From the sequence record NZ_CP044066.1: 64,000 bases of DNA. One strand, written 5' to 3'. The first letter of the stretch is position 1, and each line of letters begins with the position of its first letter. This stretch comes from a plasmid. The translations under genes and the position numbers were made by a program. Of this stretch, positions 1-64,000 are shown in pieces. The notes under the pieces were generated by a model. The model saw only the letters and a list, made by a program, of their open reading frames with translations, ran no database searches and was not told the DNA's origin.

Positions 1-160
1 CAAGTGTGCCACCGCATCTCGGATCTCTTTGACCAACCCTGCGTCATCGATCCTTCTGGCGCCGCGACCATCCTGCCAGTCAGCAGGACGAGCCAGCTTC
101 TCTGCCACATTCGAGCGCGCTACACCGAGAACTTCGCAGACCCGCTTCACAGGTCGTCCC
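1..160 (-). CDS. IS3-family transposase OrfB, N-terminal fragment (continues beyond the window)
   Basis: The -1 frame relative to OrfA has no stop before the window edge, and its translation matches IS3 OrfB N-termini. Confidence 0.5.
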
Positions 161-542
161 CGGGCAATGAGGGTGAGCGCGCAATCCATTTTCGCGACTT
201 CATTACCTCCACGGCCTCGCGGAGAATTTCGTTCTCCATCGTCTTCTTGCCCAGCAGCCGTTGTAGTTCTCGAATTTGCTTGAGCGCGTCACCCAGTTCG
301 GAGGCAGGAACCACTTCCTCGCCAGCGCTGACCGCGGACAGACTGCCGTCCTGATACAGCTTCCGCCATTGGAAGAGCTGGTTGGGATTGACGCCATGCT
401 GACGCGCAACCATCGATACGGTCTTGCCTGGCTCGCAGCTCTCGCGCACCATCGCAAGCTTCTCCTCAGGCGACCACCGCCGCCGGCGCTCCGGCCCCGT
501 CAACACTTCTACCAATTCCTGCTTCGTTTTAGTCATAAACAC
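147..542 (-). CDS. IS3-family transposase OrfA (helix-turn-helix subunit)
   Basis: 131 aa: [32 protein letters not shown]...[10 protein letters not shown]...[16 protein letters not shown]. This is the canonical IS3 OrfA HTH plus leucine zipper, and it ends just before the frameshift region. Confidence 0.85.
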
Positions 543-1040
543 AGTCGTATGCCTACCCGCTATTGTAAGTGGGTGACTGTGTCCGGCGATTCAGGGGGCT
601 GTTCCAGACTCGGAACGAGTGAGTATCGTATCGGATCTATCGAGACTTTACGCATCGTACTTCGGGAACATTCAAGACGTTTGTCGCATCAGTTGCCGGA
701 CGGGAGAAGCCCGTTGCAAGTCCTGGCCTACGGCAAGAGGCATGCTGGAATTCCCTCTGACTGTCGACGAACTTTTGTTCATTTATGGTGAAAAACTGGA
801 TCCATCCGGTATTAGAGGTAGCGTCCACATTGTCGCAATCGCAGGAGCACAGGATCAATTAATACTACTGGCACGTGCCCCGCTACGGCCATCGGCCTGA
901 TTCAAAGGTATGCGTCACCATACCAAGTCGCAATTCCGGTTGCGCCTGATAATCAAGAATTGGATCTAAAATGCAATAGGCATACGCCATTGTTGCCGTG
1001 CATTCGGCACGTATCAAACATTAACGAGGATCTATCTTTG

Positions 1041-2030
1041 ATGACCGATATCGATAACGCCATGCAGGTTAATTCCGCACGGCGGGACCTGCTCGCACTC
1101 GGCTTAGGGACGTTGTCCTTCGCGATGCTTCCGGCCATGCCGGCAATTGCCCAATCCACAACTCGAGTTCCAACCTCTCAGGGAAGTACGACGATGAGCT
1201 CTGTTACTACGCGCGACGGCGTTGAGATTTTCTATAAGGACTGGGGGCCCAAGACAGCTCAGCCCATCGTGTTCCACCACGGTTGGCCGCTGTCGGCCGA
1301 TGACTGGGATAACCAGATGCTGTTCTTTCTGCAAAACGGCTATCGCGTGGTGGCACACGATCGGCGCGGGCATGGTCGTTCCACTCAGGTCAGCGAAGGG
1401 CATGACATGGACCATTATGCAGCGGACGTCGCCGCTGTGGTCGAGCATCTCAACCTCAAGAATGCCGTGCACATTGGTCATTCGACGGGTGGAGGGGAGG
1501 CGCTGCACTATGTGGTTCGTCACGGCCAACCGCAGAAGCGGGTGGCAAAGCTGGTGTTGATCGGGGCGGTTCCGCCGTTGATGGTCAAGACCGCGAGCAA
1601 TCCTGGCGGCCTGCCCATCGAGGCGTTCGACGGACTGCGCAAGTCTTTGGCGGACAATCGCTCGAAGTTCTACGTCGATCTGCCGACGGGACCCTTCTAC
1701 GGCTTCAACCGGCCGGGCGTGACACCGATACAGCCGGTGATTCAAAACTGGTGGCGACAGGGCATGATGGGCGGTGCCAAGGCTCATTATGACGGTATCA
1801 AGGCCTTCTCCGAAACCGACTTCACCGAAGATCTCAAAGCGGTGGAAGTACCGACACTGGTCATGCACGGTGACGACGATCAGATCGTACCGATTGCGGA
1901 CTCGGCGCTGCTGTCGGTCAAGCTGCTGAGGAACGGCATGCTCAAGGTGTATGAGAAATTCCCGCACGGCATGTGCACCACGCATGCGGGCGTCATCAAT
2001 CCGGATCTGCTGGCCTTTGTGAAGAAGTAG
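1041..2030 (+). CDS. Alpha/beta-fold hydrolase (non-haem haloperoxidase/esterase-like) with a twin-arginine signal peptide
   Basis: It carries the nucleophile elbow HIGHSTGG, the stretch HHGWPLSADDWDNQMLFFLQNGYRVVAHDRRGHGRS and the acid/His motif MHGDDDQIVP. The N-terminus SARRDLLALGLGTLSFAMLPAMPAIA is Tat-like. Starts at 960 or 1041 are both possible. Confidence 0.8.
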   Translation: MTDIDNAMQVNSARRDLLALGLGTLSFAMLPAMPAIAQSTTRVPTSQGSTTMSSVTTRDGVEIFYKDWGPKTAQPIVFHHGWPLSADDWDNQMLFFLQNGYRVVAHDRRGHGRSTQVSEGHDMDHYAADVAAVVEHLNLKNAVHIGHSTGGGEALHYVVRHGQPQKRVAKLVLIGAVPPLMVKTASNPGGLPIEAFDGLRKSLADNRSKFYVDLPTGPFYGFNRPGVTPIQPVIQNWWRQGMMGGAKAHYDGIKAFSETDFTEDLKAVEVPTLVMHGDDDQIVPIADSALLSVKLLRNGMLKVYEKFPHGMCTTHAGVINPDLLAFVKK

Positions 2031-2493
2031 TATCGGGGATAAAGCGTGGAGGGATGGTCGATGGCAACGTCGATAGCTCCCGCCACGCCCGAGCACATGA
2101 TTGCTTCAATGACTTTTCTCGGGCTCCCATCTGGAGATGCGCTGAGACCTTCGTACCGGTGCAGCCCAGATGGTTGACAAGCACCCCATACTGAGACTTT
2201 TCGGCGTACGCGTGATGTCCATACGACGGCGCGCGCACGTGGGCAATGCCGGAGAGTGTCCGTCGGAAGCACCGGCCTCGATCCATACCTTGAACCCTCA
2301 AGTAGCAATAGAAATGATTAGCCCGATCTACCTCCAAAGATCCGGCTCTCATTCGGATGATCGGCTGATTGGGAACGGAAAATGGCGGCCTGCTCTTCGA
2401 GCACTCCTCGGTCGACAAAGGAGTGTTGAAGGATCAGTGTTCAATTGTCTGGGCTAACCGGCTGAATGCATGCGGGTGGATTGCGTGCCTCGA

Positions 2494-2940
2494 TTACGCC
2501 TTTGCCGCAACTGGAAGCCGAAACGGGGCGCCGAGACGATTGAATGCGTTCATGGCGGCAATCGTTATCGTGAGATCAACGAGGTCCTTGGGCGAAAATG
2601 CTGCCGATGCGGCCGCATAGGCTTCGTCTGAGGCATGCGTCTCACTGACGCGCGTCACTTCCTCCGCCCAGGCCAATGCGGCCCGCTCTTGCTCGGCGAA
2701 TAGGTGCGGAACTTCATCCCACACCGGAACCAGCGTGATCTTGTCGACCGACATGGTCTTTCTGAGATCGCGACTATGCATGTCAATGCAATGCGCGCAT
2801 CCGTTGATCTGGGAGACGCGGAGGAACACGAGGTGGACAAGCTCCTCGGGGAGATCCGTCTTCTTCGTGACGTAGTGGTGGATACCAAAAAGCGCCTTCG
2901 CGCCGTCAGGCGCTATCTCTTGCCAGTTCAAGCGGGTCAT
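2494..2940 (-). CDS. Carboxymuconolactone decarboxylase / AhpD-like peroxidase family protein
   Basis: The CxxH-type motif NGCAHCIDMH is present. The size is about 148 aa, and a GAAAAGGA RBS sits 6 nt upstream of the ATG at 2940. The gene is divergent from the MocR regulator. Confidence 0.8.
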   Translation of the reverse strand: MTRLNWQEIAPDGAKALFGIHHYVTKKTDLPEELVHLVFLRVSQINGCAHCIDMHSRDLRKTMSVDKITLVPVWDEVPHLFAEQERAALAWAEEVTRVSETHASDEAYAAASAAFSPKDLVDLTITIAAMNAFNRLGAPFRLPVAAKA

Positions 2941-3094
2941 CTCGGTCCTTTTCTGTTGGTGATTCGGTCCAGCGTCGCGGTCAGCGCGCCCGAGCCGCCT
3001 ATCGACTTGGGCCGCGATTCGTGTCATAACGCAAAGTTACTCCGCCAGGCATTGAAGATACAGGCCCAAAAATTGGAGAAACGACTGGCCCAAA

Positions 3095-4528
3095 ATGACT
3101 CACCCGAACTCGCCCGCTGCGCTGTCCATCCTGGTGGACCGTGCCACTGCCATGCCGATCGGCGATCAGATCCATGCGAGCTTGCGACAGGCAATCGTCG
3201 AGGGTCGGCTTGCACCTGGACAGCGTCTTCCTTCCGGTCGAGACCTCGCTGCGCAGCTTGGTGTCGCCCGCGGCACCATTCGCGTGGTCTACGACCGTCT
3301 GATCGCCGAGAATCTGGTGTTCGGCGCAGGCTCTTCGGGCACACACGTATGCTCGCGGCTGGACGTCGGGAGAGCAGGCCGCGAAGCTTCGCTCGACGGG
3401 CCTCTGGCGGATTTCAACCGCCCATTTTCGAGCGCGCCGCTTCCGTTTCAAATGGGCGTACCTGCCCAGGACGCGTTTCCCGCCAAGCTCTGGGCTCGCA
3501 TGCGGACGCGCGCCGTACGTGCCGATGCTATCGCTTACACGGCCTATGGCGATCCACGCGGCGAACCTGCCCTGCGGGCTCAGATAGCGAGCCACCTAGC
3601 CGTAAGCCGACAGATGCAGTGTCATCCCGACCAGATCCTCGTCACCAGCGGATACCGGCAGGGCCTGATGCTTGCACTCACCGCACTGCGCGCGCATGGA
3701 CGCAAGGCGTGGCTCGAGGAGCCAGGGTATCCGCTGGGAAGACGCGCGCTGGAGGTGATTGGAGCCGAGGTCGTACCCGTACCCGTTGATGCCGAGGGGT
3801 TGCGCGTGGAAGCTGGCGTCGCCAGCGCGCCAGACGCCTTGCTGGCGCTGGTCACGCCGGGCCAGCATGCACCGCTGGGCGTGACCATGTCGCCTGAACG
3901 AAGGCGCGCGCTGCTTGACTGGGCGGCGGCACGGGGTGCCTGGATCATCGAGGACGACTATCTCGGAGAAATACAGCTCGACGGACGAGCCGCACCGGCC
4001 CTTGCGGCTGGCGAAGGTGCCGAACACGTAGTTCACATCGGAGCGTTCAGCAAGACGATCAGCCCGGCGCTGGGCCTCGGGTTCGTCGTCGCCCCACGTT
4101 CAGCGGCGGAGCGCCTGGTGGAGGTCTCCGCCGTGCTGGCCCCAGCTCCGAACCGGACAACCCAATTGGCGGTGACAGAGTTTCTGCGGGATGGGCACTA
4201 CCTGCGGCACCTGCGCCAGATGAAGGCTCTCTACGCCGAGCGCCGCCGCCTCACATTAACGCATGTAAGGGAATTTTTGCCAGGCACGCTGATGGCGGGC
4301 CTTGGAGTAATCGCACCGCTCCCACAATCCGCCGACGACCGCGTCATCGTCGGCATCGCCCGCGCACACGGCCTCGCGCCTTCGGCCCTCTCTGCCTGGT
4401 ACCTTCGCCGCAGTCACGCGCAAGGTGGCTTGATACTCAGCGCGACGAACGTGCACCCCGACAACATCGGTGCCGTTTGCGCGAAGCTTGCGAGTATCGT
4501 TGCTTCATCGAGTTCTGGCACACATTAG
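3095..4528 (+). CDS. MocR/GntR-family transcriptional regulator with a C-terminal aminotransferase (fold type I) domain
   Basis: The N-terminal GntR wHTH reads IGDQIHASLRQAIVEGRLAPGQRLPSGRDLAAQLGVARGTIRVVYDRL. It is followed by a long PLP-aminotransferase-like domain of 477 aa. Confidence 0.85.
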   Translation: MTHPNSPAALSILVDRATAMPIGDQIHASLRQAIVEGRLAPGQRLPSGRDLAAQLGVARGTIRVVYDRLIAENLVFGAGSSGTHVCSRLDVGRAGREASLDGPLADFNRPFSSAPLPFQMGVPAQDAFPAKLWARMRTRAVRADAIAYTAYGDPRGEPALRAQIASHLAVSRQMQCHPDQILVTSGYRQGLMLALTALRAHGRKAWLEEPGYPLGRRALEVIGAEVVPVPVDAEGLRVEAGVASAPDALLALVTPGQHAPLGVTMSPERRRALLDWAAARGAWIIEDDYLGEIQLDGRAAPALAAGEGAEHVVHIGAFSKTISPALGLGFVVAPRSAAERLVEVSAVLAPAPNRTTQLAVTEFLRDGHYLRHLRQMKALYAERRRLTLTHVREFLPGTLMAGLGVIAPLPQSADDRVIVGIARAHGLAPSALSAWYLRRSHAQGGLILSATNVHPDNIGAVCAKLASIVASSSSGTH

Positions 4529-4890
4529 TCCAACGATCACGAACGCGGCCTCGGAACGTGGTCCCGGAAGCGGCCCTGACTGTCCGAATCAAGAAGACTT
4601 TCGATACTCTCGTCCTTCTTGGACTCTCGAAGCGATGCCAGCGGACCCCAGTTGACATCACCGGATCGACACTGGCGCCGCGCGTTGCGCTATGGCCGAT
4701 CTGCCCCCAAGAACGGACAGAATAAGGGGAACGCTGACAGGCCGGAAAGGGTCGGAAGCGGCCATCCCGGGTAAAGACAAGGTCCTCATTTCGAGCATCG
4801 AACAAGTGCCGCATCGGTAACCCAAAGCTCAGTGGTCCGCCCCAACGCGCCACCTAGTCAACGAGCGGCAATCGCAATTGCTGTCTCATA

Positions 4891-4917
4891 AAAAAAGCCC
4901 CTCGCAAGGAGGGGCTG
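4891..4917 (-). terminator. Rho-independent terminator for the minus-strand methylase operon
   Basis: The stem GCCCCTC/GAGGGGC has a 5-nt loop and is followed, on the minus strand, by a run of 7 T. Confidence 0.6.
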
Positions 4918-5035
4918 GTAGGAACGGGTCCATCTGAGAGAGCCTGTAGCGGTGTCGTGCTACAGAGATCATCTTATCGTCAGACCCCCGCCCCGCAGGA
5001 GGCGAAAGCTCGCCAATTTCGGGGGTGTTTTGCGG

Positions 5036-5929
5036 TTAGAACAGCGCGAGCTGGTCGTCAGGCACAAGGACGCGCAGTGCCGCTGCGGGAATGGGAGCTT
5101 CGTCAGCGCGCAACGACACGTCGGCCGTACGGTCGGCGCCCTCCGTCTCGTCTACGCGCTTCTGGCTCTGGAGCAGCTCCCGCATGGCCTCGGCCAGCCG
5201 GCGAAACCTGAGCTTTTCTCCCCAGCCGCCCACAACATGCGCGGGCGTGAACCACGTGGACCACGCCTCGACAGACAACGCATTGCCGTGAACGACGATG
5301 GCGGGAATGTGCAGCAGGGACAGCTGGACATAAGTCATGTGCACGCACCGCGGATCGATATCGATGCACGTGGCGTGCATCGTCAGCTGGTAGTTGTGGC
5401 CGGCATCGTGCAGCGCATCGGCACAGGCAATCGCCATGCCGCCTGCGCCGCAGGCTGGTTCGCTGAGCGTCACGAACCCATCACGCTGGATGAACGGAGC
5501 ACCATCGCCGATGTTCATCCGTGCCATGAGCCGCGAGACGCTGTACGGTGTAAAAAACTGCCCTGCCTTGTCGTTTCCGAGCTCGAGCATCATGTACGTC
5601 TGGCCAAGGACATCGGCCAGGCCGTCACCGTTCGGTACCCATCCCTGCACCAAATCCTCGAACGTCTGCACGAGCGCCCCGAACATCTGGGGAAAGCGCT
5701 CGCGGTCCGCGCGCTCGTACCGCTTGATGATCTCTTCGTACCGCTTCTCGCGAGCCTCGGCTTGGTGGCGATCAACGGTGTTGCTGATGGACAGGGATGC
5801 GATCTCCACGAAATCGGAGAACACCTCGTGGACCGGGTATCGGGGGCCGAACTGCTTGAAGTGCGAGAGCAAGGCCTTGTGAGGCTCGCTCGCGGTGCCT
5901 TCGAACTTTCGTTTCGCGGCGCGGCTCAT
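5036..5929 (-). CDS. DNA methyltransferase-like protein (HsdM/N6-adenine-type AdoMet motifs; motif IV non-canonical)
   Basis: GQFFTPYSVSRLMARM is an HsdM-like FTP motif, and LSEPACGAGGM is the AdoMet motif I. A canonical NPPF/Y motif was not found. An alternative start lies at 6034. Confidence 0.65.
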   Translation of the reverse strand: MSRAAKRKFEGTASEPHKALLSHFKQFGPRYPVHEVFSDFVEIASLSISNTVDRHQAEAREKRYEEIIKRYERADRERFPQMFGALVQTFEDLVQGWVPNGDGLADVLGQTYMMLELGNDKAGQFFTPYSVSRLMARMNIGDGAPFIQRDGFVTLSEPACGAGGMAIACADALHDAGHNYQLTMHATCIDIDPRCVHMTYVQLSLLHIPAIVVHGNALSVEAWSTWFTPAHVVGGWGEKLRFRRLAEAMRELLQSQKRVDETEGADRTADVSLRADEAPIPAAALRVLVPDDQLALF

Positions 5930-6067
5930 TTCGCCCACCCACGCAGAAACGGGTACGCTGCGGTGCCGGGGCAAGCCATCGGCGGATGTGTGTGGGGCAT
6001 TTCGATCAGCTTTTTGGCCGGAGAAACGCCCCACCGGGACGTATCCCGGCAGGGTTAAAGAATTGGT

Positions 6068-6547
6068 TCAGTGCAGACGGTAAGCCGTCGTGACAGGCGT
6101 GAACCCCATGGCCCACCATTGGGCGATGGGATGGTTGGGAAACTGCGGGATCTGCCCGCTCCGGAACACGTCCGGTACGAAGGCGAGTGCTTCGGGACGG
6201 ACCATCACGGTCGCCCGCCATTTCGCCTGAAGCTCGAGCCAGGTGAGTTCGGCGCGCGCGATGTGGTCCCACTGCATCGGAAGCATTGCCTCGTCGAAGC
6301 GCTTCGCGCCCTCGGCCGTCATGACGGCCACCACTTCGTGGTAGCGCCCGAGTTCATGCGGAAAGCCGCAACGAACAAATCGGAGTTCCGCCGGATCGGG
6401 ATTACCGAAGATTCGCTGCAACTGCCGGATGTACACGGCACACTCGCGCCGCGATCGTTCGCTGTAGTCGTCGTGGCCCACCTGCGCGCACGGCTCTTCC
6501 GCGGGCACGGGGCCGACTTCGATGCGGGTAGTTCTGGGGTAAGACAT
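6068..6547 (-). CDS. Hypothetical protein, paralog A (homologous to 6995..7510)
   Basis: 159 aa. It shares the blocks Y.R.L.R.F..P.P..LRF.VR...G.RY..V and P.QWD..A..E with the downstream paralog. A good RBS, AAGGAA, sits upstream of 6547. Confidence 0.55.
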   Translation of the reverse strand: MSYPRTTRIEVGPVPAEEPCAQVGHDDYSERSRRECAVYIRQLQRIFGNPDPAELRFVRCGFPHELGRYHEVVAVMTAEGAKRFDEAMLPMQWDHIARAELTWLELQAKWRATVMVRPEALAFVPDVFRSGQIPQFPNHPIAQWWAMGFTPVTTAYRLH

Positions 6548-6646
6548 GTTGCGTTTCCTTTGTGGATATGGGAAACGCCCCAACCGGGAGGTTTCCCGGT
6601 GAGGAGGAGCCGCGCGAGCCCGATGAAGGACTGCGCGCGGCGATGC

Positions 6647-6850
6647 TCAGGCCAGATGGCCAGAGAGATGCGAGAACTTCGACAACACCCAGGCGGCGGC
6701 AACCACAAGGACGGCCGTTGCGAGAGAGGTCAGTTGGAAGTACAGCAGTGCGAGGCTCGCCGTCGTGACGATGAAGAACAATGCGGCGAACAGGATCACG
6801 ACCAACGCAACAACGGCGATGGCGGTCTCACGGGTCTCGATAACAGGCAT
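6647..6850 (-). CDS. Small membrane protein (67 aa, two predicted TM helices)
   Basis: MPVIETRETAIAVVALVVILFAALFFIVTTASLALLYFQLTSLATAVLVVAAAWVL has a GGAG RBS and lies between the two paralogs. Confidence 0.45.
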   Translation of the reverse strand: MPVIETRETAIAVVALVVILFAALFFIVTTASLALLYFQLTSLATAVLVVAAAWVLSKFSHLSGHLA

Positions 6851-6994
6851 GATGGCTCCAAAGAAAGATGGAGCCATGACCCATAGGGGACAAAGCCCCA
6901 ATGGGTGGAAAAACAAGATGGCCGGTACGCCGGCGAGGTCGATGCGCAGTAGCGCGGAGAAGCAGGCAGATAGTAGCGTGCCCGCGCCGAGCTT

Positions 6995-7510
6995 TCAACT
7001 GCGTTTCGTTGCCAGGCGCGCGAGACGATTTGCCTCACGCAGCCGGTTGACCACTGCCCATCGCCGCTGGGCGACCTCCTCGGGGTTCTCGAGATTCGAG
7101 TAGTCCTGCGGCCCCATGAACGGCTCATATTCATCGGGAAGCTTGCCTGTCGCTGCGGCCGATTCGCGCAGCAGACGGGAAAGACCGTCCGTCGTTTCGC
7201 TGATGGCCACGTAGTCCCAGCGCTGGGGCACCGCGGCCTCCGAGAACCAGATCTCGCCCTCTCCCCGCCCGATCAGCGCGACCACGTCGTAGCGGCTCCC
7301 CTCTGCCGACGGGGTAGCTCGCACTTCGAAGCGCAACACATCCGGCCGCGGATGCCAGAACACGCGATCGAGGTACCGCTTGAACGTGAACGCGTCCAGG
7401 CGCGCGATATCGGCGTACTGCGGCTGCCCGGCGGCAATGAACTCGGGCTCGCTCCTCGGGCGGGTGCCCAGAGAAACTTCACGGAACTGCGGCGTTGGAA
7501 CGAACGACAT
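6995..7510 (-). CDS. Hypothetical protein, paralog B (acidic C-terminal half)
   Basis: 171 aa with clear similarity to paralog A: LRFEVRATPSAEGSRYDVVALIGRGEGEIWFSEAAVPQRWDYVAISE aligns with LRFVRCGFPHELGRYHEVVAVMTAEGAKRFDEAMLPMQWDHIARAE. Confidence 0.55.
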   Translation of the reverse strand: MSFVPTPQFREVSLGTRPRSEPEFIAAGQPQYADIARLDAFTFKRYLDRVFWHPRPDVLRFEVRATPSAEGSRYDVVALIGRGEGEIWFSEAAVPQRWDYVAISETTDGLSRLLRESAAATGKLPDEYEPFMGPQDYSNLENPEEVAQRRWAVVNRLREANRLARLATKRS

Positions 7511-7559
7511 GGCATCTCGGGGTAAAAAGCGCACGAAATTCTAAAGCTTTCCGGGCCAA

Positions 7560-8129
7560 ATGCAGTCCCCACTAAAGCCAGAATGGTTGCAGGCGAACTA
7601 CGCCCGTCAGTTGCCTCGACATTGCGCCGCCGCCGGTATCGTGGTCTCAGACACTCAATACACAGCCACCATGCGCTTTACCCGATTCCGATTCGAACGC
7701 TACGCTCCCATCCAACGCAATGCGCGCCGCGAGTCCGCCTTTGCCCGCAAGCAGACGCGCGAACGTGAACGGTATCCGCTCTTTACCGACCATGTCGCCG
7801 CTGACCAGCACAGTGCTGACGACGAGTTCGCGCGCCGTCAGCGCCAGTCGGATCGCTTTGAGGCCACACAGCGGGCGTTCCACGCACGTGTCTGGAGAGA
7901 GTCCCGTACCCGTTTCTTCTCGTTGCCGGAGCCGGTAAAGCAGCAGATTCGCGACAAGTGGCGCCTCTGGACTGGCCCCACGACCGCACTGTATTTCAGC
8001 TTCATGGTGGACGAACTCAGCGGTGACCAGGCGCGCCGCGTGGCCGAAGCCGCAGCACGGCAGCGTGAGTACATGGCACGCCGGTACGGCGATCTGGGAA
8101 ACCAGCAACCACTGGAGCTGGCGCGATGA
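7560..8129 (+). CDS. Hypothetical protein (first gene of the helicase operon; start uncertain)
   Basis: The ORF ends in an ATGA overlap with the helicase start at 8126, and it is Arg-rich. Confidence 0.4.
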   Translation: MQSPLKPEWLQANYARQLPRHCAAAGIVVSDTQYTATMRFTRFRFERYAPIQRNARRESAFARKQTRERERYPLFTDHVAADQHSADDEFARRQRQSDRFEATQRAFHARVWRESRTRFFSLPEPVKQQIRDKWRLWTGPTTALYFSFMVDELSGDQARRVAEAAARQREYMARRYGDLGNQQPLELAR

Positions 8130-9586
8130 AGCCGACTGTCGAGCAGCAGCAGGTCGTCGACACCGTGCGAGACGGGAGTACAGTCAAGGTCTTCGCCCGA
8201 GCCGGCGCCGGCAAGACATCGACGCTACGTATGAGCGCCGAGGCGCGCGGACGGGCGCGCGGCCTGCTTCTGGCCTTCAACACGGACATCGCCAAAGAGG
8301 CGGCGAGCAAGTTCCCACAGAATACCCGCTGCCGAACCTTCCACTCGTTTGCGTTCGGCGCTACCAGGCCGGAGATCACCCGCAAGCTAAGGAATCCCGT
8401 CGAGCCTCCGTATCAGCTGGCACTACGCTACGGCTTCGGAAAGCTGCGTCTCCCCACTACCATCGGCAAGGATCTGGAACTGGCCCCGGCCGCTGTCGCG
8501 CGACTGGTGATGGATGGCGTCGCCCGATTCTGTAGTTCCGCACAGGCGGAGCCGCAGGCGTGGCATATCCCCGTCGCCTCGATCGTCAGGGAGAACGAGG
8601 CGCAGCATCTGCGCGAGTCGCTGCTACCGTCTGTCCAGAAGCTCTGGGCTGAATACATCGATCCCGCATCCCCTTCCGCGATCTCCCATGGGGTGTACGT
8701 CAAACTCTGGGAGCGCAGCCGGCCGCGCATCGGCGCCGATTTCATCCTCTTCGACGAGGCGCAGGACGCCGACGGGCTGATGCTTTCAGTGCTCCGCGCG
8801 CAGCAGGCTCAGGTGATCTACGTGGGCGATCCGTACCAGCAGATCTACGAGTGGCGAGGGGCCGTCAATGCGATGGACCATATCCGTGCGCCGGAATGCA
8901 TCCTGACCGAATCCTTTCGCTTCGGCCCCGCCATTGCCCAGCTCGCGAGCCGCGTACTTCAGCTGATGGATGAGCATACCCCCGTGCGCGGCCAGGAACA
9001 GATCTCATCGCGCATCGTGCATGAGTCGGTGCCGGGCCAGGATAGATATGACGCGATCCTATGTCGCAAGAACGCCACGGTGCTTACCCATCTCGCGCAG
9101 GGTATCGGTAGAGGCGATCGGGTGGCGGTGCGCGCAAAAGTCGATGAACTGCGCGCCTTCGCAGACGGTGCCGAGAAACTGATGCAGGGGCAGCGCATCA
9201 GCTACCCCGCCACGCTGGCGCTCTTCGAGACATGGGACGAGGTGCAGGAGTACGCCGATTCGTTCGCCGGCCGCGACCTAAAGCCGCTGGTGAAGCTGAT
9301 CGACGACGAAGGCGTGGACTACCTCCGACTGATCCTCACGCGCGTGTCGCCCGAAGACGAGGCCGACTACATCGTATCCACCGTTCACCGCGCCAAGGGC
9401 CTCGAATGGGATCGCGTGCAGCTGGCAGGCGACTTCAAATTCAAGCACGGCGAAGACGGCAAGATGACCATGGCGGCCGAGGAAATGCGGCTGCTCTATG
9501 TGGCCATGACGCGCGCCAGGCATTTGCTGGATGTCAGCGAGATTCGCCGCGACCTCTACACGATGTTCCGGGACGCCGGAGTCTAG
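8126..9586 (+). CDS. UvrD/PcrA-like superfamily-1 DNA helicase (short form, 486 aa)
   Basis: Motifs present are Walker A GAGKTST, DEAQD (ILFDEAQDADG), VGDPYQQIYEWRGA, LTESFRFG, STVHRAKGLEWDRV and LLYVAMTRAR. Confidence 0.85.
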   Translation: MKPTVEQQQVVDTVRDGSTVKVFARAGAGKTSTLRMSAEARGRARGLLLAFNTDIAKEAASKFPQNTRCRTFHSFAFGATRPEITRKLRNPVEPPYQLALRYGFGKLRLPTTIGKDLELAPAAVARLVMDGVARFCSSAQAEPQAWHIPVASIVRENEAQHLRESLLPSVQKLWAEYIDPASPSAISHGVYVKLWERSRPRIGADFILFDEAQDADGLMLSVLRAQQAQVIYVGDPYQQIYEWRGAVNAMDHIRAPECILTESFRFGPAIAQLASRVLQLMDEHTPVRGQEQISSRIVHESVPGQDRYDAILCRKNATVLTHLAQGIGRGDRVAVRAKVDELRAFADGAEKLMQGQRISYPATLALFETWDEVQEYADSFAGRDLKPLVKLIDDEGVDYLRLILTRVSPEDEADYIVSTVHRAKGLEWDRVQLAGDFKFKHGEDGKMTMAAEEMRLLYVAMTRARHLLDVSEIRRDLYTMFRDAGV

Positions 9587-9597
9587 GAGAACAGACC

Positions 9598-10824
9598 ATG
9601 ATCACTGTGCGCATAGGCGGCACCGAGTTCCCGCTCGACGACGTGCTAGACGACCCGGGCCGCTATGCCCGCCAGCTCGAGCGGGCGAAGACGGTCCAGG
9701 GCTTTGCCGAGTGCGGCTGCACCACCGCCCGTCCCCGCCCCAAACTGGTCATCCGGCGCCACCGCGAGATTTTTCTGCTCGCGCGCTGGCCGGAACAGGC
9801 GCACCATCACGGCGTGGCCTGTCCCTTCCACCGGCAGGCGCACGCCAGCGGCGGCACTGCGGACAGTCTCGATGCGTTTCGCATCCGCGACGGTCATCAC
9901 GACATCCGGCTTGATGCGACCTTGTCCGCATCCACCCATACGCCGACCAAGACCGTGCAACGCACGCCCCATGGGCAAAGCGCGAAGCCGCAGCGCCGTT
10001 CGGCGGGCCTGCTGGCGCTGCTCGAGTACGCATGGGAGCAGGCAGGCCTCAACGTCTGGCCCGGTACCGGCTCGCGCGGCTGGAGCGCCTGCTGGTCACA
10101 ACTGACGACGGAACTCGCCGACTGCCGCATTAACGGCAAGGCGGCAGCGGACCTGCTGCACGTGATGGAGCGCTGGGACCCGGCACGCAAGGCGGAAATC
10201 CTCGGTGCCTTTGAGGCGTGGCAGGCCCGCCTTGCCCCGACAGCGGTCGGCAAGCCTCGGGGCATCCTGATTGGCGAGCTCAAGTCTCATGGCGAGAGCA
10301 AGTATGGCGGCAAGCTGGTGCTACACCAGAACACCCAGGCGCACTTCATGTCGGCGGAGCTCTACGCACGCCTGCAAGCCTCGTTTGGTAGTGCCCTCGC
10401 TGCGACCGAGAAGGCAGAACAGCGGTGCATCGTCGTGATGCTGGTCGAGAAATCGCGATCGAACTACCTGACCGTGGTCGATATCGCCGCGATGCTGGCC
10501 AGCCGCCAGTTTCTGCCCTGCGATTCTTCGCACGAGGTGACCATGGCCGATCATCTCGTCAGCCGCGGGCGCGCCTTCCGCAAGCCCCTGCGCCACATCG
10601 GCCGCGCGGCCGTGCACCCGGACTTTGTGCTCACCGATGTCAACCCGGAGGTCGTCATCGAAGTGCTGGGTATGACGGGCAGCCCCGAGTACGACGCACG
10701 AATGGCGGCCAAGCGCCAGCACTACCGCGAGCACGGTATCCCATGCATCGAGTGGGATGCTGTGAATACCGCGATCAACGGCCTCGAACTTGGCGTGGGC
10801 GGCAGGACACCGAATGCAGGCTGA
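9598..10824 (+). CDS. DUF1173-like protein: N-terminal Cys/His cluster plus C-terminal restriction-endonuclease-like (PD-D/ExK-like) domain
   Basis: An AGGAGA RBS lies 7 nt upstream. The N-terminus has CGC...H.H...C..H, and the C-terminus has HPDFVLTDVNPEVVIEVLG...IPCIEWD. It is translationally coupled to the helicase upstream and the wHTH gene downstream. Confidence 0.55.
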   Translation: MITVRIGGTEFPLDDVLDDPGRYARQLERAKTVQGFAECGCTTARPRPKLVIRRHREIFLLARWPEQAHHHGVACPFHRQAHASGGTADSLDAFRIRDGHHDIRLDATLSASTHTPTKTVQRTPHGQSAKPQRRSAGLLALLEYAWEQAGLNVWPGTGSRGWSACWSQLTTELADCRINGKAAADLLHVMERWDPARKAEILGAFEAWQARLAPTAVGKPRGILIGELKSHGESKYGGKLVLHQNTQAHFMSAELYARLQASFGSALAATEKAEQRCIVVMLVEKSRSNYLTVVDIAAMLASRQFLPCDSSHEVTMADHLVSRGRAFRKPLRHIGRAAVHPDFVLTDVNPEVVIEVLGMTGSPEYDARMAAKRQHYREHGIPCIEWDAVNTAINGLELGVGGRTPNAG

Positions 10825-11143
10825 TGTGTTGTTCCAGAAAGCACTCGAGCTCGTCCACCAGCATCGCGCGGCCTCTGCGGCGCTGCTGCACCGGCACCTT
10901 GGCATTGACCCTGCGTCGGCCGAGATGCTGCTCGAGCGCATGGCGAGCGAAACAACCGCCGTCCGCCGTATGCCCAATGGCCTGTACCTCTACATCCACG
11001 GAGCGATTGGCGAAGAACTGGCCGCGCTGCACGGCTTCGCGCAGGTTGTACTGAAGGCGCTTGCGCAGGACAGGGTCGATGCTGGCCAGCTACGAGCGGC
11101 GGCCGTTCACTTTGGGCTGGCGAAGACGCTCACGAGCCCGTAG
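10814..11143 (+). CDS. FtsK gamma-domain-like winged-helix DNA-binding protein
   Basis: The stretch LFQKALELVHQHRAASAALLHRHLGIDPASAEMLLERMASE resembles the FtsK gamma wHTH. Its start overlaps the upstream stop. Confidence 0.5.
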   Translation: MQADVLFQKALELVHQHRAASAALLHRHLGIDPASAEMLLERMASETTAVRRMPNGLYLYIHGAIGEELAALHGFAQVVLKALAQDRVDAGQLRAAAVHFGLAKTLTSP

Positions 11144-11150
11144 ACACGAG

Positions 11151-11183
11151 GACGACTTGACATTGTTGCCCTGTCGATAGGCT
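11151..11183 (+). promoter_or_regulatory. Conserved element promoter box, copy 1 (GACGACTTGACATTG-N11-TAGGCT)
   Basis: TTGACA sits at 11157..11162 and TAGGCT at 11178..11183, with 15-nt spacing identical to the other four copies. It precedes the 11211 operon. Confidence 0.5.
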
Positions 11184-11210
11184 GAGAAGGTCCAACACTT
11201 CTCCGTCGCC

Positions 11211-12362
11211 ATGCACCTGCCCCCTCCTCCGTTGCTCCCGCCGCGCTCCGCGCCGGCCCCTAACGTCCAGCATGCCCTCGATCGCATGGACGCGCTGATC
11301 GACCCGGCATGCGGTCTGCTGACCAACCCCGCAAACTCCGCAACCGCGCAGGCCAGCCGCCGCGACATGGCACTCATTCGTGCTGCATGCACGTCCGCCG
11401 CCCTTCCACCGCCCGGGCCCTCTCCAGTCTCCGGACACTGGCGAAGTGGCAATGGCGTGATCTCATGCGGAACGCTGCGCATCTTCAGCGAGAACTTCGA
11501 CACGAACCCAGCCGACCACATCAAGGCCGGCATCGTGCAATGGGTCTGCAACACGCTGAATGCCGCGCAACCGTCGCGCGCGCTCGCCGTGCAGCGGGAC
11601 TGCGGGCCGGAATCCATCTATTCCCCGCCCCTCCATCTCGTGAACCACCTGGCCGCGCTGATCGCCGCGGATCTGCTGGGGCAGGCAACGGACGATGACC
11701 GGCTGCTGGTATCTATCCGTCTGGTCGAACTGCTCGTGCGCGCGAACACGCACCCGCGCTGTCCGCCGCCGCCGGACGAGGCCCGAGGCGGCCGAGCGCG
11801 AGCACCTAGGCTGCGCGAACTGCGGCACCGGCATTTACCACGCGCTCACAAATCCGCCCGCCACGAGCTAACGATGCCCAAGGACGATCGCTACTTTGGC
11901 AAGACCATCGACGAGCACTACGACGCCGGTAGCTGCTGGTTGTGCGGAAAATCCGTCGAGTACTCCCTGGGCTATCACACGCCTACGGGTGCGCACTGGG
12001 ATTGTGTATCCGCGCTTCGAAGTCAGTTGGAGGATCTCGCCACCGACCGCCGGACAGTTCCGTATCTGGCCCGCGCCAACGGCGGCCACTACATCCACAC
12101 CGTCGATCCCAGGACTGCCAGGTCGCTATGCGGGCACACCCCCAAGGACACGGCGCGACGCATGCGCTCGCGCGGCCGATGGATCGAAGTCCGAGACGTG
12201 CCGCGCGGCTACCGACGTTGCCCGCACTGCGAGCGCCTGGCCTCGGCCAATGGCGCCGTTGAGTATGAATCGGCCGACGCCACCAGTCGGCATGACGTCA
12301 AGAACACCGAAACCGACCGCGACACCCGCACGCGAGATTTATTCGAGGAAGAATCGCCATGA
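11211..12362 (+). CDS. Hypothetical Cys-rich protein (CWLCG...HWDC...CGH...CPHCE)
   Basis: 383 aa. It is translationally coupled (ATGA overlap) to the Gp37/Gp68 gene. Confidence 0.5.
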   Translation: MHLPPPPLLPPRSAPAPNVQHALDRMDALIDPACGLLTNPANSATAQASRRDMALIRAACTSAALPPPGPSPVSGHWRSGNGVISCGTLRIFSENFDTNPADHIKAGIVQWVCNTLNAAQPSRALAVQRDCGPESIYSPPLHLVNHLAALIAADLLGQATDDDRLLVSIRLVELLVRANTHPRCPPPPDEARGGRARAPRLRELRHRHLPRAHKSARHELTMPKDDRYFGKTIDEHYDAGSCWLCGKSVEYSLGYHTPTGAHWDCVSALRSQLEDLATDRRTVPYLARANGGHYIHTVDPRTARSLCGHTPKDTARRMRSRGRWIEVRDVPRGYRRCPHCERLASANGAVEYESADATSRHDVKNTETDRDTRTRDLFEEESP

Positions 12363-13465
12363 GTGAAAACAGCGCCATCGAGTGGACAGACCACACGTTT
12401 AACGCTTGGGAAAAAGGCTGCCAGAAGGTCGGCCCCGGCTGCGATCACTGCTACGCCGAGACGCACAACGCGCGATTCGCTGGCGGTCACGCCGTGAACT
12501 GGGGACCGGGTGCGCCACGCCGACGCACCTCCCCTTCGAACTGGCGGAAGATGATCCGCTGGAACGCCGCGCACGCAGCCTTCGCCGCAGTGCACGGACG
12601 GCGACAGCGAGTCTTTTGTGCCAGCATGTCGGATGTCTTCGACAACGAAGTGCCGATCGAATGGTTCGTCGACATGCTCGACGTCTGGCGTGTAACGCCG
12701 AATCTCGACAAGCTGGTATTGACGAAGCGAATCGGCAACGCCACGAGGCGGCTGGCGGAAGCCTTCGACGCCCTGATGATGCGCAACGACTGGGCGGACA
12801 ACCCCCTTGTCCCGTGGCTGGCCACGTGGATCGCCGGGAACGCCCCTGCCGATATCTGGTTGGGAGCAACGGTCGTGAACCAGGCCGAAGCTGACCGCGA
12901 CATCCCGAAACTGCTTCGGGTCCCAGCGAAGATCCGCTTCCTCTCCATTGAGCCGCAGCTCGGCCATATCGAGGTGTTCTCGACGCTCACGGGCGAGCTC
13001 CTCCACACATCCGGCAACAAATACGATCCGGGGGCAATCGACTGGATCATCGCCGGCGGCGAAAGCGGTCCGGGTGCGCGATTCACGCATCCGGCCTGGC
13101 CACGCTCGCTGCGCGACCAGTGCGCCGCGGCCCATGTGCCGTTTCTGTTTAAGCAATGGGGACGCTGGCACACTGCATTCGTAGATATCGGCACCGGTAT
13201 ATCCGTGTACCGCGAGTTCACCAGCTTCCAGCAATGGGTGAACAAGGCCGACACGTGGGTGGCAGGCGGCATCTGTATCGACCGGCATGGAAGGCAACTC
13301 GAACGCGGCGAGGATTTTATGCGCGCCCGCGATGAAACCGCCTTCCCGGTCACCGTGCTCCATGACGTTGGCAAGAAGGCCGCAGGGCGGCTCCTTGATG
13401 GCGTGCTGCACGACGCGTTTCCCGTGACGGCTTTGGCCTTCCGACGGGCAACCGAACCGAAGTGA
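12359..13465 (+). CDS. Phage Gp37/Gp68 (DUF5131) family protein
   Basis: The N-terminal signature is IEWTDHTFNAWEKGCQKVGPGCDHCYAE, with DWIIAGGESGPGAR downstream. Confidence 0.75.
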   Translation: MSENSAIEWTDHTFNAWEKGCQKVGPGCDHCYAETHNARFAGGHAVNWGPGAPRRRTSPSNWRKMIRWNAAHAAFAAVHGRRQRVFCASMSDVFDNEVPIEWFVDMLDVWRVTPNLDKLVLTKRIGNATRRLAEAFDALMMRNDWADNPLVPWLATWIAGNAPADIWLGATVVNQAEADRDIPKLLRVPAKIRFLSIEPQLGHIEVFSTLTGELLHTSGNKYDPGAIDWIIAGGESGPGARFTHPAWPRSLRDQCAAAHVPFLFKQWGRWHTAFVDIGTGISVYREFTSFQQWVNKADTWVAGGICIDRHGRQLERGEDFMRARDETAFPVTVLHDVGKKAAGRLLDGVLHDAFPVTALAFRRATEPK

Positions 13466-13467
13466 CA

Positions 13468-13683
13468 ATGGCCCAGTACGACGACAACGAGCGCGAATAC
13501 CCCGAGCCCGAGACGATCCTTGCCATCCGTGGAGCAATCAACACAGGACTACATGGTGGCCCCATGGGCCCGCCCGGACACTGGCTGAACGAATTCTGGC
13601 GAATTGGCGCAGCGCTGCGAGACCATACGGCCATGTTGCATGGTCAATTGGACACGGGACCTAGCGCGGGCGGTGACTGCTGA
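13468..13683 (+). CDS. Small hypothetical protein (71 aa)
   Basis: An ORF immediately follows the Gp37/68 stop. Support is weak. Confidence 0.3.
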   Translation: MAQYDDNEREYPEPETILAIRGAINTGLHGGPMGPPGHWLNEFWRIGAALRDHTAMLHGQLDTGPSAGGDC

Positions 13684-14043
13684 CGTTTAGGTCTTGCTCG
13701 GCGGCCGACGGACCGCTCCCACGGCCGTCGGTAGTTTCGCGTTAGCCGGCGCGGCGCTCGTATTCGTTTCAGGGAATGCTGCGGCGTTCACACCTTACCG
13801 GAGAACACTGTCAGAGCCGTCGGAGGGGTCCCGCGCCGCGTCGGTGCATGGACGGGCGCTGCGGGGTTTCGATTAGCAAGTGCTTCATACACTCCGTAGC
13901 GAGCTGGAGAGGGAGCATTTCTGAGTCAGCCGACAGCATGACTGGATGGAGGTGCTTGGGAAGCCTCGACCCTAACCTGCGGCTGGCCTATTGCTGATGC
14001 TTTTGACGCAGTCCGTGGCGCCATTGCCTCGGCGCAAATGATC

Positions 14044-14089
14044 GTTTCAGTAACGGTCACGATGGGCTATACTTCACCGTTACTGAAAC
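14044..14089 (+). promoter_or_regulatory. Inverted-repeat operator upstream of the toxin-antitoxin operon
   Basis: GTTTCAGTAACGGT-N18-ACCGTTACTGAAAC is a perfect 14-bp inverted repeat, 15 nt upstream of the antitoxin start codon. Confidence 0.6.
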
Positions 14090-14104
14090 AAAAAGGAGCG
14101 AACG

Positions 14105-14317
14105 ATGGCACGAGACGTTGCGTTACGTGTCCGGGAACACCGAGCCGCCAAGATCGCCAAGGGGCTCAAGATGCATCAAATCTGGTTGCCAGATACCACT
14201 GCGCCGGGCTTCGCTGACATGTGCCGACGGGCCGTGGAGGGCCTGAAGAACGCACCTGAGCAGCAGGAAGCCCAAGAGGACATTTACGCTCTCTTTGACA
14301 TGGGCGACGACGAATGA
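14105..14317 (+). CDS. Type II antitoxin (partner of the PemK/MazF toxin)
   Basis: 70 aa with an AAGGAG RBS, an acidic C-terminus and an ATGA overlap with the toxin gene. Confidence 0.7.
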   Translation: MARDVALRVREHRAAKIAKGLKMHQIWLPDTTAPGFADMCRRAVEGLKNAPEQQEAQEDIYALFDMGDDE

Positions 14318-14640
14318 AGCGTGGCGATATTGTGACGGTGGCAGCTAAGGGCAGATTCACAAGTAAGCCGCGCCCGGCCGTTATCGTCTCGTCTGACTTC
14401 TTCGAAGGGCATAGCTCTGTGGCGGTCGTACTCCTGACCGGCGAAGTGAGGGACATCCCGATGCTCCGCTGGACAGTTGAACCGAGCGCACAGAATGGAC
14501 TGAAAAAGGCATCGCAGGTCCAGATTGACAAGATCACCGCAGTCGCAGTCGAAGACGTGGGCGAGCCGATCGGGCAACTGAGCACCGAAGACATGACAGA
14601 GATTACCCGCTACCTTGCGACGTACCTAGGCGTTAAGTAA
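14314..14640 (+). CDS. PemK/MazF-family endoribonuclease toxin
   Basis: MKRGDIVTVAAKGRFTSKPRPAVIVSSDFF...QIDKITAVA matches the typical PemK/MazF fold signature. Confidence 0.85.
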   Translation: MKRGDIVTVAAKGRFTSKPRPAVIVSSDFFEGHSSVAVVLLTGEVRDIPMLRWTVEPSAQNGLKKASQVQIDKITAVAVEDVGEPIGQLSTEDMTEITRYLATYLGVK

Positions 14641-15009
14641 CGCAGCACAATGGCAAGGCCGGGACCTAGCCTCGGCGCATCCCATGTGGGGCAGCTATGG
14701 CTCAGACGCTTTTTGGCATTCGCGGGCCGCGTCTCTTCCTGAAGACGACGAGGAAGAGGCAAGTCTTCTTCCGGCCTACATGCAATAGCAACGGAACGGC
14801 GCGCGTGTGATTGCGTTAGCGAAGCTGACGTTGGGGGGAGCAGGACGCAGGGACGCTGCTCGCATTCGGGACGTGGCCCGCATCAAGGCCGTGAGTCTTC
14901 CCAACTCAGGAGTCGTGTAGGCCGCTGATCGAACAGGACAGCCTCAAACGCCTGATATGGAAGCGTCTCGGGCAGGCATAATCCCGGCTTTCAGCACCGG
15001 ATTTGTGCC

Positions 15010-15603
15010 ATGCCCAGCGGCCTCCTCCAATGCGCCCACTGCGACGGCGCCCCACTCTTCATCGCCGGCCGCCTGCAGGCCCTGATCGTCTGCGAAGAAT
15101 GTGGGATCTCTACCCCACCCATTGACATGGACGGGCAGAACCGCGACGCCGCGTTCACTCAACTCAGCGCCATCTGGAACAACCGTGTCGAGCACCGCCC
15201 CGCCGACGCGACCGCCATCTCCATGACCGCGCGTCGCGCGTTGACGGCCTCCGACATCCCGTACTTCCTGAATCTTGTTGCCTTGACGGCGGCCGGCGAT
15301 TGGGCAACGAATGGCCCGCGGCTGTCGGCCATGGCCGCAGCACTCGCGCAGCCAGGATACGAGTTTAAGCATGTCGATCCGCCCGAGACCGTCATCTCGC
15401 AGGCCGTGCGTTACCAGAAGCTGCTCAAGCGCGCCAAGATCATTTATGTGGACGGTGCCCCGATGGTTCGCTTCGAGCCGGTGCCCGCGCTTTGCGCCGA
15501 GATCGCCGAGGAAGCGCTGGCCGACAGGGATTGGCCGCTGCTGGATCTTCACGAGTACATTGGCAAGGCCATCGACGGCGTGCCAGACCACTGGCAGCCT
15601 TGA
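15010..15603 (+). CDS. Hypothetical protein with an N-terminal CxxC...CxxC zinc ribbon (Lar-like restriction-alleviation-type N-terminus)
   Basis: The N-terminal sequence is LQCAHCDGAPLFIAG...CEECGIS, in a protein of 197 aa. Confidence 0.4.
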   Translation: MPSGLLQCAHCDGAPLFIAGRLQALIVCEECGISTPPIDMDGQNRDAAFTQLSAIWNNRVEHRPADATAISMTARRALTASDIPYFLNLVALTAAGDWATNGPRLSAMAAALAQPGYEFKHVDPPETVISQAVRYQKLLKRAKIIYVDGAPMVRFEPVPALCAEIAEEALADRDWPLLDLHEYIGKAIDGVPDHWQP

Positions 15604-15626
15604 CATTGCCACGCCGCGGGTAGGCT
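15594..15626 (+). promoter_or_regulatory. Conserved element promoter box, copy 2
   Basis: CAGCCTTGACATTGCC-N-TAGGCT, with TTGACA at 15600..15605 and TAGGCT at 15621..15626. It precedes the nuclease gene. Confidence 0.5.
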
Positions 15627-15655
15627 AGGTTTAACTCTGGCCATCAATTTCCCCA

Positions 15656-16549
15656 ATGTTCCGCCGACCGCTTCTCATCTTCGCCCTCGCCCTGACCGCA
15701 GCAAATGCCAGTGGCAAGGAGTCCGCATCCTGTGCGCATGTACTGGAATCTGGCCAGCCTGCCGTTCATCGTTCGGCGGCTGAATCGCAACTGCTCTGCT
15801 ACCGTGCCTTCGCGGTGCTCTACTCAGGCCAGACCCGGACCGCCCTATGGTCGGCCGAGCGGCTGACCGGGGCAGCGGCCGATGCGGCCCGCTCGTTGCC
15901 GCGCGATAGCGACTTCTACGAGGAGGCCCGCGTGCCTCCGGCCGATCGCGCGAAGCTGAAGGATTACGCCCGATCTGGAATGGACCGCGGCCACCTCGCT
16001 CCAAGCGGGGACTTCCCCGACAAGGCTTCGCAGGCCGAGAGCTTCAGCCTCGCCAACGTCGTACCGCAGGACAGAGATTCGAATCGCCGCACGTGGAGCC
16101 ACATCGAAACGTCCACGCGGCGACTAGCGCGGCAATATGGCGTGATCCATGTCGTGACCGGCCCAGCGTTTACGCGGGACAGCCCGACGCTCAACGGTCG
16201 CATTCGGATCCCGGCGTTCCTCTGGAAGGCGATCTATGTGCCAGGCCTCGGCGCGGCCGCGTATGTTGTTCGCAACGACGCGACGCCGGCGTACAGCGTC
16301 ACCAGCATCGAAGAGCTTGCGCAGTTCAGCGGCATCGATCCGTTTCCTGCGCTCGCCCGAAGCCAGCGCGCCGCCGCCATCGACCTCCCCCCGCCGGCGC
16401 CCCATCCGGGCGAAAGGGCCGCCCGGCGCGTTCCATTCGCGGCGCTTGTCTCCAGTGGCACCACGGATGTGGGCAGCAACATATCATTGGATGCGCTAGC
16501 TGCGCGCGCTGGCGCACTTGCCGGCCGCGTTACCGCTTACCTGAAGTAG
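15656..16549 (+). CDS. Secreted DNA/RNA non-specific endonuclease (EndA/NucM/Serratia-nuclease family)
   Basis: Signal peptide MFRRPLLIFALALTAANA; active-site motif DRGHLAP; the NVVPQ motif is also present. Confidence 0.8.
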   Translation: MFRRPLLIFALALTAANASGKESASCAHVLESGQPAVHRSAAESQLLCYRAFAVLYSGQTRTALWSAERLTGAAADAARSLPRDSDFYEEARVPPADRAKLKDYARSGMDRGHLAPSGDFPDKASQAESFSLANVVPQDRDSNRRTWSHIETSTRRLARQYGVIHVVTGPAFTRDSPTLNGRIRIPAFLWKAIYVPGLGAAAYVVRNDATPAYSVTSIEELAQFSGIDPFPALARSQRAAAIDLPPPAPHPGERAARRVPFAALVSSGTTDVGSNISLDALAARAGALAGRVTAYLK

Positions 16550-16590
16550 TGGGTCCGATCGCGAAGAAAAACGTTCCTTTCGAACAATGC

Positions 16591-16621
16591 AAAAGAGGCG
16601 TCCGAAGACGCCTCTTTTGTG
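16591..16621. terminator. Bidirectional rho-independent terminator
   Basis: The stem AGAGGCGTC/GACGCCTCT has a 4-nt CGAA loop and is flanked by an A-run and a T-run. It sits between the nuclease gene and the convergent 16639..17565 gene. Confidence 0.65.
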
Positions 16622-16638
16622 TTCCAAGCGCGGCGCCG

Positions 16639-17565
16639 TTATCGCAGCAGCCAGAATGCCAGTAGCCCGTAATAGAACGAGAGCGGTATGCCCGCGCCGA
16701 GAAGCGATGCCGCAACGAACCGCAGCCGGGAAGGTCGCGGTGCATGGGCCAACGCTCGCGCACGCTCCCTGACCGTCGGCACCATGCTGCGAACTGGAGC
16801 ACTCGAGACCGCGTCGATATCGCAGCCCGCGAGCCACTCCATGTCAGAGTTATGGATCTCCCCAACGAAGAGCGATATTTCCTTCGCGCCCAGACGACGC
16901 GCTCGCTCCGTCGCAAACTCGAGCATGAACACGCTTCGCAACGGAATGTTGAGCTCAGGCTCGATCATCGCCAGCCATGCCCAATCCGGATCAGGGAACA
17001 CCGGTCCACGCAAAGACCCAAGGCCCAGGCGCCGCCAGCAATTCTCTACGAGATATTCGTGCGGGCCGGGGAACCCAGCAAGCCTGCGGCGCTCGCCAGG
17101 CGCGATTTGGTGGAATGCGGCAGAGCCGCCAATGTCCTGCAGGCGCCGGGGGCCATCGCGCCCAAATCGATCGCGCCCGGTTCGTCGCTCACGCCAGCTG
17201 CTATACGCAACGCGAAACAATCTGGCGGGCGTCAACGCAGCTTTGAACTGCATGCGAAACGCATCCCGCAGCGGTATCTCGGTCCAATCGTCCATCTCGA
17301 CCTGAATTCCGCGGTAGAGCTTGGAAAACTTCGTCTCACCGAATACCAGCTCCCCGGGGGCGCTCTGAATCGCTCGCTCGACCAGCGCCTTGTACTGGCG
17401 ATTCGTGCCACCCGTCAGCCCGTGGAGCACCCCGAAGACATGGCATCGCACATCCGCGTAGTCGAAAGTCAGGCCGTCGATGCGCTGAGCGATATCCTCT
17501 TCGCCGGCGAGAACGTCCGAGACGGAAAGATAGGCTGGCGCGCAGGCAGCGGCGGCATCAGCCAC
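16639..17565 (-). CDS. TraB/GumN (Tiki-like) family protein with a C-terminal membrane anchor (tentative)
   Basis: HVFGVLHGLTGG...ELVFGE resembles the GTxH...E N-terminal signature of TraB/GumN, and the C-terminus is hydrophobic. Confidence 0.4.
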   Translation of the reverse strand: MADAAAACAPAYLSVSDVLAGEEDIAQRIDGLTFDYADVRCHVFGVLHGLTGGTNRQYKALVERAIQSAPGELVFGETKFSKLYRGIQVEMDDWTEIPLRDAFRMQFKAALTPARLFRVAYSSWRERRTGRDRFGRDGPRRLQDIGGSAAFHQIAPGERRRLAGFPGPHEYLVENCWRRLGLGSLRGPVFPDPDWAWLAMIEPELNIPLRSVFMLEFATERARRLGAKEISLFVGEIHNSDMEWLAGCDIDAVSSAPVRSMVPTVRERARALAHAPRPSRLRFVAASLLGAGIPLSFYYGLLAFWLLR

Positions 17566-17848
17566 GACCGCCTCCGTTTACAGCCTCCCTGAATTTCTGC
17601 CCAGCCTTGAATCTGACCGTCTTTGCAGCCGCAATTGCGATTTCCTCTCCCGTGCGCGGATTGCGCGCCATGCGGGCAACACGGGCCCCGGGATTGAAGG
17701 AGCCGAAGCCGACCAGCGACAGCGTCGCGCCGCTGGCAACCGCGTCGATGATCGCATTCAGCGTAGCGTTGAGAACCTGCTCGGCCTTGGCCTTCGACAC
17801 GCCATCGACGCCCGCCGCGATCACGTCGATCAATTCCGCTTTGTTCAC
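17558..17848 (-). CDS. hupB: HU-family nucleoid DNA-binding protein
   Basis: MNKAELIDVIAAGVDGVSKAKAEQVLNATLNAIIDAVASGATLSLVGFGSF...RNPRTGEEI is unmistakably HU/IHF-like, at 96 aa. Confidence 0.9.
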   Translation of the reverse strand: MNKAELIDVIAAGVDGVSKAKAEQVLNATLNAIIDAVASGATLSLVGFGSFNPGARVARMARNPRTGEEIAIAAAKTVRFKAGQKFREAVNGGGRG

Positions 17849-17938
17849 TTTAATTCTCCGCTAGGTTGGTGAACGGTCATTCAACCATGCGGGTCCTGCG
17901 GGCGACCGCCAAAACCAGTGCCATTTCCTCGACGTTTC

Positions 17939-18520
17939 TCAGTCTGGTCTGTCTTCCTCTAACCGCTGGCGAAACGGGACTTCGAGGAAGGACTTCAGCC
18001 CAAGCAGATATGCACTGCCTTGGCAGCATTCGCCAAGACTCTCTACGTCGGCTCGGACAAGCGCGGCGGCTAGCGACCTCCCGAGGCGCCTGCCCTGATC
18101 GCGACTTGGCAGCTTCAGCTCAGCAGAGACGCGGAAGATGCAGCCCGCCTCGTGTAGCTTGCTGGGTTCCTGCAGCCAACCGGCCCGCGTGAGCATCCGC
18201 TCCGCCAGCCTCGCGAAGTGCATCGCCACGAGATCACTCAAGTAAGTGCCGATGGCAGGATCGCGCTCCCACATCTCCCCCAGCGCCAGATAGGGATTCT
18301 CCGCAAGCCGGCCCTCGATGCCGATCTCGCGCTTGTCCGCGACATCGTAGGTATAGAGAAGGATCGTACCCCACGCGCTTCTCAACCCGCGCCTCTTCGC
18401 CACGCCTCCCCCCTGGCGGGACACCACTTGCCAGGGCCAGTCTGCAGTGGCCTCGGGCGTCAAGCCCTTCTCGAGCACGCGGGATATATCGCCGTCCGAG
18501 TACAACTTGTCTACATACAT
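17939..18520 (-). CDS. Hypothetical protein
   Basis: 193 aa from MYVDKLYSDGDISRV. Repeat element (a) lies 70 to 100 nt upstream of the start. Confidence 0.4.
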   Translation of the reverse strand: MYVDKLYSDGDISRVLEKGLTPEATADWPWQVVSRQGGGVAKRRGLRSAWGTILLYTYDVADKREIGIEGRLAENPYLALGEMWERDPAIGTYLSDLVAMHFARLAERMLTRAGWLQEPSKLHEAGCIFRVSAELKLPSRDQGRRLGRSLAAALVRADVESLGECCQGSAYLLGLKSFLEVPFRQRLEEDRPD

Positions 18521-18569
18521 TGCAAGCTTTCGTGGATCCGGGCCGCCAAAGCCGAGAGACACGCTATGT

Positions 18570-18622
18570 TTATGTCGCGTTACCAAGGAAATAGGTCGAG
18601 CATGCTCGAACTTTCCGGCGCA
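18570..18622. repeat. Repeated regulatory element, copy a (contains the perfect palindrome TCGAGCATGCTCGA at 18596..18609)
   Basis: TTTATGTCGCGTTACCAAGGAAATAGGTCGAGCATGCTCGAACTTTCCGGC is near-identical to copy c (46880..46940). Confidence 0.7.
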
Positions 18623-18632
18623 ACCATCTATC

Positions 18633-19793
18633 TCAGGACTGGTCTCCGGACTCATAACGCTCGAACAGCCGATAAAGTGCACGTCGGCTAATCCCCAGAG
18701 ATAGTGCAGCCCGGCTCTTATTCCCCTGGTGCTCCGCAACAGCGTGAACAGCCTGCTTCGGACTGATCACAGGACGTCTCTTCGCCTCCTGCGTCGCGTA
18801 GGTAGACAAGTAGGCGTTGGCCTTACTGACACGACTGTGCCCCGCGGCCTCCGCCACCCGTCGCTGCCCTTCCCGGTGCACCTCACGATCAATTCTGTGT
18901 GAGCCTTCCTTGATCGGCGCGAGCGCACCGGTGATGTCCGAATAAAGTCCTTGCAGGTACTCGTGGCGCAGGCCGTGCGCAGTCCGTCCCAACCGGCCGT
19001 CTTTCGTTACGCCATGTTTGGCCAGCAGATCGTAGAAGTGATCGGACCAGGAGTCATAACTGTGCGCATCAGGAATAGTGGAACCCGTCCGGCTGTTCGT
19101 GAAGCGTGCGGCGATCTCCAGCAGGTCATATTGCTCTTTTGGCCGCGTGATGGGGACGGGCCGGCTCCTGCCGCCCTTCGACCCCTCGCTGACATAGATG
19201 GCACCGTCTCGCAGATCCCGCACGGGCCGGAATTTGAATGCCTCCTCAACGCGAAGGCCGAATTTCCACATCAGGCGTAGTTGAACCCCTGCAAGGACAT
19301 CTTCTGCCTCGACTCTCCGGATCTCTGCTTCGATATCGATGCCCTTCGCCGACCAGCTCAGATCGTCTTGCGCTGTGTAATAGCGTTTCAAGCCTGCTGC
19401 TTTCCTATCCACGTAGCCTTCGAGCGTCAGCACGAGATTCGGCTTTCCCATCCAGTGGGCGATCGCCCGCAGGTACGTCAGCTTGTTCTCAATCGTACCG
19501 GCCGTCTGCCCCTTCTTCACCCAATACGTCACCAGCCACGCCACGTGCTTGTGACGGATCGACCAGGGCGACTCAATGGCATACCCACCGTCGTTCCGCA
19601 GCTCACGAATCGCCGCACATAAGCCGACGAGCCGATACTCCTGCGTTTTAACGCTCAGTGCATTTCGACTACGGCGCGTCTGGCTGTGAATCCGATCGAC
19701 ATTGTCCTCAAACAATGCGATCAACTCGCTCTCAAGGCGCTTTGGGAAGCCGTAGCTACGGATCTTCCCCCGGTAGTCAATTCTGATGCCCAT
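18633..19793 (-). CDS. Tyrosine recombinase (integrase family) with a C-terminal Fis-type HTH extension
   Basis: HGLRHEY box and AGHSRVSKANAYLSTY catalytic region, followed by KSRAALSLGISRRALYRLFERYE (HTH_8-like). An AGGAAA RBS precedes the ATG at 19793. Confidence 0.7.
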   Translation of the reverse strand: MGIRIDYRGKIRSYGFPKRLESELIALFEDNVDRIHSQTRRSRNALSVKTQEYRLVGLCAAIRELRNDGGYAIESPWSIRHKHVAWLVTYWVKKGQTAGTIENKLTYLRAIAHWMGKPNLVLTLEGYVDRKAAGLKRYYTAQDDLSWSAKGIDIEAEIRRVEAEDVLAGVQLRLMWKFGLRVEEAFKFRPVRDLRDGAIYVSEGSKGGRSRPVPITRPKEQYDLLEIAARFTNSRTGSTIPDAHSYDSWSDHFYDLLAKHGVTKDGRLGRTAHGLRHEYLQGLYSDITGALAPIKEGSHRIDREVHREGQRRVAEAAGHSRVSKANAYLSTYATQEAKRRPVISPKQAVHAVAEHQGNKSRAALSLGISRRALYRLFERYESGDQS

Positions 19794-20610
19794 CCTGTCT
19801 TTCCTGTTGCTCGTGCTGAGCCGCCGCGCTACGCGTTTCCGCGCACTTTGCTGTCCCATCCCGCAGTTGAAAGCCCCGTTCATCCAACCGCCGCCGACTG
19901 ATTGTCCCCATCGGCACAGGGCACTGCCTTCCTATCCTTTAGCGATAACATCGATCAACCAGACACAGGGAAGAACTGTGCTCCGGCTGCCCGTGAAGCT
20001 GCCCAAGCGGCTCGCGCCGCCCGGTCTCCACGGATACCCCGCCTGCCGCGTGCATGACGCGTTCCGCAACCCGCGGACGTTCCGGGGTCGCAAGCCTGCT
20101 GGGCAAATCGTTCTTGCGCATTCTGTTCCGGCTGCGCCTACCGGTCGTCATGTGAAGGGATTCGCGATAGCCGAAGGCCCAATCGCTTCCAATCCCCCGT
20201 CCCCAAGTCGATTCACCTTGGCCGCAGTGTGTCGGGCCGCCTGAACCGTACCCAGCGCTATCGCTGTAAGGACGTATCTTCCGTTGGATGATGGGTGTGC
20301 GACTGTGCGCCTCCCAATCGGTCTCAATATGTTCCAGCGCACGCTTGGGCGCTGAGATCGAGTGTTATCGCGGTGTGCAGCCTTCCTCAGTGTCGGCCAC
20401 TTTCTGCTTGATTAGACTGAAAAAAATGCCGGTTCAATTTCCGGCGGGCACAGTGCGGCTTCGCGAGGTTCTTCGCACGGAAGAACCGGATGCCGTTGTT
20501 GCCGCGCGAAGGCGGCGAGGTCGATGCGTCGGGGACGCGGTAAGAGCCCACAGAATAGCCGAACACCGGCGCATCGAACAACCGAAACGCGCGCGATTTT
20601 GGGAGGTTTC

Positions 20611-20643
20611 GACGACTTGACATTGAATTCTGCTCGGTAGAGT
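20611..20643 (+). promoter_or_regulatory. Conserved element promoter box, copy 3 (upstream of parM)
   Basis: GACGACTTGACATTG-N11-TAGAGT, with TTGACA at 20617..20622. Confidence 0.5.
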
Positions 20644-20770
20644 TGGTGACATAGGGAGGCACTAGGTGGACCTATCGGTGAGCATCTGTCAGTTGCTCGC
20701 CGATAGTCACCGAAGCATCTGCCATCAACTGTCAGATACCGGACGAAAGTCACCGGATCTGTCAGATTGA
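20643..20770 (+). repeat. Direct-repeat array between the promoter and parM (parC-like centromere/operator candidate)
   Basis: Three copies of ATCTGTCAG (20686, 20727, 20757) interleave with GTCACCG/GGTGAC motifs (20647, 20705, 20748). Confidence 0.45.
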
Positions 20771-20825
20771 ATCGGGCATTCCCTGTTCGTCATCAACCTC
20801 GCAACAAACCTCCCGGAGCGAATCC

Positions 20826-21857
20826 ATGCAGCAACAGTACGGCGAATCGAAGATCGCAAAGACTGCCACCCTTGCGGTCGATGTGGGCTATGGCAACACC
20901 AAGACCGCCTTTGCGCTCGGTTCCGAGATCAAAACGAGCATGTTCCCTTCGCTCGCCCCGCAGGCGGCCACCTCGAGCCTCACGCCCGAAAGCGGCACGA
21001 TCTTCCAGGCGCGCAAGGTGGTCAATGTCACGGTGGACGGCGCCCGGTATGAAGTCGGGCCCGGCGTGTCGCTGAGCGGGGCGTACAACACCGGACGTGC
21101 GCTGGCGGAGGATTACGTCACGACGCCGAACTATGCGGCGCTTCTCGCTGGAGCCCTCTTCTACTCCGGCGCTGCCGAAATCGATCGACTCGTCCTTGGC
21201 CTGCCGGTTCACAACACGCAGAAGTACGCCGGCTTCCTGCGCGACCGGTTCGTCGGTCAGCACGACTTCGGCTGGGGCGAAGTAATTGTGAAATCTGTGA
21301 TGCCGCTACCGCAGCCCCTCGGCACGCTCGTGACCTACATGCAGCAAAGCGGCAAGCAATACGACCCCGAAAACTCGTATCTCGTGATCGACGTGGGGTA
21401 CTTCACGACGGACTGGATCGTGGCCCGCGGCTACACGATGGACGATACCCGCAGCGGTGGCGTACCAGGTGGCGCGGCGCGCGTATATCAGCAGATCGCC
21501 AGCCTGATCGCGGCCGAGCAGGGTCAGCCGTTTGACGCGATCGAGCGCGTCGATCACGCGCTGCGCACGACGGGCAAGCTGCTGTTCTACAAACAGGATC
21601 TCGAACTGAGCCGCTACCTCCCCGAGGCAATGGCTGTCACCAATCCGGCGATCAAGGAGCTGCAATCGCGGGTGGGGCGCACCGATGATATCCGGGCCGT
21701 CATCCTGACCGGCGGCGGTGCGGCCCTCTACGCGCCGACGATTCGCGCGGCCTTCCCGCTGAACGACATTCACATGATGGACTCGCCGTGCTTCGCCAAC
21801 GTGCGAGGTTTCTACACCATTGGCGCCGCACGTCAGGCGACCAAGGCGGCCGCTTGA
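20826..21857 (+). CDS. ParM/StbA-family actin-like segregation ATPase
   Basis: The N-terminal phosphate-1 motif is LAVDVGYGNTKTAF, with a second motif LVIDVGYFTTDW, in an actin-fold protein of 343 aa. Confidence 0.7.
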   Translation: MQQQYGESKIAKTATLAVDVGYGNTKTAFALGSEIKTSMFPSLAPQAATSSLTPESGTIFQARKVVNVTVDGARYEVGPGVSLSGAYNTGRALAEDYVTTPNYAALLAGALFYSGAAEIDRLVLGLPVHNTQKYAGFLRDRFVGQHDFGWGEVIVKSVMPLPQPLGTLVTYMQQSGKQYDPENSYLVIDVGYFTTDWIVARGYTMDDTRSGGVPGGAARVYQQIASLIAAEQGQPFDAIERVDHALRTTGKLLFYKQDLELSRYLPEAMAVTNPAIKELQSRVGRTDDIRAVILTGGGAALYAPTIRAAFPLNDIHMMDSPCFANVRGFYTIGAARQATKAAA

Positions 21858-21873
21858 TCGACGGGGGGCACAT

Positions 21874-22314
21874 ATGGACAAGCTGGAGATGAAGGTCACG
21901 CTGACGTCCGACTCCACGCCAGAGCTGCTTCGCTATCTCAGCGGAATCTCCAGCGCCCGGGATCGCGCATTCATCCTGAAGCGGCTCGCAACCGTCGGGC
22001 TGTCGATGCTGGGCGACGGCGCGGGCGCCGACGCGATGCTTCTGCCGTCACCGTCCGCCGCATTGCCGACTGGGCGTCAGCCCGAAGCTGTGGAGCAACA
22101 GCAGGCTATGCAATCGACGCCGGCCGAGAAGACGCACGCCCCCGCGACGGTGCTTGAGCCTGCGGCAGTACCCTTGGCCCGTCCTGCGTCGGTGTCCCGC
22201 CCCGTCAATGATGAGGCAGTGGGCCAGCCAGATCCGGAGGACGCTCCTCTGGCTCTGGGATTCGACTTTCTGGATCTTGATGCCCTCAACGCAGCCACCG
22301 CTCAATTCGATTGA
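21874..22314 (+). CDS. Hypothetical protein, candidate ParR-like adaptor of the ParM module
   Basis: It lies immediately downstream of parM. Its N-terminal 60 aa are ordered, and the C-terminal half is Pro/Ala-rich and disordered. Confidence 0.35.
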   Translation: MDKLEMKVTLTSDSTPELLRYLSGISSARDRAFILKRLATVGLSMLGDGAGADAMLLPSPSAALPTGRQPEAVEQQQAMQSTPAEKTHAPATVLEPAAVPLARPASVSRPVNDEAVGQPDPEDAPLALGFDFLDLDALNAATAQFD

Positions 22315-22353
22315 GGACTTGACATACATATCCCTCTGGCAAGCTTGTACTAT
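22313..22353 (+). promoter_or_regulatory. Conserved element promoter box, copy 4 (variant with downstream TACTAT)
   Basis: GAGGACTTGACATAC...TACTAT, with TTGACA at 22319..22324. It precedes a small ORF. Confidence 0.4.
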
Positions 22354-22377
22354 CTCTTAACAAACCGAGGAGTAAAG

Positions 22378-22497
22378 ATGTTCGATTACCTGTCCACCAC
22401 CGCTGACGTGAATCGCTTTGTCTTCTACGTCGCAATCGGCTTCTGCGTCCTGCAAGCCGTCATCGAGGTCTACAAGGTGGTTCGCCGCCGTAACTAA
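22378..22497 (+). CDS. Small hydrophobic peptide (39 aa)
   Basis: GAGGAG RBS, sequence MFDYLSTTADVNRFVFYVAIGFCVLQAVIEVYKVVRRRN, followed by a strong terminator. Confidence 0.35.
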   Translation: MFDYLSTTADVNRFVFYVAIGFCVLQAVIEVYKVVRRRN

Positions 22498-22518
22498 CAC
22501 CTCGAGCGCGCTGAGAAA

Positions 22519-22553
22519 TAAAAAAAGCCCCAGCAATGCTGGGGCTTTGTTCG
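22519..22553. terminator. Bidirectional rho-independent terminator
   Basis: The stem AGCCCCAGC/GCTGGGGCT has a 3-nt loop and is flanked by an A-run and a T-rich tail. Confidence 0.7.
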
Positions 22554-22570
22554 TCAGGGATGGGCAAGCT

Positions 22571-22783
22571 TCAGTGAAGCGTGCCGTGGGCCAGGCAGAA
22601 GTCAGCGGCCGAGTCGAAGGACAGATTGCCTTTGACGAGCGTAAGATCGCGCGAGGGCTCGCGGCGATACACGTGAAAGAATTGCGCTTCCGACTGGATC
22701 GCCGGAACGTCGGACGTACCAGTCCGCCGCATCGCGTGAATCTGCAACTTGTTGACGATCGCGGTGAAGCCTTTTTGCGGCAT
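22571..22783 (-). CDS. Hypothetical protein (70 aa)
   Basis: AGGAGT RBS; sequence MPQKGFTAIVNKLQIHAMRRTGTSDVPAIQSEAQFFHVYRRE... It is the last gene of the leading-region-like block. Confidence 0.4.
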   Translation of the reverse strand: MPQKGFTAIVNKLQIHAMRRTGTSDVPAIQSEAQFFHVYRREPSRDLTLVKGNLSFDSAADFCLAHGTLH

Positions 22784-22886
22784 TGCATTACTCCTGAGAG
22801 AGAGCCTGCCGAGGTAAAGATCCGCCCTATGGGACGAACCCACAGGGCAGAAGATAAAAAGAAGCCGCCTCGAGGGCGGCGACGAA

Positions 22887-23957
22887 TCAGGCTGGGACGA
22901 CTTGCTGCGACATCTGGCGCAACTGATGAACGGTGCGCCATTCATCGCAGAAATCGGTGCCACGCACCTTGGGTCGGTGCATCACGACCTTGAAGCCGGC
23001 TTGCCGCAAGCGCTTCTGCAATACCAGTGCATCGGCCATGCCGGGCGACTTGTGGGTCTCCGGATCAATGGCATCGAAATCGGCAAAGATATGGACCGTT
23101 TCGATGCCAAGGCCTTGCGGCACCACGAACTGGCTGAGCAGCACCCGGTTCAGGCAGTACCAGGTGGGGACGCCGAATTGCATGTATGCGGCATACGCCG
23201 TTTCCATGCCTTCGGCAATTCCGAGCTCACCATTGCGTGGCGCCATCAGCCGCACTGCGCCGCCCGCCGGCGGCAATGCCGAAACATCGTTGCGCTTGGC
23301 AGGTAGCACCTCTCCGTCCGGCGTGATGACGATGGCTTTCTCCGGCTTGCGGGGATCCAATGACGTTCGATGCACGGTCGCCATACGGCCGTCAGGCAGC
23401 GTGAACTGCGCAACGATCGTAGGGTATCGGCCGACCACCCGCTTCTCGTACCAGTAGTCCTGCACTGCGAGCCTCAAGGCCTGCGGCCGTGGTGCTCGCA
23501 AGCCCGGAATGCGGGCCGCAAGATATCGCATGGCATGGTCGCCAGCGGACAAGCATGATGCGGTCGCCCACTGCTTCTCGATCCTGCGCAGCTTGGTCGC
23601 CGAGTCGGCCCGCGTTCGAGCGGGGCTGGCCCCGGATGTCGCAGGCACGCGGGCTTCGATCGGAGCACCGTTGAGGATCCGCTTCAACTCCGAATACGAC
23701 ATTTCGGTGTAGCGGCGGACAAGCTCAAGCCCGTCGCCTCCGGCCGGACTGCCGTCATTGCACTTGCGACACACCCAGTCACCGCGACCACGGTTGCGGG
23801 TATAGGTGAAGCGGTCTTTACCGCCGCACATCGGACAGGGGCATGGACGCCCGCGCCAGAAGGCATCCGTCAGGACGCCGGCTGGCAGGTACTGAGCAAT
23901 GAGGGCGTCCCACTGCTCAGACTTCCAGCTCTTAACAATGTCACTGATAGCTTTCAT
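22887..23957 (-). CDS. DNA primase (CHC2/P4-alpha-type zinc-binding domain plus Toprim), TraC-like
   Basis: Zinc-binding motifs CPCPMCGGKDRFTY...DWVCRKC; Toprim motif MAPRNGELGIAEGMETAYA; AGGAGT RBS upstream of 23957. Confidence 0.8.
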   Translation of the reverse strand: MKAISDIVKSWKSEQWDALIAQYLPAGVLTDAFWRGRPCPCPMCGGKDRFTYTRNRGRGDWVCRKCNDGSPAGGDGLELVRRYTEMSYSELKRILNGAPIEARVPATSGASPARTRADSATKLRRIEKQWATASCLSAGDHAMRYLAARIPGLRAPRPQALRLAVQDYWYEKRVVGRYPTIVAQFTLPDGRMATVHRTSLDPRKPEKAIVITPDGEVLPAKRNDVSALPPAGGAVRLMAPRNGELGIAEGMETAYAAYMQFGVPTWYCLNRVLLSQFVVPQGLGIETVHIFADFDAIDPETHKSPGMADALVLQKRLRQAGFKVVMHRPKVRGTDFCDEWRTVHQLRQMSQQVVPA

Positions 23958-24177
23958 GGGATGACTCCTTTTGGGAGTGGTGGGTCGATGCCTGAGACAG
24001 GCGAAGGAACGCTTGCTCAAAAGACATCCCGGCGGCGAGCCAGAAGGTCTTTTCAGCATGGCGTTTGCGGTTGAGCGAAAGGGAGATGCGCTGCGGGACG
24101 GCAGCCAGGAGGAAGGAAAGAACTGCTACCGGAAAACCGGCAGCAGGAGGAACGTGTAACGGTTGGCGAACCCCGGA

Positions 24178-24738
24178 TCAGCGTCGGAACGGAATGCCGT
24201 CCAACGCCAGGGGCGCCGCAAAGGGAATGTCGTCGTCCATATCTCCGAAGCCGCCATCGCGCGGTGCACCGCCGCCGCCATAGCTTCCAGCTGACTGCTG
24301 TTCGCTGTTGGAGGGCTGGCGCTGCTGGCCGCGGCCCGCGCCTCGCTGGGAGCCTCCGCCGTACGCCCCCGCATCGGCGCCGTCGTCATCGCCCGGCCGG
24401 CCACCCCGGCCCCCCAGCATCTGCATCTGGTCGGCCACGATCTCGGTGCTGTACCTGTCCTGCCCCGACTGATCCTGCCACTTACGTGTGCGGATGCGGC
24501 CTTCGATATAGACGGAAGAGCCCTTCTTCAAGTACTGGCCGACGATCTCCGCGAGCTTGCCGAAGAACGCAATGCGATGCCACTCGGTGGCTTCCTTAAA
24601 CTCGCCGCTTTGCTTGTCCTTGTAGCGGTCGGTCGTCGCGAGCCGGATGTTGGCCACGGCGTCGCCGCTGGGCATGTAGCGGACTTCAGGGTCTGCCCCG
24701 AGGTTACCGACGAGGATGACTTTGTTGACGGATGCCAT
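24178..24738 (-). CDS. ssb: Single-stranded DNA-binding protein
   Basis: [56 protein letters not shown], with a Gly-rich tail ending in DDDIPF. Confidence 0.92.
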
Positions 24739-24747
24739 GTAGTTCCT

Positions 24748-25536
24748 TCAGTGGATGCGATTGATTGACCAGACCCAGCGGTCCCAAAGCTTCTGCTGGT
24801 TGGTCGCACGATCAATAATGGGACGCCCGGTCTTCTGATCGAAGGCCGGCACTTTTTCCTTATGAAGCCGGCGAATGCCAACGCGCTCGCCTAGCTCGCA
24901 ATGGGCGCTGGCCAGGACGTCCTTGAGGCCTTCGCCCTGCAGCACCTTCTCGCCAGCACTGGTTTCGAGCTTCACGGCGAACGAGGTGTAGGTCGGCTTG
25001 CCGCCCGGCTTGGGCTTGCGATTGGGAAACTCCATCTCGCCCCACTCCACCAGCTTTCCGACTGTGTAGTTGGACGAGGAAGCTTCAGCAGCGCGCGGTT
25101 TGACATGAGGCTGCGCGACGGCGTACTCATCGCGCGCCGCTCCACTGGGTTGCGTCTCCGGCTGGGCGCTCTTTCGAGCGGGCTGGATCGATTGCATCCT
25201 CGCGTCACGCACTACGTCTTCAGCGACCTTCTGCGGCGTGACGCCAGGCTGATCGTAGGTGCGAACCTTGCTCCAGCGCGGCACGACGTCGGGCAGTAGC
25301 TTGTTACCGAATGCGGTGTGGCGAATGCGACGATCGAACTCGGCCACGAAGTGCACCACGCGATCTCCTTCATCTCGAAACAGATGAGGGATGCCATCGA
25401 TCTGCATGTGGAACTCGTTATCGGCGCCAGTGCCGACCGCGATCATGTCCGCCGGCGAGGGGTGGTCGCTCTGGAGCTCAGCACGGTCGCTGACCAGCGC
25501 GGCAGCGACCTGCTTGATTAGATTGAGCAGTGACAT
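24748..25536 (-). CDS. Hypothetical protein
   Basis: 262 aa, in an operon with ssb and the primase. Confidence 0.5.
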   Translation of the reverse strand: MSLLNLIKQVAAALVSDRAELQSDHPSPADMIAVGTGADNEFHMQIDGIPHLFRDEGDRVVHFVAEFDRRIRHTAFGNKLLPDVVPRWSKVRTYDQPGVTPQKVAEDVVRDARMQSIQPARKSAQPETQPSGAARDEYAVAQPHVKPRAAEASSSNYTVGKLVEWGEMEFPNRKPKPGGKPTYTSFAVKLETSAGEKVLQGEGLKDVLASAHCELGERVGIRRLHKEKVPAFDQKTGRPIIDRATNQQKLWDRWVWSINRIH

Positions 25537-25543
25537 GGGGATT

Positions 25544-25966
25544 TCATAATAGAGAGCCGTAGCACTGGCGCTTGACCTCCTCGAGGACAGCCGTCAGGCG
25601 AGCGTGACCAAAGACAACGTCTTGCAGGACGTCAGGGCTCACGCCGCTGATGTCGCAGACGTACTTGTAGGGAATGGCGCCATCCCAGAACCCGAAAATC
25701 CAGCCGATCGTCATGAAGAGCTCTTTGCGATCGACGGCTTCGTTACGGATGCACTCCCGGAACAGCTTTGCGCAGTCCAGCAGCGATTCGGGCATGTTGA
25801 CGCCATGGCGGCTGCCACAGGCGAGGTCGATGAGCGCATCGGTCAGGCGCTCGCGCAGCGACTCGTCGACTGGCTCTCGCCGGCTGCGATCCGTCGGGGG
25901 AGGAGCAACGATGGCGGTCGCTTCTCCGAAGAAGTCCAGTTGCCATCCTGCGTTGGTTGTTTCCAT
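25544..25966 (-). CDS. Hypothetical protein
   Basis: 140 aa, in the same operon. Confidence 0.45.
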   Translation of the reverse strand: METTNAGWQLDFFGEATAIVAPPPTDRSRREPVDESLRERLTDALIDLACGSRHGVNMPESLLDCAKLFRECIRNEAVDRKELFMTIGWIFGFWDGAIPYKYVCDISGVSPDVLQDVVFGHARLTAVLEEVKRQCYGSLL

Positions 25967-26065
25967 GATGGTCTCCGGACGGGCGTCCGAAGACCCACCT
26001 GCCGGCGGGTATCGGATACCCGCGACAGGTGGAAGAAGGCCGCCCGGGAACCGGGCGGCGGTGGA

Positions 26066-26389
26066 TCAGGGACGGTTGTCCGTCCCGGTTCGACGAATCG
26101 GTGTCACAACTGCCGAGCGTTCGTACTTGCGCTCGGGCTGCTCCTCCGGTTGAGGCGCGTCGGCTTTCGGCTTGGACGGATAGTCCGGCATCGATACCTT
26201 CGGTGCTGCAGGGATGCTGCGGCTGCTGTTGACGGCCTTGTTGTACAGATACGAGATCCCAACGACCGTCACGAATACACCGACGGGAAACGACTGGGAT
26301 GCGAGATACAGCACCATGCAGAGCACGAGCAGTTGCAGGGGGCGCTTGACGAGATGAGCAAGGGATTCCACGGTTTCTCTCCGAAACAT
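26066..26389 (-). CDS. Hypothetical membrane protein
   Basis: 107 aa with one or two TM helices (LLVLCMVLYLASQSFPVGVFVTVVGISYLY). It is the first gene of the minus-strand block. Confidence 0.4.
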   Translation of the reverse strand: MFRRETVESLAHLVKRPLQLLVLCMVLYLASQSFPVGVFVTVVGISYLYNKAVNSSRSIPAAPKVSMPDYPSKPKADAPQPEEQPERKYERSAVVTPIRRTGTDNRP

Positions 26390-26607
26390 TGCAAGGGATG
26401 GTCCTGACGGATGTCAGGCGCTGGTTCGATGCTCAATGAGCAAGGAAGCCCGTGGACTGCGCGCGTGAACGCACTTGCGTCATGCCGCGGCATGGCGCAA
26501 AGGCGCTGGTGCTGGGGAAAGAAGGGAATGGGCGAGCGGCACGTAGCCAACTTCGCGCTGATCGATGCGTGTGGACGCGGTGTTCCGTAAATCCTAGCCG
26601 AAGATTC

Positions 26608-26680
26608 GAGGCTCAAGAACCCGGAAAGCTCACCAAAACCATACGTCTTTCTGCCGAAATAGGTCGAGCATGCTCGGTAG
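26608..26680. repeat. Repeated regulatory element, copy b, in the divergent promoter region (palindrome TCGAGCATGCTCGg at 26664..26677)
   Basis: GAGGCTCAAGAACCCGGAAAGCTCACCAAAACCATACGTCTTTCTGCCGAAATAGGTCGAGCATGCTCGG shares the GAAAGCTCACCAA and palindrome blocks with copy c. Confidence 0.7.
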
Positions 26681-26985
26681 ATTTCATAATACGAAACAAA
26701 TGTATCTTCAGAACGGATACAAACGATTTAGATATTACTTAGATCTGATCTTCTTTTTATGCAGCTCTATCCCGTAAGTTGGGGGTAACTCACTAAAGCT
26801 GTCCTTTCTCACCCCGATAAGACGCATACATGTAACCGTCTTAAGGCCGCCTTCCGAAAAAGGGGCCCGAAAAAACGTAGCTTTCTGCCGGCTGCTGTGG
26901 CCGGGCGTTTCGTAATCTCTGCGGAGGCTTGACAACGCAAATCAAACGCTACGCTGGTTGTCATGTTCATCAACGAGAGTGAAAC

Positions 26986-28209
26986 ATGCCAGAAAAGAAG
27001 AAGAAACTTGATGGTCTATCGGTGCCGCCTGCGGAGTCGGCCAAGAAAGCCGATATCGTAGATTTTCCTGTCTCACGCCTGCAGGCCTCCATGGACGCTC
27101 GGTTGCGCGAGATCATGGGCCCCAGCCTCAGCGAGGATCAGCTTGGCCGCCTTGGCGACGCCATCCATAACATTCGGCGGGTGCGCGAGAAGATCGAGCG
27201 CGCGCTGCTCGAGATGGGCTCCGAGTTGCAGAACATTCATGACCTGTCGATGGAATCGGTCATCGGGGAGTTCGGCGACACGCGCGGGGCGCGGATGCGT
27301 GGCTGGACCAAGTTCAATCAACTCGCGAAGGAACTGCTCGAGCTTCAGCCCAACCAGGCGAAGCTGTATCTTGGCCTGTATGTCCGCTTCCAGAACCACA
27401 ATGGCGCACTGAGCAAGCTCAATACCGGCGAACTGATGATCCTGCAGCCCGCCGAGTACACCGATGAGGAAGTCGACGCTGTCATCGAGTTCAAGGACAC
27501 CGACCCAACGTACCGCCGCGGGAAGATCCGTGACTTCATCAAGCAACTGCGACGAAAGCACGAGCAGGTCATCGATGTGTCCACCCGTCTGGACATTGCA
27601 ACCTCTGAACTTGCCAACACGGTTCAGGACAATGCTGACAAAGACCTCGAAATCCGTCGGCTCAACGAAGAAGTATCGCGGCTTGCTGCGGAGCGCGATG
27701 CCGATCGCGATGCCCTGAGTCACGTGCGCGAAGAACTCACCCGGCATAACCATTCGCAGAGCATGCAGCAGATGCGTATCCAGGATCTGGAGCGCGAGAC
27801 CCGGGAGTTGCAGGAGCGCGTAGCGAGCGCGCGCGCGAATGCGCGCACCGAGACGGTGGAGGTACCGATTGTCCCCCCCGGCTACGCTACGATCGAAGAG
27901 GCGCTGGCCGCGAAGAATTCGGAGTTGGAAGCAGCACGGAGCCAGCTTGCCGATATCGAAAACCGGCGCCTCGGGATCGAACAAGAGATCAAGGACCGCG
28001 CTAGCGTTCTGGATCGTCGCGCGAAGGCCGACGGCGCACTCGCGACGCTTGTCGATCAGTTTGAGAAGACGGTCTCGGCGTTCGCGGCCACGCAACTGGC
28101 CGTGCAGATGGACGGCAGCGTCGATCAGTTCCAATCGACGCTCACGGTGCTTGACAGCATCGTGGGTCGCCTCCACGCAGATATTCGCGCTGCCCTCCAA
28201 ACTCGCTGA
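26986..28209 (+). CDS. Coiled-coil protein (407 aa), first gene of the regulatory operon
   Basis: It has long heptad-rich segments (IRRLNEEVSRLAAERDADRDALSHVREEL...). A TTGACA-N16-TACGCT promoter candidate lies at 26927..26954. Confidence 0.5.
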   Translation: MPEKKKKLDGLSVPPAESAKKADIVDFPVSRLQASMDARLREIMGPSLSEDQLGRLGDAIHNIRRVREKIERALLEMGSELQNIHDLSMESVIGEFGDTRGARMRGWTKFNQLAKELLELQPNQAKLYLGLYVRFQNHNGALSKLNTGELMILQPAEYTDEEVDAVIEFKDTDPTYRRGKIRDFIKQLRRKHEQVIDVSTRLDIATSELANTVQDNADKDLEIRRLNEEVSRLAAERDADRDALSHVREELTRHNHSQSMQQMRIQDLERETRELQERVASARANARTETVEVPIVPPGYATIEEALAAKNSELEAARSQLADIENRRLGIEQEIKDRASVLDRRAKADGALATLVDQFEKTVSAFAATQLAVQMDGSVDQFQSTLTVLDSIVGRLHADIRAALQTR

Positions 28210-28220
28210 TCAGACCTGCC

Positions 28221-29396
28221 ATGCAACAACAATCTTTGACGGCGGATTTTGAGCGCCTGCAATTGACCCGAATGACGTGCGATCGCATTCGTTCGGCCAA
28301 CTACCATCTCACCGCTCACCTCGCCGAAGCGCTGAGCGCGCACCCCCAGCTGGATGCCGTTCTGCACATTGATCGCGCGCATATCGACAAGCTGCGGAAG
28401 GCCGAGGCAACGCAACGGGACCTGATGGGTACGCCCTTCCTCGTTGTGGTACCGACACTCATGGACGTGCACGACTGGAAGTGTCTGACGGAGGGTACGA
28501 CTACCACCGTCGCCGTGGACAAGCTCCGCCACCAACTGCCCAAATGGAGCAACGACGACAAGCTTCGCCTCTTCTTCAACAACCGCCATTACATCTGGCT
28601 GATGGTCGAGCTGCTGCATGTGAGTATCCTCGCTGCGCCGCTCCTCGGCATCAGCAAAGAGCTCGCCGAGTACCTTCGATCGCTGCCGCAGCACGTTCTC
28701 GACATGGTTATCGCGAAGGTCGATTTCCCGATCTTCCGCTGGTGCCTCGACAACAGGCGCTTCTGGATCGACTTCGAAACATCGCGCCTGTCCTCGGATG
28801 CGATCGGCCACCATTTCTTGGCCACCGTGCCCATCCGCGCCGATCGGATCGAGGCGAACCAGAGTTGGACGAACCTCCGCCTCGACCCGTTGAAGAAGAA
28901 GGTCTACGGTGAATTGATGATCCGGCAATACTGTCGCGCCTCCACGGTCACGTCGCTGCTCGGTATCAATTCGACCAAGACTCGCCAGCTCTTCCAGTCA
29001 ATTCATGGAGCCTCTTCGCCGACGGGTCAGCTGCCGACCTCGACAGCATGGTACTTCGAACAACCGTTGCATCGCATGCAGGCAACGATGATGGTGACGC
29101 TGTACCGGATCGGTCTCGCCTTTGGGGGCAGTGTCCCTGAAGCATTCATTGCCGCCTACGACTTGTTCGACAAGTTCTTCGGCCCCGATTCGCGGATCTC
29201 CGCAGACCGGGCGTGCCACATCTGCCGATCGATGTCCACGGACACACAGCTGGACCTTGCCCCCTGCCGAAGTTGCCGCACCCCTTACCTTATCGCCAAC
29301 ACAGCGCCCAAGATCGAGCTCAGCAACAGCTTCTCGTGCCCGGGCTGCAGCGGGGCGCTGGGGAACGGACAACTCGGCCGCCGTCGCAAGCAATAA
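28221..29396 (+). CDS. Putative transcriptional activator with an FlhC-like C-terminal domain (zinc-binding Cys4) and a unique 230-aa N-terminal extension
   Basis: GQLPTSTAWYFEQPLHRMQATMMVTLYRIGLAFGGSVPEAFIAAYDLF resembles the FlhC core. The CHIC...CRSC...CPGC Cys cluster parallels the FlhC zinc site. Confidence 0.5.
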   Translation: MQQQSLTADFERLQLTRMTCDRIRSANYHLTAHLAEALSAHPQLDAVLHIDRAHIDKLRKAEATQRDLMGTPFLVVVPTLMDVHDWKCLTEGTTTTVAVDKLRHQLPKWSNDDKLRLFFNNRHYIWLMVELLHVSILAAPLLGISKELAEYLRSLPQHVLDMVIAKVDFPIFRWCLDNRRFWIDFETSRLSSDAIGHHFLATVPIRADRIEANQSWTNLRLDPLKKKVYGELMIRQYCRASTVTSLLGINSTKTRQLFQSIHGASSPTGQLPTSTAWYFEQPLHRMQATMMVTLYRIGLAFGGSVPEAFIAAYDLFDKFFGPDSRISADRACHICRSMSTDTQLDLAPCRSCRTPYLIANTAPKIELSNSFSCPGCSGALGNGQLGRRRKQ

Positions 29397-29408
29397 GAGA
29401 GGGAAGCC

Positions 29409-29762
29409 ATGGAATTCGTACTCAAGAAAATGCTCGAGATCGCGTTCTTGCACGTGCTCCCCTGCTATTTCGCCTTCAAGTGGGCGAAAAGAGTCGGGAA
29501 GAATCCGTGGATGTGGGCGGTGCTCTGTTTCCTATTTTCGTACTTCGCACTGTTCTTGTTCGGCTTTCTACAGAACCGCAAGCGGCTACCCACCTACGAG
29601 GAATACCGCAGGGCGCATCCGAGCCACACCACGGCGAACGGCGTCTCCTGCAGCGAATGCGGATCGCGCAGCATCCGCATGTGGCGTCACCAGGTGTTCC
29701 TTCATGTGTACCAGTACCACCGGTGCAATCATTGCGGAACCACCCTTTATAGATCGCGTTAG
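29409..29762 (+). CDS. Membrane protein with a C-terminal zinc ribbon
   Basis: Two TM helices are followed by CSECG...CNHCG. Confidence 0.4.
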   Translation: MEFVLKKMLEIAFLHVLPCYFAFKWAKRVGKNPWMWAVLCFLFSYFALFLFGFLQNRKRLPTYEEYRRAHPSHTTANGVSCSECGSRSIRMWRHQVFLHVYQYHRCNHCGTTLYRSR

Positions 29763-29873
29763 ATAGCCTTACCCCCCGCAACGGGGGTAAAGGATAGACG
29801 TCAGACCGCCGTTGTAATAGCGGTCGCGGTTCTTGTATCCTTGCGATCCTGTCGAATTTGTTACTTCCCAACG

Positions 29874-30071
29874 ATGCGCCTGCTCCTCGCTATCCTGCTC
29901 CCGTGGTTCCAGTTCTTCACGATCGGGCGACCGTTCGCCGGGATCATCTGCTTCATCCTTCAAAGCACCATTATCGGCTGGATTCCGGCGGCGATCTGGT
30001 CCACCTACGCGCTGAGCCAGTACAAGACTGATAAGAAGATTGAGGCCGCTCTCAACAATCGCGGCCGCTAG
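29874..30071 (+). CDS. YqaE/Pmp3-family small membrane proteolipid
   Basis: MRLLLAILLPWFQFFTIGRPFAGIICFILQSTIIGWIPAAIWSTYAL fits the UPF0057 pattern. Confidence 0.55.
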   Translation: MRLLLAILLPWFQFFTIGRPFAGIICFILQSTIIGWIPAAIWSTYALSQYKTDKKIEAALNNRGR

Positions 30072-30078
30072 GCATTTG

Positions 30079-30111
30079 GCACGACTTGACATTGCCGCTC
30101 CGTCTGTAGGA
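30079..30111 (+). promoter_or_regulatory. Conserved element promoter box, copy 5
   Basis: GCACGACTTGACATTG-N11-TAGGAT, with TTGACA at 30085..30090. It precedes the lipoprotein gene. Confidence 0.5.
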
Positions 30112-30169
30112 TGAAATCAGGTAGTCCGACGGGTCTGCCACTCATCCAAACTCTGAGAAAGAAGAAATC

Positions 30170-30985
30170 ATGCAAAAGAACAAGATCTCCTTCGCGGGCC
30201 TTACCACTCTGGCTGCTCTCGCACTGTCCGCCTGCGGTAGCGGCGGTGGCGATGCACCGGCAGCTCAGCAACCCGGCAATACTGCTCCGCCTGCTCCGGT
30301 GATCACCGTGCAGGGCACCGCTCCGTCTGTGTCGGCTGACCCACTGGCGTTCGTCTATGTGCCTGTGGACGCCTCGTCCAGCGGCTTCTCGTCTCGAGCA
30401 GGCGCGACCGCGAACGCGCCTGCATCGCTTCAAGCCGTCACTGGCGAAGGCGCTTACAAGACCATCGCTGGCAACACTGCCAGTGCCCTCAGCCTGACGG
30501 CCGGCGTCATCACGGACGTAAGCGGTGACGGTCAATATTCGATTGGGCGTTGGACGAATGGCACGACCGGCATCGGGACGATCAGCGCGAATCAAGGCGC
30601 CCATTACGTGGTAGGACGGCCACTCGCGCTGGCCCGTGTCGCAGGCCCGACCGCGACACTCTCTTGTACTCTTAAGGCAGCGACTCTTCCGACCGCCGTG
30701 TCCGGGAACTTCCCCGCTGGAAAGGTCAACGCCGCTACCGCTCTTATCAATCTAAATGGTCCGCTGGTGGACACCCTTTCGATTGACCTCTCGATCGGGT
30801 CGGACCATGTGACCAAGGCCTTCTCCGGTGTCGCGGTCACCGGTGCTAACCTTTCGGCTAGCGGTGCGCTTCTGACCGAAACGATGGGAACGGACCAGGC
30901 AGCGCCCTACCTCTCTGTCGGCTACACGGTGGCGACTCCCTCTAGCGGCGACGTGGCCGGCACTATCGTGCTGAAGTGTCAGTGA
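30170..30985 (+). CDS. Lipoprotein (lipobox LSAC), Gly/Thr/Ala-rich beta-rich surface protein; entry-exclusion candidate
   Basis: Signal plus lipobox MQKNKISFAGLTTLAALALSAC; a AAGAAA-type RBS; 271 aa. Confidence 0.55.
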   Translation: MQKNKISFAGLTTLAALALSACGSGGGDAPAAQQPGNTAPPAPVITVQGTAPSVSADPLAFVYVPVDASSSGFSSRAGATANAPASLQAVTGEGAYKTIAGNTASALSLTAGVITDVSGDGQYSIGRWTNGTTGIGTISANQGAHYVVGRPLALARVAGPTATLSCTLKAATLPTAVSGNFPAGKVNAATALINLNGPLVDTLSIDLSIGSDHVTKAFSGVAVTGANLSASGALLTETMGTDQAAPYLSVGYTVATPSSGDVAGTIVLKCQ

Positions 30986-31005
30986 CCTATGTCCGCAAGA
31001 CTTAT

Positions 31006-31032
31006 GGAAGCCGGCTCACGCCGGCTTTTTTA
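31006..31032 (+). terminator. Rho-independent terminator after the lipoprotein gene
   Basis: The stem GCCGGC/GCCGGC has a 4-nt TCAC loop and is followed by TTTTTT. Confidence 0.7.
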
Positions 31033-31035
31033 TTC

Positions 31036-32325
31036 CTAGTTGCCGTTGGATCCCCCGTTTGCGGTAGAGCCGGCGAGCCACGAAATGGTCCCCACAGGGC
31101 ACGGTTGTCCGTAGGCGCCGAAGCTCGCTTCGTTCCCTTGGCCGCCAGGCCACAGGATGCACAATCCCCAACCGGATTGCTGGCTATTCATAGACAGCTT
31201 GCTCCAAGTTGCCACGACTGTTCCTTGGCCGGCTCCGCTGGCGGCTCGCCACACCCCATTCTGACATGACAACGATTTGCCATTAGGGTCGCTGCGAATC
31301 GCACCCTGTGGATCTCCGCACCCCTGGCCCTCCGAGACCTTCTGTGACGGATCAAGCGAAGGGATGAGAGCACCGGACGCCGTGATGTAACCTGCGGCCG
31401 AGACGCTGCCGTATGACGCTATCGAATTGCCTGCGATCTGATTTGCGGTCATCGCACCGGCGACGTAGGCACTGCCATTCGACTGAACGTAGTTTCCGTA
31501 CACTCCATTCCCGCTGACATTCGCCCCTGCGCTAACATTCCCGTCAGCGATGAGGCTGCCATTTGCAGTTACATTGCCCCCAGCTCCGACACTGCCTGCG
31601 GCCGATACCGAACCATTCGACTGGAAATTCCCCACCCGATTCATCGCCTGATTATTGGCGTCCATCGGACCCGTCAGGTTCAGCGAGCCATCACGCTTGT
31701 AGAACTGGTTCATCGACTGCGCAAGTAGCGAGCTCGAGCCCGTGCGCATTGCCAGCACGCCGGACGGCTGACCCGCCACCGGGTTCACGGCCGACCAGCT
31801 GGCGGACATGCCCGTGATCGTCGCCGGCGTCTCCGCATAGGAGACGCCCGCATCCTGCCCCGCTTTCGCGACGGCAAGGCCAAGCAGGTCAGTCCGCACG
31901 CCACCCGTCGCGTCACGGTAGCCGGCGGTCGAGTACACCAGTCCGGGGATCGAGCATGCGCTCAGGTCCGCGCCGCAGTTTGCCGGCTTCAGATCGATTC
32001 GGAAGGACAACCCCAGCGGGCTCACATCCGAGTAGCCGATCGGCAGCAGATCGAAGTTGATCAGATCCTGCACCGTCGGGTGAAGCGGGCTCTGTATGCC
32101 AATGGTCTTGCCGCCGACAGTGAGGTTCGTGGGCCCTGCGGGACTCTTCGCGAGATCCGTGAAGGCCTCGAACGTATAGGTGTTCGCCGCGGCCGCAATA
32201 TTGGCCATGTAGTTTCCAGTCCCGATAGACTGGATCTCCTCCACCTCGGCGTAGGTCCACGCAACCGATCCCAACAGCCCCACGCTGCTCAGTGCGAGGC
32301 CCAGGGCGTAATTCGACATCAGCAT
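31036..32325 (-). CDS. PilV-like minor pilin / tip adhesin of the type IVb thin pilus
   Basis: It is the last gene of the pil operon, with an AGGAGA RBS. It has a hydrophobic N-terminus and a long region of degenerate GS/GN repeats (NGSVSAAGSVGAGGNVTANGSLIADGNVSAGANVSGNG), followed by a Cys-containing C-terminus. Confidence 0.5.
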   Translation of the reverse strand: MLMSNYALGLALSSVGLLGSVAWTYAEVEEIQSIGTGNYMANIAAAANTYTFEAFTDLAKSPAGPTNLTVGGKTIGIQSPLHPTVQDLINFDLLPIGYSDVSPLGLSFRIDLKPANCGADLSACSIPGLVYSTAGYRDATGGVRTDLLGLAVAKAGQDAGVSYAETPATITGMSASWSAVNPVAGQPSGVLAMRTGSSSLLAQSMNQFYKRDGSLNLTGPMDANNQAMNRVGNFQSNGSVSAAGSVGAGGNVTANGSLIADGNVSAGANVSGNGVYGNYVQSNGSAYVAGAMTANQIAGNSIASYGSVSAAGYITASGALIPSLDPSQKVSEGQGCGDPQGAIRSDPNGKSLSCQNGVWRAASGAGQGTVVATWSKLSMNSQQSGWGLCILWPGGQGNEASFGAYGQPCPVGTISWLAGSTANGGSNGN

Positions 32326-32390
32326 TTCCACTCTCCTATGCCAAAGCCCGGCCATCGGCCGGGCGTGTCATGCATGACGGTTGTGATCGG

Positions 32391-33035
32391 TCAGGACATG
32401 TAGAGATCGATCGTGTTGCTGTCGCTGCTGCAACGCACCTCGGTCATATTGACGCTGCTGCCGACATCTTTGATCGCCGTGCCATTGACGACGATCTTGC
32501 CCGCGCTGCTCTGGAATGCCGCCGCAATCTGCGTGCACGCCGCATCAGGCTGATTCGGGATCGTGTACTGGACGGAGTCGTTGGTGGTCAGCAGCTTCCC
32601 CGGCGCGATCGTCAGCGAGCCGCCGCCCGGCTGCACCGTCACGGTGTTGCCCTCCACCGTCATCGTGGTCAGATCCTTGAACGTGCCGTTGCCCACGACT
32701 GCGGCAATGGTCACCGTGCCGTAGCGCCCGCGATAGTTCGTCTTCACCTTGCCCATCACCTTGTTGAGCTCGGTCGTGAACTGCTGCACCTGCGAATCAG
32801 TCGAGTTGCCGGAGAACAGTACGAGGATGGCAACGAGCGAGAAGGCGACAAGCAGCAGGTAAAAGCCGTATTCGTCAAGAATGCCGCCGTGCTGGCCACG
32901 CAGCCGCGGGTTGATGCGGATGCGCTTCCATTGTTGAGCACGGCTCACCGTGCTGAGCGCGTTGGCGTTGTCCGCGATCGCGGCATCGCGGCTGTCGTTA
33001 TGAGTTTGGCGATTGGTTTCCATGTTGCGTGTCAT
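32391..33035 (-). CDS. Type IVb prepilin, PilS-like (major thin-pilus subunit)
   Basis: The long leader ends in RGQHG, followed by the mature N-terminus GILDEYGFYLLLVAFSLVAILVLF with Glu at +5. Confidence 0.7.
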   Translation of the reverse strand: MTRNMETNRQTHNDSRDAAIADNANALSTVSRAQQWKRIRINPRLRGQHGGILDEYGFYLLLVAFSLVAILVLFSGNSTDSQVQQFTTELNKVMGKVKTNYRGRYGTVTIAAVVGNGTFKDLTTMTVEGNTVTVQPGGGSLTIAPGKLLTTNDSVQYTIPNQPDAACTQIAAAFQSSAGKIVVNGTAIKDVGSSVNMTEVRCSSDSNTIDLYMS

Positions 33036-34270
33036 CAGTTGGATGGGAGGTGGGAGGGGCTGATACTCTTTTGATGCGTGCGAATGCCATTGGTCTGCAT
33101 GCTCTGCTTGAGCTCACGCGCCATGAAGGCAGGCATGAACGCGAGCGCCGTGATAAGCAGAATGAGCAGGATCGATGCGCGGCGGTTGAACTTCGAGGCC
33201 TTATGCTCGAGTTCGCGCGGCGCGGCTTCCAGGACCGTCATCGACACCGTGTTGAGCATCTTCGACAGATCGTCTTCGTACTCGGCGATATCCTGAATCC
33301 GGTAGGTCGTGTCGCGGTCGAACAGACCCGTGTCAAACAGCTTCCCGCCGGCGTTGGGCGACTCTTCGAGCATCGCTTCCATGCGGCGGATGTGTTGCGC
33401 CAGGTAGGGATAGGCGTTGCTGCGCATCATCTCCAGCGCGTTGGTCAGGTTGTTCATGTCACCGCCGAAGTTCTGCGTCACGGCCGACATGCCCGCCAGA
33501 AACTGCGCGCCCTGAAACCTGCGGAAGAAGTCGAAGACAATGACCTTGCGATCGAGCCATTCACGATACGGACCGGTGTAGTGGCGCAGCGCCCGCACGA
33601 CCCACCACACCGCCGCGGCCTCGCCGATCAGCACCAGCCAGCCCCACTCGCGAAGGAAGGTCGTGCCGACGTGGAACGCCTTCGCGATCGGCCCGTAAGC
33701 CTCCACCGGGAGCAGGTTGGCGAAGCTGCGGTCGAGCATCGGCGCGACCATGAACGCCATCGCGCCAAGATAGACGTGCAGAATGATCAGCGTGATGCCG
33801 ACGCTCGCCAGCATGAGCAGGATGTTGGACTTGGCGCTGCTCATGGCGCGCAGGTTCTCCGCCAGCCGGAACAAGCCCTGCTTCACGTCACCGCCCTGCT
33901 CGGCCACCGCGATGATCGCGAGATCTTCGTCCGGTACCGTCCCGCGAAGAATCTCGGCGAGGCGAGACTCCTGCATCTGACCGTCAAGACCCTCATAGCG
34001 CGCGAGCCAGAGAGACGCCAGCAGGCCCAGCGGCTCGCCCGCGCGGCGCGCGGCATCCTTCGCAAAGTGGTTCGCAATCGCCTCGCCCGGCATCTTCTCG
34101 ATGCGCATGGCCAGGTCGTAGTAGTAGTCAGCGCGCTTGGCCGAGAACTCGAGCTTTGCCCACCACAGCTTGTCCGGAAAGCGGCCGGTTGCACCGCTGA
34201 GGCTTTGCGAAGCCGCCGCGTACTTCCTGCGCTTGAACGCCGCCAGGGCTTCTTTGATTCGGTTCATCAT
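33035..34270 (-). CDS. PilR-like inner-membrane platform protein (GspF/PilC/TadC family)
   Basis: 411 aa, polytopic, with two repeated GspF-like halves. Its stop overlaps the pilS start. Confidence 0.75.
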   Translation of the reverse strand: MMNRIKEALAAFKRRKYAAASQSLSGATGRFPDKLWWAKLEFSAKRADYYYDLAMRIEKMPGEAIANHFAKDAARRAGEPLGLLASLWLARYEGLDGQMQESRLAEILRGTVPDEDLAIIAVAEQGGDVKQGLFRLAENLRAMSSAKSNILLMLASVGITLIILHVYLGAMAFMVAPMLDRSFANLLPVEAYGPIAKAFHVGTTFLREWGWLVLIGEAAAVWWVVRALRHYTGPYREWLDRKVIVFDFFRRFQGAQFLAGMSAVTQNFGGDMNNLTNALEMMRSNAYPYLAQHIRRMEAMLEESPNAGGKLFDTGLFDRDTTYRIQDIAEYEDDLSKMLNTVSMTVLEAAPRELEHKASKFNRRASILLILLITALAFMPAFMARELKQSMQTNGIRTHQKSISPSHLPSN

Positions 34271-36072
34271 GCGCGGGCTCCATTCATGCGCTTGAGTTTG
34301 GCCTCATAGGCATCGAGCGAGAGAATCCGCTCGGCCTGCCGGGGATCGACCGTGCCAGCGAAGACGTGGTACATGGCGACCTCGAACACCGATTTGCCAG
34401 TGCAGTCCGGAATGTCGAAGCCGGTGGTGCGCTTCTCGCGTTGATGCGCCTGCAACTCGATAGCGCGCGCATCACGGATGTACATGAGGTCGAGCTCGTC
34501 GGGTTCGAACATCTCTGCGGCCATGACGCGCCCACGGATGCCATTGAGATCGGGCAGATTGGCGCGGCGGCACTTCGGACAGCCCTCTTCACGACGCACG
34601 CGGATGCCCTCGACGTCGAACTGAAACAGCCGCTCGATCTGGCGGAGCTTTGCCGCGCCGAGGATGGCCTTCGCTTCGTCGCCGTGATGACCGCACTCGC
34701 ACGTCTTCGCCAGCAGCGCCTGATACACGTAGAGGTTCACGAATCCGGGTGTCGCGAGCACGCTGCGGGGAATCTGCAATTCGCTGTCAGCCAGGCGGTC
34801 CGTCGCCGCGGTGGCGGACGGCGCGTGCACCGTCGTCATGGCGCGCAGACCCGCGCCGGCGACGTCGCGGAAAAGGCCAGCCGATTCGAAGTCGCGCACC
34901 TCGCCGATCATGACGAAATGCGGGTTCATCCGCTTCAGTTGGCGCTTCGCGACGATGAAAGGATCTTCCGCACGGTTGGAGCCGTCGAGTTTGCGAGCCA
35001 CCGAGAAATGGTGCGTTCCATGCGCCATCAGTTCGACCGGGTCTTCGATCGACATCTTGTTCATCCATCCCGGCAGGCGCTGCATGACAGCGTGCGCGGT
35101 CGTGGTCTTGCCGGAGCCGACCGTGCCGACAAGCACCACACCCCCGCCCATCTGCATCGTGCAGCGGTCGATGACGTCCGCCTGCTGCTGGAAGAACGCG
35201 AGATCCTTCACGAAGTCCACCTGAGTCGTCGTCGCATTCTCGGGATTCATCCGCATGACCGTCACATGGCCATCCGCGCTTTGCATCGACGCCCACCGAA
35301 ACACCATCGGGACGCCATCGACGGCAGTCCGGATGCTGGTCTGCTGCGGCAGCACGCGGCTGAAGACGCCATGCGAGCCGCCCTTACCCTTCTGGTAGAC
35401 GTGCGACAGCATGTCGAGCAAGTCGGCTGTCCGGACACGAAATTCGGGCGGCAGCACCAGGTGCCCATCGATCGCGAACCGAATCTGCGACAACTCGCTG
35501 TTGTCCTTCACTTCGAAGTGGATGTCGGAGGCCTGCTCGCGCTTGGCGAACTCGGCCGCAGCGAGGAACGTCTGCCAGAGCCCATTCGCGTTGCGCAGAC
35601 TGGTCGTCTGGACACCATCGATCCGCGCGCTGCCCTCCACGCCGCGAGACAGAGCCGTCATGACCTGTGGGGTCGCGGCGAAGAACAGCGGCTCGGCGGC
35701 ATCCCACCGCAGGCGCGCCTGCCGTACGATTTCGTCCGTGAAGTCCGAATGTCGCATCTCGTCGAGCAGGATCAGGGCGAACTTGCCCCGTTCGCCGTCT
35801 GCCGGCGACTCCATCAGCACCGGGCAGATTTGATGGCGCAGAGACTGGGCCATGCCAAGATCGTCATACAGCGCCCGGACGAACGGAGGCAGTTCATCTG
35901 TGGTCTGCACCTCTGCTACATCGGCGCTGCCCGTCGGCAAGGCGGGCTCATGCCGTGACGGCTCGGCACGGGCGGGCGCCGCCGGCCGCGCCGGGGCGTT
36001 GCCGGATAGCACCATGATCCCGCTGGAGGCTTCCGGCACGAGTGCCTTTCTCGATCGATCGAAGAATCGCAT
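34267..36072 (-). CDS. PilQ-like secretion ATPase (GspE/PilB/VirB11 superfamily)
   Basis: Walker A VLVGTVGSGKTTT; Asp and His boxes present; C-terminal tetracysteine motif CECGHHG...CPKC. Confidence 0.85.
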   Translation of the reverse strand: MRFFDRSRKALVPEASSGIMVLSGNAPARPAAPARAEPSRHEPALPTGSADVAEVQTTDELPPFVRALYDDLGMAQSLRHQICPVLMESPADGERGKFALILLDEMRHSDFTDEIVRQARLRWDAAEPLFFAATPQVMTALSRGVEGSARIDGVQTTSLRNANGLWQTFLAAAEFAKREQASDIHFEVKDNSELSQIRFAIDGHLVLPPEFRVRTADLLDMLSHVYQKGKGGSHGVFSRVLPQQTSIRTAVDGVPMVFRWASMQSADGHVTVMRMNPENATTTQVDFVKDLAFFQQQADVIDRCTMQMGGGVVLVGTVGSGKTTTAHAVMQRLPGWMNKMSIEDPVELMAHGTHHFSVARKLDGSNRAEDPFIVAKRQLKRMNPHFVMIGEVRDFESAGLFRDVAGAGLRAMTTVHAPSATAATDRLADSELQIPRSVLATPGFVNLYVYQALLAKTCECGHHGDEAKAILGAAKLRQIERLFQFDVEGIRVRREEGCPKCRRANLPDLNGIRGRVMAAEMFEPDELDLMYIRDARAIELQAHQREKRTTGFDIPDCTGKSVFEVAMYHVFAGTVDPRQAERILSLDAYEAKLKRMNGARA

Positions 36073-36084
36073 GATCGCTCCTCC

Positions 36085-36696
36085 TCAGCCTACCGAAGGC
36101 GCGGCAGGCGAAGCGGGCGCGACGGGCGGCGCCATCGCGGGGACCGGCGCGGGCATCGAGGGCGCGAACGGCATCGGTGCGGCCAGATTGTTTGCAGGGT
36201 TCTGACCGGGCAGCGGCTCCGCGGGGCGCGCCGCCGCGTTCACCGTGCGCGGCGCGGGCTCCTCGAGGAGAACGGCTTCGTCGTCCGCTCGCGCCGCTGT
36301 CAGCGTTTGCTTCCCCTTCGCGAACGTCGTGCCGTTCTCGGTGATGGAGATCACCTTGTAGCCACGGACGCTTCCGCCCACGCGTGCCGCATACAGTTCG
36401 TTACCCCACTTCACGTAGCTGCGAAGCGTGACCGGCAGTCCCGCCTTGCTGCCATCGATACCAAAGACAGCCACCGTCTTCGGCACCGAATGCGCCTCGC
36501 GGCTCGGAGCCGCGGGCGGCGTCACGACCACCGGGGCCGGGTTGGTCTTCGCCAGCTCCTGATCGGCCTTTTGCACGGCAATCTGAGCGTCCTTCTCGAG
36601 CAGCACGCGGGTGACGGACTTGTCGCCCTCCGCGTGTGCGCAAGTCGCGGTCATCGCGAGCGCAATAGTTGCCAGCGTCATGTCGAAGCGGTTCAT
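36085..36696 (-). CDS. PilP-like periplasmic pilus biogenesis protein
   Basis: It has a signal peptide, a small beta domain and a Pro/Ala-rich tail. The position matches R64/PAPI-1 pilP. Confidence 0.45.
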   Translation of the reverse strand: MNRFDMTLATIALAMTATCAHAEGDKSVTRVLLEKDAQIAVQKADQELAKTNPAPVVVTPPAAPSREAHSVPKTVAVFGIDGSKAGLPVTLRSYVKWGNELYAARVGGSVRGYKVISITENGTTFAKGKQTLTAARADDEAVLLEEPAPRTVNAAARPAEPLPGQNPANNLAAPMPFAPSMPAPVPAMAPPVAPASPAAPSVG

Positions 36697-38060
36697 TGGT
36701 TTGCTCCATCGCGGGCGTACGCATCGCCCTTCACGTTGATCTCGAACTTGGATGTCTGGATGGTGGGTTCAGCGTCGAGCTTGACCGCCAGCTTGATCGC
36801 GGACACCGCCACGTTTGGCGGGAAGGTGGCGATCTCCCCGGCATTGCGCAGCGGGCCGTCCATCTCCCATGGCGCGCTCTTGTAGACCTGGGGCACCGCT
36901 GCCATGCCCTCGCCCGGGATGGTCCCGAAGAGCGCGATATCACCAAGCACCGCCTTCGTCGCGGCGGGTCGGAGCAGCTGGAGCGTCGAGCCGAAGTCCG
37001 TGCGCAGCGCCATCGACGTCGGGAGCGCATCAAGGAGTGCCCCGAGTTTCGTTCCATTACCGAACGGCACGTCCGCCTGCACCACGACCTCCTTGTCTTC
37101 CTTCGAGAAGACGGGTGCGGTAAATGCGTCGGGCAAAGCAGCCAGGAACGTGGCATTGGTGACGCCGCGAGGGCTTTCCTTCGCACCCTCGCCAAGGCTG
37201 TAGGTCAGCGAGCATGCCGCCGCCGGGGTCACGACCGCCGGGCAATCCACCTTGGTCAGTTTCCAGCCGCCTACAAACAGCGCGTCGGTGTCGGCAAACC
37301 ATTTCGCGAACCGTGGCACGGCCTCGGATGCCCGTGCGGACGGCGCCATGCCACGCGCGAGGATGTCCTCTGCGTAGCGCTGGGCCGGGCTCTTCTGCGG
37401 TGGAGGCGGATGCTTGCGGGCTTCGTACGCGCGGTACTGTGCCATCCCGTACTTTCCGCCGATGGCAGCAACGACAGCCAGGACGGCAAGCGCCGCTGCG
37501 CGACGTTTCATGGCCGTCGAGCTTGGCTTGCGCAGGGCCGCATGGGAATCCGCCGCGTCAGCCAGCTGCTCGAGCGTCAGCGCGGAGAATGCGAGGCCAG
37601 GCACGTTCCCGAGCAGATGGCTGAGCTCAGGAAGGTTTCCTGCAAGGCGGAAGGAGCCGCCCGCGACACGCGCAAACTCCACCACGACTTCGGACAACGC
37701 CTGCTCATCGTGAATCACGCGGTCAAAGCCGACGCGCGGGCGGCCTTTGAGGACGCCGCAGACGAGATACCCGACCTGTTGTCCAGCGTGCTCGAGTCGG
37801 TAGGCGAAGAAGACATTGGGCATCAGGCCCGGAATGCGCGCCACAGTGGCGGCGGCCGAGTACAGCTTGTCCTTGACCTTCGTCTGTCCATCCTCCGGCG
37901 CGAGGTAGCCCATGTGGAGGGCAGACCCATCGTGCCAGATTCGATTGGCCTTCACCTCACGTGCAACCTTGGCCGCGAGGTCCGGGGCGGGCGCATTGCC
38001 GGTCAGCGTGCGCCACTGCATGCCGAAAGCGATCGCCTTGCCATGGACGTCGAGGATCAT
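36693..38060 (-). CDS. PilO-like type IVb pilus assembly protein
   Basis: 455 aa with a central TM segment (AALAVLAVVAAIGG). Its position between pilN and pilP matches R64/PAPI-1 pilO. Confidence 0.45.
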   Translation of the reverse strand: MILDVHGKAIAFGMQWRTLTGNAPAPDLAAKVAREVKANRIWHDGSALHMGYLAPEDGQTKVKDKLYSAAATVARIPGLMPNVFFAYRLEHAGQQVGYLVCGVLKGRPRVGFDRVIHDEQALSEVVVEFARVAGGSFRLAGNLPELSHLLGNVPGLAFSALTLEQLADAADSHAALRKPSSTAMKRRAAALAVLAVVAAIGGKYGMAQYRAYEARKHPPPPQKSPAQRYAEDILARGMAPSARASEAVPRFAKWFADTDALFVGGWKLTKVDCPAVVTPAAACSLTYSLGEGAKESPRGVTNATFLAALPDAFTAPVFSKEDKEVVVQADVPFGNGTKLGALLDALPTSMALRTDFGSTLQLLRPAATKAVLGDIALFGTIPGEGMAAVPQVYKSAPWEMDGPLRNAGEIATFPPNVAVSAIKLAVKLDAEPTIQTSKFEINVKGDAYARDGANQ

Positions 38061-38845
38061 CGGACAACTCCCGGCGACACGGTGTCGGTATCCGCCTTCG
38101 ACAAGCGCATGCGCAAAAAGGAGCGGAACTCAGCCCTCTCGGCTGCGGGACCGCGCCTAGTACCGTCGGGGCTGAAGAGATCCACGCGCGCTGTCGTCGG
38201 TAGATTCAGTCGATGGCACAGGAAGTGCTCCAAGTCCGCGCGAAACTGGTTGCAGAACCCAATCGCGTTCGGCATGAACATGCCGTAGATCACAGCACCC
38301 CATGCGACCACCAGCACAAGGCCCTTAGCCATTGCATAAGCGAATGACTCCGGGGACGTCTGAGCTAGCGCCCAAAGCTTACGCGCTAGGGCCAGCGCTG
38401 TAACTGTGTCGAGAAGCAGGCCACCAATCACGATCCAGAATGCAAGGAACGGAATGGCCCGCGTCATTAAACGGACGGAGTTGAAGGCCATCTCGCAAAG
38501 GTTCGCGATTTGGCGCAGATAGTTTGCGCCCGAGAAGGCTGCGTGATGACGCAACGAGGCGTATTCGACGTCTGAGATCACCCCGACATCCATCCCGTGG
38601 ACCTGAACCGTCCAGGTGCGGTCGGTCGTGGCCAACATCCGTTGCTCAAGCGACAGGCCGAAGATAGATAAGATCCCTTGGCCAATCAGTGTCAACACGG
38701 CCGACACCACGGCCACACCAACCATATCCTCAACATGTTGTATGAGGACCAACGAAAGGCCCGGCAAGCACGTCAGGATCGCCACAAGCGGATAGCGGCG
38801 ATACAACGCCAGCGCGTCAGAGAGAAGCGTTCGGATAGCCAGCAT
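38057..38845 (-). CDS. Polytopic inner-membrane protein of the pilus cluster (PilM-like, tentative)
   Basis: 262 aa with at least 5 TM helices. It is translationally coupled on both sides. Confidence 0.35.
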   Translation of the reverse strand: MLAIRTLLSDALALYRRYPLVAILTCLPGLSLVLIQHVEDMVGVAVVSAVLTLIGQGILSIFGLSLEQRMLATTDRTWTVQVHGMDVGVISDVEYASLRHHAAFSGANYLRQIANLCEMAFNSVRLMTRAIPFLAFWIVIGGLLLDTVTALALARKLWALAQTSPESFAYAMAKGLVLVVAWGAVIYGMFMPNAIGFCNQFRADLEHFLCHRLNLPTTARVDLFSPDGTRRGPAAERAEFRSFLRMRLSKADTDTVSPGVVR

Positions 38846-38847
38846 GA

Positions 38848-40656
38848 TTACTTCCCCTCCCCATGGTCTTGCACCATGACGGTCGCCAGCAAGAGCGTGA
38901 AGGTGCGGGTCTTCGAGACGGTCTGCGAGCCACCGAGGATCATCGGCAGCGACTCGCCGAGCGTGCGACGCGTATTGGCGGTGTCGTCCTGGTCCAGAGC
39001 CGTCATCAGCACGGTTTGTCCGTTGCGGACGATGATGTCCTGCTTCGGAATGCCCTTGCCGACAATGTTGATCGTCTGCACCGACTGCTGGTTGTCGCCG
39101 GAGCCTGACGTGAACTTCTCGAGCGGGCCATCCTGCTTCGATTGGTCAAGCGCGATGGTGAGATTGACGTCATCGCGGGACGTCGCATCGGCGTATGCGG
39201 CAAGCTTGAAGCCCACCGTTGCCGTCGACGTCACGATGCCGGGAATGCCACCGGTGCCACCGGCCGTGGTCGTGGCGGGCGTCGAGCCGGATGCATACGA
39301 GAAGGTGCGACGGTTGTTGTACTGGAAGCCGTGCCGGTTCCGCATGGACACGGGGATGGTCAGACCGGATGTGACCGTGCCGTATTGCTTCAGCGCGTTC
39401 ACGATGGCCTGCGTGCCATTGAATCCTCCGGACGTGATACCCAGGCCGACACTGCCGGCAGCCGATGACACCAGCGTCGCCGGCGACAAAGCGTTGACCG
39501 TAAACCCCGGGATATTCTGCAGCGCCTTGGTCAGTATGACGTTCCAGTCGTAGCCGGCCTCACCCAAGTCCGCCACGGTCAGGTCGATCATCTGAAACTT
39601 GAAGATAATGACACGCGAGTAGATCGCGATCTGCCTCCGGATGATCTCGTCGGCGGCATCGACCGCCTCTTTGGTATCGCGCAGCGTGAGCACCCCGGTC
39701 GCCGGATTGAGCTCCGGGTTGCCGACCATCGTGAGCGCAGGCAGGATGCTCGCCTTGATCCCTTCGAGATCGTTCTGTTCCTTGATCTCGGCCTTCGCCG
39801 CAGCGTCAATCTGCGCCGACTGCCCCGATCCACCGCCGCCTGCACCACCGCCACCGGACGAGTTACCCTGCGCGGATTGCTTGAACTCGGTCGTGAACGA
39901 GTTGGTGCCACCTGCCATCGGCAGCTGCCAGGTCTTCGTCACCAGACGGTAGAAGCGCACCACGCCCTTCTCGGTGTTGTATTCCCAGTTGATACCCAGG
40001 CGCGTCGCGATCAGGTCGAGCATGCTCGCGAGGGGCATCTTCTCGCTGTTTCGAAACTCGACGTTCAGCGGGGTTTCGAGCAGCGCAGTGCTTTGCGTCA
40101 CGCCAGACGCGCCTCCGGCCGTCAGCGCAGTGGGGAGCGGCGAATTGAGGGCCGGTGCGGGACCAAGGCCTTGCGCGATCGGGTTGATGGCACCGGCCTG
40201 CCCAGGCTGCTGCGTGCGCAGCTGCTGGAGTGCCTGCGTGCCCAGCGATCGCGGCAGCAGCAGGTTCGGCGGCAGATAGACATCGGATTCGATCTTGACC
40301 GGAATCCCGGTGGCCATCTGCACGCGCTGGGCGGCTACCGCGAGCGACATCGTGCGCTCCGGGAACATCACCAGCGTGTCAACATTGTTCCGTAGCGCCA
40401 CGGGCAAGGTCACGTTCCGCGCGACGGGGACGCGCTTGCCCGCGAGGAAAGGCCGATCCACGTCCTGCTCCGCTTCTACCGCAGCCCGGTCGCGGCGGAT
40501 ACGCGCGTAAAGTTCCTCGGTGGTCTGCGTGACCTGCGCGGTGGTGTTGTCCGTGGTGCGTCGCACATCGTTGAGCAGCGTGGGCGAGACGCAGCCAGCC
40601 AGCGTGCTGCACACGAGGATTGCACCGGTCGTCGGACGGAAGATTCGATTCAGCAT
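38848..40656 (-). CDS. PilN-like lipoprotein secretin (GspD/PilQ secretin family)
   Basis: Lipobox LAGC. N0/N1-like domains are followed by a C-terminal secretin domain (VRNGQTVLMTALDQDDTANTRR...FTLLLATVMV). The ATG at 40656 lies 7 nt after the pilL stop. Confidence 0.8.
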   Translation of the reverse strand: MLNRIFRPTTGAILVCSTLAGCVSPTLLNDVRRTTDNTTAQVTQTTEELYARIRRDRAAVEAEQDVDRPFLAGKRVPVARNVTLPVALRNNVDTLVMFPERTMSLAVAAQRVQMATGIPVKIESDVYLPPNLLLPRSLGTQALQQLRTQQPGQAGAINPIAQGLGPAPALNSPLPTALTAGGASGVTQSTALLETPLNVEFRNSEKMPLASMLDLIATRLGINWEYNTEKGVVRFYRLVTKTWQLPMAGGTNSFTTEFKQSAQGNSSGGGGAGGGGSGQSAQIDAAAKAEIKEQNDLEGIKASILPALTMVGNPELNPATGVLTLRDTKEAVDAADEIIRRQIAIYSRVIIFKFQMIDLTVADLGEAGYDWNVILTKALQNIPGFTVNALSPATLVSSAAGSVGLGITSGGFNGTQAIVNALKQYGTVTSGLTIPVSMRNRHGFQYNNRRTFSYASGSTPATTTAGGTGGIPGIVTSTATVGFKLAAYADATSRDDVNLTIALDQSKQDGPLEKFTSGSGDNQQSVQTINIVGKGIPKQDIIVRNGQTVLMTALDQDDTANTRRTLGESLPMILGGSQTVSKTRTFTLLLATVMVQDHGEGK

Positions 40657-40664
40657 AGGGCCGC

Positions 40665-41321
40665 TCACTTGGTCGGATCGCACTTCGTGGTGAGCTTCAC
40701 CACACGCACAAGGTTGTTGGAGTAGAAGCAGGGTTTCAGGCTGTAGTCGGTCATCTCGGTCGAAGCGAGCGCGCGCCGCACCGCGGCCTTGAAATCCCCC
40801 GTGAAGGCGTCCGCGCCCTCGATCTGCACGTCCTGATCCGGCTCCCACGGCGCGGCCGTCCAGCCCACTTCGCGCGCCCATTTCTCGATGAGCAGGCGAT
40901 AGTTGCCATCGGCCGGTGACACAGACCAGTCGCGCGTGCTGGTAGCTGTCGGTGCAGCGGCTACCGGAGCAGCGATGACAGGGGTCACGGTCGCGGCAGG
41001 GATGGGTTGCGCGGCCGGCAGCGCAGCCGAGGCACTCCCGGTCCCAGTCGCCGGCGCGGCGGCGACCGGCGCCGCGGCGAGGGTTGCTGACTTAGGCCGC
41101 GCGCTGCGGCTATCCGACAGCAACTGCCATCCGCCACCGGCCAGCGGCTTGGTTGGCTCGAAGGTTCCCGAAGCATCGGCGCCGAAGGGCGATGCGCCCG
41201 GCACTGCCGCGTGCGCGCTGAGGACAACAGCGGCGCCGCCGCACAGCAGAACCCGGCACATCCGGGAGAACAATCGAGGCAGGTACATGGCTGATTTCCG
41301 TTGAATATTCGAAGAGTTCAT
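40665..41321 (-). CDS. PilL-like protein with a TcpQ-type C-terminal domain
   Basis: Signal peptide present. The C-terminus WAREVGWTAAPWEPDQDVQIEGADAFTGDFKAAVRRALASTE...VVKLTTKC is as in TcpQ/PilL of PAPI-1-type clusters. Confidence 0.55.
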   Translation of the reverse strand: MNSSNIQRKSAMYLPRLFSRMCRVLLCGGAAVVLSAHAAVPGASPFGADASGTFEPTKPLAGGGWQLLSDSRSARPKSATLAAAPVAAAPATGTGSASAALPAAQPIPAATVTPVIAAPVAAAPTATSTRDWSVSPADGNYRLLIEKWAREVGWTAAPWEPDQDVQIEGADAFTGDFKAAVRRALASTEMTDYSLKPCFYSNNLVRVVKLTTKCDPTK

Positions 41322-41737
41322 TTGCGCAGCATCTCGTAGACGCGTGTCGCGTAGCGCAGGCGCTTGTCCGGCGCGCCGGCGTTGTAGCAACCGACGGCGG
41401 TCCACGTCTCGCCGTAGCGGCTGAGGCAGTCGGCAAGAATCCACGTGCCCACATACGCGTTGATACAGGGGTCGAACAGGCTCTGGCGGGTGATGCCGAA
41501 CTTCGCCAGGCGCGGCAGATGAACGGAGTTGATCTGCATGAGGCCGATGTCCTCGGTGCCGTTCGTGTTGCGATTCGTCGCTCCGGCGCGCATCCCGGAT
41601 TCGACCTGCGCGATGCCGCGCGCAAGCGTCGGGCTCACCCGGTGGAACGCGGCCGCATCGTCGAGACAGTCGGCGTGTGCGGCCGACACCAGAGTCAGTG
41701 CAGCAACGAGAAGGAGGACTGGACGCAGCGAGCTCAT
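41318..41737 (-). CDS. Periplasmic lytic transglycosylase (SLT domain), R64 PilT-like
   Basis: Signal peptide; catalytic region IAQVESGMRAG...GLMQINSVHL. Confidence 0.8.
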   Translation of the reverse strand: MSSLRPVLLLVAALTLVSAAHADCLDDAAAFHRVSPTLARGIAQVESGMRAGATNRNTNGTEDIGLMQINSVHLPRLAKFGITRQSLFDPCINAYVGTWILADCLSRYGETWTAVGCYNAGAPDKRLRYATRVYEMLRK

Positions 41738-43011
41738 TGCACACTCGCCGCACGCTCGTAGAAGCGCACTTCTGGAAGACGATCCACACGCACGATGTTG
41801 CCGTCGGCGATGACGGTCAGATGGTCAGAGACGCCGTTGAATTTGAAGTAGCGATCCTTCTGCTCCCCACCGCCCTGATGGTTGTCGCCGAACACCGAAA
41901 TGCTCGCCATCGATTTGGCGAAGCTCAGGTAGGTGTTGCCGTCCTTCTCGAACACGCGCTCAAGACCAGCGTCGTTCTCGCGCGGGAACAGGAAGCTGAT
42001 ACCGGGCACGCGTGCGACCTCCACCCGCTTGCCGGCGGCCGCGACGGTGAAGTGGTCGACGGTGGGGAACGAGAGGACCTTCTCGGTGTCGTCCCATTTC
42101 GTGCGCAGCTTGTCGCCTGCGGCATCGCGCAGCTCCAGGCCGCTCGGCTCCGCGTCGAAGCGCATCTCGATGCGCCCATTCTTCGCGTCACGAATCGCCA
42201 GCGCGTTGAAAGCGGATGCGAGCGTAGGGCCTTCCGGCAACGGCGTGCCACCGCCGCCAGCGGCAGCCGCCGGCGCTGATGTGGCGCTCTTTGCGACATC
42301 TGACACAACGTCAGTCGCGGGCGCGCTGGTGCGCAGCATCCCGCCGGGCGCCGGAAGCTTCTCCGTCTCCACAGCGAACGCCTTGGGGGGCGTGGCGCGC
42401 AGGGAGATACTGCGGCGCCCGAAGTCGACCTCCGCATAGAGATTGCGTTGCTCGAGGACGCGCGCGAGGGCCTGCAGCCAGTTCTCGCCACTGCGCGCGT
42501 CGAGCGATACATCGTCCGTAAGCGAAATGTCCTTCTGCGCCGTGCCGCTCCATCCCGCCGGGGCTATCGACTTCACCATCTGCGCGAGGGGCAACGAAGA
42601 ACGGCCCGCGCGCACAACGGGAAGGTCCGTGAAGCTGCCGATGAGCGCCAGACGGCCGGAGATCGCAGCCAGACTGCGCGGCAGATCTCCGCTCGGGTTC
42701 GCCGGCTCGGACGTGAAGCTGTTCGCACGCTTCCAGCGTGCAACCACCATCTGACCGTTCACCGAGTACCGCACCACGTCCGGCACGCCATCGATGACCC
42801 AGTACGGACCATTCTGGATCGCGCCGTCAGCATCGATCTTCTGGCCAAACCGCGGCTGGATGTAGGTGGCGACGCCGTCGTTGAAGACCATCGCCGGACG
42901 CTCGGACGCCCGTGCGACCACCTGATAGTCGAAGTCCAGCGGATCGGTATCGGCCGCAATAGCGGGAAACGCCATCAGCGCCAGAGCAGAGAAGATGAGC
43001 GGCCGGATCAT
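41734..43011 (-). CDS. Secreted protein with VirB9/TrbG-like beta-domain motifs at both ends (function unknown)
   Basis: Signal peptide. The N-terminus FDYQVVARASERPAMVFNDGVATYIQPRF...WVIDGVPDVVRYSVNGQMVVARW and the C-terminus YFKFNGVSDHLTVIADGNIVRV both resemble the VirB9 C-domain pattern. Confidence 0.4.
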   Translation of the reverse strand: MIRPLIFSALALMAFPAIAADTDPLDFDYQVVARASERPAMVFNDGVATYIQPRFGQKIDADGAIQNGPYWVIDGVPDVVRYSVNGQMVVARWKRANSFTSEPANPSGDLPRSLAAISGRLALIGSFTDLPVVRAGRSSLPLAQMVKSIAPAGWSGTAQKDISLTDDVSLDARSGENWLQALARVLEQRNLYAEVDFGRRSISLRATPPKAFAVETEKLPAPGGMLRTSAPATDVVSDVAKSATSAPAAAAGGGGTPLPEGPTLASAFNALAIRDAKNGRIEMRFDAEPSGLELRDAAGDKLRTKWDDTEKVLSFPTVDHFTVAAAGKRVEVARVPGISFLFPRENDAGLERVFEKDGNTYLSFAKSMASISVFGDNHQGGGEQKDRYFKFNGVSDHLTVIADGNIVRVDRLPEVRFYERAASVQ

Positions 43012-43814
43012 TGGAATTGCGCCACGTGTTTCATGAATCGGGAGAAGTACGGACCACCGCGCTCAGGATTCGCGCTGTGGTACCAGGCCACGGCCTTCAT
43101 GGGTGAGCCGCTGCGCTGGAGGTTCTCGGCAAGGATGTCCTCCGCGACGCGGATGTTGGTGGCGGGTGCCAGCGCCTCCCACGGCGAGGCAAAGCGCCTG
43201 CCGTGGTAGCACCAGTTCACCTGCATGAGGCCGACATCGAAGTCGCAACGGTCACTGGCTAGCAGGCGGTTGATGGCCGCATAGGCTTCCTCGCGCGAGG
43301 CGAAGAACATGCCCCGCCCCGCGACGTTGAGCGTCCACGGCCAGGGGCGGCCGCGATACGACGACTCGTTCATCGCGATGCCCGCCGTGATCTTGGGATC
43401 GACCCGATGGCCCATCTGCGCGAAGGGCTCGGTCTTGGGTGCGCATGCCCAGCCACCGCGGCGCTCGGCAATAGCTTCCTGTGCGGCGTCGTTCAGGACA
43501 GCAGGCCGTAGCCAGCCTTCCCGCGCGAACAGGCGCGCGATAGGCACCGACTTGCCGCCAAGCGTCACCACTGAACCTTCATCGGCGCCAGGTTCGATCT
43601 GAGCGTTCAGCAGCCGGGCCGACCATCCGAGGAATGCATCGAGGCCGCAGAACAGGACGGGCTTGCCTTCCAACGTATGCACGCGTGCCTGACCATCGGC
43701 CCGCACAACGATCGCGTTCGGGCTGACAACCGCCTCAATAATTGCAGCGTGGGCAACGATCGACGCGAACGATGCCACGACGCCGCATACGATGTTCGTC
43801 ACGCGCCTATTCAC
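43008..43814 (-). CDS. virB1: VirB1-like lytic transglycosylase
   Basis: SLT motif ...ESSYRGRPWPW...DVGLMQVNWCYHG. The GTG start overlaps the end of virB10. Confidence 0.7.
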   Translation of the reverse strand: MNRRVTNIVCGVVASFASIVAHAAIIEAVVSPNAIVVRADGQARVHTLEGKPVLFCGLDAFLGWSARLLNAQIEPGADEGSVVTLGGKSVPIARLFAREGWLRPAVLNDAAQEAIAERRGGWACAPKTEPFAQMGHRVDPKITAGIAMNESSYRGRPWPWTLNVAGRGMFFASREEAYAAINRLLASDRCDFDVGLMQVNWCYHGRRFASPWEALAPATNIRVAEDILAENLQRSGSPMKAVAWYHSANPERGGPYFSRFMKHVAQFQ

Positions 43815-45045
43815 GATACGGCTCCAGCACGATGTCGTGCTTAACCTGCACGACCATCTTCTGTCCCGGCTCGGTCGTGATCGTCGGGCGGATGTTCTGG
43901 TTGCGATTGAGGATCGTCTGCGCGGTCTGGGTCGCAACCTGTCCCGCAGCGTTGCCATAGGTCGTCAGGCCATTCGGGCCCACCGTCGTCGCCGTGTTGC
44001 CGTTGTTGAACCGCTGCTCGAGCAGGCCAATCACGAGCGCGCCGCCGAAGATTTTCCAGAAGTGGTTGTTGACGTCCCCGGAGTTGCCCGCAGTGCCGTC
44101 CGGATCGGCACCCTGCATGCCCATCAGCGGTACCGTCTTGCCGTTTGGCAGCTGCATGCGCACGAATGCGGTCAGGATGCGCTCCTGCCCCACAGCGATA
44201 TCGGCGCTGTACATGCCGACGAGCGTCGTGCCGGCCGGGATGATTCGACACGTTCCTTTCACGGTGTCGTAGACGTCTTGGGAGACCGTCGCACGGAACT
44301 CACCCGGCTTGTCGGAGTTGAGGCCCCCAGCAAAGTTCGCGGGGATGATGAAGCCACGGCTCAGCGTGCAGCGCGGCAGCTTGCCGTCGAAGCCGGTGCG
44401 CAGCGTCGAGGCCGTTCCCGCGTCGCGAAGGAATTGCTTGTCAGCGGATACGGGCTGTGCGGCACTATCCGGCCCCTGCCCCGCAGTGGCCGCGCTCGCG
44501 CGTGCCGCGGCGGCCTGTTGCAAGGCCCGCATTGCGGCGGGATCGGTGACATCGGCGACAGCCGGAGCGTTGCTTCGCTCAATCTGGCTCTTGCGCACCC
44601 CGCTCTTGTAGATCGGCGCCGTGAAAATCGTGTCCTGCTCGTTCTTCTTCGCGTCCGGCGCGGCGGCGCCCGCACGGCCGCCAGCAACGAAATCATTCGC
44701 CGTCAGCACGGGCGTCCTTGGCGCATCAGCCGGCAACGCGACCTTGCGCTGACGCTCTGCTTCCTGCCTTGCCTTCTCCGCCTGATCGCGAATGGTCTGC
44801 TCGAGGTTCTGCGCACCCTCCGAAGAGCCGGTGCGGGCGCGGATCTGCTCAGCGCGCTCCTTCTCGACCTGCTCGTCGCGCTGCACTTCGTTGAGAGACT
44901 GGAAGTAGTATCCGAGCGCGCCCACAAGAACGGCCGCGATGCTGCCCAGCGCGATCACGATATTGCGCGGTAGCTTTCCCTTCACCGTGCGCTGCTGCGC
45001 ATCGGTGACGTCGGTCACGTTGGGGTCGTGCTTGTTGCCGCGCAT
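43807..45045 (-). CDS. virB10: VirB10/TrbI
   Basis: N-terminal TM segment, Pro/Ala-rich linker, and the C-terminal conserved region ...RIIPAGTTLVGMYSADIAVGQERILTAF...GDVNNHFWKIFGGALVIG. Confidence 0.85.
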   Translation of the reverse strand: MRGNKHDPNVTDVTDAQQRTVKGKLPRNIVIALGSIAAVLVGALGYYFQSLNEVQRDEQVEKERAEQIRARTGSSEGAQNLEQTIRDQAEKARQEAERQRKVALPADAPRTPVLTANDFVAGGRAGAAAPDAKKNEQDTIFTAPIYKSGVRKSQIERSNAPAVADVTDPAAMRALQQAAAARASAATAGQGPDSAAQPVSADKQFLRDAGTASTLRTGFDGKLPRCTLSRGFIIPANFAGGLNSDKPGEFRATVSQDVYDTVKGTCRIIPAGTTLVGMYSADIAVGQERILTAFVRMQLPNGKTVPLMGMQGADPDGTAGNSGDVNNHFWKIFGGALVIGLLEQRFNNGNTATTVGPNGLTTYGNAAGQVATQTAQTILNRNQNIRPTITTEPGQKMVVQVKHDIVLEPYRE

Positions 45046-45968
45046 CAGAAGAGCCCCAGGATGCGGCCACGGCCGCGCTCCACGCGTACTTCCTCGCGGC
45101 CCGAACGCAGGACCACGGTGTCCGCGAGGCGCTGCACGACGAGGTAGCCGCCTCGGCGCAGCGCGTTGACCACGACGTAGTCACTCCCGTCCTTGACCAG
45201 CGCCACCGGCCAGTTTTGCGAGGCCCCCGCGGGCAGGCGCAGCCACAGCGCCTTGCCATCATCGAATGCCGTCTCCGGCTTGAAATCGGCGCTGCCAGAA
45301 ATCGAGTACTCGAAGTTGAGCTTCTCCGGCGAGACGCCGATCGCCTCGGCATTCCGCTCGTCGGCCACGTCGCCAGCGCGGGCCTCACCCGCGTCCGCCT
45401 TCGCGTCGTTGCGCGCCTTGACCTTTGCCGCTACCGAGGTCGGAATACGGAACCGCACCTTCTGATAAAAGATGCCGCCCAGCGGCGACGACACGAGTGT
45501 GAACTCGTAGCTGCGCTTGTTCGTGTTCACCGACAGTGTGTTCACGAGGCCTGCCGCCTGCGGCTTCACGTAGAGGTGATTGACGCCGTCGGTCTCGTAG
45601 TCCCAGCGAACGCTTTCGCCCCACGCGGGCTCGCCGACAATCTGCTCGTCGTCGGGGAACTCGATGGTTGTCATCTTCAGCGGCGCGCTCAGCACGCGGA
45701 AGATCTGATCGCGGCTGTAGGTAAAGACGACAAGCCGCGAATCGCCGGGCAACGCCACCGGATCAACGCCGCCGTTGAACGGATTCGCCGGGTTCATGGC
45801 GTCGCTCATATCGCCCACGCTCAGGCCGCCCAGGCCTGCGCCAGCGCGGCCGGGAAGCTTGTCGGCGGCGTGGCCGTCGGGGACAGAGAGCGCGAACGCC
45901 AGCACGGCGGCAATGGCGTAGGGGAGAATCCGGGAGGATTTGGCTTCCATGGCTTCTGAGCGCGGCAT
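45045..45968 (-). CDS. virB9: VirB9/TrbG
   Basis: Signal peptide. N-domain ...TIEFPDDEQIVGEPAWGESVRWDYETDGVNHLYVKP...NTLSVNTNKRSYEFTLVSS. C-domain FEYSISG...ALWLRLP...VALVKDGSDYVVVNALRRGGYLVV. Its start overlaps the virB8 stop (TAATG). Confidence 0.8.
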   Translation of the reverse strand: MPRSEAMEAKSSRILPYAIAAVLAFALSVPDGHAADKLPGRAGAGLGGLSVGDMSDAMNPANPFNGGVDPVALPGDSRLVVFTYSRDQIFRVLSAPLKMTTIEFPDDEQIVGEPAWGESVRWDYETDGVNHLYVKPQAAGLVNTLSVNTNKRSYEFTLVSSPLGGIFYQKVRFRIPTSVAAKVKARNDAKADAGEARAGDVADERNAEAIGVSPEKLNFEYSISGSADFKPETAFDDGKALWLRLPAGASQNWPVALVKDGSDYVVVNALRRGGYLVVQRLADTVVLRSGREEVRVERGRGRILGLF

Positions 45969-46675
45969 TACGCCTGCGACTTTTGGATGCTGAAGAAAAC
46001 GGGATAGATGCCGAACGGATTCGTGCCGAGCACGGCATCGCTGGTCGGCGGCTTGACCTGATAGCGGAACGTAATGGCGTAGCGCTGCCTGCGCGGCTTG
46101 TAGCCGTCCTCGCTGGTGGAGGTCACGAACTCCACGGCGACCGTGCTGTCCGGCAGGACGGCGATGTTCAGAATCTTCGGCTCGCGCACAAGCGTGGGCG
46201 AGGTGATGACCTGACGGATCGGCTGATCGTCGTCCACCCATTCCTGAAACTGCTGGCGGCCTGACCCGACCATTTGCTCGCGCACGGAGCGCAGGTTCTG
46301 CGCAATGCGGGAGCGCTCGACGTCCGTGCTCAGGATCGGCTCGATCGTGAACCAGCGCGTGACCAGATCCTTGAACGCCCACTTCAGGGCGAGATCGTCT
46401 GGACGGTAGTCGGTCAACTCGCGCACGAACGGCTTGCCCGTGGCGTCGGCGGATACCCCAACCGTCTTCACCACCGATGGCGGCGACTCGCGCGTCATGA
46501 TCGCCGCGAATGCAATGAACCCGATCCCAAGCGTTGCGATCTTCCAGTGATTGCGCTCGACGGCCAGTCGCGTCGTGCGATCAAAGATGACCTGCTCGGG
46601 GTTCTCGTCGGCGTACATCCCCGGCGCGACGCTCAGAGGTTTGGCCTTGTCGGATTTCTTGGTGAACAGACGCAT
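45968..46675 (-). CDS. virB8: VirB8/TrbF
   Basis: A bitopic protein with an N-terminal TM segment, an NTF2-like domain, and a C-terminal ...LGTNPFGIYPVFFS motif. Confidence 0.75.
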   Translation of the reverse strand: MRLFTKKSDKAKPLSVAPGMYADENPEQVIFDRTTRLAVERNHWKIATLGIGFIAFAAIMTRESPPSVVKTVGVSADATGKPFVRELTDYRPDDLALKWAFKDLVTRWFTIEPILSTDVERSRIAQNLRSVREQMVGSGRQQFQEWVDDDQPIRQVITSPTLVREPKILNIAVLPDSTVAVEFVTSTSEDGYKPRRQRYAITFRYQVKPPTSDAVLGTNPFGIYPVFFSIQKSQA

Positions 46676-46732
46676 GCGGCTTTCCTGTTGGATGCCGCTA
46701 ATTGGAACAGCTAACCACGCGTCGTAGAGGGC

Positions 46733-46763
46733 GAAAAGCTATGCGATTTTGCGGAGCTTTTTG
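46733..46763. repeat. Left arm of a 28-bp inverted repeat flanking the T4SS divergent control region
   Basis: GAAAAGCTATGCGATTTTGCGGAGCTTT has its reverse-complement partner at 47117..47148, matching 27 of 28 bases. Confidence 0.6.
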
Positions 46764-46872
46764 CGATTCTTGCTTCGCCTCGCTGCACTCGATGAGCGCG
46801 GGTCACGGAGTCGAACCGCCTATCGACGAAGCATGAAGCCGCTAGAGAAGGCTCCTTTGTTACATCTCAATC

Positions 46873-46940
46873 CAGAAAGCTCACCAATTTATGTCGTGTT
46901 TCTGCGGAAATAGGTCGAGCATGCTCGAACTTTCCAGGCT
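46873..46940. repeat. Repeated regulatory element, copy c (perfect palindrome TCGAGCATGCTCGA at 46915..46928)
   Basis: GAAAGCTCACCAATTTATGTCGTGTTTCTGCGGAAATAGGTCGAGCATGCTCGAACTTTCCAGGC lies between the divergent virB8 and virB11 operons. Confidence 0.7.
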
Positions 46941-47116
46941 AAACGTCACATTTATTGGTGGCCCGCTTGCTGTGCGCACTGATCAAAGAGAAGGAAGACC
47001 GAGCAGAACGAGTTCGCTCGTTTGCTCTCGATCGCGGGCGGCCATTGCAGACGCTCTGGCATGGTGTCTCATCGTGGCATCAAATCCGCGCATACGCCCG
47101 TCGTAGCCGATAAACC

Positions 47117-47148
47117 GAGAAAGCTCCTCAAAATCGCATAGCTTTCCG
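47117..47148. repeat. Right arm of the 28-bp inverted repeat
   Basis: GAGAAAGCTCCTCAAAATCGCATAGCTTTCC is the reverse complement of the left arm. Confidence 0.6.
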
Positions 47149-47186
47149 GACTCCACGCGAGCCCGCGGCCGCCAACAATAGCGGGC

Positions 47187-48236
47187 ATGGATTCCTCTGC
47201 CAATCACCCGCTCCTGCAGCTCAGTCAACTCGAAGAGAGTGCCGTCGGCATGTTCTTCGAATCGCTGGCGCCCATCCGTGAGCACATGACCGCGCCGGAC
47301 GTGGCCGAAGTCATGATCAATCGCCACGACAACGTATGGGTAGAGCGGCGTGGCGTCATGACTCGGCTGGAAGTCAGCATCGAGCCCGCAAAACTCGAAG
47401 GTGCCATCCGATCGCTTGCCTCCTCGGTACAGAAATCCGCGGTGCGCGGCACGTCGCAGGGAATTATCAACGCTGGCCACAAGGGTCTGCGTATCGCCGC
47501 AGTCATGGCGCCCACCGCCATCGGCGGCCATGCGCTGAGCATTCGCCGGCATCAGGAACGCAATCTGTCCCTCAAGGACTACGTCGCGGCCGGCGCCTTC
47601 TCTGCCAGGCACGCCCGGCAGGTCGATACCGATCGTCCCATCTTCTCCGGACCGGTCGAGGACGAGTCCCTGATGGAGGCGCTGTCGCAGCTCGTGAGAC
47701 AGCGCAAGAACATTCTCGTCGCAGGCGGCACGTCGTCCGGCAAGACCACCTTCCTGAACGCACTGGTCGAGGTGATTCCAGGCGAGGAGCGCGTGCTGAC
47801 GATCGAAGACACACAGGAACTGAAGCCGCGCGTCCCCAATCTCGTCCGCCTGCTGTCAAACACCGACAAGGGGGTCAGCACCCAGCAACTCGTGGCACTG
47901 TCGCTGCGCTTTCGCCCCGATCGCATCCTCGTCGGCGAGGTACGGGGCGGCGAAGCGTACGACATGCTCCAGGCCTTCAACACCGGTCATGACGGCGGCA
48001 TGGGATCGCTTCACGCACCCAATGCGCGCGCCGCCCTCTCCCGCCTCGAGAGCATGGCCCTTCTCGGGATTCCGCCGGGCTCCGGCTGGAAGGTCGAAGA
48101 CATGCGCAAACTCGTCGCCGACTGCATCCATTACGTCATCCACATGAAGCGCACCGGCGAGATGCGCCATGTCTCCGAAATCATCGAAGTCAAAGGCATC
48201 CGCGGCAACGAATACGTTGTCGAGCGCGTTTTTTAA
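47187..48236 (+). CDS. virB11: VirB11-like secretion ATPase
   Basis: Walker A NILVAGGTSSGKTTFLNAL; motifs RILVGEVRGGEAYDMLQAFNTGHDG and LHAPNARAALSRLE. Confidence 0.9.
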   Translation: MDSSANHPLLQLSQLEESAVGMFFESLAPIREHMTAPDVAEVMINRHDNVWVERRGVMTRLEVSIEPAKLEGAIRSLASSVQKSAVRGTSQGIINAGHKGLRIAAVMAPTAIGGHALSIRRHQERNLSLKDYVAAGAFSARHARQVDTDRPIFSGPVEDESLMEALSQLVRQRKNILVAGGTSSGKTTFLNALVEVIPGEERVLTIEDTQELKPRVPNLVRLLSNTDKGVSTQQLVALSLRFRPDRILVGEVRGGEAYDMLQAFNTGHDGGMGSLHAPNARAALSRLESMALLGIPPGSGWKVEDMRKLVADCIHYVIHMKRTGEMRHVSEIIEVKGIRGNEYVVERVF

Positions 48237-48255
48237 CCAACGGAGTATTTACCGC

Positions 48256-48600
48256 ATGTCTCTTCTGTCCAACGTCCGCGCGTCGGTCGCGCGCAAGCCA
48301 GTGCAGCAGGCGCTCGCGATGACCGGTCTGATGGCCATCGCCGGTTCAGCTGCTGCCGCAGAACTCGCCGCACTTTCGTCGCTCGGCGAATTTATCTGCG
48401 GCATTGCCACCTTCATCAATACGAAGTACCTGTTCGTCGCGGGTCTCATTCTCATCGTGCTGGGCGCGGTCGGTATCGCCAACTCCGAGTCGACCATCAT
48501 GAAGTTCGTCTCCGTGATCTGTATCGGCGTCGGCCTTGCCGCAGCAGCACCGTCGATCATGACGGTCCTCGGCGTCGCGAAGGCCTGCTCGGGCATCTGA
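48256..48600 (+). CDS. virB2: VirB2/TrbC-like pilin
   Basis: A long signal/leader, then two hydrophobic helices: ...FVAGLILIVLGAVGIANSESTIMKFVSVICIGVGLAAAAPSIMTVLG. Confidence 0.65.
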   Translation: MSLLSNVRASVARKPVQQALAMTGLMAIAGSAAAAELAALSSLGEFICGIATFINTKYLFVAGLILIVLGAVGIANSESTIMKFVSVICIGVGLAAAAPSIMTVLGVAKACSGI

Positions 48601-48601
48601 C

Positions 48602-48931
48602 ATGCGCAAGCATCACGTCAGCATCGGGCTCTCACGGCCACGCCAGATCGGCGGGGCGGTACGCGGCCTCGCCATCGCCAACGGCACCATCGTCGCGCTA
48701 CTGGTGTACGTGACGTTCCGCAGCGGCTGGAAGATCCCGGTGGCTGTCGTGCTGATGGGCATGGCCTTCCATGCGCTGCTGCGCTGGCTCACCTCGCGCG
48801 ACCCGTGGTGGAACCAGATTCTTAGCGTCTACAACACCTATGGTGACGTGTACGAGTCGCGGCCGTGGCACGGCAAGCTCCACTCGCTGTTCCGTCGCCC
48901 CTACGGCTTTGACAGCGACCTGCCATGCTGA
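48602..48931 (+). CDS. virB3: VirB3
   Basis: The VirB3 pattern is RGLAIANGTIVALLVYVTF...VAVVLMGMAFHALLRWLTSRDP. It overlaps the virB4 start. Confidence 0.7.
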   Translation: MRKHHVSIGLSRPRQIGGAVRGLAIANGTIVALLVYVTFRSGWKIPVAVVLMGMAFHALLRWLTSRDPWWNQILSVYNTYGDVYESRPWHGKLHSLFRRPYGFDSDLPC

Positions 48932-51381
48932 AGATCAATCGCCGCCCGCTCTATGAAGTGGCGCCATGGCTCACATCCATTACCCCCGAGCTCATCCTGA
49001 ACAAGGATGGTTCGCTGCTCGCGAACTTCGAGTTCCAGGGCGTGGATGCAGACAGCCCGAACAGCGGCGATATCGAATCGGCGCGCAATCAGCTGGATCA
49101 GGCGTGCAAGTCGTTCGACAACCGCATCACGGCGTGGTGGAAGCTCAGTCATCGCCGCGCACACGGCTACGTCGATGGGGAGTTTGCGGAAGCCGCGGAC
49201 GCCCGCCTCGACGTCCTTAACAAGGCACACCTCACATCCGGGAAGTATTTCCGGAACGCGCATTCGCTGGCAATCGCCTACACCCCGGAGACCGGCGTCG
49301 CGAAGTTTTTCGACAAGGTCGGGCATCACATGACTGTCGGCGGCAAGTCCGTCTACGCGTCGATCTTTGAGGCGACGAAGGATACCGTATTCGCCCGGAG
49401 CGCCTTCGCCTTCGACTTGGAGAAGATGCAGGCGGACACCCGGCGCTTCGAAGCGATGATCGACGCGTTCAGCGGCGGTGTCCCGCGTCTCAAGCTCAAC
49501 CGCCTCGCTATGCAGGACAGCTACGCGGCGCTGCACCAGGCGGCCAATCCGAGCGTGCCGCCCCGCCGTATCCGGTATCCAGTCACACTGCTCGACACCC
49601 ACCTCACGGAATCGGAAGTGACGGTCGGTGCGGAACGCCTGCTCTTCGAGTCGGCACACGGCAAGCGCTATGCCGGCATCGTGTCCGTCAAGGAATGGCT
49701 CTCCTTTCAGGAAGCAGCGCTGGACAGCCTCATGCAGATCGATGCCGAGCTCGACGTCTGCATCATGTTCCGCTTCCTCGACACCGCGCGGGCCTCGGCC
49801 TACATCGAAAAGGTACGCCGCTTCTACAAGATGGCGGCGCTCAATGTGGGAGCCATTCTCAAGCAGTACTTCGGCAAGGAAGAGCCGGAGAACGACGAAG
49901 GCCGCGAGGAGCTTGCCAAGGAGGCTGGCTTCGCTCTCAAGCGCCTGACCGCCGAAGGCACGCAGCACGGCTTCGCCAACATCTCCATCATCGTCTACGG
50001 CGAGACAGAAGCCGAATGCGAAGACGCGATCAGCGAAGTCGTCGGAGCCCTGACCAACGCGGGGTTCGGCGCGATCCGAGAGAAGGCCAATCTCATGCCC
50101 GCATGGAACAGCACCCTGCCCGGCCGCTGGGACAAGCAGCGGCGCCTGCAGTTCGTCGAAACCCCTGCTGTATCGGATATCGCGCCGGTGTGCTCGGTCA
50201 TGCCGGGCCCCACGCGCAACAACTGGCTGTCCGAGAAGGCGGGGCGAGACGTGCCACCGCTCACCTGTTTGCCTACCCGCCACAAGACTGCGCAGCGCGT
50301 CGACCTTCACCAGCCAGGCGGCAACGGGCACCTGCTCGTGATCGGTCCGATTGGCGCCGGCAAGACTGTGTTCCTGAACTTCCTCTTGTCGCAGGCAGGC
50401 CGCCACGGCGCGCGTCGGATCCGTTTCGACAAGGATCGTTCGACGCGCATTCCCACGCTGCTCGGCGGCGGCGCATTCGTGGATGTCACCGGAAAATTCC
50501 AGACCGCAACACACGTCAACCCGCTCTCGCTACTTGGTGACCCAACCAACTTCACCTATGTCACGGAGTGGGTGACGTTGGCGCTCGAGGACGAGAACTT
50601 CTCCCTCTCGCCACAGCAGACGCAGGATGTCTTCGAGGCGGTGAAGATCCTTTCGACCTACAGCCCCGAGCTGTGGACGCTGGGCAATCTCTCCACGCAA
50701 TTGCACGACGAGCTACGCGATCGATTGCAGATCTGGATCAAGGGCGGCCAGTACGGCCACTTCTTCGACCATGCCGACGACGCCTTTGCAGTCAGCGACA
50801 ACCTGTCCATCGAGATGGGCGACCTGTTCGAGAAGTATCCCCGCGCGGCCGCCCTCTTCGTCGACTACGCCTTCTATCGCATCAGCCAGTCCATGGACGG
50901 CCTGCGCTACACGATCATCGAAGTGGAAGAAGCGGGCTTCTTCTTCCAGCACCCGCGTTTCTACAAGCGGCTCGAGACGTGGATCACCACGATCCGAAAG
51001 CTCAACGGCGCCATCTGGATGGCAACGCAGTCGCTGCGCCAGGTAGAGCGCATTCCGGACTTCGAGATTCTGAAGGACAACGTCGGCAATCTGATTTACC
51101 TGCCCAACAGTCAGGCCAACACGAGCAAGGACCTTTACAAAGACAAGTTCGGCCTTACCGACGACCAGATTCAGATGATCAATGACGCCGTTCCGAACCG
51201 CGACTATCTCTGGATCACGCGTTCGCAGACCCGCATGCTTCAGAGCACGTTCTCCGAGGAGATGGTCGCCATGCTCCGATCGGATGGCGTCGCGCAGGCC
51301 ATCCTCGATCGTCATCACGCGTCCGGTCACGCCGACTGGCAGCAACACTACGTGCGCGAGATGCTCTCGCGCGTCGCCTAA
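48925..51381 (+). CDS. virB4: VirB4 (TrbE/CagE family ATPase)
   Basis: 818 aa. Walker A LVIGPIGAGKTVFLNFLL; Walker B/DExx IIEVEEAG; the C-terminal motifs are conserved. Confidence 0.92.
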   Translation: MLKINRRPLYEVAPWLTSITPELILNKDGSLLANFEFQGVDADSPNSGDIESARNQLDQACKSFDNRITAWWKLSHRRAHGYVDGEFAEAADARLDVLNKAHLTSGKYFRNAHSLAIAYTPETGVAKFFDKVGHHMTVGGKSVYASIFEATKDTVFARSAFAFDLEKMQADTRRFEAMIDAFSGGVPRLKLNRLAMQDSYAALHQAANPSVPPRRIRYPVTLLDTHLTESEVTVGAERLLFESAHGKRYAGIVSVKEWLSFQEAALDSLMQIDAELDVCIMFRFLDTARASAYIEKVRRFYKMAALNVGAILKQYFGKEEPENDEGREELAKEAGFALKRLTAEGTQHGFANISIIVYGETEAECEDAISEVVGALTNAGFGAIREKANLMPAWNSTLPGRWDKQRRLQFVETPAVSDIAPVCSVMPGPTRNNWLSEKAGRDVPPLTCLPTRHKTAQRVDLHQPGGNGHLLVIGPIGAGKTVFLNFLLSQAGRHGARRIRFDKDRSTRIPTLLGGGAFVDVTGKFQTATHVNPLSLLGDPTNFTYVTEWVTLALEDENFSLSPQQTQDVFEAVKILSTYSPELWTLGNLSTQLHDELRDRLQIWIKGGQYGHFFDHADDAFAVSDNLSIEMGDLFEKYPRAAALFVDYAFYRISQSMDGLRYTIIEVEEAGFFFQHPRFYKRLETWITTIRKLNGAIWMATQSLRQVERIPDFEILKDNVGNLIYLPNSQANTSKDLYKDKFGLTDDQIQMINDAVPNRDYLWITRSQTRMLQSTFSEEMVAMLRSDGVAQAILDRHHASGHADWQQHYVREMLSRVA

Positions 51382-51394
51382 GGAGATGCAGCAA

Positions 51395-52132
51395 ATGAAA
51401 AAGTGGATCATCAAGGCCGCAGCAGCCGCCTCCCTGACGTTCAGCTCTCTGGCGCACGCGGGCGGCATGCCAGTCATCGACTGGGTCAATCTTGTCCAGA
51501 ACACCATGACCGCCCTGCAGTCGGTGAAGGACGAGGTCTATCAGAACACCAACATCGTCTACCAGTACAAGATGATGGCGAATCAGCTCCTGCAATCGAC
51601 GGGGCTCGATGTCGCTGACCTTTCCGAGCAACTGGGGGCGTTGCGCAACGAGATCAGCAGCTACGAGGAGTACGGCAACACGCTGAAAGACCTGTACGGC
51701 GGTCTCTCCGGCAACACGGATTACCTCAACCGCGTGCAAAGCATGATGGTGTCGGCTGGCAAGTCGCCCGGCGAGTGGCTCGCCGATCAGGCATCGCTGC
51801 TGAGCAATGGCAACAAGACTGCCAAGAATCTTTTCAATCTCGGTGCATCAGTGTTCAAAAACACCGAGACGCTTGCAAAGCGTCGCGAGAAGATCCAGAA
51901 GCAGATGAAGCTGTCGCCTACGGCTCAGGCTACCGCGCAGACCACCAATCAGATGCTTGATGTCTTGGCGAGCCAGAACGCCGATCTTCTCCAGCTGATG
52001 AGCGCCAAGACGCAGTCGGACGCTGACAAGGATCAAAAGTCATTGGCTGTCCAGTCCGAGTCGACTGAGTTGGCGAAACAACTTCAGAGTGACCGTGAGT
52101 CGCAGCGTCAGAAGATTCTGGATCTGAAATGA
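51395..52132 (+). CDS. virB5: VirB5/TrbJ-like minor pilus component
   Basis: AGGAG RBS, signal peptide, a helical bundle of about 220 aa, and an ATGA overlap with virB6. Confidence 0.6.
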   Translation: MKKWIIKAAAAASLTFSSLAHAGGMPVIDWVNLVQNTMTALQSVKDEVYQNTNIVYQYKMMANQLLQSTGLDVADLSEQLGALRNEISSYEEYGNTLKDLYGGLSGNTDYLNRVQSMMVSAGKSPGEWLADQASLLSNGNKTAKNLFNLGASVFKNTETLAKRREKIQKQMKLSPTAQATAQTTNQMLDVLASQNADLLQLMSAKTQSDADKDQKSLAVQSESTELAKQLQSDRESQRQKILDLK

Positions 52133-53211
52133 CGAGTCAATCCATTGCCGCGTGGATCCGCACGGCGCTGGCGTCGATCGGCGTCCTGCTGTGCCTTGCC
52201 ACGACTCCGGCGCATGCGCAAGGTGCTCCATCTGGTGAGGGCAACAACAATTCCGCCGGCGGCGGCACTAGCGCCCCGCAGCAGATCGGCGCCGTATCCC
52301 GACCAGGCGACATCGGCGCGGGGGTCAAGAAGGCCCTCGCCGGGATGGACAGAATGCGGAACGGACTCATTTCTGGCGCTACAGCCCTTAGCGATCGTGT
52401 CCGTGTTGACGCGGACAAGGTGGCTTTCGGACTCGGCGTCATTGCGATCCTGCTCGCCGGCATCCGCTTTGCGTCGACAAACGATGCTGTCGCCGCATGG
52501 ACAGACATGATGGAAACAATACTCATCCTCGGCATCTTTACCGCGCTGTACATCGGCTACACCGACTTCGGTCCAGGCATCTTCGTTTGGTTCGACAAGA
52601 TCGCAACGAGCTTCAATGCCGGCGTCAGCGTCTACGACCTGCCTGCAACGCTAGCAAGCACGGGGGGGAAGTTCTATGACTCCATCGTGCGGATCCTTCA
52701 AGCCGCACTTGGCAATCCGCTTCGACTGATTGACGCCGTCGTCGCAGCATTCGCGTTCCTGCTCGCCATGCTAGCTGTCCTGTGCGCGGCCCTTATCTAT
52801 GCGTGGTTCATCCTAGTAGGACACCTCATGGTGGCAGTGGGCATCGCTATTGGGCCGTTGGCCGTCGCATTCGGAATGCTGGACCTTTCTCGCAAGTACT
52901 TTTTTGCCTGGCTCGACTATATGGTCACAGGTTCTATGTACATGGTGATAGCGGCGATCATTGCCCAGCTGGTCTCCAGCACGCTCCAAAGCACCGTGAC
53001 CGATATCACCAATGTCGGGACTGACACGACAGTTGCTGCCGCATATGCTCTCTCTGTCGCTGTTGTTCTCGTCTTCATTGCGATGGAGATTCCAAAGATC
53101 GCAGGTTCGATCTTCGGCACAGGTGGCGGGATCAGCGGCACTGGCGGCTTCAAGATACTCGGCCGCGGGGCGTGGAATCTCGGCAGTAAGCTTGCCGGCG
53201 GGAAGAAGTGA
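52129..53211 (+). CDS. virB6: VirB6/TrbL-like polytopic inner-membrane protein
   Basis: 360 aa with a signal peptide, 6 to 7 TM helices and a Gly-rich C-terminal tail (GTGGGISGTGG). Confidence 0.75.
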   Translation: MTSQSIAAWIRTALASIGVLLCLATTPAHAQGAPSGEGNNNSAGGGTSAPQQIGAVSRPGDIGAGVKKALAGMDRMRNGLISGATALSDRVRVDADKVAFGLGVIAILLAGIRFASTNDAVAAWTDMMETILILGIFTALYIGYTDFGPGIFVWFDKIATSFNAGVSVYDLPATLASTGGKFYDSIVRILQAALGNPLRLIDAVVAAFAFLLAMLAVLCAALIYAWFILVGHLMVAVGIAIGPLAVAFGMLDLSRKYFFAWLDYMVTGSMYMVIAAIIAQLVSSTLQSTVTDITNVGTDTTVAAAYALSVAVVLVFIAMEIPKIAGSIFGTGGGISGTGGFKILGRGAWNLGSKLAGGKK

Positions 53212-54440
53212 TGACACATACGTCGCACGCGCCCCTCCCAGAGCGCGAACTCATGTTCGCGCACAAGCCTCGTATCGATCTAATCCGCCAGTACGCCAAC
53301 GAATCGGAAGCCACGGCTTTCGACGCGAAATGGCTTGCGGTACTGACCGCGTGCGCGGATTGGTTTGGCTCCATGCCCCTTCGGCCCGACGAGCACGCGG
53401 AGCCCGGCGGCGCGCTGCGGGCTACCGTCGAGGCTGCGTACTACGCGATGCGGCTGTCCGGGGCGCAGAAGTTCGGTGCAGATCAGCCATCCGAGAGACG
53501 CCGGCTGCTGGAGCCGCAGTATCTATATGCCCTCTTCCTCGCAGCCGCGTGCTCCCGGCTTGACGAACCATGCCGACATTTCCAGTTCTTTCGGGATAGC
53601 GACGGCCAAGAGTGGATCCCGGCCGCGCACGGCGGTTTCGGCGTTTGGCTGGGCGACAGCACCTACCAGGTCAGGCGCCGGGAGCAATCCACGCCCGTCG
53701 AGCGGATGAGGACGGCTCTGCTGGCCCGCGAGATTCTCGGTGCCGAGCGACTCGCACGCTTTGATCCCGTCGTGCTCTCCGACCTTTTCGGCGCCATCAA
53801 TCCAGACCCGCGGCCCGCCGGCGTCGAGACGCTCCTGCACAAGGTGGCGAGGCAGGCGGTCGAGACGGTCACACAATTTGAAGTCAAGGCACGTCGGGCC
53901 GCCTTCTCGCCTGATGCAACCCCTGCGCCGACCGCTGCCGCCCTCGCAGCCTTCGGCATCAAGGACCAGGCTCAAGTCTCGTCGATTGCCCCTGCCATCG
54001 ACGATGGCGGCACCAAGACTGTTGTTGCGAGTGCGCAGTTGCCTCATGCGCCCGCGCCGACGACCGAGGTGGCAGCAATACCCCACGCAGAGAAGCCCAA
54101 AGCGTCTGCGCTACCCGTGGACGCCGTTCGACCAACAGCCAAGGCGGTCGCTGCCGACCCGTTTGCCGAAGCACTGGCGGGCACATCCAATCTTATGCGC
54201 GACTTCTTCCGCGCGCTCTCTCAGGATGTTGCCGCCGGCAAGACGAAGGTCTCGTGGGTCGAGAACAAGCTCGCGATCAGCAAGCGGATGATCGGCAACT
54301 ATGGCATGGCGTCTGAATCCCTCGTCGAGAACCTGCGGAAGTTCAGCCTGCTCTACAAGGTCGTCGGCTCGGACATCCTGCTCGTCGACAAGGTCGCCGG
54401 GCTCATCGCCGAGCGCCCCGTCAATTCAGAAGGACCGTGA
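53208..54440 (+). CDS. Hypothetical transfer-region protein between virB6 and virD4 (relaxase/accessory candidate; no HD or 3-His relaxase motif recognised)
   Basis: 410 aa. It is translationally coupled to virB6 and virD4, and has a Pro/Ala-rich middle linker. Confidence 0.4.
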   Translation: MMTHTSHAPLPERELMFAHKPRIDLIRQYANESEATAFDAKWLAVLTACADWFGSMPLRPDEHAEPGGALRATVEAAYYAMRLSGAQKFGADQPSERRRLLEPQYLYALFLAAACSRLDEPCRHFQFFRDSDGQEWIPAAHGGFGVWLGDSTYQVRRREQSTPVERMRTALLAREILGAERLARFDPVVLSDLFGAINPDPRPAGVETLLHKVARQAVETVTQFEVKARRAAFSPDATPAPTAAALAAFGIKDQAQVSSIAPAIDDGGTKTVVASAQLPHAPAPTTEVAAIPHAEKPKASALPVDAVRPTAKAVAADPFAEALAGTSNLMRDFFRALSQDVAAGKTKVSWVENKLAISKRMIGNYGMASESLVENLRKFSLLYKVVGSDILLVDKVAGLIAERPVNSEGP

Positions 54441-56296
54441 TGCACAACTACGTCAATCATTTCCGCCCAATCTTCGAGTTTCGCGCGGTGGTGGGCTGGA
54501 GCCTTGCGATCGTGTTGCTGCTCGTCAGCGGCATGCCCGATGCCGGCTACTTCGCCTTGTTTGCTGCAGCGATGCTCGTCTTTCGGTCGTCCCAGGTGTG
54601 GCGCGCGCTGAAGTTCCGGATGGCGATCTCCACGAAGTGGTTGACCCTTATCCAGATCGATCAGCTTCTGGCCATCAGCGATGCCATGCGCAAGAAGCAG
54701 GACGCCATGTATCTGGGCCTTGGCTATGAATGGACGCAACGGCATTGCCAGATCGCACACGACATCTTGCGGATGCCATCGAGCGACATTCCCGGCCTGC
54801 CCAAATGGATGCCGTCGCCTGTCGTGAAGCGGGTCGAACAGATCTTCGCGCCCGCGGACAGCATCGCTGACGCCATGCCGCAGGGGCGCTCGTGGATTCA
54901 CGGCATGGAGCCGAAGAAGGAATGGGTGCCCTTCCACTACAAGGCGATGCCAGGCCACACCTCGGTGAGCGGCACGACTGGCTCTGGCAAGACGCGTACG
55001 TACGAGGTCATATCGACGCAGGTCATCCATAACCCGAACGACATTTTGATCATCATTGATCCGAAGAACGACAGCGACTGGATGAAGCGGGTGAAAAAGG
55101 AGTGTGAGCGCACGGGCCGGAAGTTTCTGTATTGGAAGCAGGCCGCCCCGTCGCAGTCGATTCGCCTGAATCCAATTGAAAACTGGTCGCAGCCTTCGGA
55201 AATTCCGAGCCGCATTGCACAGCTCATGGAAGAAGGCCCCTTCCGCCAGTTCGCCTTCCTGTTTATCGACCGCGCGGTAAAAGGCGAGCTCTACGTTGGC
55301 GACAAGCCAAACCTGCGCTCGATCCTGCAATACGCACAGAACGGCATCAACAAGCTTCTCGATCGTGCGCTGCGCCGGTTCTTCCCGGAAGCCGGAATGC
55401 CTGACTGGGAAGAAGAGGCCAGCGCCTACATGCAGAAGGCAGGCCAGAAGCCGGGCGGCACGCTGCTCGACGGCATGGTGCAACTGTACATGGCCCGCTT
55501 CGCGAACAAGGATCTCGGGCACGAAGCGATCGACGGGCTGGTCGCGACATTCCACCACGACCGCGATCACTACGGCCGGATCATCGCGTCGGCCCTCCCC
55601 CTGCTCCAGATGCTCGCCACAGGCGAGACCGGCCTGATGCTGGCGCCGAAAGCAGACGACTTCGAGGACGACCGCGAAATCTGGGACATCGATAAGGTTA
55701 TCAAGCAGAAGGCCGTGCTGTACGTCGGCGCCGACTCGCTCTCGAATGCGCTGGTCGCGCAGGCCATCATGTCCATGCTGCTTGCCGATATCGCGTCGGT
55801 TGCCGGGGCGATCTATAACTTCTACGAGAAGCCGCCCGAAGTCGTGCTCATCATCGACGAAGTCGCCGAGGCGATCAACGAGCAGGTGATCCAGGTCCTC
55901 AACAAGGGCCGAGGCGCCGGCTTCAAGGCGTTCGTCGCCTACCAGACCCGATCGGATCTGACGGCGAAACTCGGAAACGTCGCGAAAATGCAGCAGGTTT
56001 TGGGCAATCTGAACAATCAGATCGTCTTACGATTGGAAGACATCGACACCGCGCAGTGGTTTGCAGAGAAGGCAGGTACTACGGCGATTCAGAACATCGT
56101 GGTCTCGAGCAGCACGAGCACCGGCACCGAGGCCCACGTCGGTGAATTCAGCGGCTCGGTATCGCGCTCGATGCAGCTTGAAAAGGCGCCATTGATTCCG
56201 CCCGAACTGATCATGCAACTGCCCAACCTGCAGTACTTCCTGCGCATCTCCGGTGGCTCGGTCTATCAGGGTCGTATCCCGATCATTCAAGGTTAA
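54437..56296 (+). CDS. virD4: VirD4/TraG-family type IV coupling protein
   Basis: Two N-terminal TM helices, Walker A SVSGTTGSGKTRT, and Walker B LIIDEVAE. Confidence 0.9.
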   Translation: MMHNYVNHFRPIFEFRAVVGWSLAIVLLLVSGMPDAGYFALFAAAMLVFRSSQVWRALKFRMAISTKWLTLIQIDQLLAISDAMRKKQDAMYLGLGYEWTQRHCQIAHDILRMPSSDIPGLPKWMPSPVVKRVEQIFAPADSIADAMPQGRSWIHGMEPKKEWVPFHYKAMPGHTSVSGTTGSGKTRTYEVISTQVIHNPNDILIIIDPKNDSDWMKRVKKECERTGRKFLYWKQAAPSQSIRLNPIENWSQPSEIPSRIAQLMEEGPFRQFAFLFIDRAVKGELYVGDKPNLRSILQYAQNGINKLLDRALRRFFPEAGMPDWEEEASAYMQKAGQKPGGTLLDGMVQLYMARFANKDLGHEAIDGLVATFHHDRDHYGRIIASALPLLQMLATGETGLMLAPKADDFEDDREIWDIDKVIKQKAVLYVGADSLSNALVAQAIMSMLLADIASVAGAIYNFYEKPPEVVLIIDEVAEAINEQVIQVLNKGRGAGFKAFVAYQTRSDLTAKLGNVAKMQQVLGNLNNQIVLRLEDIDTAQWFAEKAGTTAIQNIVVSSSTSTGTEAHVGEFSGSVSRSMQLEKAPLIPPELIMQLPNLQYFLRISGGSVYQGRIPIIQG

Positions 56297-56812
56297 TTGC
56301 CAATGCGTTCCCCTACCCTGTTCCGGCAGATCGTCAAGCAGTACCGGATGTCTACCAAGCTGACGCCGATTTTCACCCTCTCGCCGGATCTCGATGACAT
56401 CTGCACGCGCGTGGTGGACTACATCGGCGTCAACTTCCGCGTTCGCGAAGAGCCGCTGGTCGCCGAGATGCTCAACGACGCTATCCAGGCGTGGCGGCTT
56501 GCACGTAAGCATGGCGACGCCAATGTGGCATTCATGAAGGGGTTGTTCAGTCGTGCCCACGATCTCTACGGGAAGCGCTATGCCGCATTCAAAGGCGAGC
56601 GATATCACGTCTGGTACCCGTACCACGAATCGATCCCCGCTTTCGAGCAGCGCCAACCGGCCGGATACGTATGCCAGATGGTCGACGAGCCGACCCCGGG
56701 CAAGGTATCTCAGCGCTGCGCTGCCTTCCAGTTGGCCGCTCGCGTGCTCACTGGCTACAGCTTCAACCGATACTTCGAGGACTACGATGTCGCTGGCAAC
56801 TTTGCACACTGA
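56297..56812 (+). CDS. Hypothetical protein
   Basis: 170 aa, immediately downstream of virD4. Confidence 0.4.
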   Translation: MPMRSPTLFRQIVKQYRMSTKLTPIFTLSPDLDDICTRVVDYIGVNFRVREEPLVAEMLNDAIQAWRLARKHGDANVAFMKGLFSRAHDLYGKRYAAFKGERYHVWYPYHESIPAFEQRQPAGYVCQMVDEPTPGKVSQRCAAFQLAARVLTGYSFNRYFEDYDVAGNFAH

Positions 56813-57107
56813 CGCGCACAGGCGGCTTACCACCTTCCGCGGCTATCCCGCGAGGCTTGCCACGCGCGTAGCGACCGGCGTCGCTGTGCGTGTGTTCAGA
56901 CTCAATCCGGCAGCAGCGGTGGACATGCATGCATGGCACACCCGCGCCGATCAGGTAGACGTCCCTCCCCCTGACGATCTCGTAAGTGATGGCCGCGCGC
57001 TTTCGTTTGCTCTCATCGGCATTGCGACAAAGCGCCCGCTGTTCCTGATCGGGGCTCTCGCTGCGCTGGCGGCTCTCCCCTTCCTCATTCTCAGCAAGCT
57101 CCTGTAA
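56787..57107 (+). CDS. Small hypothetical protein with a C-terminal TM helix
   Basis: ATG at 56787. The C-terminus is LFLIGALAALAALPFLILSKLL. Confidence 0.3.
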   Translation: MSLATLHTDAHRRLTTFRGYPARLATRVATGVAVRVFRLNPAAAVDMHAWHTRADQVDVPPPDDLVSDGRALSFALIGIATKRPLFLIGALAALAALPFLILSKLL

Positions 57108-57109
57108 TC

Positions 57110-57724
57110 ATGGCCAGCCGATTTGCATCTCATGTGCGCCTGTGGCTGTTTTTCGCGCCGTTGATGATCTGCGTCGCCGTCCCATTCCTGCCGGACAGGA
57201 GTGACTTCGAGATTAGCGAAGCGGAGCAGTCATCCGTGGCACGCGTGCTCGGGGACGCGCGCGCTGACCGCTCTATTGCAATCGCCAACGAGCGCTTTGT
57301 TCGCTGGTTTGTCGCGCCAGGTGCCGTCAAGGCGTCGTTCTCGGGGTCCGATACGGAGACGATGCTCTCCGACGGCGGCGCCGCGAAGTTCGGACGCAAC
57401 TGGATGCGCAACTTCTGGCTCACTATCTACCGCGGCGTGTATCGCGCGTCGGTAGCTCAGTACTGGGCATTCGGTGGCCTCGTGCTGCTGCTGGCATTGC
57501 TCAACGACGGGGCTGTGTCGCGAAGGATTCGCGCGGCGTCCGCCGGCTTCGCCAACCCCGTGACGTTTCACGTCGCGGCGCACGGTCTGCTCGTCTGCTT
57601 CGGATTCGGCGCTTCCGCCTTGCTTCTGCCGTTGCCACTTGCGGCCTACTGGTGGACCGCCGGCGTCGCCATCGTCGGCATGCTCAGCTGGCGGCTCGCC
57701 TCTGCATTCCATGTTGGGCGCTAG
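57110..57724 (+). CDS. Hypothetical polytopic membrane protein
   Basis: 204 aa with about 4 TM helices. Confidence 0.45.
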   Translation: MASRFASHVRLWLFFAPLMICVAVPFLPDRSDFEISEAEQSSVARVLGDARADRSIAIANERFVRWFVAPGAVKASFSGSDTETMLSDGGAAKFGRNWMRNFWLTIYRGVYRASVAQYWAFGGLVLLLALLNDGAVSRRIRAASAGFANPVTFHVAAHGLLVCFGFGASALLLPLPLAAYWWTAGVAIVGMLSWRLASAFHVGR

Positions 57725-57787
57725 CCCGCATCAATCTATTACCAACCTATTCGGCCACTTGCTGGCCATTCAACCGGAGATATCAAC

Positions 57788-58636
57788 ATGACAACGACCG
57801 TTGAGTTCGGCGCAGCTTCCGAGACCTTGGCCGACGATCTTCTTGCCGAGGGCGACGCTAATGCGTCGATCGACGACGCCAGTGTTTCGGCCACACCGCC
57901 CGAAGATGTGGAAACCGAACTGACGCAGATGGCCGCGTCGGCCGACGCGCTACGCGCCGAAGGCATCATCAGCACGGCCGATGCCGATGCGAAGAAGGCG
58001 GAAGTCGAGCGCACGCGCAAGCGCTTTCGCGAGCTGTCCCCCGAGGACCGCCAGGCGATCGTGCGACGCCGACGGGAACTCGGTATGCAGATCCTGTCGC
58101 GTGAGCTTTCTGGCGCAGCTGTGGTCGTGGTCGGCCTCAAGATCAATCATACGCGTCTGCGTCCCCTGTTCGAGCAATGGTGGCCGTACATGAATCGCAT
58201 GTCGCTGAATCTGCAGCGCTTCGGACAAAGCACCTTCTCGCGCGCTGAGCTGGCAACCGTCGAGAAGTATCTCGAAACCGAGATGGTGAGGATCGAGGAG
58301 TACGTCGACGAGCAACTCCGCGTCGCGACTGCCTATCGCGAGCAACGCGAGAAGGATATGACGGACCGCGGCGATTACATCTTCCGCCCGGAGATCGTGC
58401 GGCCGGCGATCGATCTCGAGGTGCAGGCGTACTCGCGGTTCGCAGTCCGCGCGCTGCAGGTGCTGATCAAGTTCGACAAGGCCATGGACGAGTTCGACTT
58501 CATGGTGTGGAACGGCATCCGCGACCAGACCGACGTCAATGAGGAGGTCACGAGGTTCCTCCGCAAGTTCCAGCCACTTGGCCTGCGCAGCTACACCACG
58601 CATCTGAAGCTCATGACGACCGTGAGAGGCATCTGA
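57788..58636 (+). CDS. Hypothetical protein (acidic N-terminus, helical)
   Basis: 282 aa, with a good codon-usage pattern. Confidence 0.5.
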   Translation: MTTTVEFGAASETLADDLLAEGDANASIDDASVSATPPEDVETELTQMAASADALRAEGIISTADADAKKAEVERTRKRFRELSPEDRQAIVRRRRELGMQILSRELSGAAVVVVGLKINHTRLRPLFEQWWPYMNRMSLNLQRFGQSTFSRAELATVEKYLETEMVRIEEYVDEQLRVATAYREQREKDMTDRGDYIFRPEIVRPAIDLEVQAYSRFAVRALQVLIKFDKAMDEFDFMVWNGIRDQTDVNEEVTRFLRKFQPLGLRSYTTHLKLMTTVRGI

Positions 58637-58837
58637 CTGCTTAGTGACACGATAGCTCTCGGGCACCTTCGGGTGCCTAGGGCGACCAAGTGACACTTGG
58701 TCTCAGATTCTGCCATTAAGTGCACGTGCCCAGAGGACAGCTTCTGACACTTGCTAGCATCTTCTACCTGTTGCAGGCACTTGGTCTGCTCGTCCGCCGC
58801 CGGCGCCCACGTCCGCTGACGCTTTCATCATCCGGTT

Positions 58838-60565
58838 ATGACTCTCGTTGAAGCAATTGAAAAGCTGAATCCGTCGCAGCGCGAGGTGGTCGAGTGCCGC
58901 GGACATTGCGTCGCAGTAGCTGTGCCGGGTGCTGGGAAGACTGCCACGATCGCGGCGAAGGCTGCATTAATGCTTGAAAGCCCACACCTGACGATCGGCG
59001 CTGTCACCTTCAGTAAGGACGCGGCTGTGGAGTTACGAGACCGGATTCTGGCGCTGACCGGATCAACAGCGAAGAGGCGCCTCATCGCCGGCACATTCCA
59101 TTCGTTGGCCTACAAGCAACTCTCCTTGGTGGCAGGTAAGCGGCCCGACATCGCAACTGACGGAGAGCGTACGGCGATTCTGACGCAAGTGCTGCACGAT
59201 TCCGGTTTGGAAATGAAGCTTGAAGACGCCATCGCTGCGATTGAGCGCATTAAGACCGCGCTCAATGCCCCGTCCATGGACTCAGCCGAGGGGCGATTGT
59301 TATCTTCATATCAAAACGCCCTTCAGCGCAACGGCCGCGTCGACTTCCAGGATCTCCTCAGATACGCGGTACAAGGGATGCAGCAAGGCACCATCAGTCC
59401 GTACAAGATGGACGCCTTGTTGGTCGATGAATATCAAGACGTCGATTCGCATCAGGCCTTGTGGACGGCGCTTCATGCCAGGGCTGGCGCTGCGGTCACC
59501 ATTGTGTGCGACGACGACCAGTCAGTGTATGGCTTTCGTTCGGCGATGGGTCTGCGTGGCATCAAGGCATTCGCCGACGAGTTTGATCCGCAGCAAATCG
59601 TTCTTGGCGTCAACTACAGATCCCACGAAGAGATTCTGTCAGTTGCCGACAAAGTGATCCGCAACAACGCTGAACGAATCGTCAAAGAACTGGTTTCGCA
59701 CCGTGGTCCCGGTGGCTCCGTTTCGTTCACCCGTCACGATGACGAGTACGAGGAAGCTGTTGCCGCCGTCGAAGCGATGGCGGCGGCAGTGAGTGGCGGT
59801 AGTACTGCGGCCGTTCTTGCTCGCACAAATCGAATCCTTGATCCCGTTGAAGCCGTATGCCGTGCACACGGAATCAAATACCACCGAGCGGCCGGCCGCT
59901 CCATACTTGATCGCCCAGAGTCGGCGCTGATGGGTACCTTGCTCGAACTGGTCGAGCAGACCCGGATGGGAGGGCTTGATGCCGTCCTGGGCTTCGCAGG
60001 GATAGGGACGGCGGAATTGCAGACATTGCACCACCTCACCTCTTCGCTTAAGGAAGGCGAGCGGGTTAAGAAGAAGGATCTCGTCGCTGCGGGACTGGGT
60101 GAAGACGCCGCAGAGAAGTACCGTGACCTGACAAAGCGGCTGGAAGAGTGGTGTTCGCTGTGCGCAAGACAGTTCTATGCGCTCATTATCGACGGCGTCT
60201 TCGAATGGATGATGCAATGGGCGCGGTCAGACCAAGCAAAGCGCGCGATCACCACCACTTATGACGTACTTTCCAGGCTGCATGGCAGTTTCTCTGACCG
60301 TCTTGAATATCTACGTCGAAAGAACAACGAGCCGGCCGAGGATGCCGTCATCCTTACCACCTTCCATTCAAGCAAGGGGCTGGAGTGGGACCATACCGCT
60401 CTTCTTCGTCTAGAAGAGAGCGTCATACCCGATGAAGGTAGCACCGAGGCAGAGGAGCGCAGGTTGTTTTATGTGGCACTCACGAGAGCGAGACGCCACA
60501 TGATTCTGTCCACGGCCCAAAAGCATCCCACCTCGCGCTTTGTCATCGAATCAGGCATCGCGTAG
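58838..60565 (+). CDS. UvrD/Rep-family SF1 DNA helicase (second copy on the element)
   Basis: Walker A AVPGAGKT; motifs TFHSLAY, LLVDEYQDVD, VCDDDQSVYGFRSA, TFHSSKGLEWDH and FYVALTRAR. Confidence 0.85.
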   Translation: MTLVEAIEKLNPSQREVVECRGHCVAVAVPGAGKTATIAAKAALMLESPHLTIGAVTFSKDAAVELRDRILALTGSTAKRRLIAGTFHSLAYKQLSLVAGKRPDIATDGERTAILTQVLHDSGLEMKLEDAIAAIERIKTALNAPSMDSAEGRLLSSYQNALQRNGRVDFQDLLRYAVQGMQQGTISPYKMDALLVDEYQDVDSHQALWTALHARAGAAVTIVCDDDQSVYGFRSAMGLRGIKAFADEFDPQQIVLGVNYRSHEEILSVADKVIRNNAERIVKELVSHRGPGGSVSFTRHDDEYEEAVAAVEAMAAAVSGGSTAAVLARTNRILDPVEAVCRAHGIKYHRAAGRSILDRPESALMGTLLELVEQTRMGGLDAVLGFAGIGTAELQTLHHLTSSLKEGERVKKKDLVAAGLGEDAAEKYRDLTKRLEEWCSLCARQFYALIIDGVFEWMMQWARSDQAKRAITTTYDVLSRLHGSFSDRLEYLRRKNNEPAEDAVILTTFHSSKGLEWDHTALLRLEESVIPDEGSTEAEERRLFYVALTRARRHMILSTAQKHPTSRFVIESGIA

Positions 60566-60834
60566 CTCAAGACTCGCTCTCGCCTGGAGTCAGAACTGGA
60601 CTTCAATGTACGTGCGCCAGCGTTGTTTGTGTTCGGTACGACGATCTGAGGAAATGAAACTCGTCTCACGGCCGACATCAACGTGAAGCGAGTTGAGCGC
60701 GGCGGCAACATATTGCTGGGGATCCGAGAAAAAATGCCTTCAGCCCCAAGGACAAAGATAGAGCCGGCCTCACCACGGACCAGATGACAGCTGTGGGCAA
60801 CAGACAGCCAAGGCCTAAGGAGCATCCTCCAGCT

Positions 60835-62148
60835 CTAGACTCCGGTCTTTCCAGTGAGAATAAAATTCAAGATATCGTCGGAGGATGGCTGTCCCCACGT
60901 TTGATCGGCAAGCCACCTGTAGAAGCTGGTTTGCGCGAGCTTGGTGGGTCGCTTCGATGCGCTCAGGCGAAGGTCCGCGGCGGCGCATTGGCTGTTGTAG
61001 CTCTCAATGAGTTGAGCCTGTTCCTCTGTAGCCAGTTCGGCGAAGTACTCGTTAGCTTGAGGCAAACGAGCGGCGATGAGCATCTCCATAGCCTCAGCGG
61101 GTGACTTTGCCTTTGGCTTCGGCTGCGAAGCTTCCTCTTTCTCGTTCGCCGCTTCCTGCTTCGCCATTCCTTTGCCCCATGCCTCAGCCAGGGCCTTCCG
61201 GAAATAAGCGGGGACATTGTCGATCGCGGGCGCGTTTTTCTTTGCCTGACGGGCTTTCACGTAAGCCAGCGCTTCTCGCACCGGCTCCGCACCATGCGTC
61301 TTGGCCAGCTTGCGGGCTTCGCTCGACGGCAGACCGAGCTTCACCATAGCCTGGATCAATTCGCCAAAACCCTCGTCCTCTGGCGCGCTGGACTCCTTGC
61401 GCGAGATCTTGAACTGAAGATCCGAGACTGATCGGCCTACCTTGTGCTCGATGAGCTCGATGTTGTGGTCGGACACCTCACAAATCTCTGCTATGCACGG
61501 GTTTAGGACGGCACGCTTGAAGATCTTGTACTCCTTGTATTTCGTCTCGCCTTCCTCGCGACCCAGGATCAGATTTCGAAACACATTCAGCGGGATCTTT
61601 GCCGTCATCCCAACGCGCTCATAGCGAACCGTATTTTCCCAGAGCGCCAGTGAGTGAGCGCGCCTGAAAAGACGGGCGATGCGCATGTCGATCATGGCGT
61701 ACCGCTCAGGATTGAGCAGTTCCTCTCGGATCTGTGGTGCGAACGAGTAAGAGAGCAATGATCCAGTGATCTTCGCTCCAGCAAGAAGTGTGGACCCAGT
61801 CCAGGTAGCTGTGCCGTCGCTGTTGAGTTGATCCCAATCCACGACTGTTCGCATCAACGACTTGGCAGTCTCCTTGATGTAGCCCGTGTCCTTCGTCGTG
61901 AGCGCCAGATTCGACATCATCTCGGGTATCGAAATCTGAAACGTGTCGGCCGTGCCGTTTTGCCCAATGCGAAGCTCAATTGCGTTCTTGATCAAGGCAT
62001 TGAAGAGCCGGCGCTGTTGAAGCGTGAGAGCCCCGCCTACTGGGGAGACATGGATTGCCTGGACCGCCTTCTTGAACGGCTCCGGGACTTCTGGCTGTTG
62101 AAACAGCGCAATCTGGCCGGCCTTCTGATTCGGCTTTCCCTTCGCCAT
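60835..62148 (-). CDS. repA: Plasmid replication initiator protein (RepA/TrfA-like winged-helix Rep)
   Basis: MAKGKPNQKAGQIALFQ...FQISIPEMMSNLALTTKDTGYIKETAKSLMRT. An AGGTG RBS sits upstream of 62148. The iteron array lies immediately upstream. Confidence 0.7.
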   Translation of the reverse strand: MAKGKPNQKAGQIALFQQPEVPEPFKKAVQAIHVSPVGGALTLQQRRLFNALIKNAIELRIGQNGTADTFQISIPEMMSNLALTTKDTGYIKETAKSLMRTVVDWDQLNSDGTATWTGSTLLAGAKITGSLLSYSFAPQIREELLNPERYAMIDMRIARLFRRAHSLALWENTVRYERVGMTAKIPLNVFRNLILGREEGETKYKEYKIFKRAVLNPCIAEICEVSDHNIELIEHKVGRSVSDLQFKISRKESSAPEDEGFGELIQAMVKLGLPSSEARKLAKTHGAEPVREALAYVKARQAKKNAPAIDNVPAYFRKALAEAWGKGMAKQEAANEKEEASQPKPKAKSPAEAMEMLIAARLPQANEYFAELATEEQAQLIESYNSQCAAADLRLSASKRPTKLAQTSFYRWLADQTWGQPSSDDILNFILTGKTGV

Positions 62149-62299
62149 CCGATGCACCTGCAAGTCGTAATGGGTGAAATCTTAGCCCCTAAGTGTTCAC
62201 CTATCAAGCCCTGTCTCATGTAGCGTCAGCAGGGCCGGCCAACGAAGAAAGCGCTTTGATTTCGTAGGCTTACCGTTACCCCTTGAGAATCTTCGCTAC

Positions 62300-62960
62300 C
62301 TCAAATCTGTTCACCGTGGGAGCCGAAACGCTACCCAAATCTATACACCTTTCTCCGACTGGACTGGGCGACTGCGATATCGAGCGAGAAAGGTGAAGCT
62401 TTTTGGTGAGCTTTCCGCCTCGAAGAGCCTCAGGCATCGATTTTCCCCAATAGCGTTCACCTTCACCGTCTCCTGGGCGGCTCTCGAAAGGGGTTGGACG
62501 GCAACAAGTTAGGATCCACTTTCAAGTACCCCCCAAAGATGTTCACCTATTACTTCACCCAAAAAGGTTCACCTGTTTCTACGCGGCACACGTTAGTGGG
62601 CGAACACTTTACTCGTAAGGCTTGGCAAATCGCCACTTCAGCTCAATGCACAGGCGAAGGTGAAGAAATCTGTGGGTCAGGGCTCTTCGAAAAAGCCCCA
62701 AAACTGTTCACCAATGAATCGACCCAAAATGTTTCACCTTTGGCGAGCTGTGGAGCGCGCTGAGGATCAGGGCCCCAAGAAGCTTCACCTCTTAGGGCCC
62801 CAAATCTGTTCACCTCATTGGGAGAATGCCCAGATCCCCATATCTTTTCACCCTACCCCCAAATCCCCAGCCCTTTGTCCCCAACGCATTGCACCATTTC
62901 CCCATATCCCCAACCCCTTCGCCCCAATACTATGCACCTAGCACCCAACACCTTTCACCT
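62300..62960. repeat. Iteron array / candidate oriV upstream of repA
   Basis: At least 8 copies of CCCCAAA-N2-4-GTTCACC, e.g. CCCCAAAGATGTTCACC 62531, CACCCAAAAAGGTTCACC 62557, GCCCCAAAACTGTTCACC 62696, GACCCAAAATGTTTCACC 62721, GCCCCAAATCTGTTCACC 62797 and CACCCAACACCTTTCACC 62942. Confidence 0.7.
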
Positions 62961-63152
62961 ACAGCCCAAAAATCCATTACAGATCAATGGCTTATGAATC
63001 CTAAAGGTTTACTAAAGGGTTTACAGTGTTTACTAAATCACGTAAACGTAAAGTGCCTTGTAGGACATAAGAAGAACTGCGTGTTCAGCGAAACTTCAGA
63101 CGAAAAACGCCGCGGAATGCGGCGTTGGGTGCGGTCTCGGTGCTGGTTAGGG

Positions 63153-64000
63153 TCACTCCGTTGGGGAGGAAAATTTCGCTTTCAATTCCTCAATGAGCTC
63201 TTGGCGCCTCGCGGCGTCTTTCAGTGTCACCTCAAAGGTGACCTTGCCTGAATCCCAATCTTTCAGCACGCCGACGGGAGCTCCATCGGGACCGAGCAGC
63301 TTGTGCTGCCTCGAGGTCTCTTTGGTTTTACGCGCGGGCTTGCTCTCATAACGGGCTCGCAGCAGTTCCACGTCCTTTGCAACAGCAGCTTCGTCTCGTA
63401 CCTTCACCGCCATTTCTGATGCTACTACGCTACCAGCAGCACCTTCGAGAAGCCGAAGCTGATACAGCGTAATCAGTGCGAACGACTCCGGACGCTCTTT
63501 GACCAGATCCAGAACACTGTTGCTCAGCTTCAGGATGGACAGTGTCTTGTTGACGTTAGGCAGCGACATGCCGGTGACTTCGGCGATTGCCGACTCATTG
63601 GGGTATATCCCATCCTTGATCAAAGCGTCCCAGGCGATCGCATTGTCCAATGGAGTCTGTTGCTCGCGCTCTGCGTTCTCTTTGTACGAAAGCTGATAAA
63701 GCTGCTGATCGGTCAGCCCAGGGTGAATGAGCAGCTTGATCTTTGTTTTGCCTGCGACCTTCAGCGCCCGCAGCCGATAGTGACCACCGGCAAGAACACG
63801 GCGGCCTCCTCTCACTGTTGCGATACCCGGGACAAGCTGGCCGTCAGCTCGAATGCTTGCCGCTAGTTCATGCACACGCTCAGGACGATACAAACGCCTG
63901 GCATTGAACGGGTTCTCGTCCACAAGCGAGATATCCGTTTCCTCGTAGAACGGTTCACCCGCAACTTCATCGTTTGTCGCTCGCGCTGCCGTGTGTTCAA
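63153..64000 (-). CDS. parB: ParB-family partition protein (N-terminus runs past the window end)
   Basis: ParB box II AGGHYRLRA, plus HTH ESAIAEVTGMSLPNVNKTLSILKL. The reading frame is open to position 64000. Confidence 0.8.
   Translation of the reverse strand, partial: EHTAARATNDEVAGEPFYEETDISLVDENPFNARRLYRPERVHELAASIRADGQLVPGIATVRGGRRVLAGGHYRLRALKVAGKTKIKLLIHPGLTDQQLYQLSYKENAEREQQTPLDNAIAWDALIKDGIYPNESAIAEVTGMSLPNVNKTLSILKLSNSVLDLVKERPESFALITLYQLRLLEGAAGSVVASEMAVKVRDEAAVAKDVELLRARYESKPARKTKETSRQHKLLGPDGAPVGVLKDWDSGKVTFEVTLKDAARRQELIEELKAKFSSPTE

Follow-up and report, generated by a model that had tools for sequence, protein, structure and literature searches.

A conserved inverted pair of 28-bp boxes between the divergent virB8 and virB11 transfer operons of a pMOL28/pHG1-type megaplasmid

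Known transfer-control sites and the present locus

SetCD of the SXT/R391 elements and AcaCD of IncA/C plasmids switch on divergent promoters from boxes arranged back to back, one on each strand, beside degenerate -35 elements, as exemplified by s063/s089 in SXT and vcrx059/traI in pVCR94 (PMC4344509, PMC4207636). The transfer-competence promoters of ICEclc share a common motif of ~27 bp, and the BisC peaks contain a weak inverted repeat with 12-bp spacing; separate perfect palindromes (bisS) are the loading sites for BisC's partner (PMC9286271, PMC12409273). We analyzed a 64,000-nucleotide stretch of plasmid record NZ_CP044066.1 (hereafter the window), whose backbone is of the pMOL28/pHG1 megaplasmid type, with a focus on a long inverted repeat in the control region of its type IV secretion system (T4SS).

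Likened to the SetCD, AcaCD and BisC motifs by published description rather than base by base, the locus resembles the SetCD and AcaCD systems in having an FlhC-family regulator, a MOBH relaxase, gene-facing boxes upstream of the transfer operons, a placement of these boxes on opposite strands at divergent promoters, and no canonical -35 element. It differs in the size of the box, which is 28 bp with a 7-bp outer dyad as opposed to 19 bp for SetCD, and in the spacing, with boxes 176–458 bp apart where those of SetCD and AcaCD are adjacent. The FlhC-like protein also differs, comprising 391 aa here and neighboring a 407-aa coiled-coil protein without an FlhD match. With BisDC, known from ICEclc and from ICEs of Pseudomonas and Burkholderiales, the locus shares an FlhC-like subunit with a large putative partner encoded just upstream, an inverted-repeat motif of similar length common to the transfer promoters, and a recurring perfect palindrome beside box-like sites, comparable to bisS. 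In contrast to that system, no ParB or CTP-binding domain was detected in the 407-aa protein, and the T4SS is of the VirB type and borne by a plasmid, where BisDC belongs to ICEs of the GI type.

Position, architecture and conservation of the arms

The virB8–virB11 intergenic region spans 511 bp (46676–47186). The leftward operon starts with virB8 (45968–46675, minus strand), reaches ~31036 and comprises virB8-9-10, lytic transglycosylases and type IV pilus genes. The rightward operon starts with virB11, encoding a VirB11-type ATPase (47187–48236, plus strand), and continues with virB2, B3, B4 and B6, the MOBH relaxase (TraI_2, 53208–54440), the coupling protein (54437–56296), a DUF4400 protein and a UvrD-like helicase, according to Pfam. 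The relaxase, the coupling protein and the VirB genes are all encoded in the two operons leaving this region.

Within it, the left arm (46733–46760, GAAAAGCTATGCGATTTTGCGGAGCTTT) and the reverse complement of the right arm (47120–47147, GGAAAGCTATGCGATTTTGAGGAGCTTT) are complementary at 26 of 28 positions without gaps, across a spacer of 359 bp. A repeat search extended the pair outward to 38 nt with 87% complementarity (46723–46760/47120–47157). An earlier note on this DNA had described 28-bp inverted repeats here, and both the repeats and their location hold, the latter backed by Pfam matches of both flanking genes to VirB8 and VirB11. Its figures needed adjustment: the match is 26/28 instead of 27/28, the right arm ends at 47147 instead of 47148, and the arm-to-arm segment measures 359 bp, neither 385 nor 350 bp.

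To place the repeat in context, we compared it with 27 related elements from Cupriavidus, Ralstonia and Burkholderia, a total that includes metagenome contigs, and among which 23 divergent virB8/virB11 loci were measured; 48 loci (L029–L076) from Actinomycetota, Acidobacteria and similar taxa belong to unrelated systems and were left out. Both arms were present in all 27 related elements examined, and in 23 of 23 homologs scanned the left and right arms occupied the equivalent place. Mean pairwise identity reached 0.82 for the left arm and 0.80 for the right, as against 0.33–0.36 for the 20 nt inside or outside each arm (23 homologs). The distances from the arms to both start codons are fixed across the 23 divergent loci. 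On the virB11 side, the box starts at -68 from the ATG in the 14 homologs whose match begins at residue 1 and at -66 to -86 in the remainder, for most of which the match begins further into the protein; the stretch from the end of the box to the ATG is 40 nt, a length that is equal in all loci but one. The same layout extends to more distant plasmids, namely Ralstonia pB1901 and a B. pseudomallei plasmid. At the distant VirB11 loci L025–L027 (Paraburkholderia and C. pauculus), where the gene context is different, a clear arm pair is absent.

These data bear on whether the repeat is a fortuitous one, the remnant of a MITE-like mobile element, or an origin of transfer (oriT), a group of explanations that we regard as very improbable. 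Chance is excluded because no comparable arm pair arose in 100 dinucleotide-preserving shuffles and because the arms are conserved in homologs. Terminal inverted repeats enclosing ~415 bp would suit a MITE, and in some plasmids oriT is located between divergent transfer operons. However, we found no target-site duplication (no direct repeat at the flanks) and no second arm pair in the 64-kb window, and the arms keep a fixed position in every homolog while the interior differs. As for an oriT, a nic region should be unique, yet the window holds three copies of the sole interior element that is conserved.

Each arm is itself a dyad box, with the consensus GAAAGCTCnnnAAAATCGCATAGCTTTC and an outer dyad AAGCT-N14-AGCTT. 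The box on the left arm faces virB8 (46733–46761, minus strand; AAAAGCTCCGCAAAATCGCATAGCTTTT when read towards virB8) and scores 44 bits against the position weight matrix (PWM), and that on the right arm faces virB11 (47119–47147, plus strand; GAAAGCTCCTCAAAATCGCATAGCTTTC), starts 68 nt upstream of the virB11 ATG and scores 48 bits. The asymmetric core of each box points at the adjacent operon: among 36 distinct boxes, 28 carry AAAAT on the gene-pointing strand, and the others are one-base variants with the orientation unchanged. Their arrangement as an inverted repeat results solely from this shared orientation, each box being set the same way with respect to its own operon.

The outer 7 bp of the box are self-complementary, and further conserved stems occur in both leaders, so we also considered the arms as RNA, that is, as 5'-leader hairpins (GAAAGCU...AGCUUUC) controlling mRNA stability or translation of both operons. 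The counts over the 36 boxes speak against such a role: the outer pairs hardly vary, a double change occurring once, at pair 7/22, and changes without compensation five times, at pair 6/23, and the pairing does not extend to the inner positions. Near-invariant outer bases without covariation are the pattern of a protein site, not of an RNA stem. In addition, Rfam returned no match, the sole hit at E ≤ 1 being a spurious snoRNA match outside the region, and the box is also found in oriV and, in pHG1, on either strand with respect to neighboring genes. A function of the arms as RNA therefore appears very unlikely.

Both leaders are conserved as well. The virB8 leader (46676–46704, minus strand; motif CAATTAGCGGCAT) ends at the ATG and contains a GC stem in which 46676–46680 pairs with 46694–46698, with an AGGA ribosome-binding motif in the loop. 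The virB11 leader (47167–47189, plus strand) has a GGCCGC/GCGGGC stem with the loop CAACAATA, directly followed by the ATG, and lacks a Shine-Dalgarno sequence; symmetric or compensatory changes in its stem were seen in loci L010, L017, L021 and L083. A motif, CAAT(T)AGCGG(G)CAT, is common to both sides, 26–27 nt after each box. We did not adopt its conserved CAAT as a -10 element, which would make virB11 leaderless, because the symmetric changes in the flanking stem may mean that the region is transcribed. With conserved stems placed directly ahead of both ATGs, the start of transcription probably lies upstream of the stems.

Boxes of the same family also occur outside the control region. The pattern GAAAGC-N16-GCTTTC, with at most 2 mismatches, was found 15 times, where 3.2 occurrences would be expected. 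The divergent region upstream of the FlhC-family regulator operon holds a second module copy (26624–26685, plus strand), consisting of the box GAAAGCTCACCAAAACCATACGTCTTTC (PWM 29 bits) followed by the palindrome element. A degenerate box, AAAAGGGGCCCGAAAAAACGTAGCTTTC, lies at 26858–26885 (plus strand), 101 nt upstream of the ATG at 26986, and full boxes occupy the equivalent position in pHG1 (26 bits) and pMOL28 (23 bits). The sub-motif AAAACGTAGCTTTC that the earlier note had spotted in this region is real and falls inside this degenerate box, although it starts at 26872, not 26868. A single box, GAAAGCTCACCAAAAAGCTTCACCTTTC (62388–62415, minus strand; PWM 24 bits), is located in the iteron-bearing origin region and points at a repA of the Rep3 family (60835–62163, minus strand; Rep3 domains).

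The segment between the arms and the tyrosine recombinase

The interior between the arms ranges from 176 to 458 bp among the homologs and cannot be aligned, even where VirB11 is 98% identical between plasmids, except for a site-plus-palindrome module of ~60 bp. In the window this module comprises a central box-like site, GAAAGCTCACCAATTTATGTCGTGTTTC (46875–46902, plus strand), which has the AAGCT..N..CTT frame of the arms and a weaker match to the consensus, and, 4 bp after it, the palindrome element GAAATAGGTCGAGCATGCTCGAACTTTC (46907–46934, plus strand). Most homologs have a counterpart of the central site, often a near-perfect palindrome such as TAAGCTCACATTTTTATGTGAGCTTA, and homologs carry TGAGCATGCTCA or GGAACATGTTCC at the relative place of the palindrome element. 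The latter contains a perfect 14-bp palindrome core, TCGAGCATGCTCGA, at 46914–46927, in agreement with the palindrome copy (c) previously placed between the arms; the window holds exactly three copies of the 21-mer GAAATAGGTCGAGCATGCTCG (18588, 26656 and 46907). A 71-aa ORF at 46891–47106, considered as a small protein encoded in the interior, was rejected, as it has no Pfam match and its DNA is not conserved.

The earlier note had proposed, as one of two readings, that the arms form a recombinase-driven, phase-variable switch. In such a switch the integrase encoded at 18633–19883 would flip the inter-arm segment and so redirect a promoter between the two operons; the inverted state would be marked by the junction of GGAGCTTTC with TCGGTTTATCGGCTACGACG. 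Long inverted repeats around an intergenic segment that looks free of promoters, together with a tyrosine recombinase encoded on the element, would accord with this proposal. The recombinase indeed carries a C-terminal Fis-type HTH (18633–19883, minus strand; Integrase_1, Phage_int_SAM_2 and HTH_8), the previously given end of its ORF, 19793, being the only part in need of revision. Likewise, invertons such as fimS, hin/hix and the switches of Bacteroides and Clostridioides resemble the locus in that inverted repeats flank a few hundred intergenic base pairs.

The comparison with relatives nevertheless argues strongly against inversion. The search for inverted configurations that the earlier note had recommended yielded none among the 27 related elements. 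The palindrome is displaced towards virB11 in all 18 loci scored (of the 23), and in the nearest relative and both metagenome contigs the module, site first and palindrome second, also runs towards virB11. The landmarks thus have a single orientation in the relatives scored, one of two observations that the earlier note had set against a switch; the other, arms varying freely between relatives, was not seen, since the arms stand out as islands of conservation. In contrast to invertons, the interior is hypervariable and holds no conserved cassette, and homogenisation of the arms is not seen: the two arms of a plasmid agree on average at 22.0 of 28 positions (lowest 18/28), compared with 21.5/28 between plasmids. 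As arms of the same plasmid are no closer to each other than to those of other plasmids, nothing appears to be homogenising them. The arm box is also found singly elsewhere in the window.

Nor does any recombinase gene adjoin the arms, as it would in an inverton; that of the tyrosine recombinase lies 27 kb away and is a widespread backbone gene, with matches in 193 plasmid records, in 74 of which the match covers 80% or more of its length, and we found no link between the recombinase and the arms. Flipping the segment would, moreover, leave the boxes and their spacing to the genes unchanged and move only hypervariable DNA. Taken together, we consider an invertible promoter switch highly improbable.

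Candidate regulator and control of the transfer operons

The degenerate box at 26858–26885 precedes a candidate regulator operon (26986–29396, plus strand) encoding the 407-aa coiled-coil protein and the FlhC-family protein. The latter (391 aa, 28221–29396, plus strand) matches PF05280 with 33.4 bits against a cut-off of 27 and the FlhC structure 8j56_C in the PDB with E = 2e-4, and it bears a 240-aa N-terminal extension. Its homologs occur in 69 related plasmid records from the genera Cupriavidus, Ralstonia and Burkholderia, and most of the listed matches among these are annotated as 'FlhC family transcriptional regulator'. The 407-aa putative partner (26986–28209, plus strand) gave coiled-coil matches only, with no FlhD, ParB or CTP-binding domain detected, and its synteny is conserved.

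No sigma-70-like promoter facing virB8 or virB11 was found in 46600–47260, and none between the arms. The sole sigma-70 match in that interval is on the minus strand and overlaps the virB11 start; it is probably fortuitous because its -35 falls in a part of virB11 where homologs differ, including a 3-nt indel. For C. metallidurans CH34, 5,763 transcription start sites (TSSs) have been reported in unchallenged cells (PMC9045368 supplement). None of these is listed for the homologous pMOL28 intergenic region, since the identifiers found for positions 157300–157899 all belong to other replicons. Both results fit promoters that are silent without an activator.

We consider it probable, although far from certain, that the fixed, conserved arms are the boxes of two co-regulated divergent transfer promoters, likely bound by the FlhC-family regulator. 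The two copies of the 28-bp box, a predicted protein-binding site, stand at a fixed distance upstream of two operons that together encode the whole conjugation machinery: the leftward one supplies virB8-10 and the thin pilus, and the rightward one virB11, virB2-6, the relaxase and the coupling protein. The spacer in this reading is static, fast-evolving DNA that holds one or two further sites of the same family and a short perfect palindrome. A plasmid-encoded regulator would bind the boxes and switch both transfer operons together, the likeliest candidate being the FlhC-family protein with its 407-aa partner, which may activate promoters that have no usable -35 element; the box upstream of the regulator's own operon would provide feedback. 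Both the identity of the binder and the sign of regulation are drawn by analogy from SetCD, AcaCD and BisDC.

The gene-facing orientation of the boxes, their fixed distance from the start codons, the lack of sigma-70 matches and the presence of an FlhC-family regulator point to activation at least as strongly as to repression. The earlier note's second proposal, that the arms are paired operator sites, thus stands in substance, given conserved dyad boxes with relatives at 26624, 62388 and 26858–26885; as to the looping-based repression of both operons that it had added, the features just listed make activation at least as likely. In a repressor model, a plasmid-encoded protein, perhaps a global Kor-like one, would shut off the transfer operons as well as its own region and the origin, and might use the central sites to loop the 359-bp spacer; candidates are, for example, the ParB-like protein at 63153–63923 or one of the small unknown proteins encoded at 24748–26389. 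This resembles the IncP-1 KorA/KorB/TrbA circuit, with its short dyad sites in the control regions of transfer, replication and regulator genes and a ParB-like protein near the origin, but the sequence and length of the site differ, we identified no Kor homologs, and no -10/-35 elements were recognized over the boxes.

Several observations would suit a repressor. Several control regions of the backbone, oriV and the regulator operon among them, hold members of the box family, and the origin box and the box upstream of the regulator operon would suit a global repressor as well as they suit an activator. Three to four sites are packed within 415 bp, and the transfer promoters appear silent in CH34. 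The B. pseudomallei plasmid, in whose record the regulator is only ~40% identical to the present one, carries an inverted box pair 74 bp apart without a divergent operon there, a hint that the pair functions as a unit. The conserved pre-ATG stems, furthermore, suggest a TSS nearer to or inside the boxes, and with start sites upstream of the stems the boxes could cover the core promoter, as is typical of a repressor. The position of the boxes does not settle the matter in favor of an activator either: the shared motif of ICEclc lies 152 bp from its one mapped TSS (PMC9286271, PMC12409273), so that class II geometry is not general for FlhC-like activators.

Against repression, no candidate with a recognisable DNA-binding domain could be linked to the sites, and no sigma-70 promoter overlaps the boxes. 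The strict gene-facing asymmetry and fixed distance are more typical of activator–promoter geometry, related MOBH elements use FlhC-type activators, and an arm spacing of 176–458 bp shows no apparent constraint of helical phasing. On balance, we judge control by a repressor to be less likely, though plausible.

Returning to an FlhC-family activator, we tentatively raise a more specific and at present only possible version, in which the box, its central variants and the palindrome would form the hitherto undescribed cis-code of a BisDC-like bipartite activator composed of the FlhC-family protein and the 407-aa partner. This code would be shared across the pMOL28/pHG1-type megaplasmids of Cupriavidus, Ralstonia and Burkholderia, and through it a single regulator would act jointly on both conjugation operons, on the operon that encodes it and on the replication origin. 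The inverted pair might act as a cooperative unit, since the B. pseudomallei plasmid keeps it without a divergent operon. The paired-box design is ordinary for conjugative elements, and the present 28-bp box seems not to have been described before. A divergent control region enclosed by a long inverted repeat does not by itself testify to phase variation.

Megaplasmids of this family carry metal resistance (pMOL28), hydrogen-based lithoautotrophy (pHG1) and nodulation genes (pSym of C. taiwanensis), and the family includes large Burkholderia plasmids. The 511-bp region is the only visible control point for their conjugation apparatus, that is, the mating-pair channel, the thin pilus, the relaxase and the coupling protein. 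A defined box offers a handle for finding the rest of the transfer regulon and a sequence to mutate for testing how transfer turns on, and it allows comparison with SetCD, AcaCD and BisDC.

Inverted boxes between the two transfer operons

The window is plasmid backbone, with genes for a Rep3-family initiator by iterons, ParM-like and ParB-like proteins, SSB, a primase and an HU-like protein. By DNA similarity, its backbone kin are the Cupriavidus megaplasmids pMOL28, pHG1, pENH92 and C. taiwanensis pSym (~70–75% identity), with further relatives in Burkholderia, Paraburkholderia, Ralstonia and Caballeronia; among the records found, a plasmid of Cupriavidus sp. H19C3 comes closest, with a VirB11 98% identical. 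The leftward operon comprises virB8 (45968–46675, − strand; Pfam), virB9, virB10, lytic transglycosylases and type IV pilus genes. The rightward operon comprises virB11 (a VirB11-type ATPase gene, 47187–48236, + strand; Pfam), virB2, virB3, virB4, virB6, a MOBH relaxase (TraI_2), a coupling protein, a DUF4400 protein and a UvrD-like helicase. Since both transfer operons leave the 511-bp virB8–virB11 gap, this gap is the sole visible control point for conjugation.

Both arms of a 28-bp inverted repeat lie inside the gap, where the earlier note had placed them. The left arm (46733–46760) is GAAAAGCTATGCGATTTTGCGGAGCTTT, and the right arm (47120–47147), once reverse-complemented, differs from it at two positions, a match of 26/28 rather than the 27/28 claimed. 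A repeat search of the window gave a spacer of 359 nt and lengthened both arms outward to 38 nt, with 87% complementarity; the arm-pair match was found in none of 100 dinucleotide-preserving shuffles. Each arm is itself a dyad, with GAAAGCT pairing with AGCTTTC around a 14-bp core (box consensus GAAAGCTCnnnAAAATCGCATAGCTTTC). Because the outer bases are nearly invariant with uncompensated changes and the inner positions are unpaired, the pattern is that of a protein site, not of an RNA stem; an Rfam search found nothing for the arms. The core is asymmetric: its A-run is AAAAT in 28 of 36 distinct boxes, the others being one-base variants, and in every case it is on the strand that points to the adjoining operon. 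The inverted repeat results from this orientation of the two copies. As each box is also followed, 26–27 nt downstream, by a common motif, CAAT(T)AGCGG(G)CAT, the two promoter-proximal regions resemble a single promoter module present in two mirrored copies.

We compared the homologous region in 23 plasmids and contigs (L001–L003, L006–L024). The set was then enlarged by the nearest relative (L005), by two metagenome contigs that match the arm exactly (L080, L081) and by two more distant plasmids (L083, L084). Both arms occur in all 23 loci of the first set. In the 14 loci whose match begins at residue 1, the right arm starts 68 nt upstream of the virB11 ATG. The stretch between box end and ATG, 40 nt, keeps its length in all loci but one, and the virB8 ATG lies ~58 nt from the left arm. 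Between plasmids, the arms are 80–82% identical and the adjoining 20 nt inside or outside 33–36%, which equals background. Ralstonia pB1901 has a three-box layout. Plasmid 1 of B. pseudomallei TSV202 (L083) carries inverted boxes (1407–1434 and 1509–1536) 74 bp apart upstream of virB11; there the divergent operon is absent, and next upstream comes a VWA-like gene that runs in the same direction and has a terminator. Either the pair is the unit of function, or the distal box was left over from a rearrangement.

Elsewhere in the window, boxes lie upstream of the operon starting at 26986 (26624–26651, PWM 29 bits) and in the iteron region, facing repA (62388–62415, 24 bits). A degenerate box at 26858–26885 holds the sub-motif that the earlier note had related to the arms; at the equivalent place, pHG1 and pMOL28 each carry a full box. 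With conserved, dyadic arms and related boxes elsewhere, the note's alternative of paired operator sites is borne out in substance, and we consider it highly probable that the arms are static regulator boxes.

The interior and the invertible-switch reading

The inter-arm DNA ranges from 176 to 458 bp across loci and is unalignable even where the VirB11 proteins are 91–98% identical. Likewise, window positions 46761–47118 could not be aligned with L005, L006, L007 or L080 despite flanking genes 90–98% identical. For a ~360-bp interior framed by strongly conserved sites, such turnover is unusually fast. Its sole recurrent feature is a ~60-bp module consisting of a box-like site, 4–13 bp and a perfect 12–14-bp palindrome (TGAGCATGCTCA or GGAACATGTTCC). 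The palindrome is closer to the virB11 side in 18 of 18 scored loci, and the module points towards virB11 in the nearest relative and both metagenome contigs. The one exception, L021, has the 28-bp central site alone flipped in place with the palindrome unmoved, which is no inversion between the arms.

Flips in place of a 28–30-bp central site relative to the adjoining palindrome occur in the L021 interior, at ~2460–2515 in L079 (pHG1) and at ~5060–5125 in L082 (pMOL28), and leave the surrounding order unchanged. The window holds three copies of the module (box-like site, 4 bp, GAAATAGGTCGAGCATGCTCG), all on the + strand (18540–18615, 26624–26685 and 46875–46934), with a 21-mer identical in all three; the first lies just beyond the 3′ end of a recombinase gene and faces no obvious gene. 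The palindrome element of the window's clade also fits GAAA-N20-TTTC, the frame of the arms.

The headline reading of the earlier note, a promoter switch in which a recombinase flips the inter-arm segment, is not supported. No homolog compared showed the inverted configuration, and conservation within the region is lowest in the putative cassette. Inversion would alter neither box nor the box-to-gene distance. The arms are not homogenised: within a plasmid they are no more alike (mean 22.0/28, range 18–27) than between plasmids (mean 21.5/28), and the 26/28 of the window is at the upper end of that range. The tyrosine recombinase named as invertase does exist (18633–19883; Integrase_1, Phage_int_SAM_2, HTH_8), but its gene lies 27 kb from the arms and is a backbone gene, with matches in 193 plasmid records (74 over at least 80% of its length) that extend to genera unrelated to this T4SS.

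Promoters, leaders and a candidate regulator

No sigma-70-like promoter facing virB8 or virB11 was found at 46600–47260. A match at 47175–47203 (− strand; TTGGCA, 17 nt, TATTGT) runs leftward across the virB11 start and is probably fortuitous, since its −35 is unconserved in homologs. In unchallenged C. metallidurans CH34, the homologous pMOL28 region has no listed TSS among 5,763, and the listing includes a strong one for the ssb-side operon (PMC9045368 supplement).

Both start codons mark the exact end of a GC-rich stem (46676–46704 for virB8, 47167–47189 for virB11). In the virB11 leader, which has no Shine-Dalgarno sequence, the stem closes on a conserved CAACAATA loop and has undergone symmetric or compensatory changes in L010, L017, L021 and L083; the virB8 stem loop shows an AGGA motif resembling a CsrA/RsmA-type target. 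Both leader stems may act in translational control.

Downstream of the 26624 and 26858 boxes, one operon holds genes for a coiled-coil protein of 407 aa and an FlhC-family protein of 391 aa, the latter assigned by Pfam (PF05280, 33.4 bits; cut-off 27), by PDB FlhC 8j56_C (E = 2e-4) and by a C-terminal cysteine cluster in the translation. No FlhD or ParB signature was found in the 407-aa partner. FlhC-family homologs occur in 69 plasmids of the same genera, with synteny conserved and the T4SS region ~18 kb away. A conserved sigma-70-like promoter (TTGACA, ~15 nt, TA.G.T) lies at 26929–26960, downstream of the local box and 40–50 bp upstream of the operon, and at ~2760–2800 in L079 and ~5380–5420 in L082; for this operon in CH34, only weak TSSs are listed, further upstream (137210+, 137231+). 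Insertion sequences between the regulatory region and the operon, IS1086 in pMOL28 of CH34 (L082, 5457–6476) and IS66 in pENH92 (L078, 290–2738), could uncouple or weaken activator expression and alter transfer frequency.

FlhC/FlhD-type pairs are master activators of other MOBH conjugative elements; the boxes bound by SetCD and AcaCD adjoin degenerate −35 elements, and where promoters diverge in those systems, their boxes are on opposite strands (PMC4344509, PMC4207636). In ICEclc, promoters have a 27-bp motif in common, BisC peaks have a weak inverted repeat with 12-bp spacing in common, and separate perfect palindromes serve as loading sites of the partner, BisD (PMC9286271, PMC12409273). 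Divergent transfer promoters with gene-facing regulator boxes are a known architecture; the literature searched yielded no description of this particular 28-bp box or regulon. By analogy, the FlhC-family protein is a tentative candidate for the binder, at somewhat under even chances. Action of the boxes by repression or looping seems unlikely, even though boxes at the origin and the regulator operon would equally suit a Kor-like global repressor, and transcription may begin close to the boxes because the stems before both ATGs are conserved with symmetric changes.

On the reading we favour, an activator model, the boxes would bring the FlhC-family regulator to two promoters that depend on an activator, so that both transfer operons would be switched together, and the box near the regulator's own operon would provide feedback. 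An iteron-type origin is suggested at 62160–62640 by repeated (T)GTTCACCT units upstream of the Rep3-family repA (60835–62163, − strand), and the box embedded there suggests that transfer control and replication may be linked.
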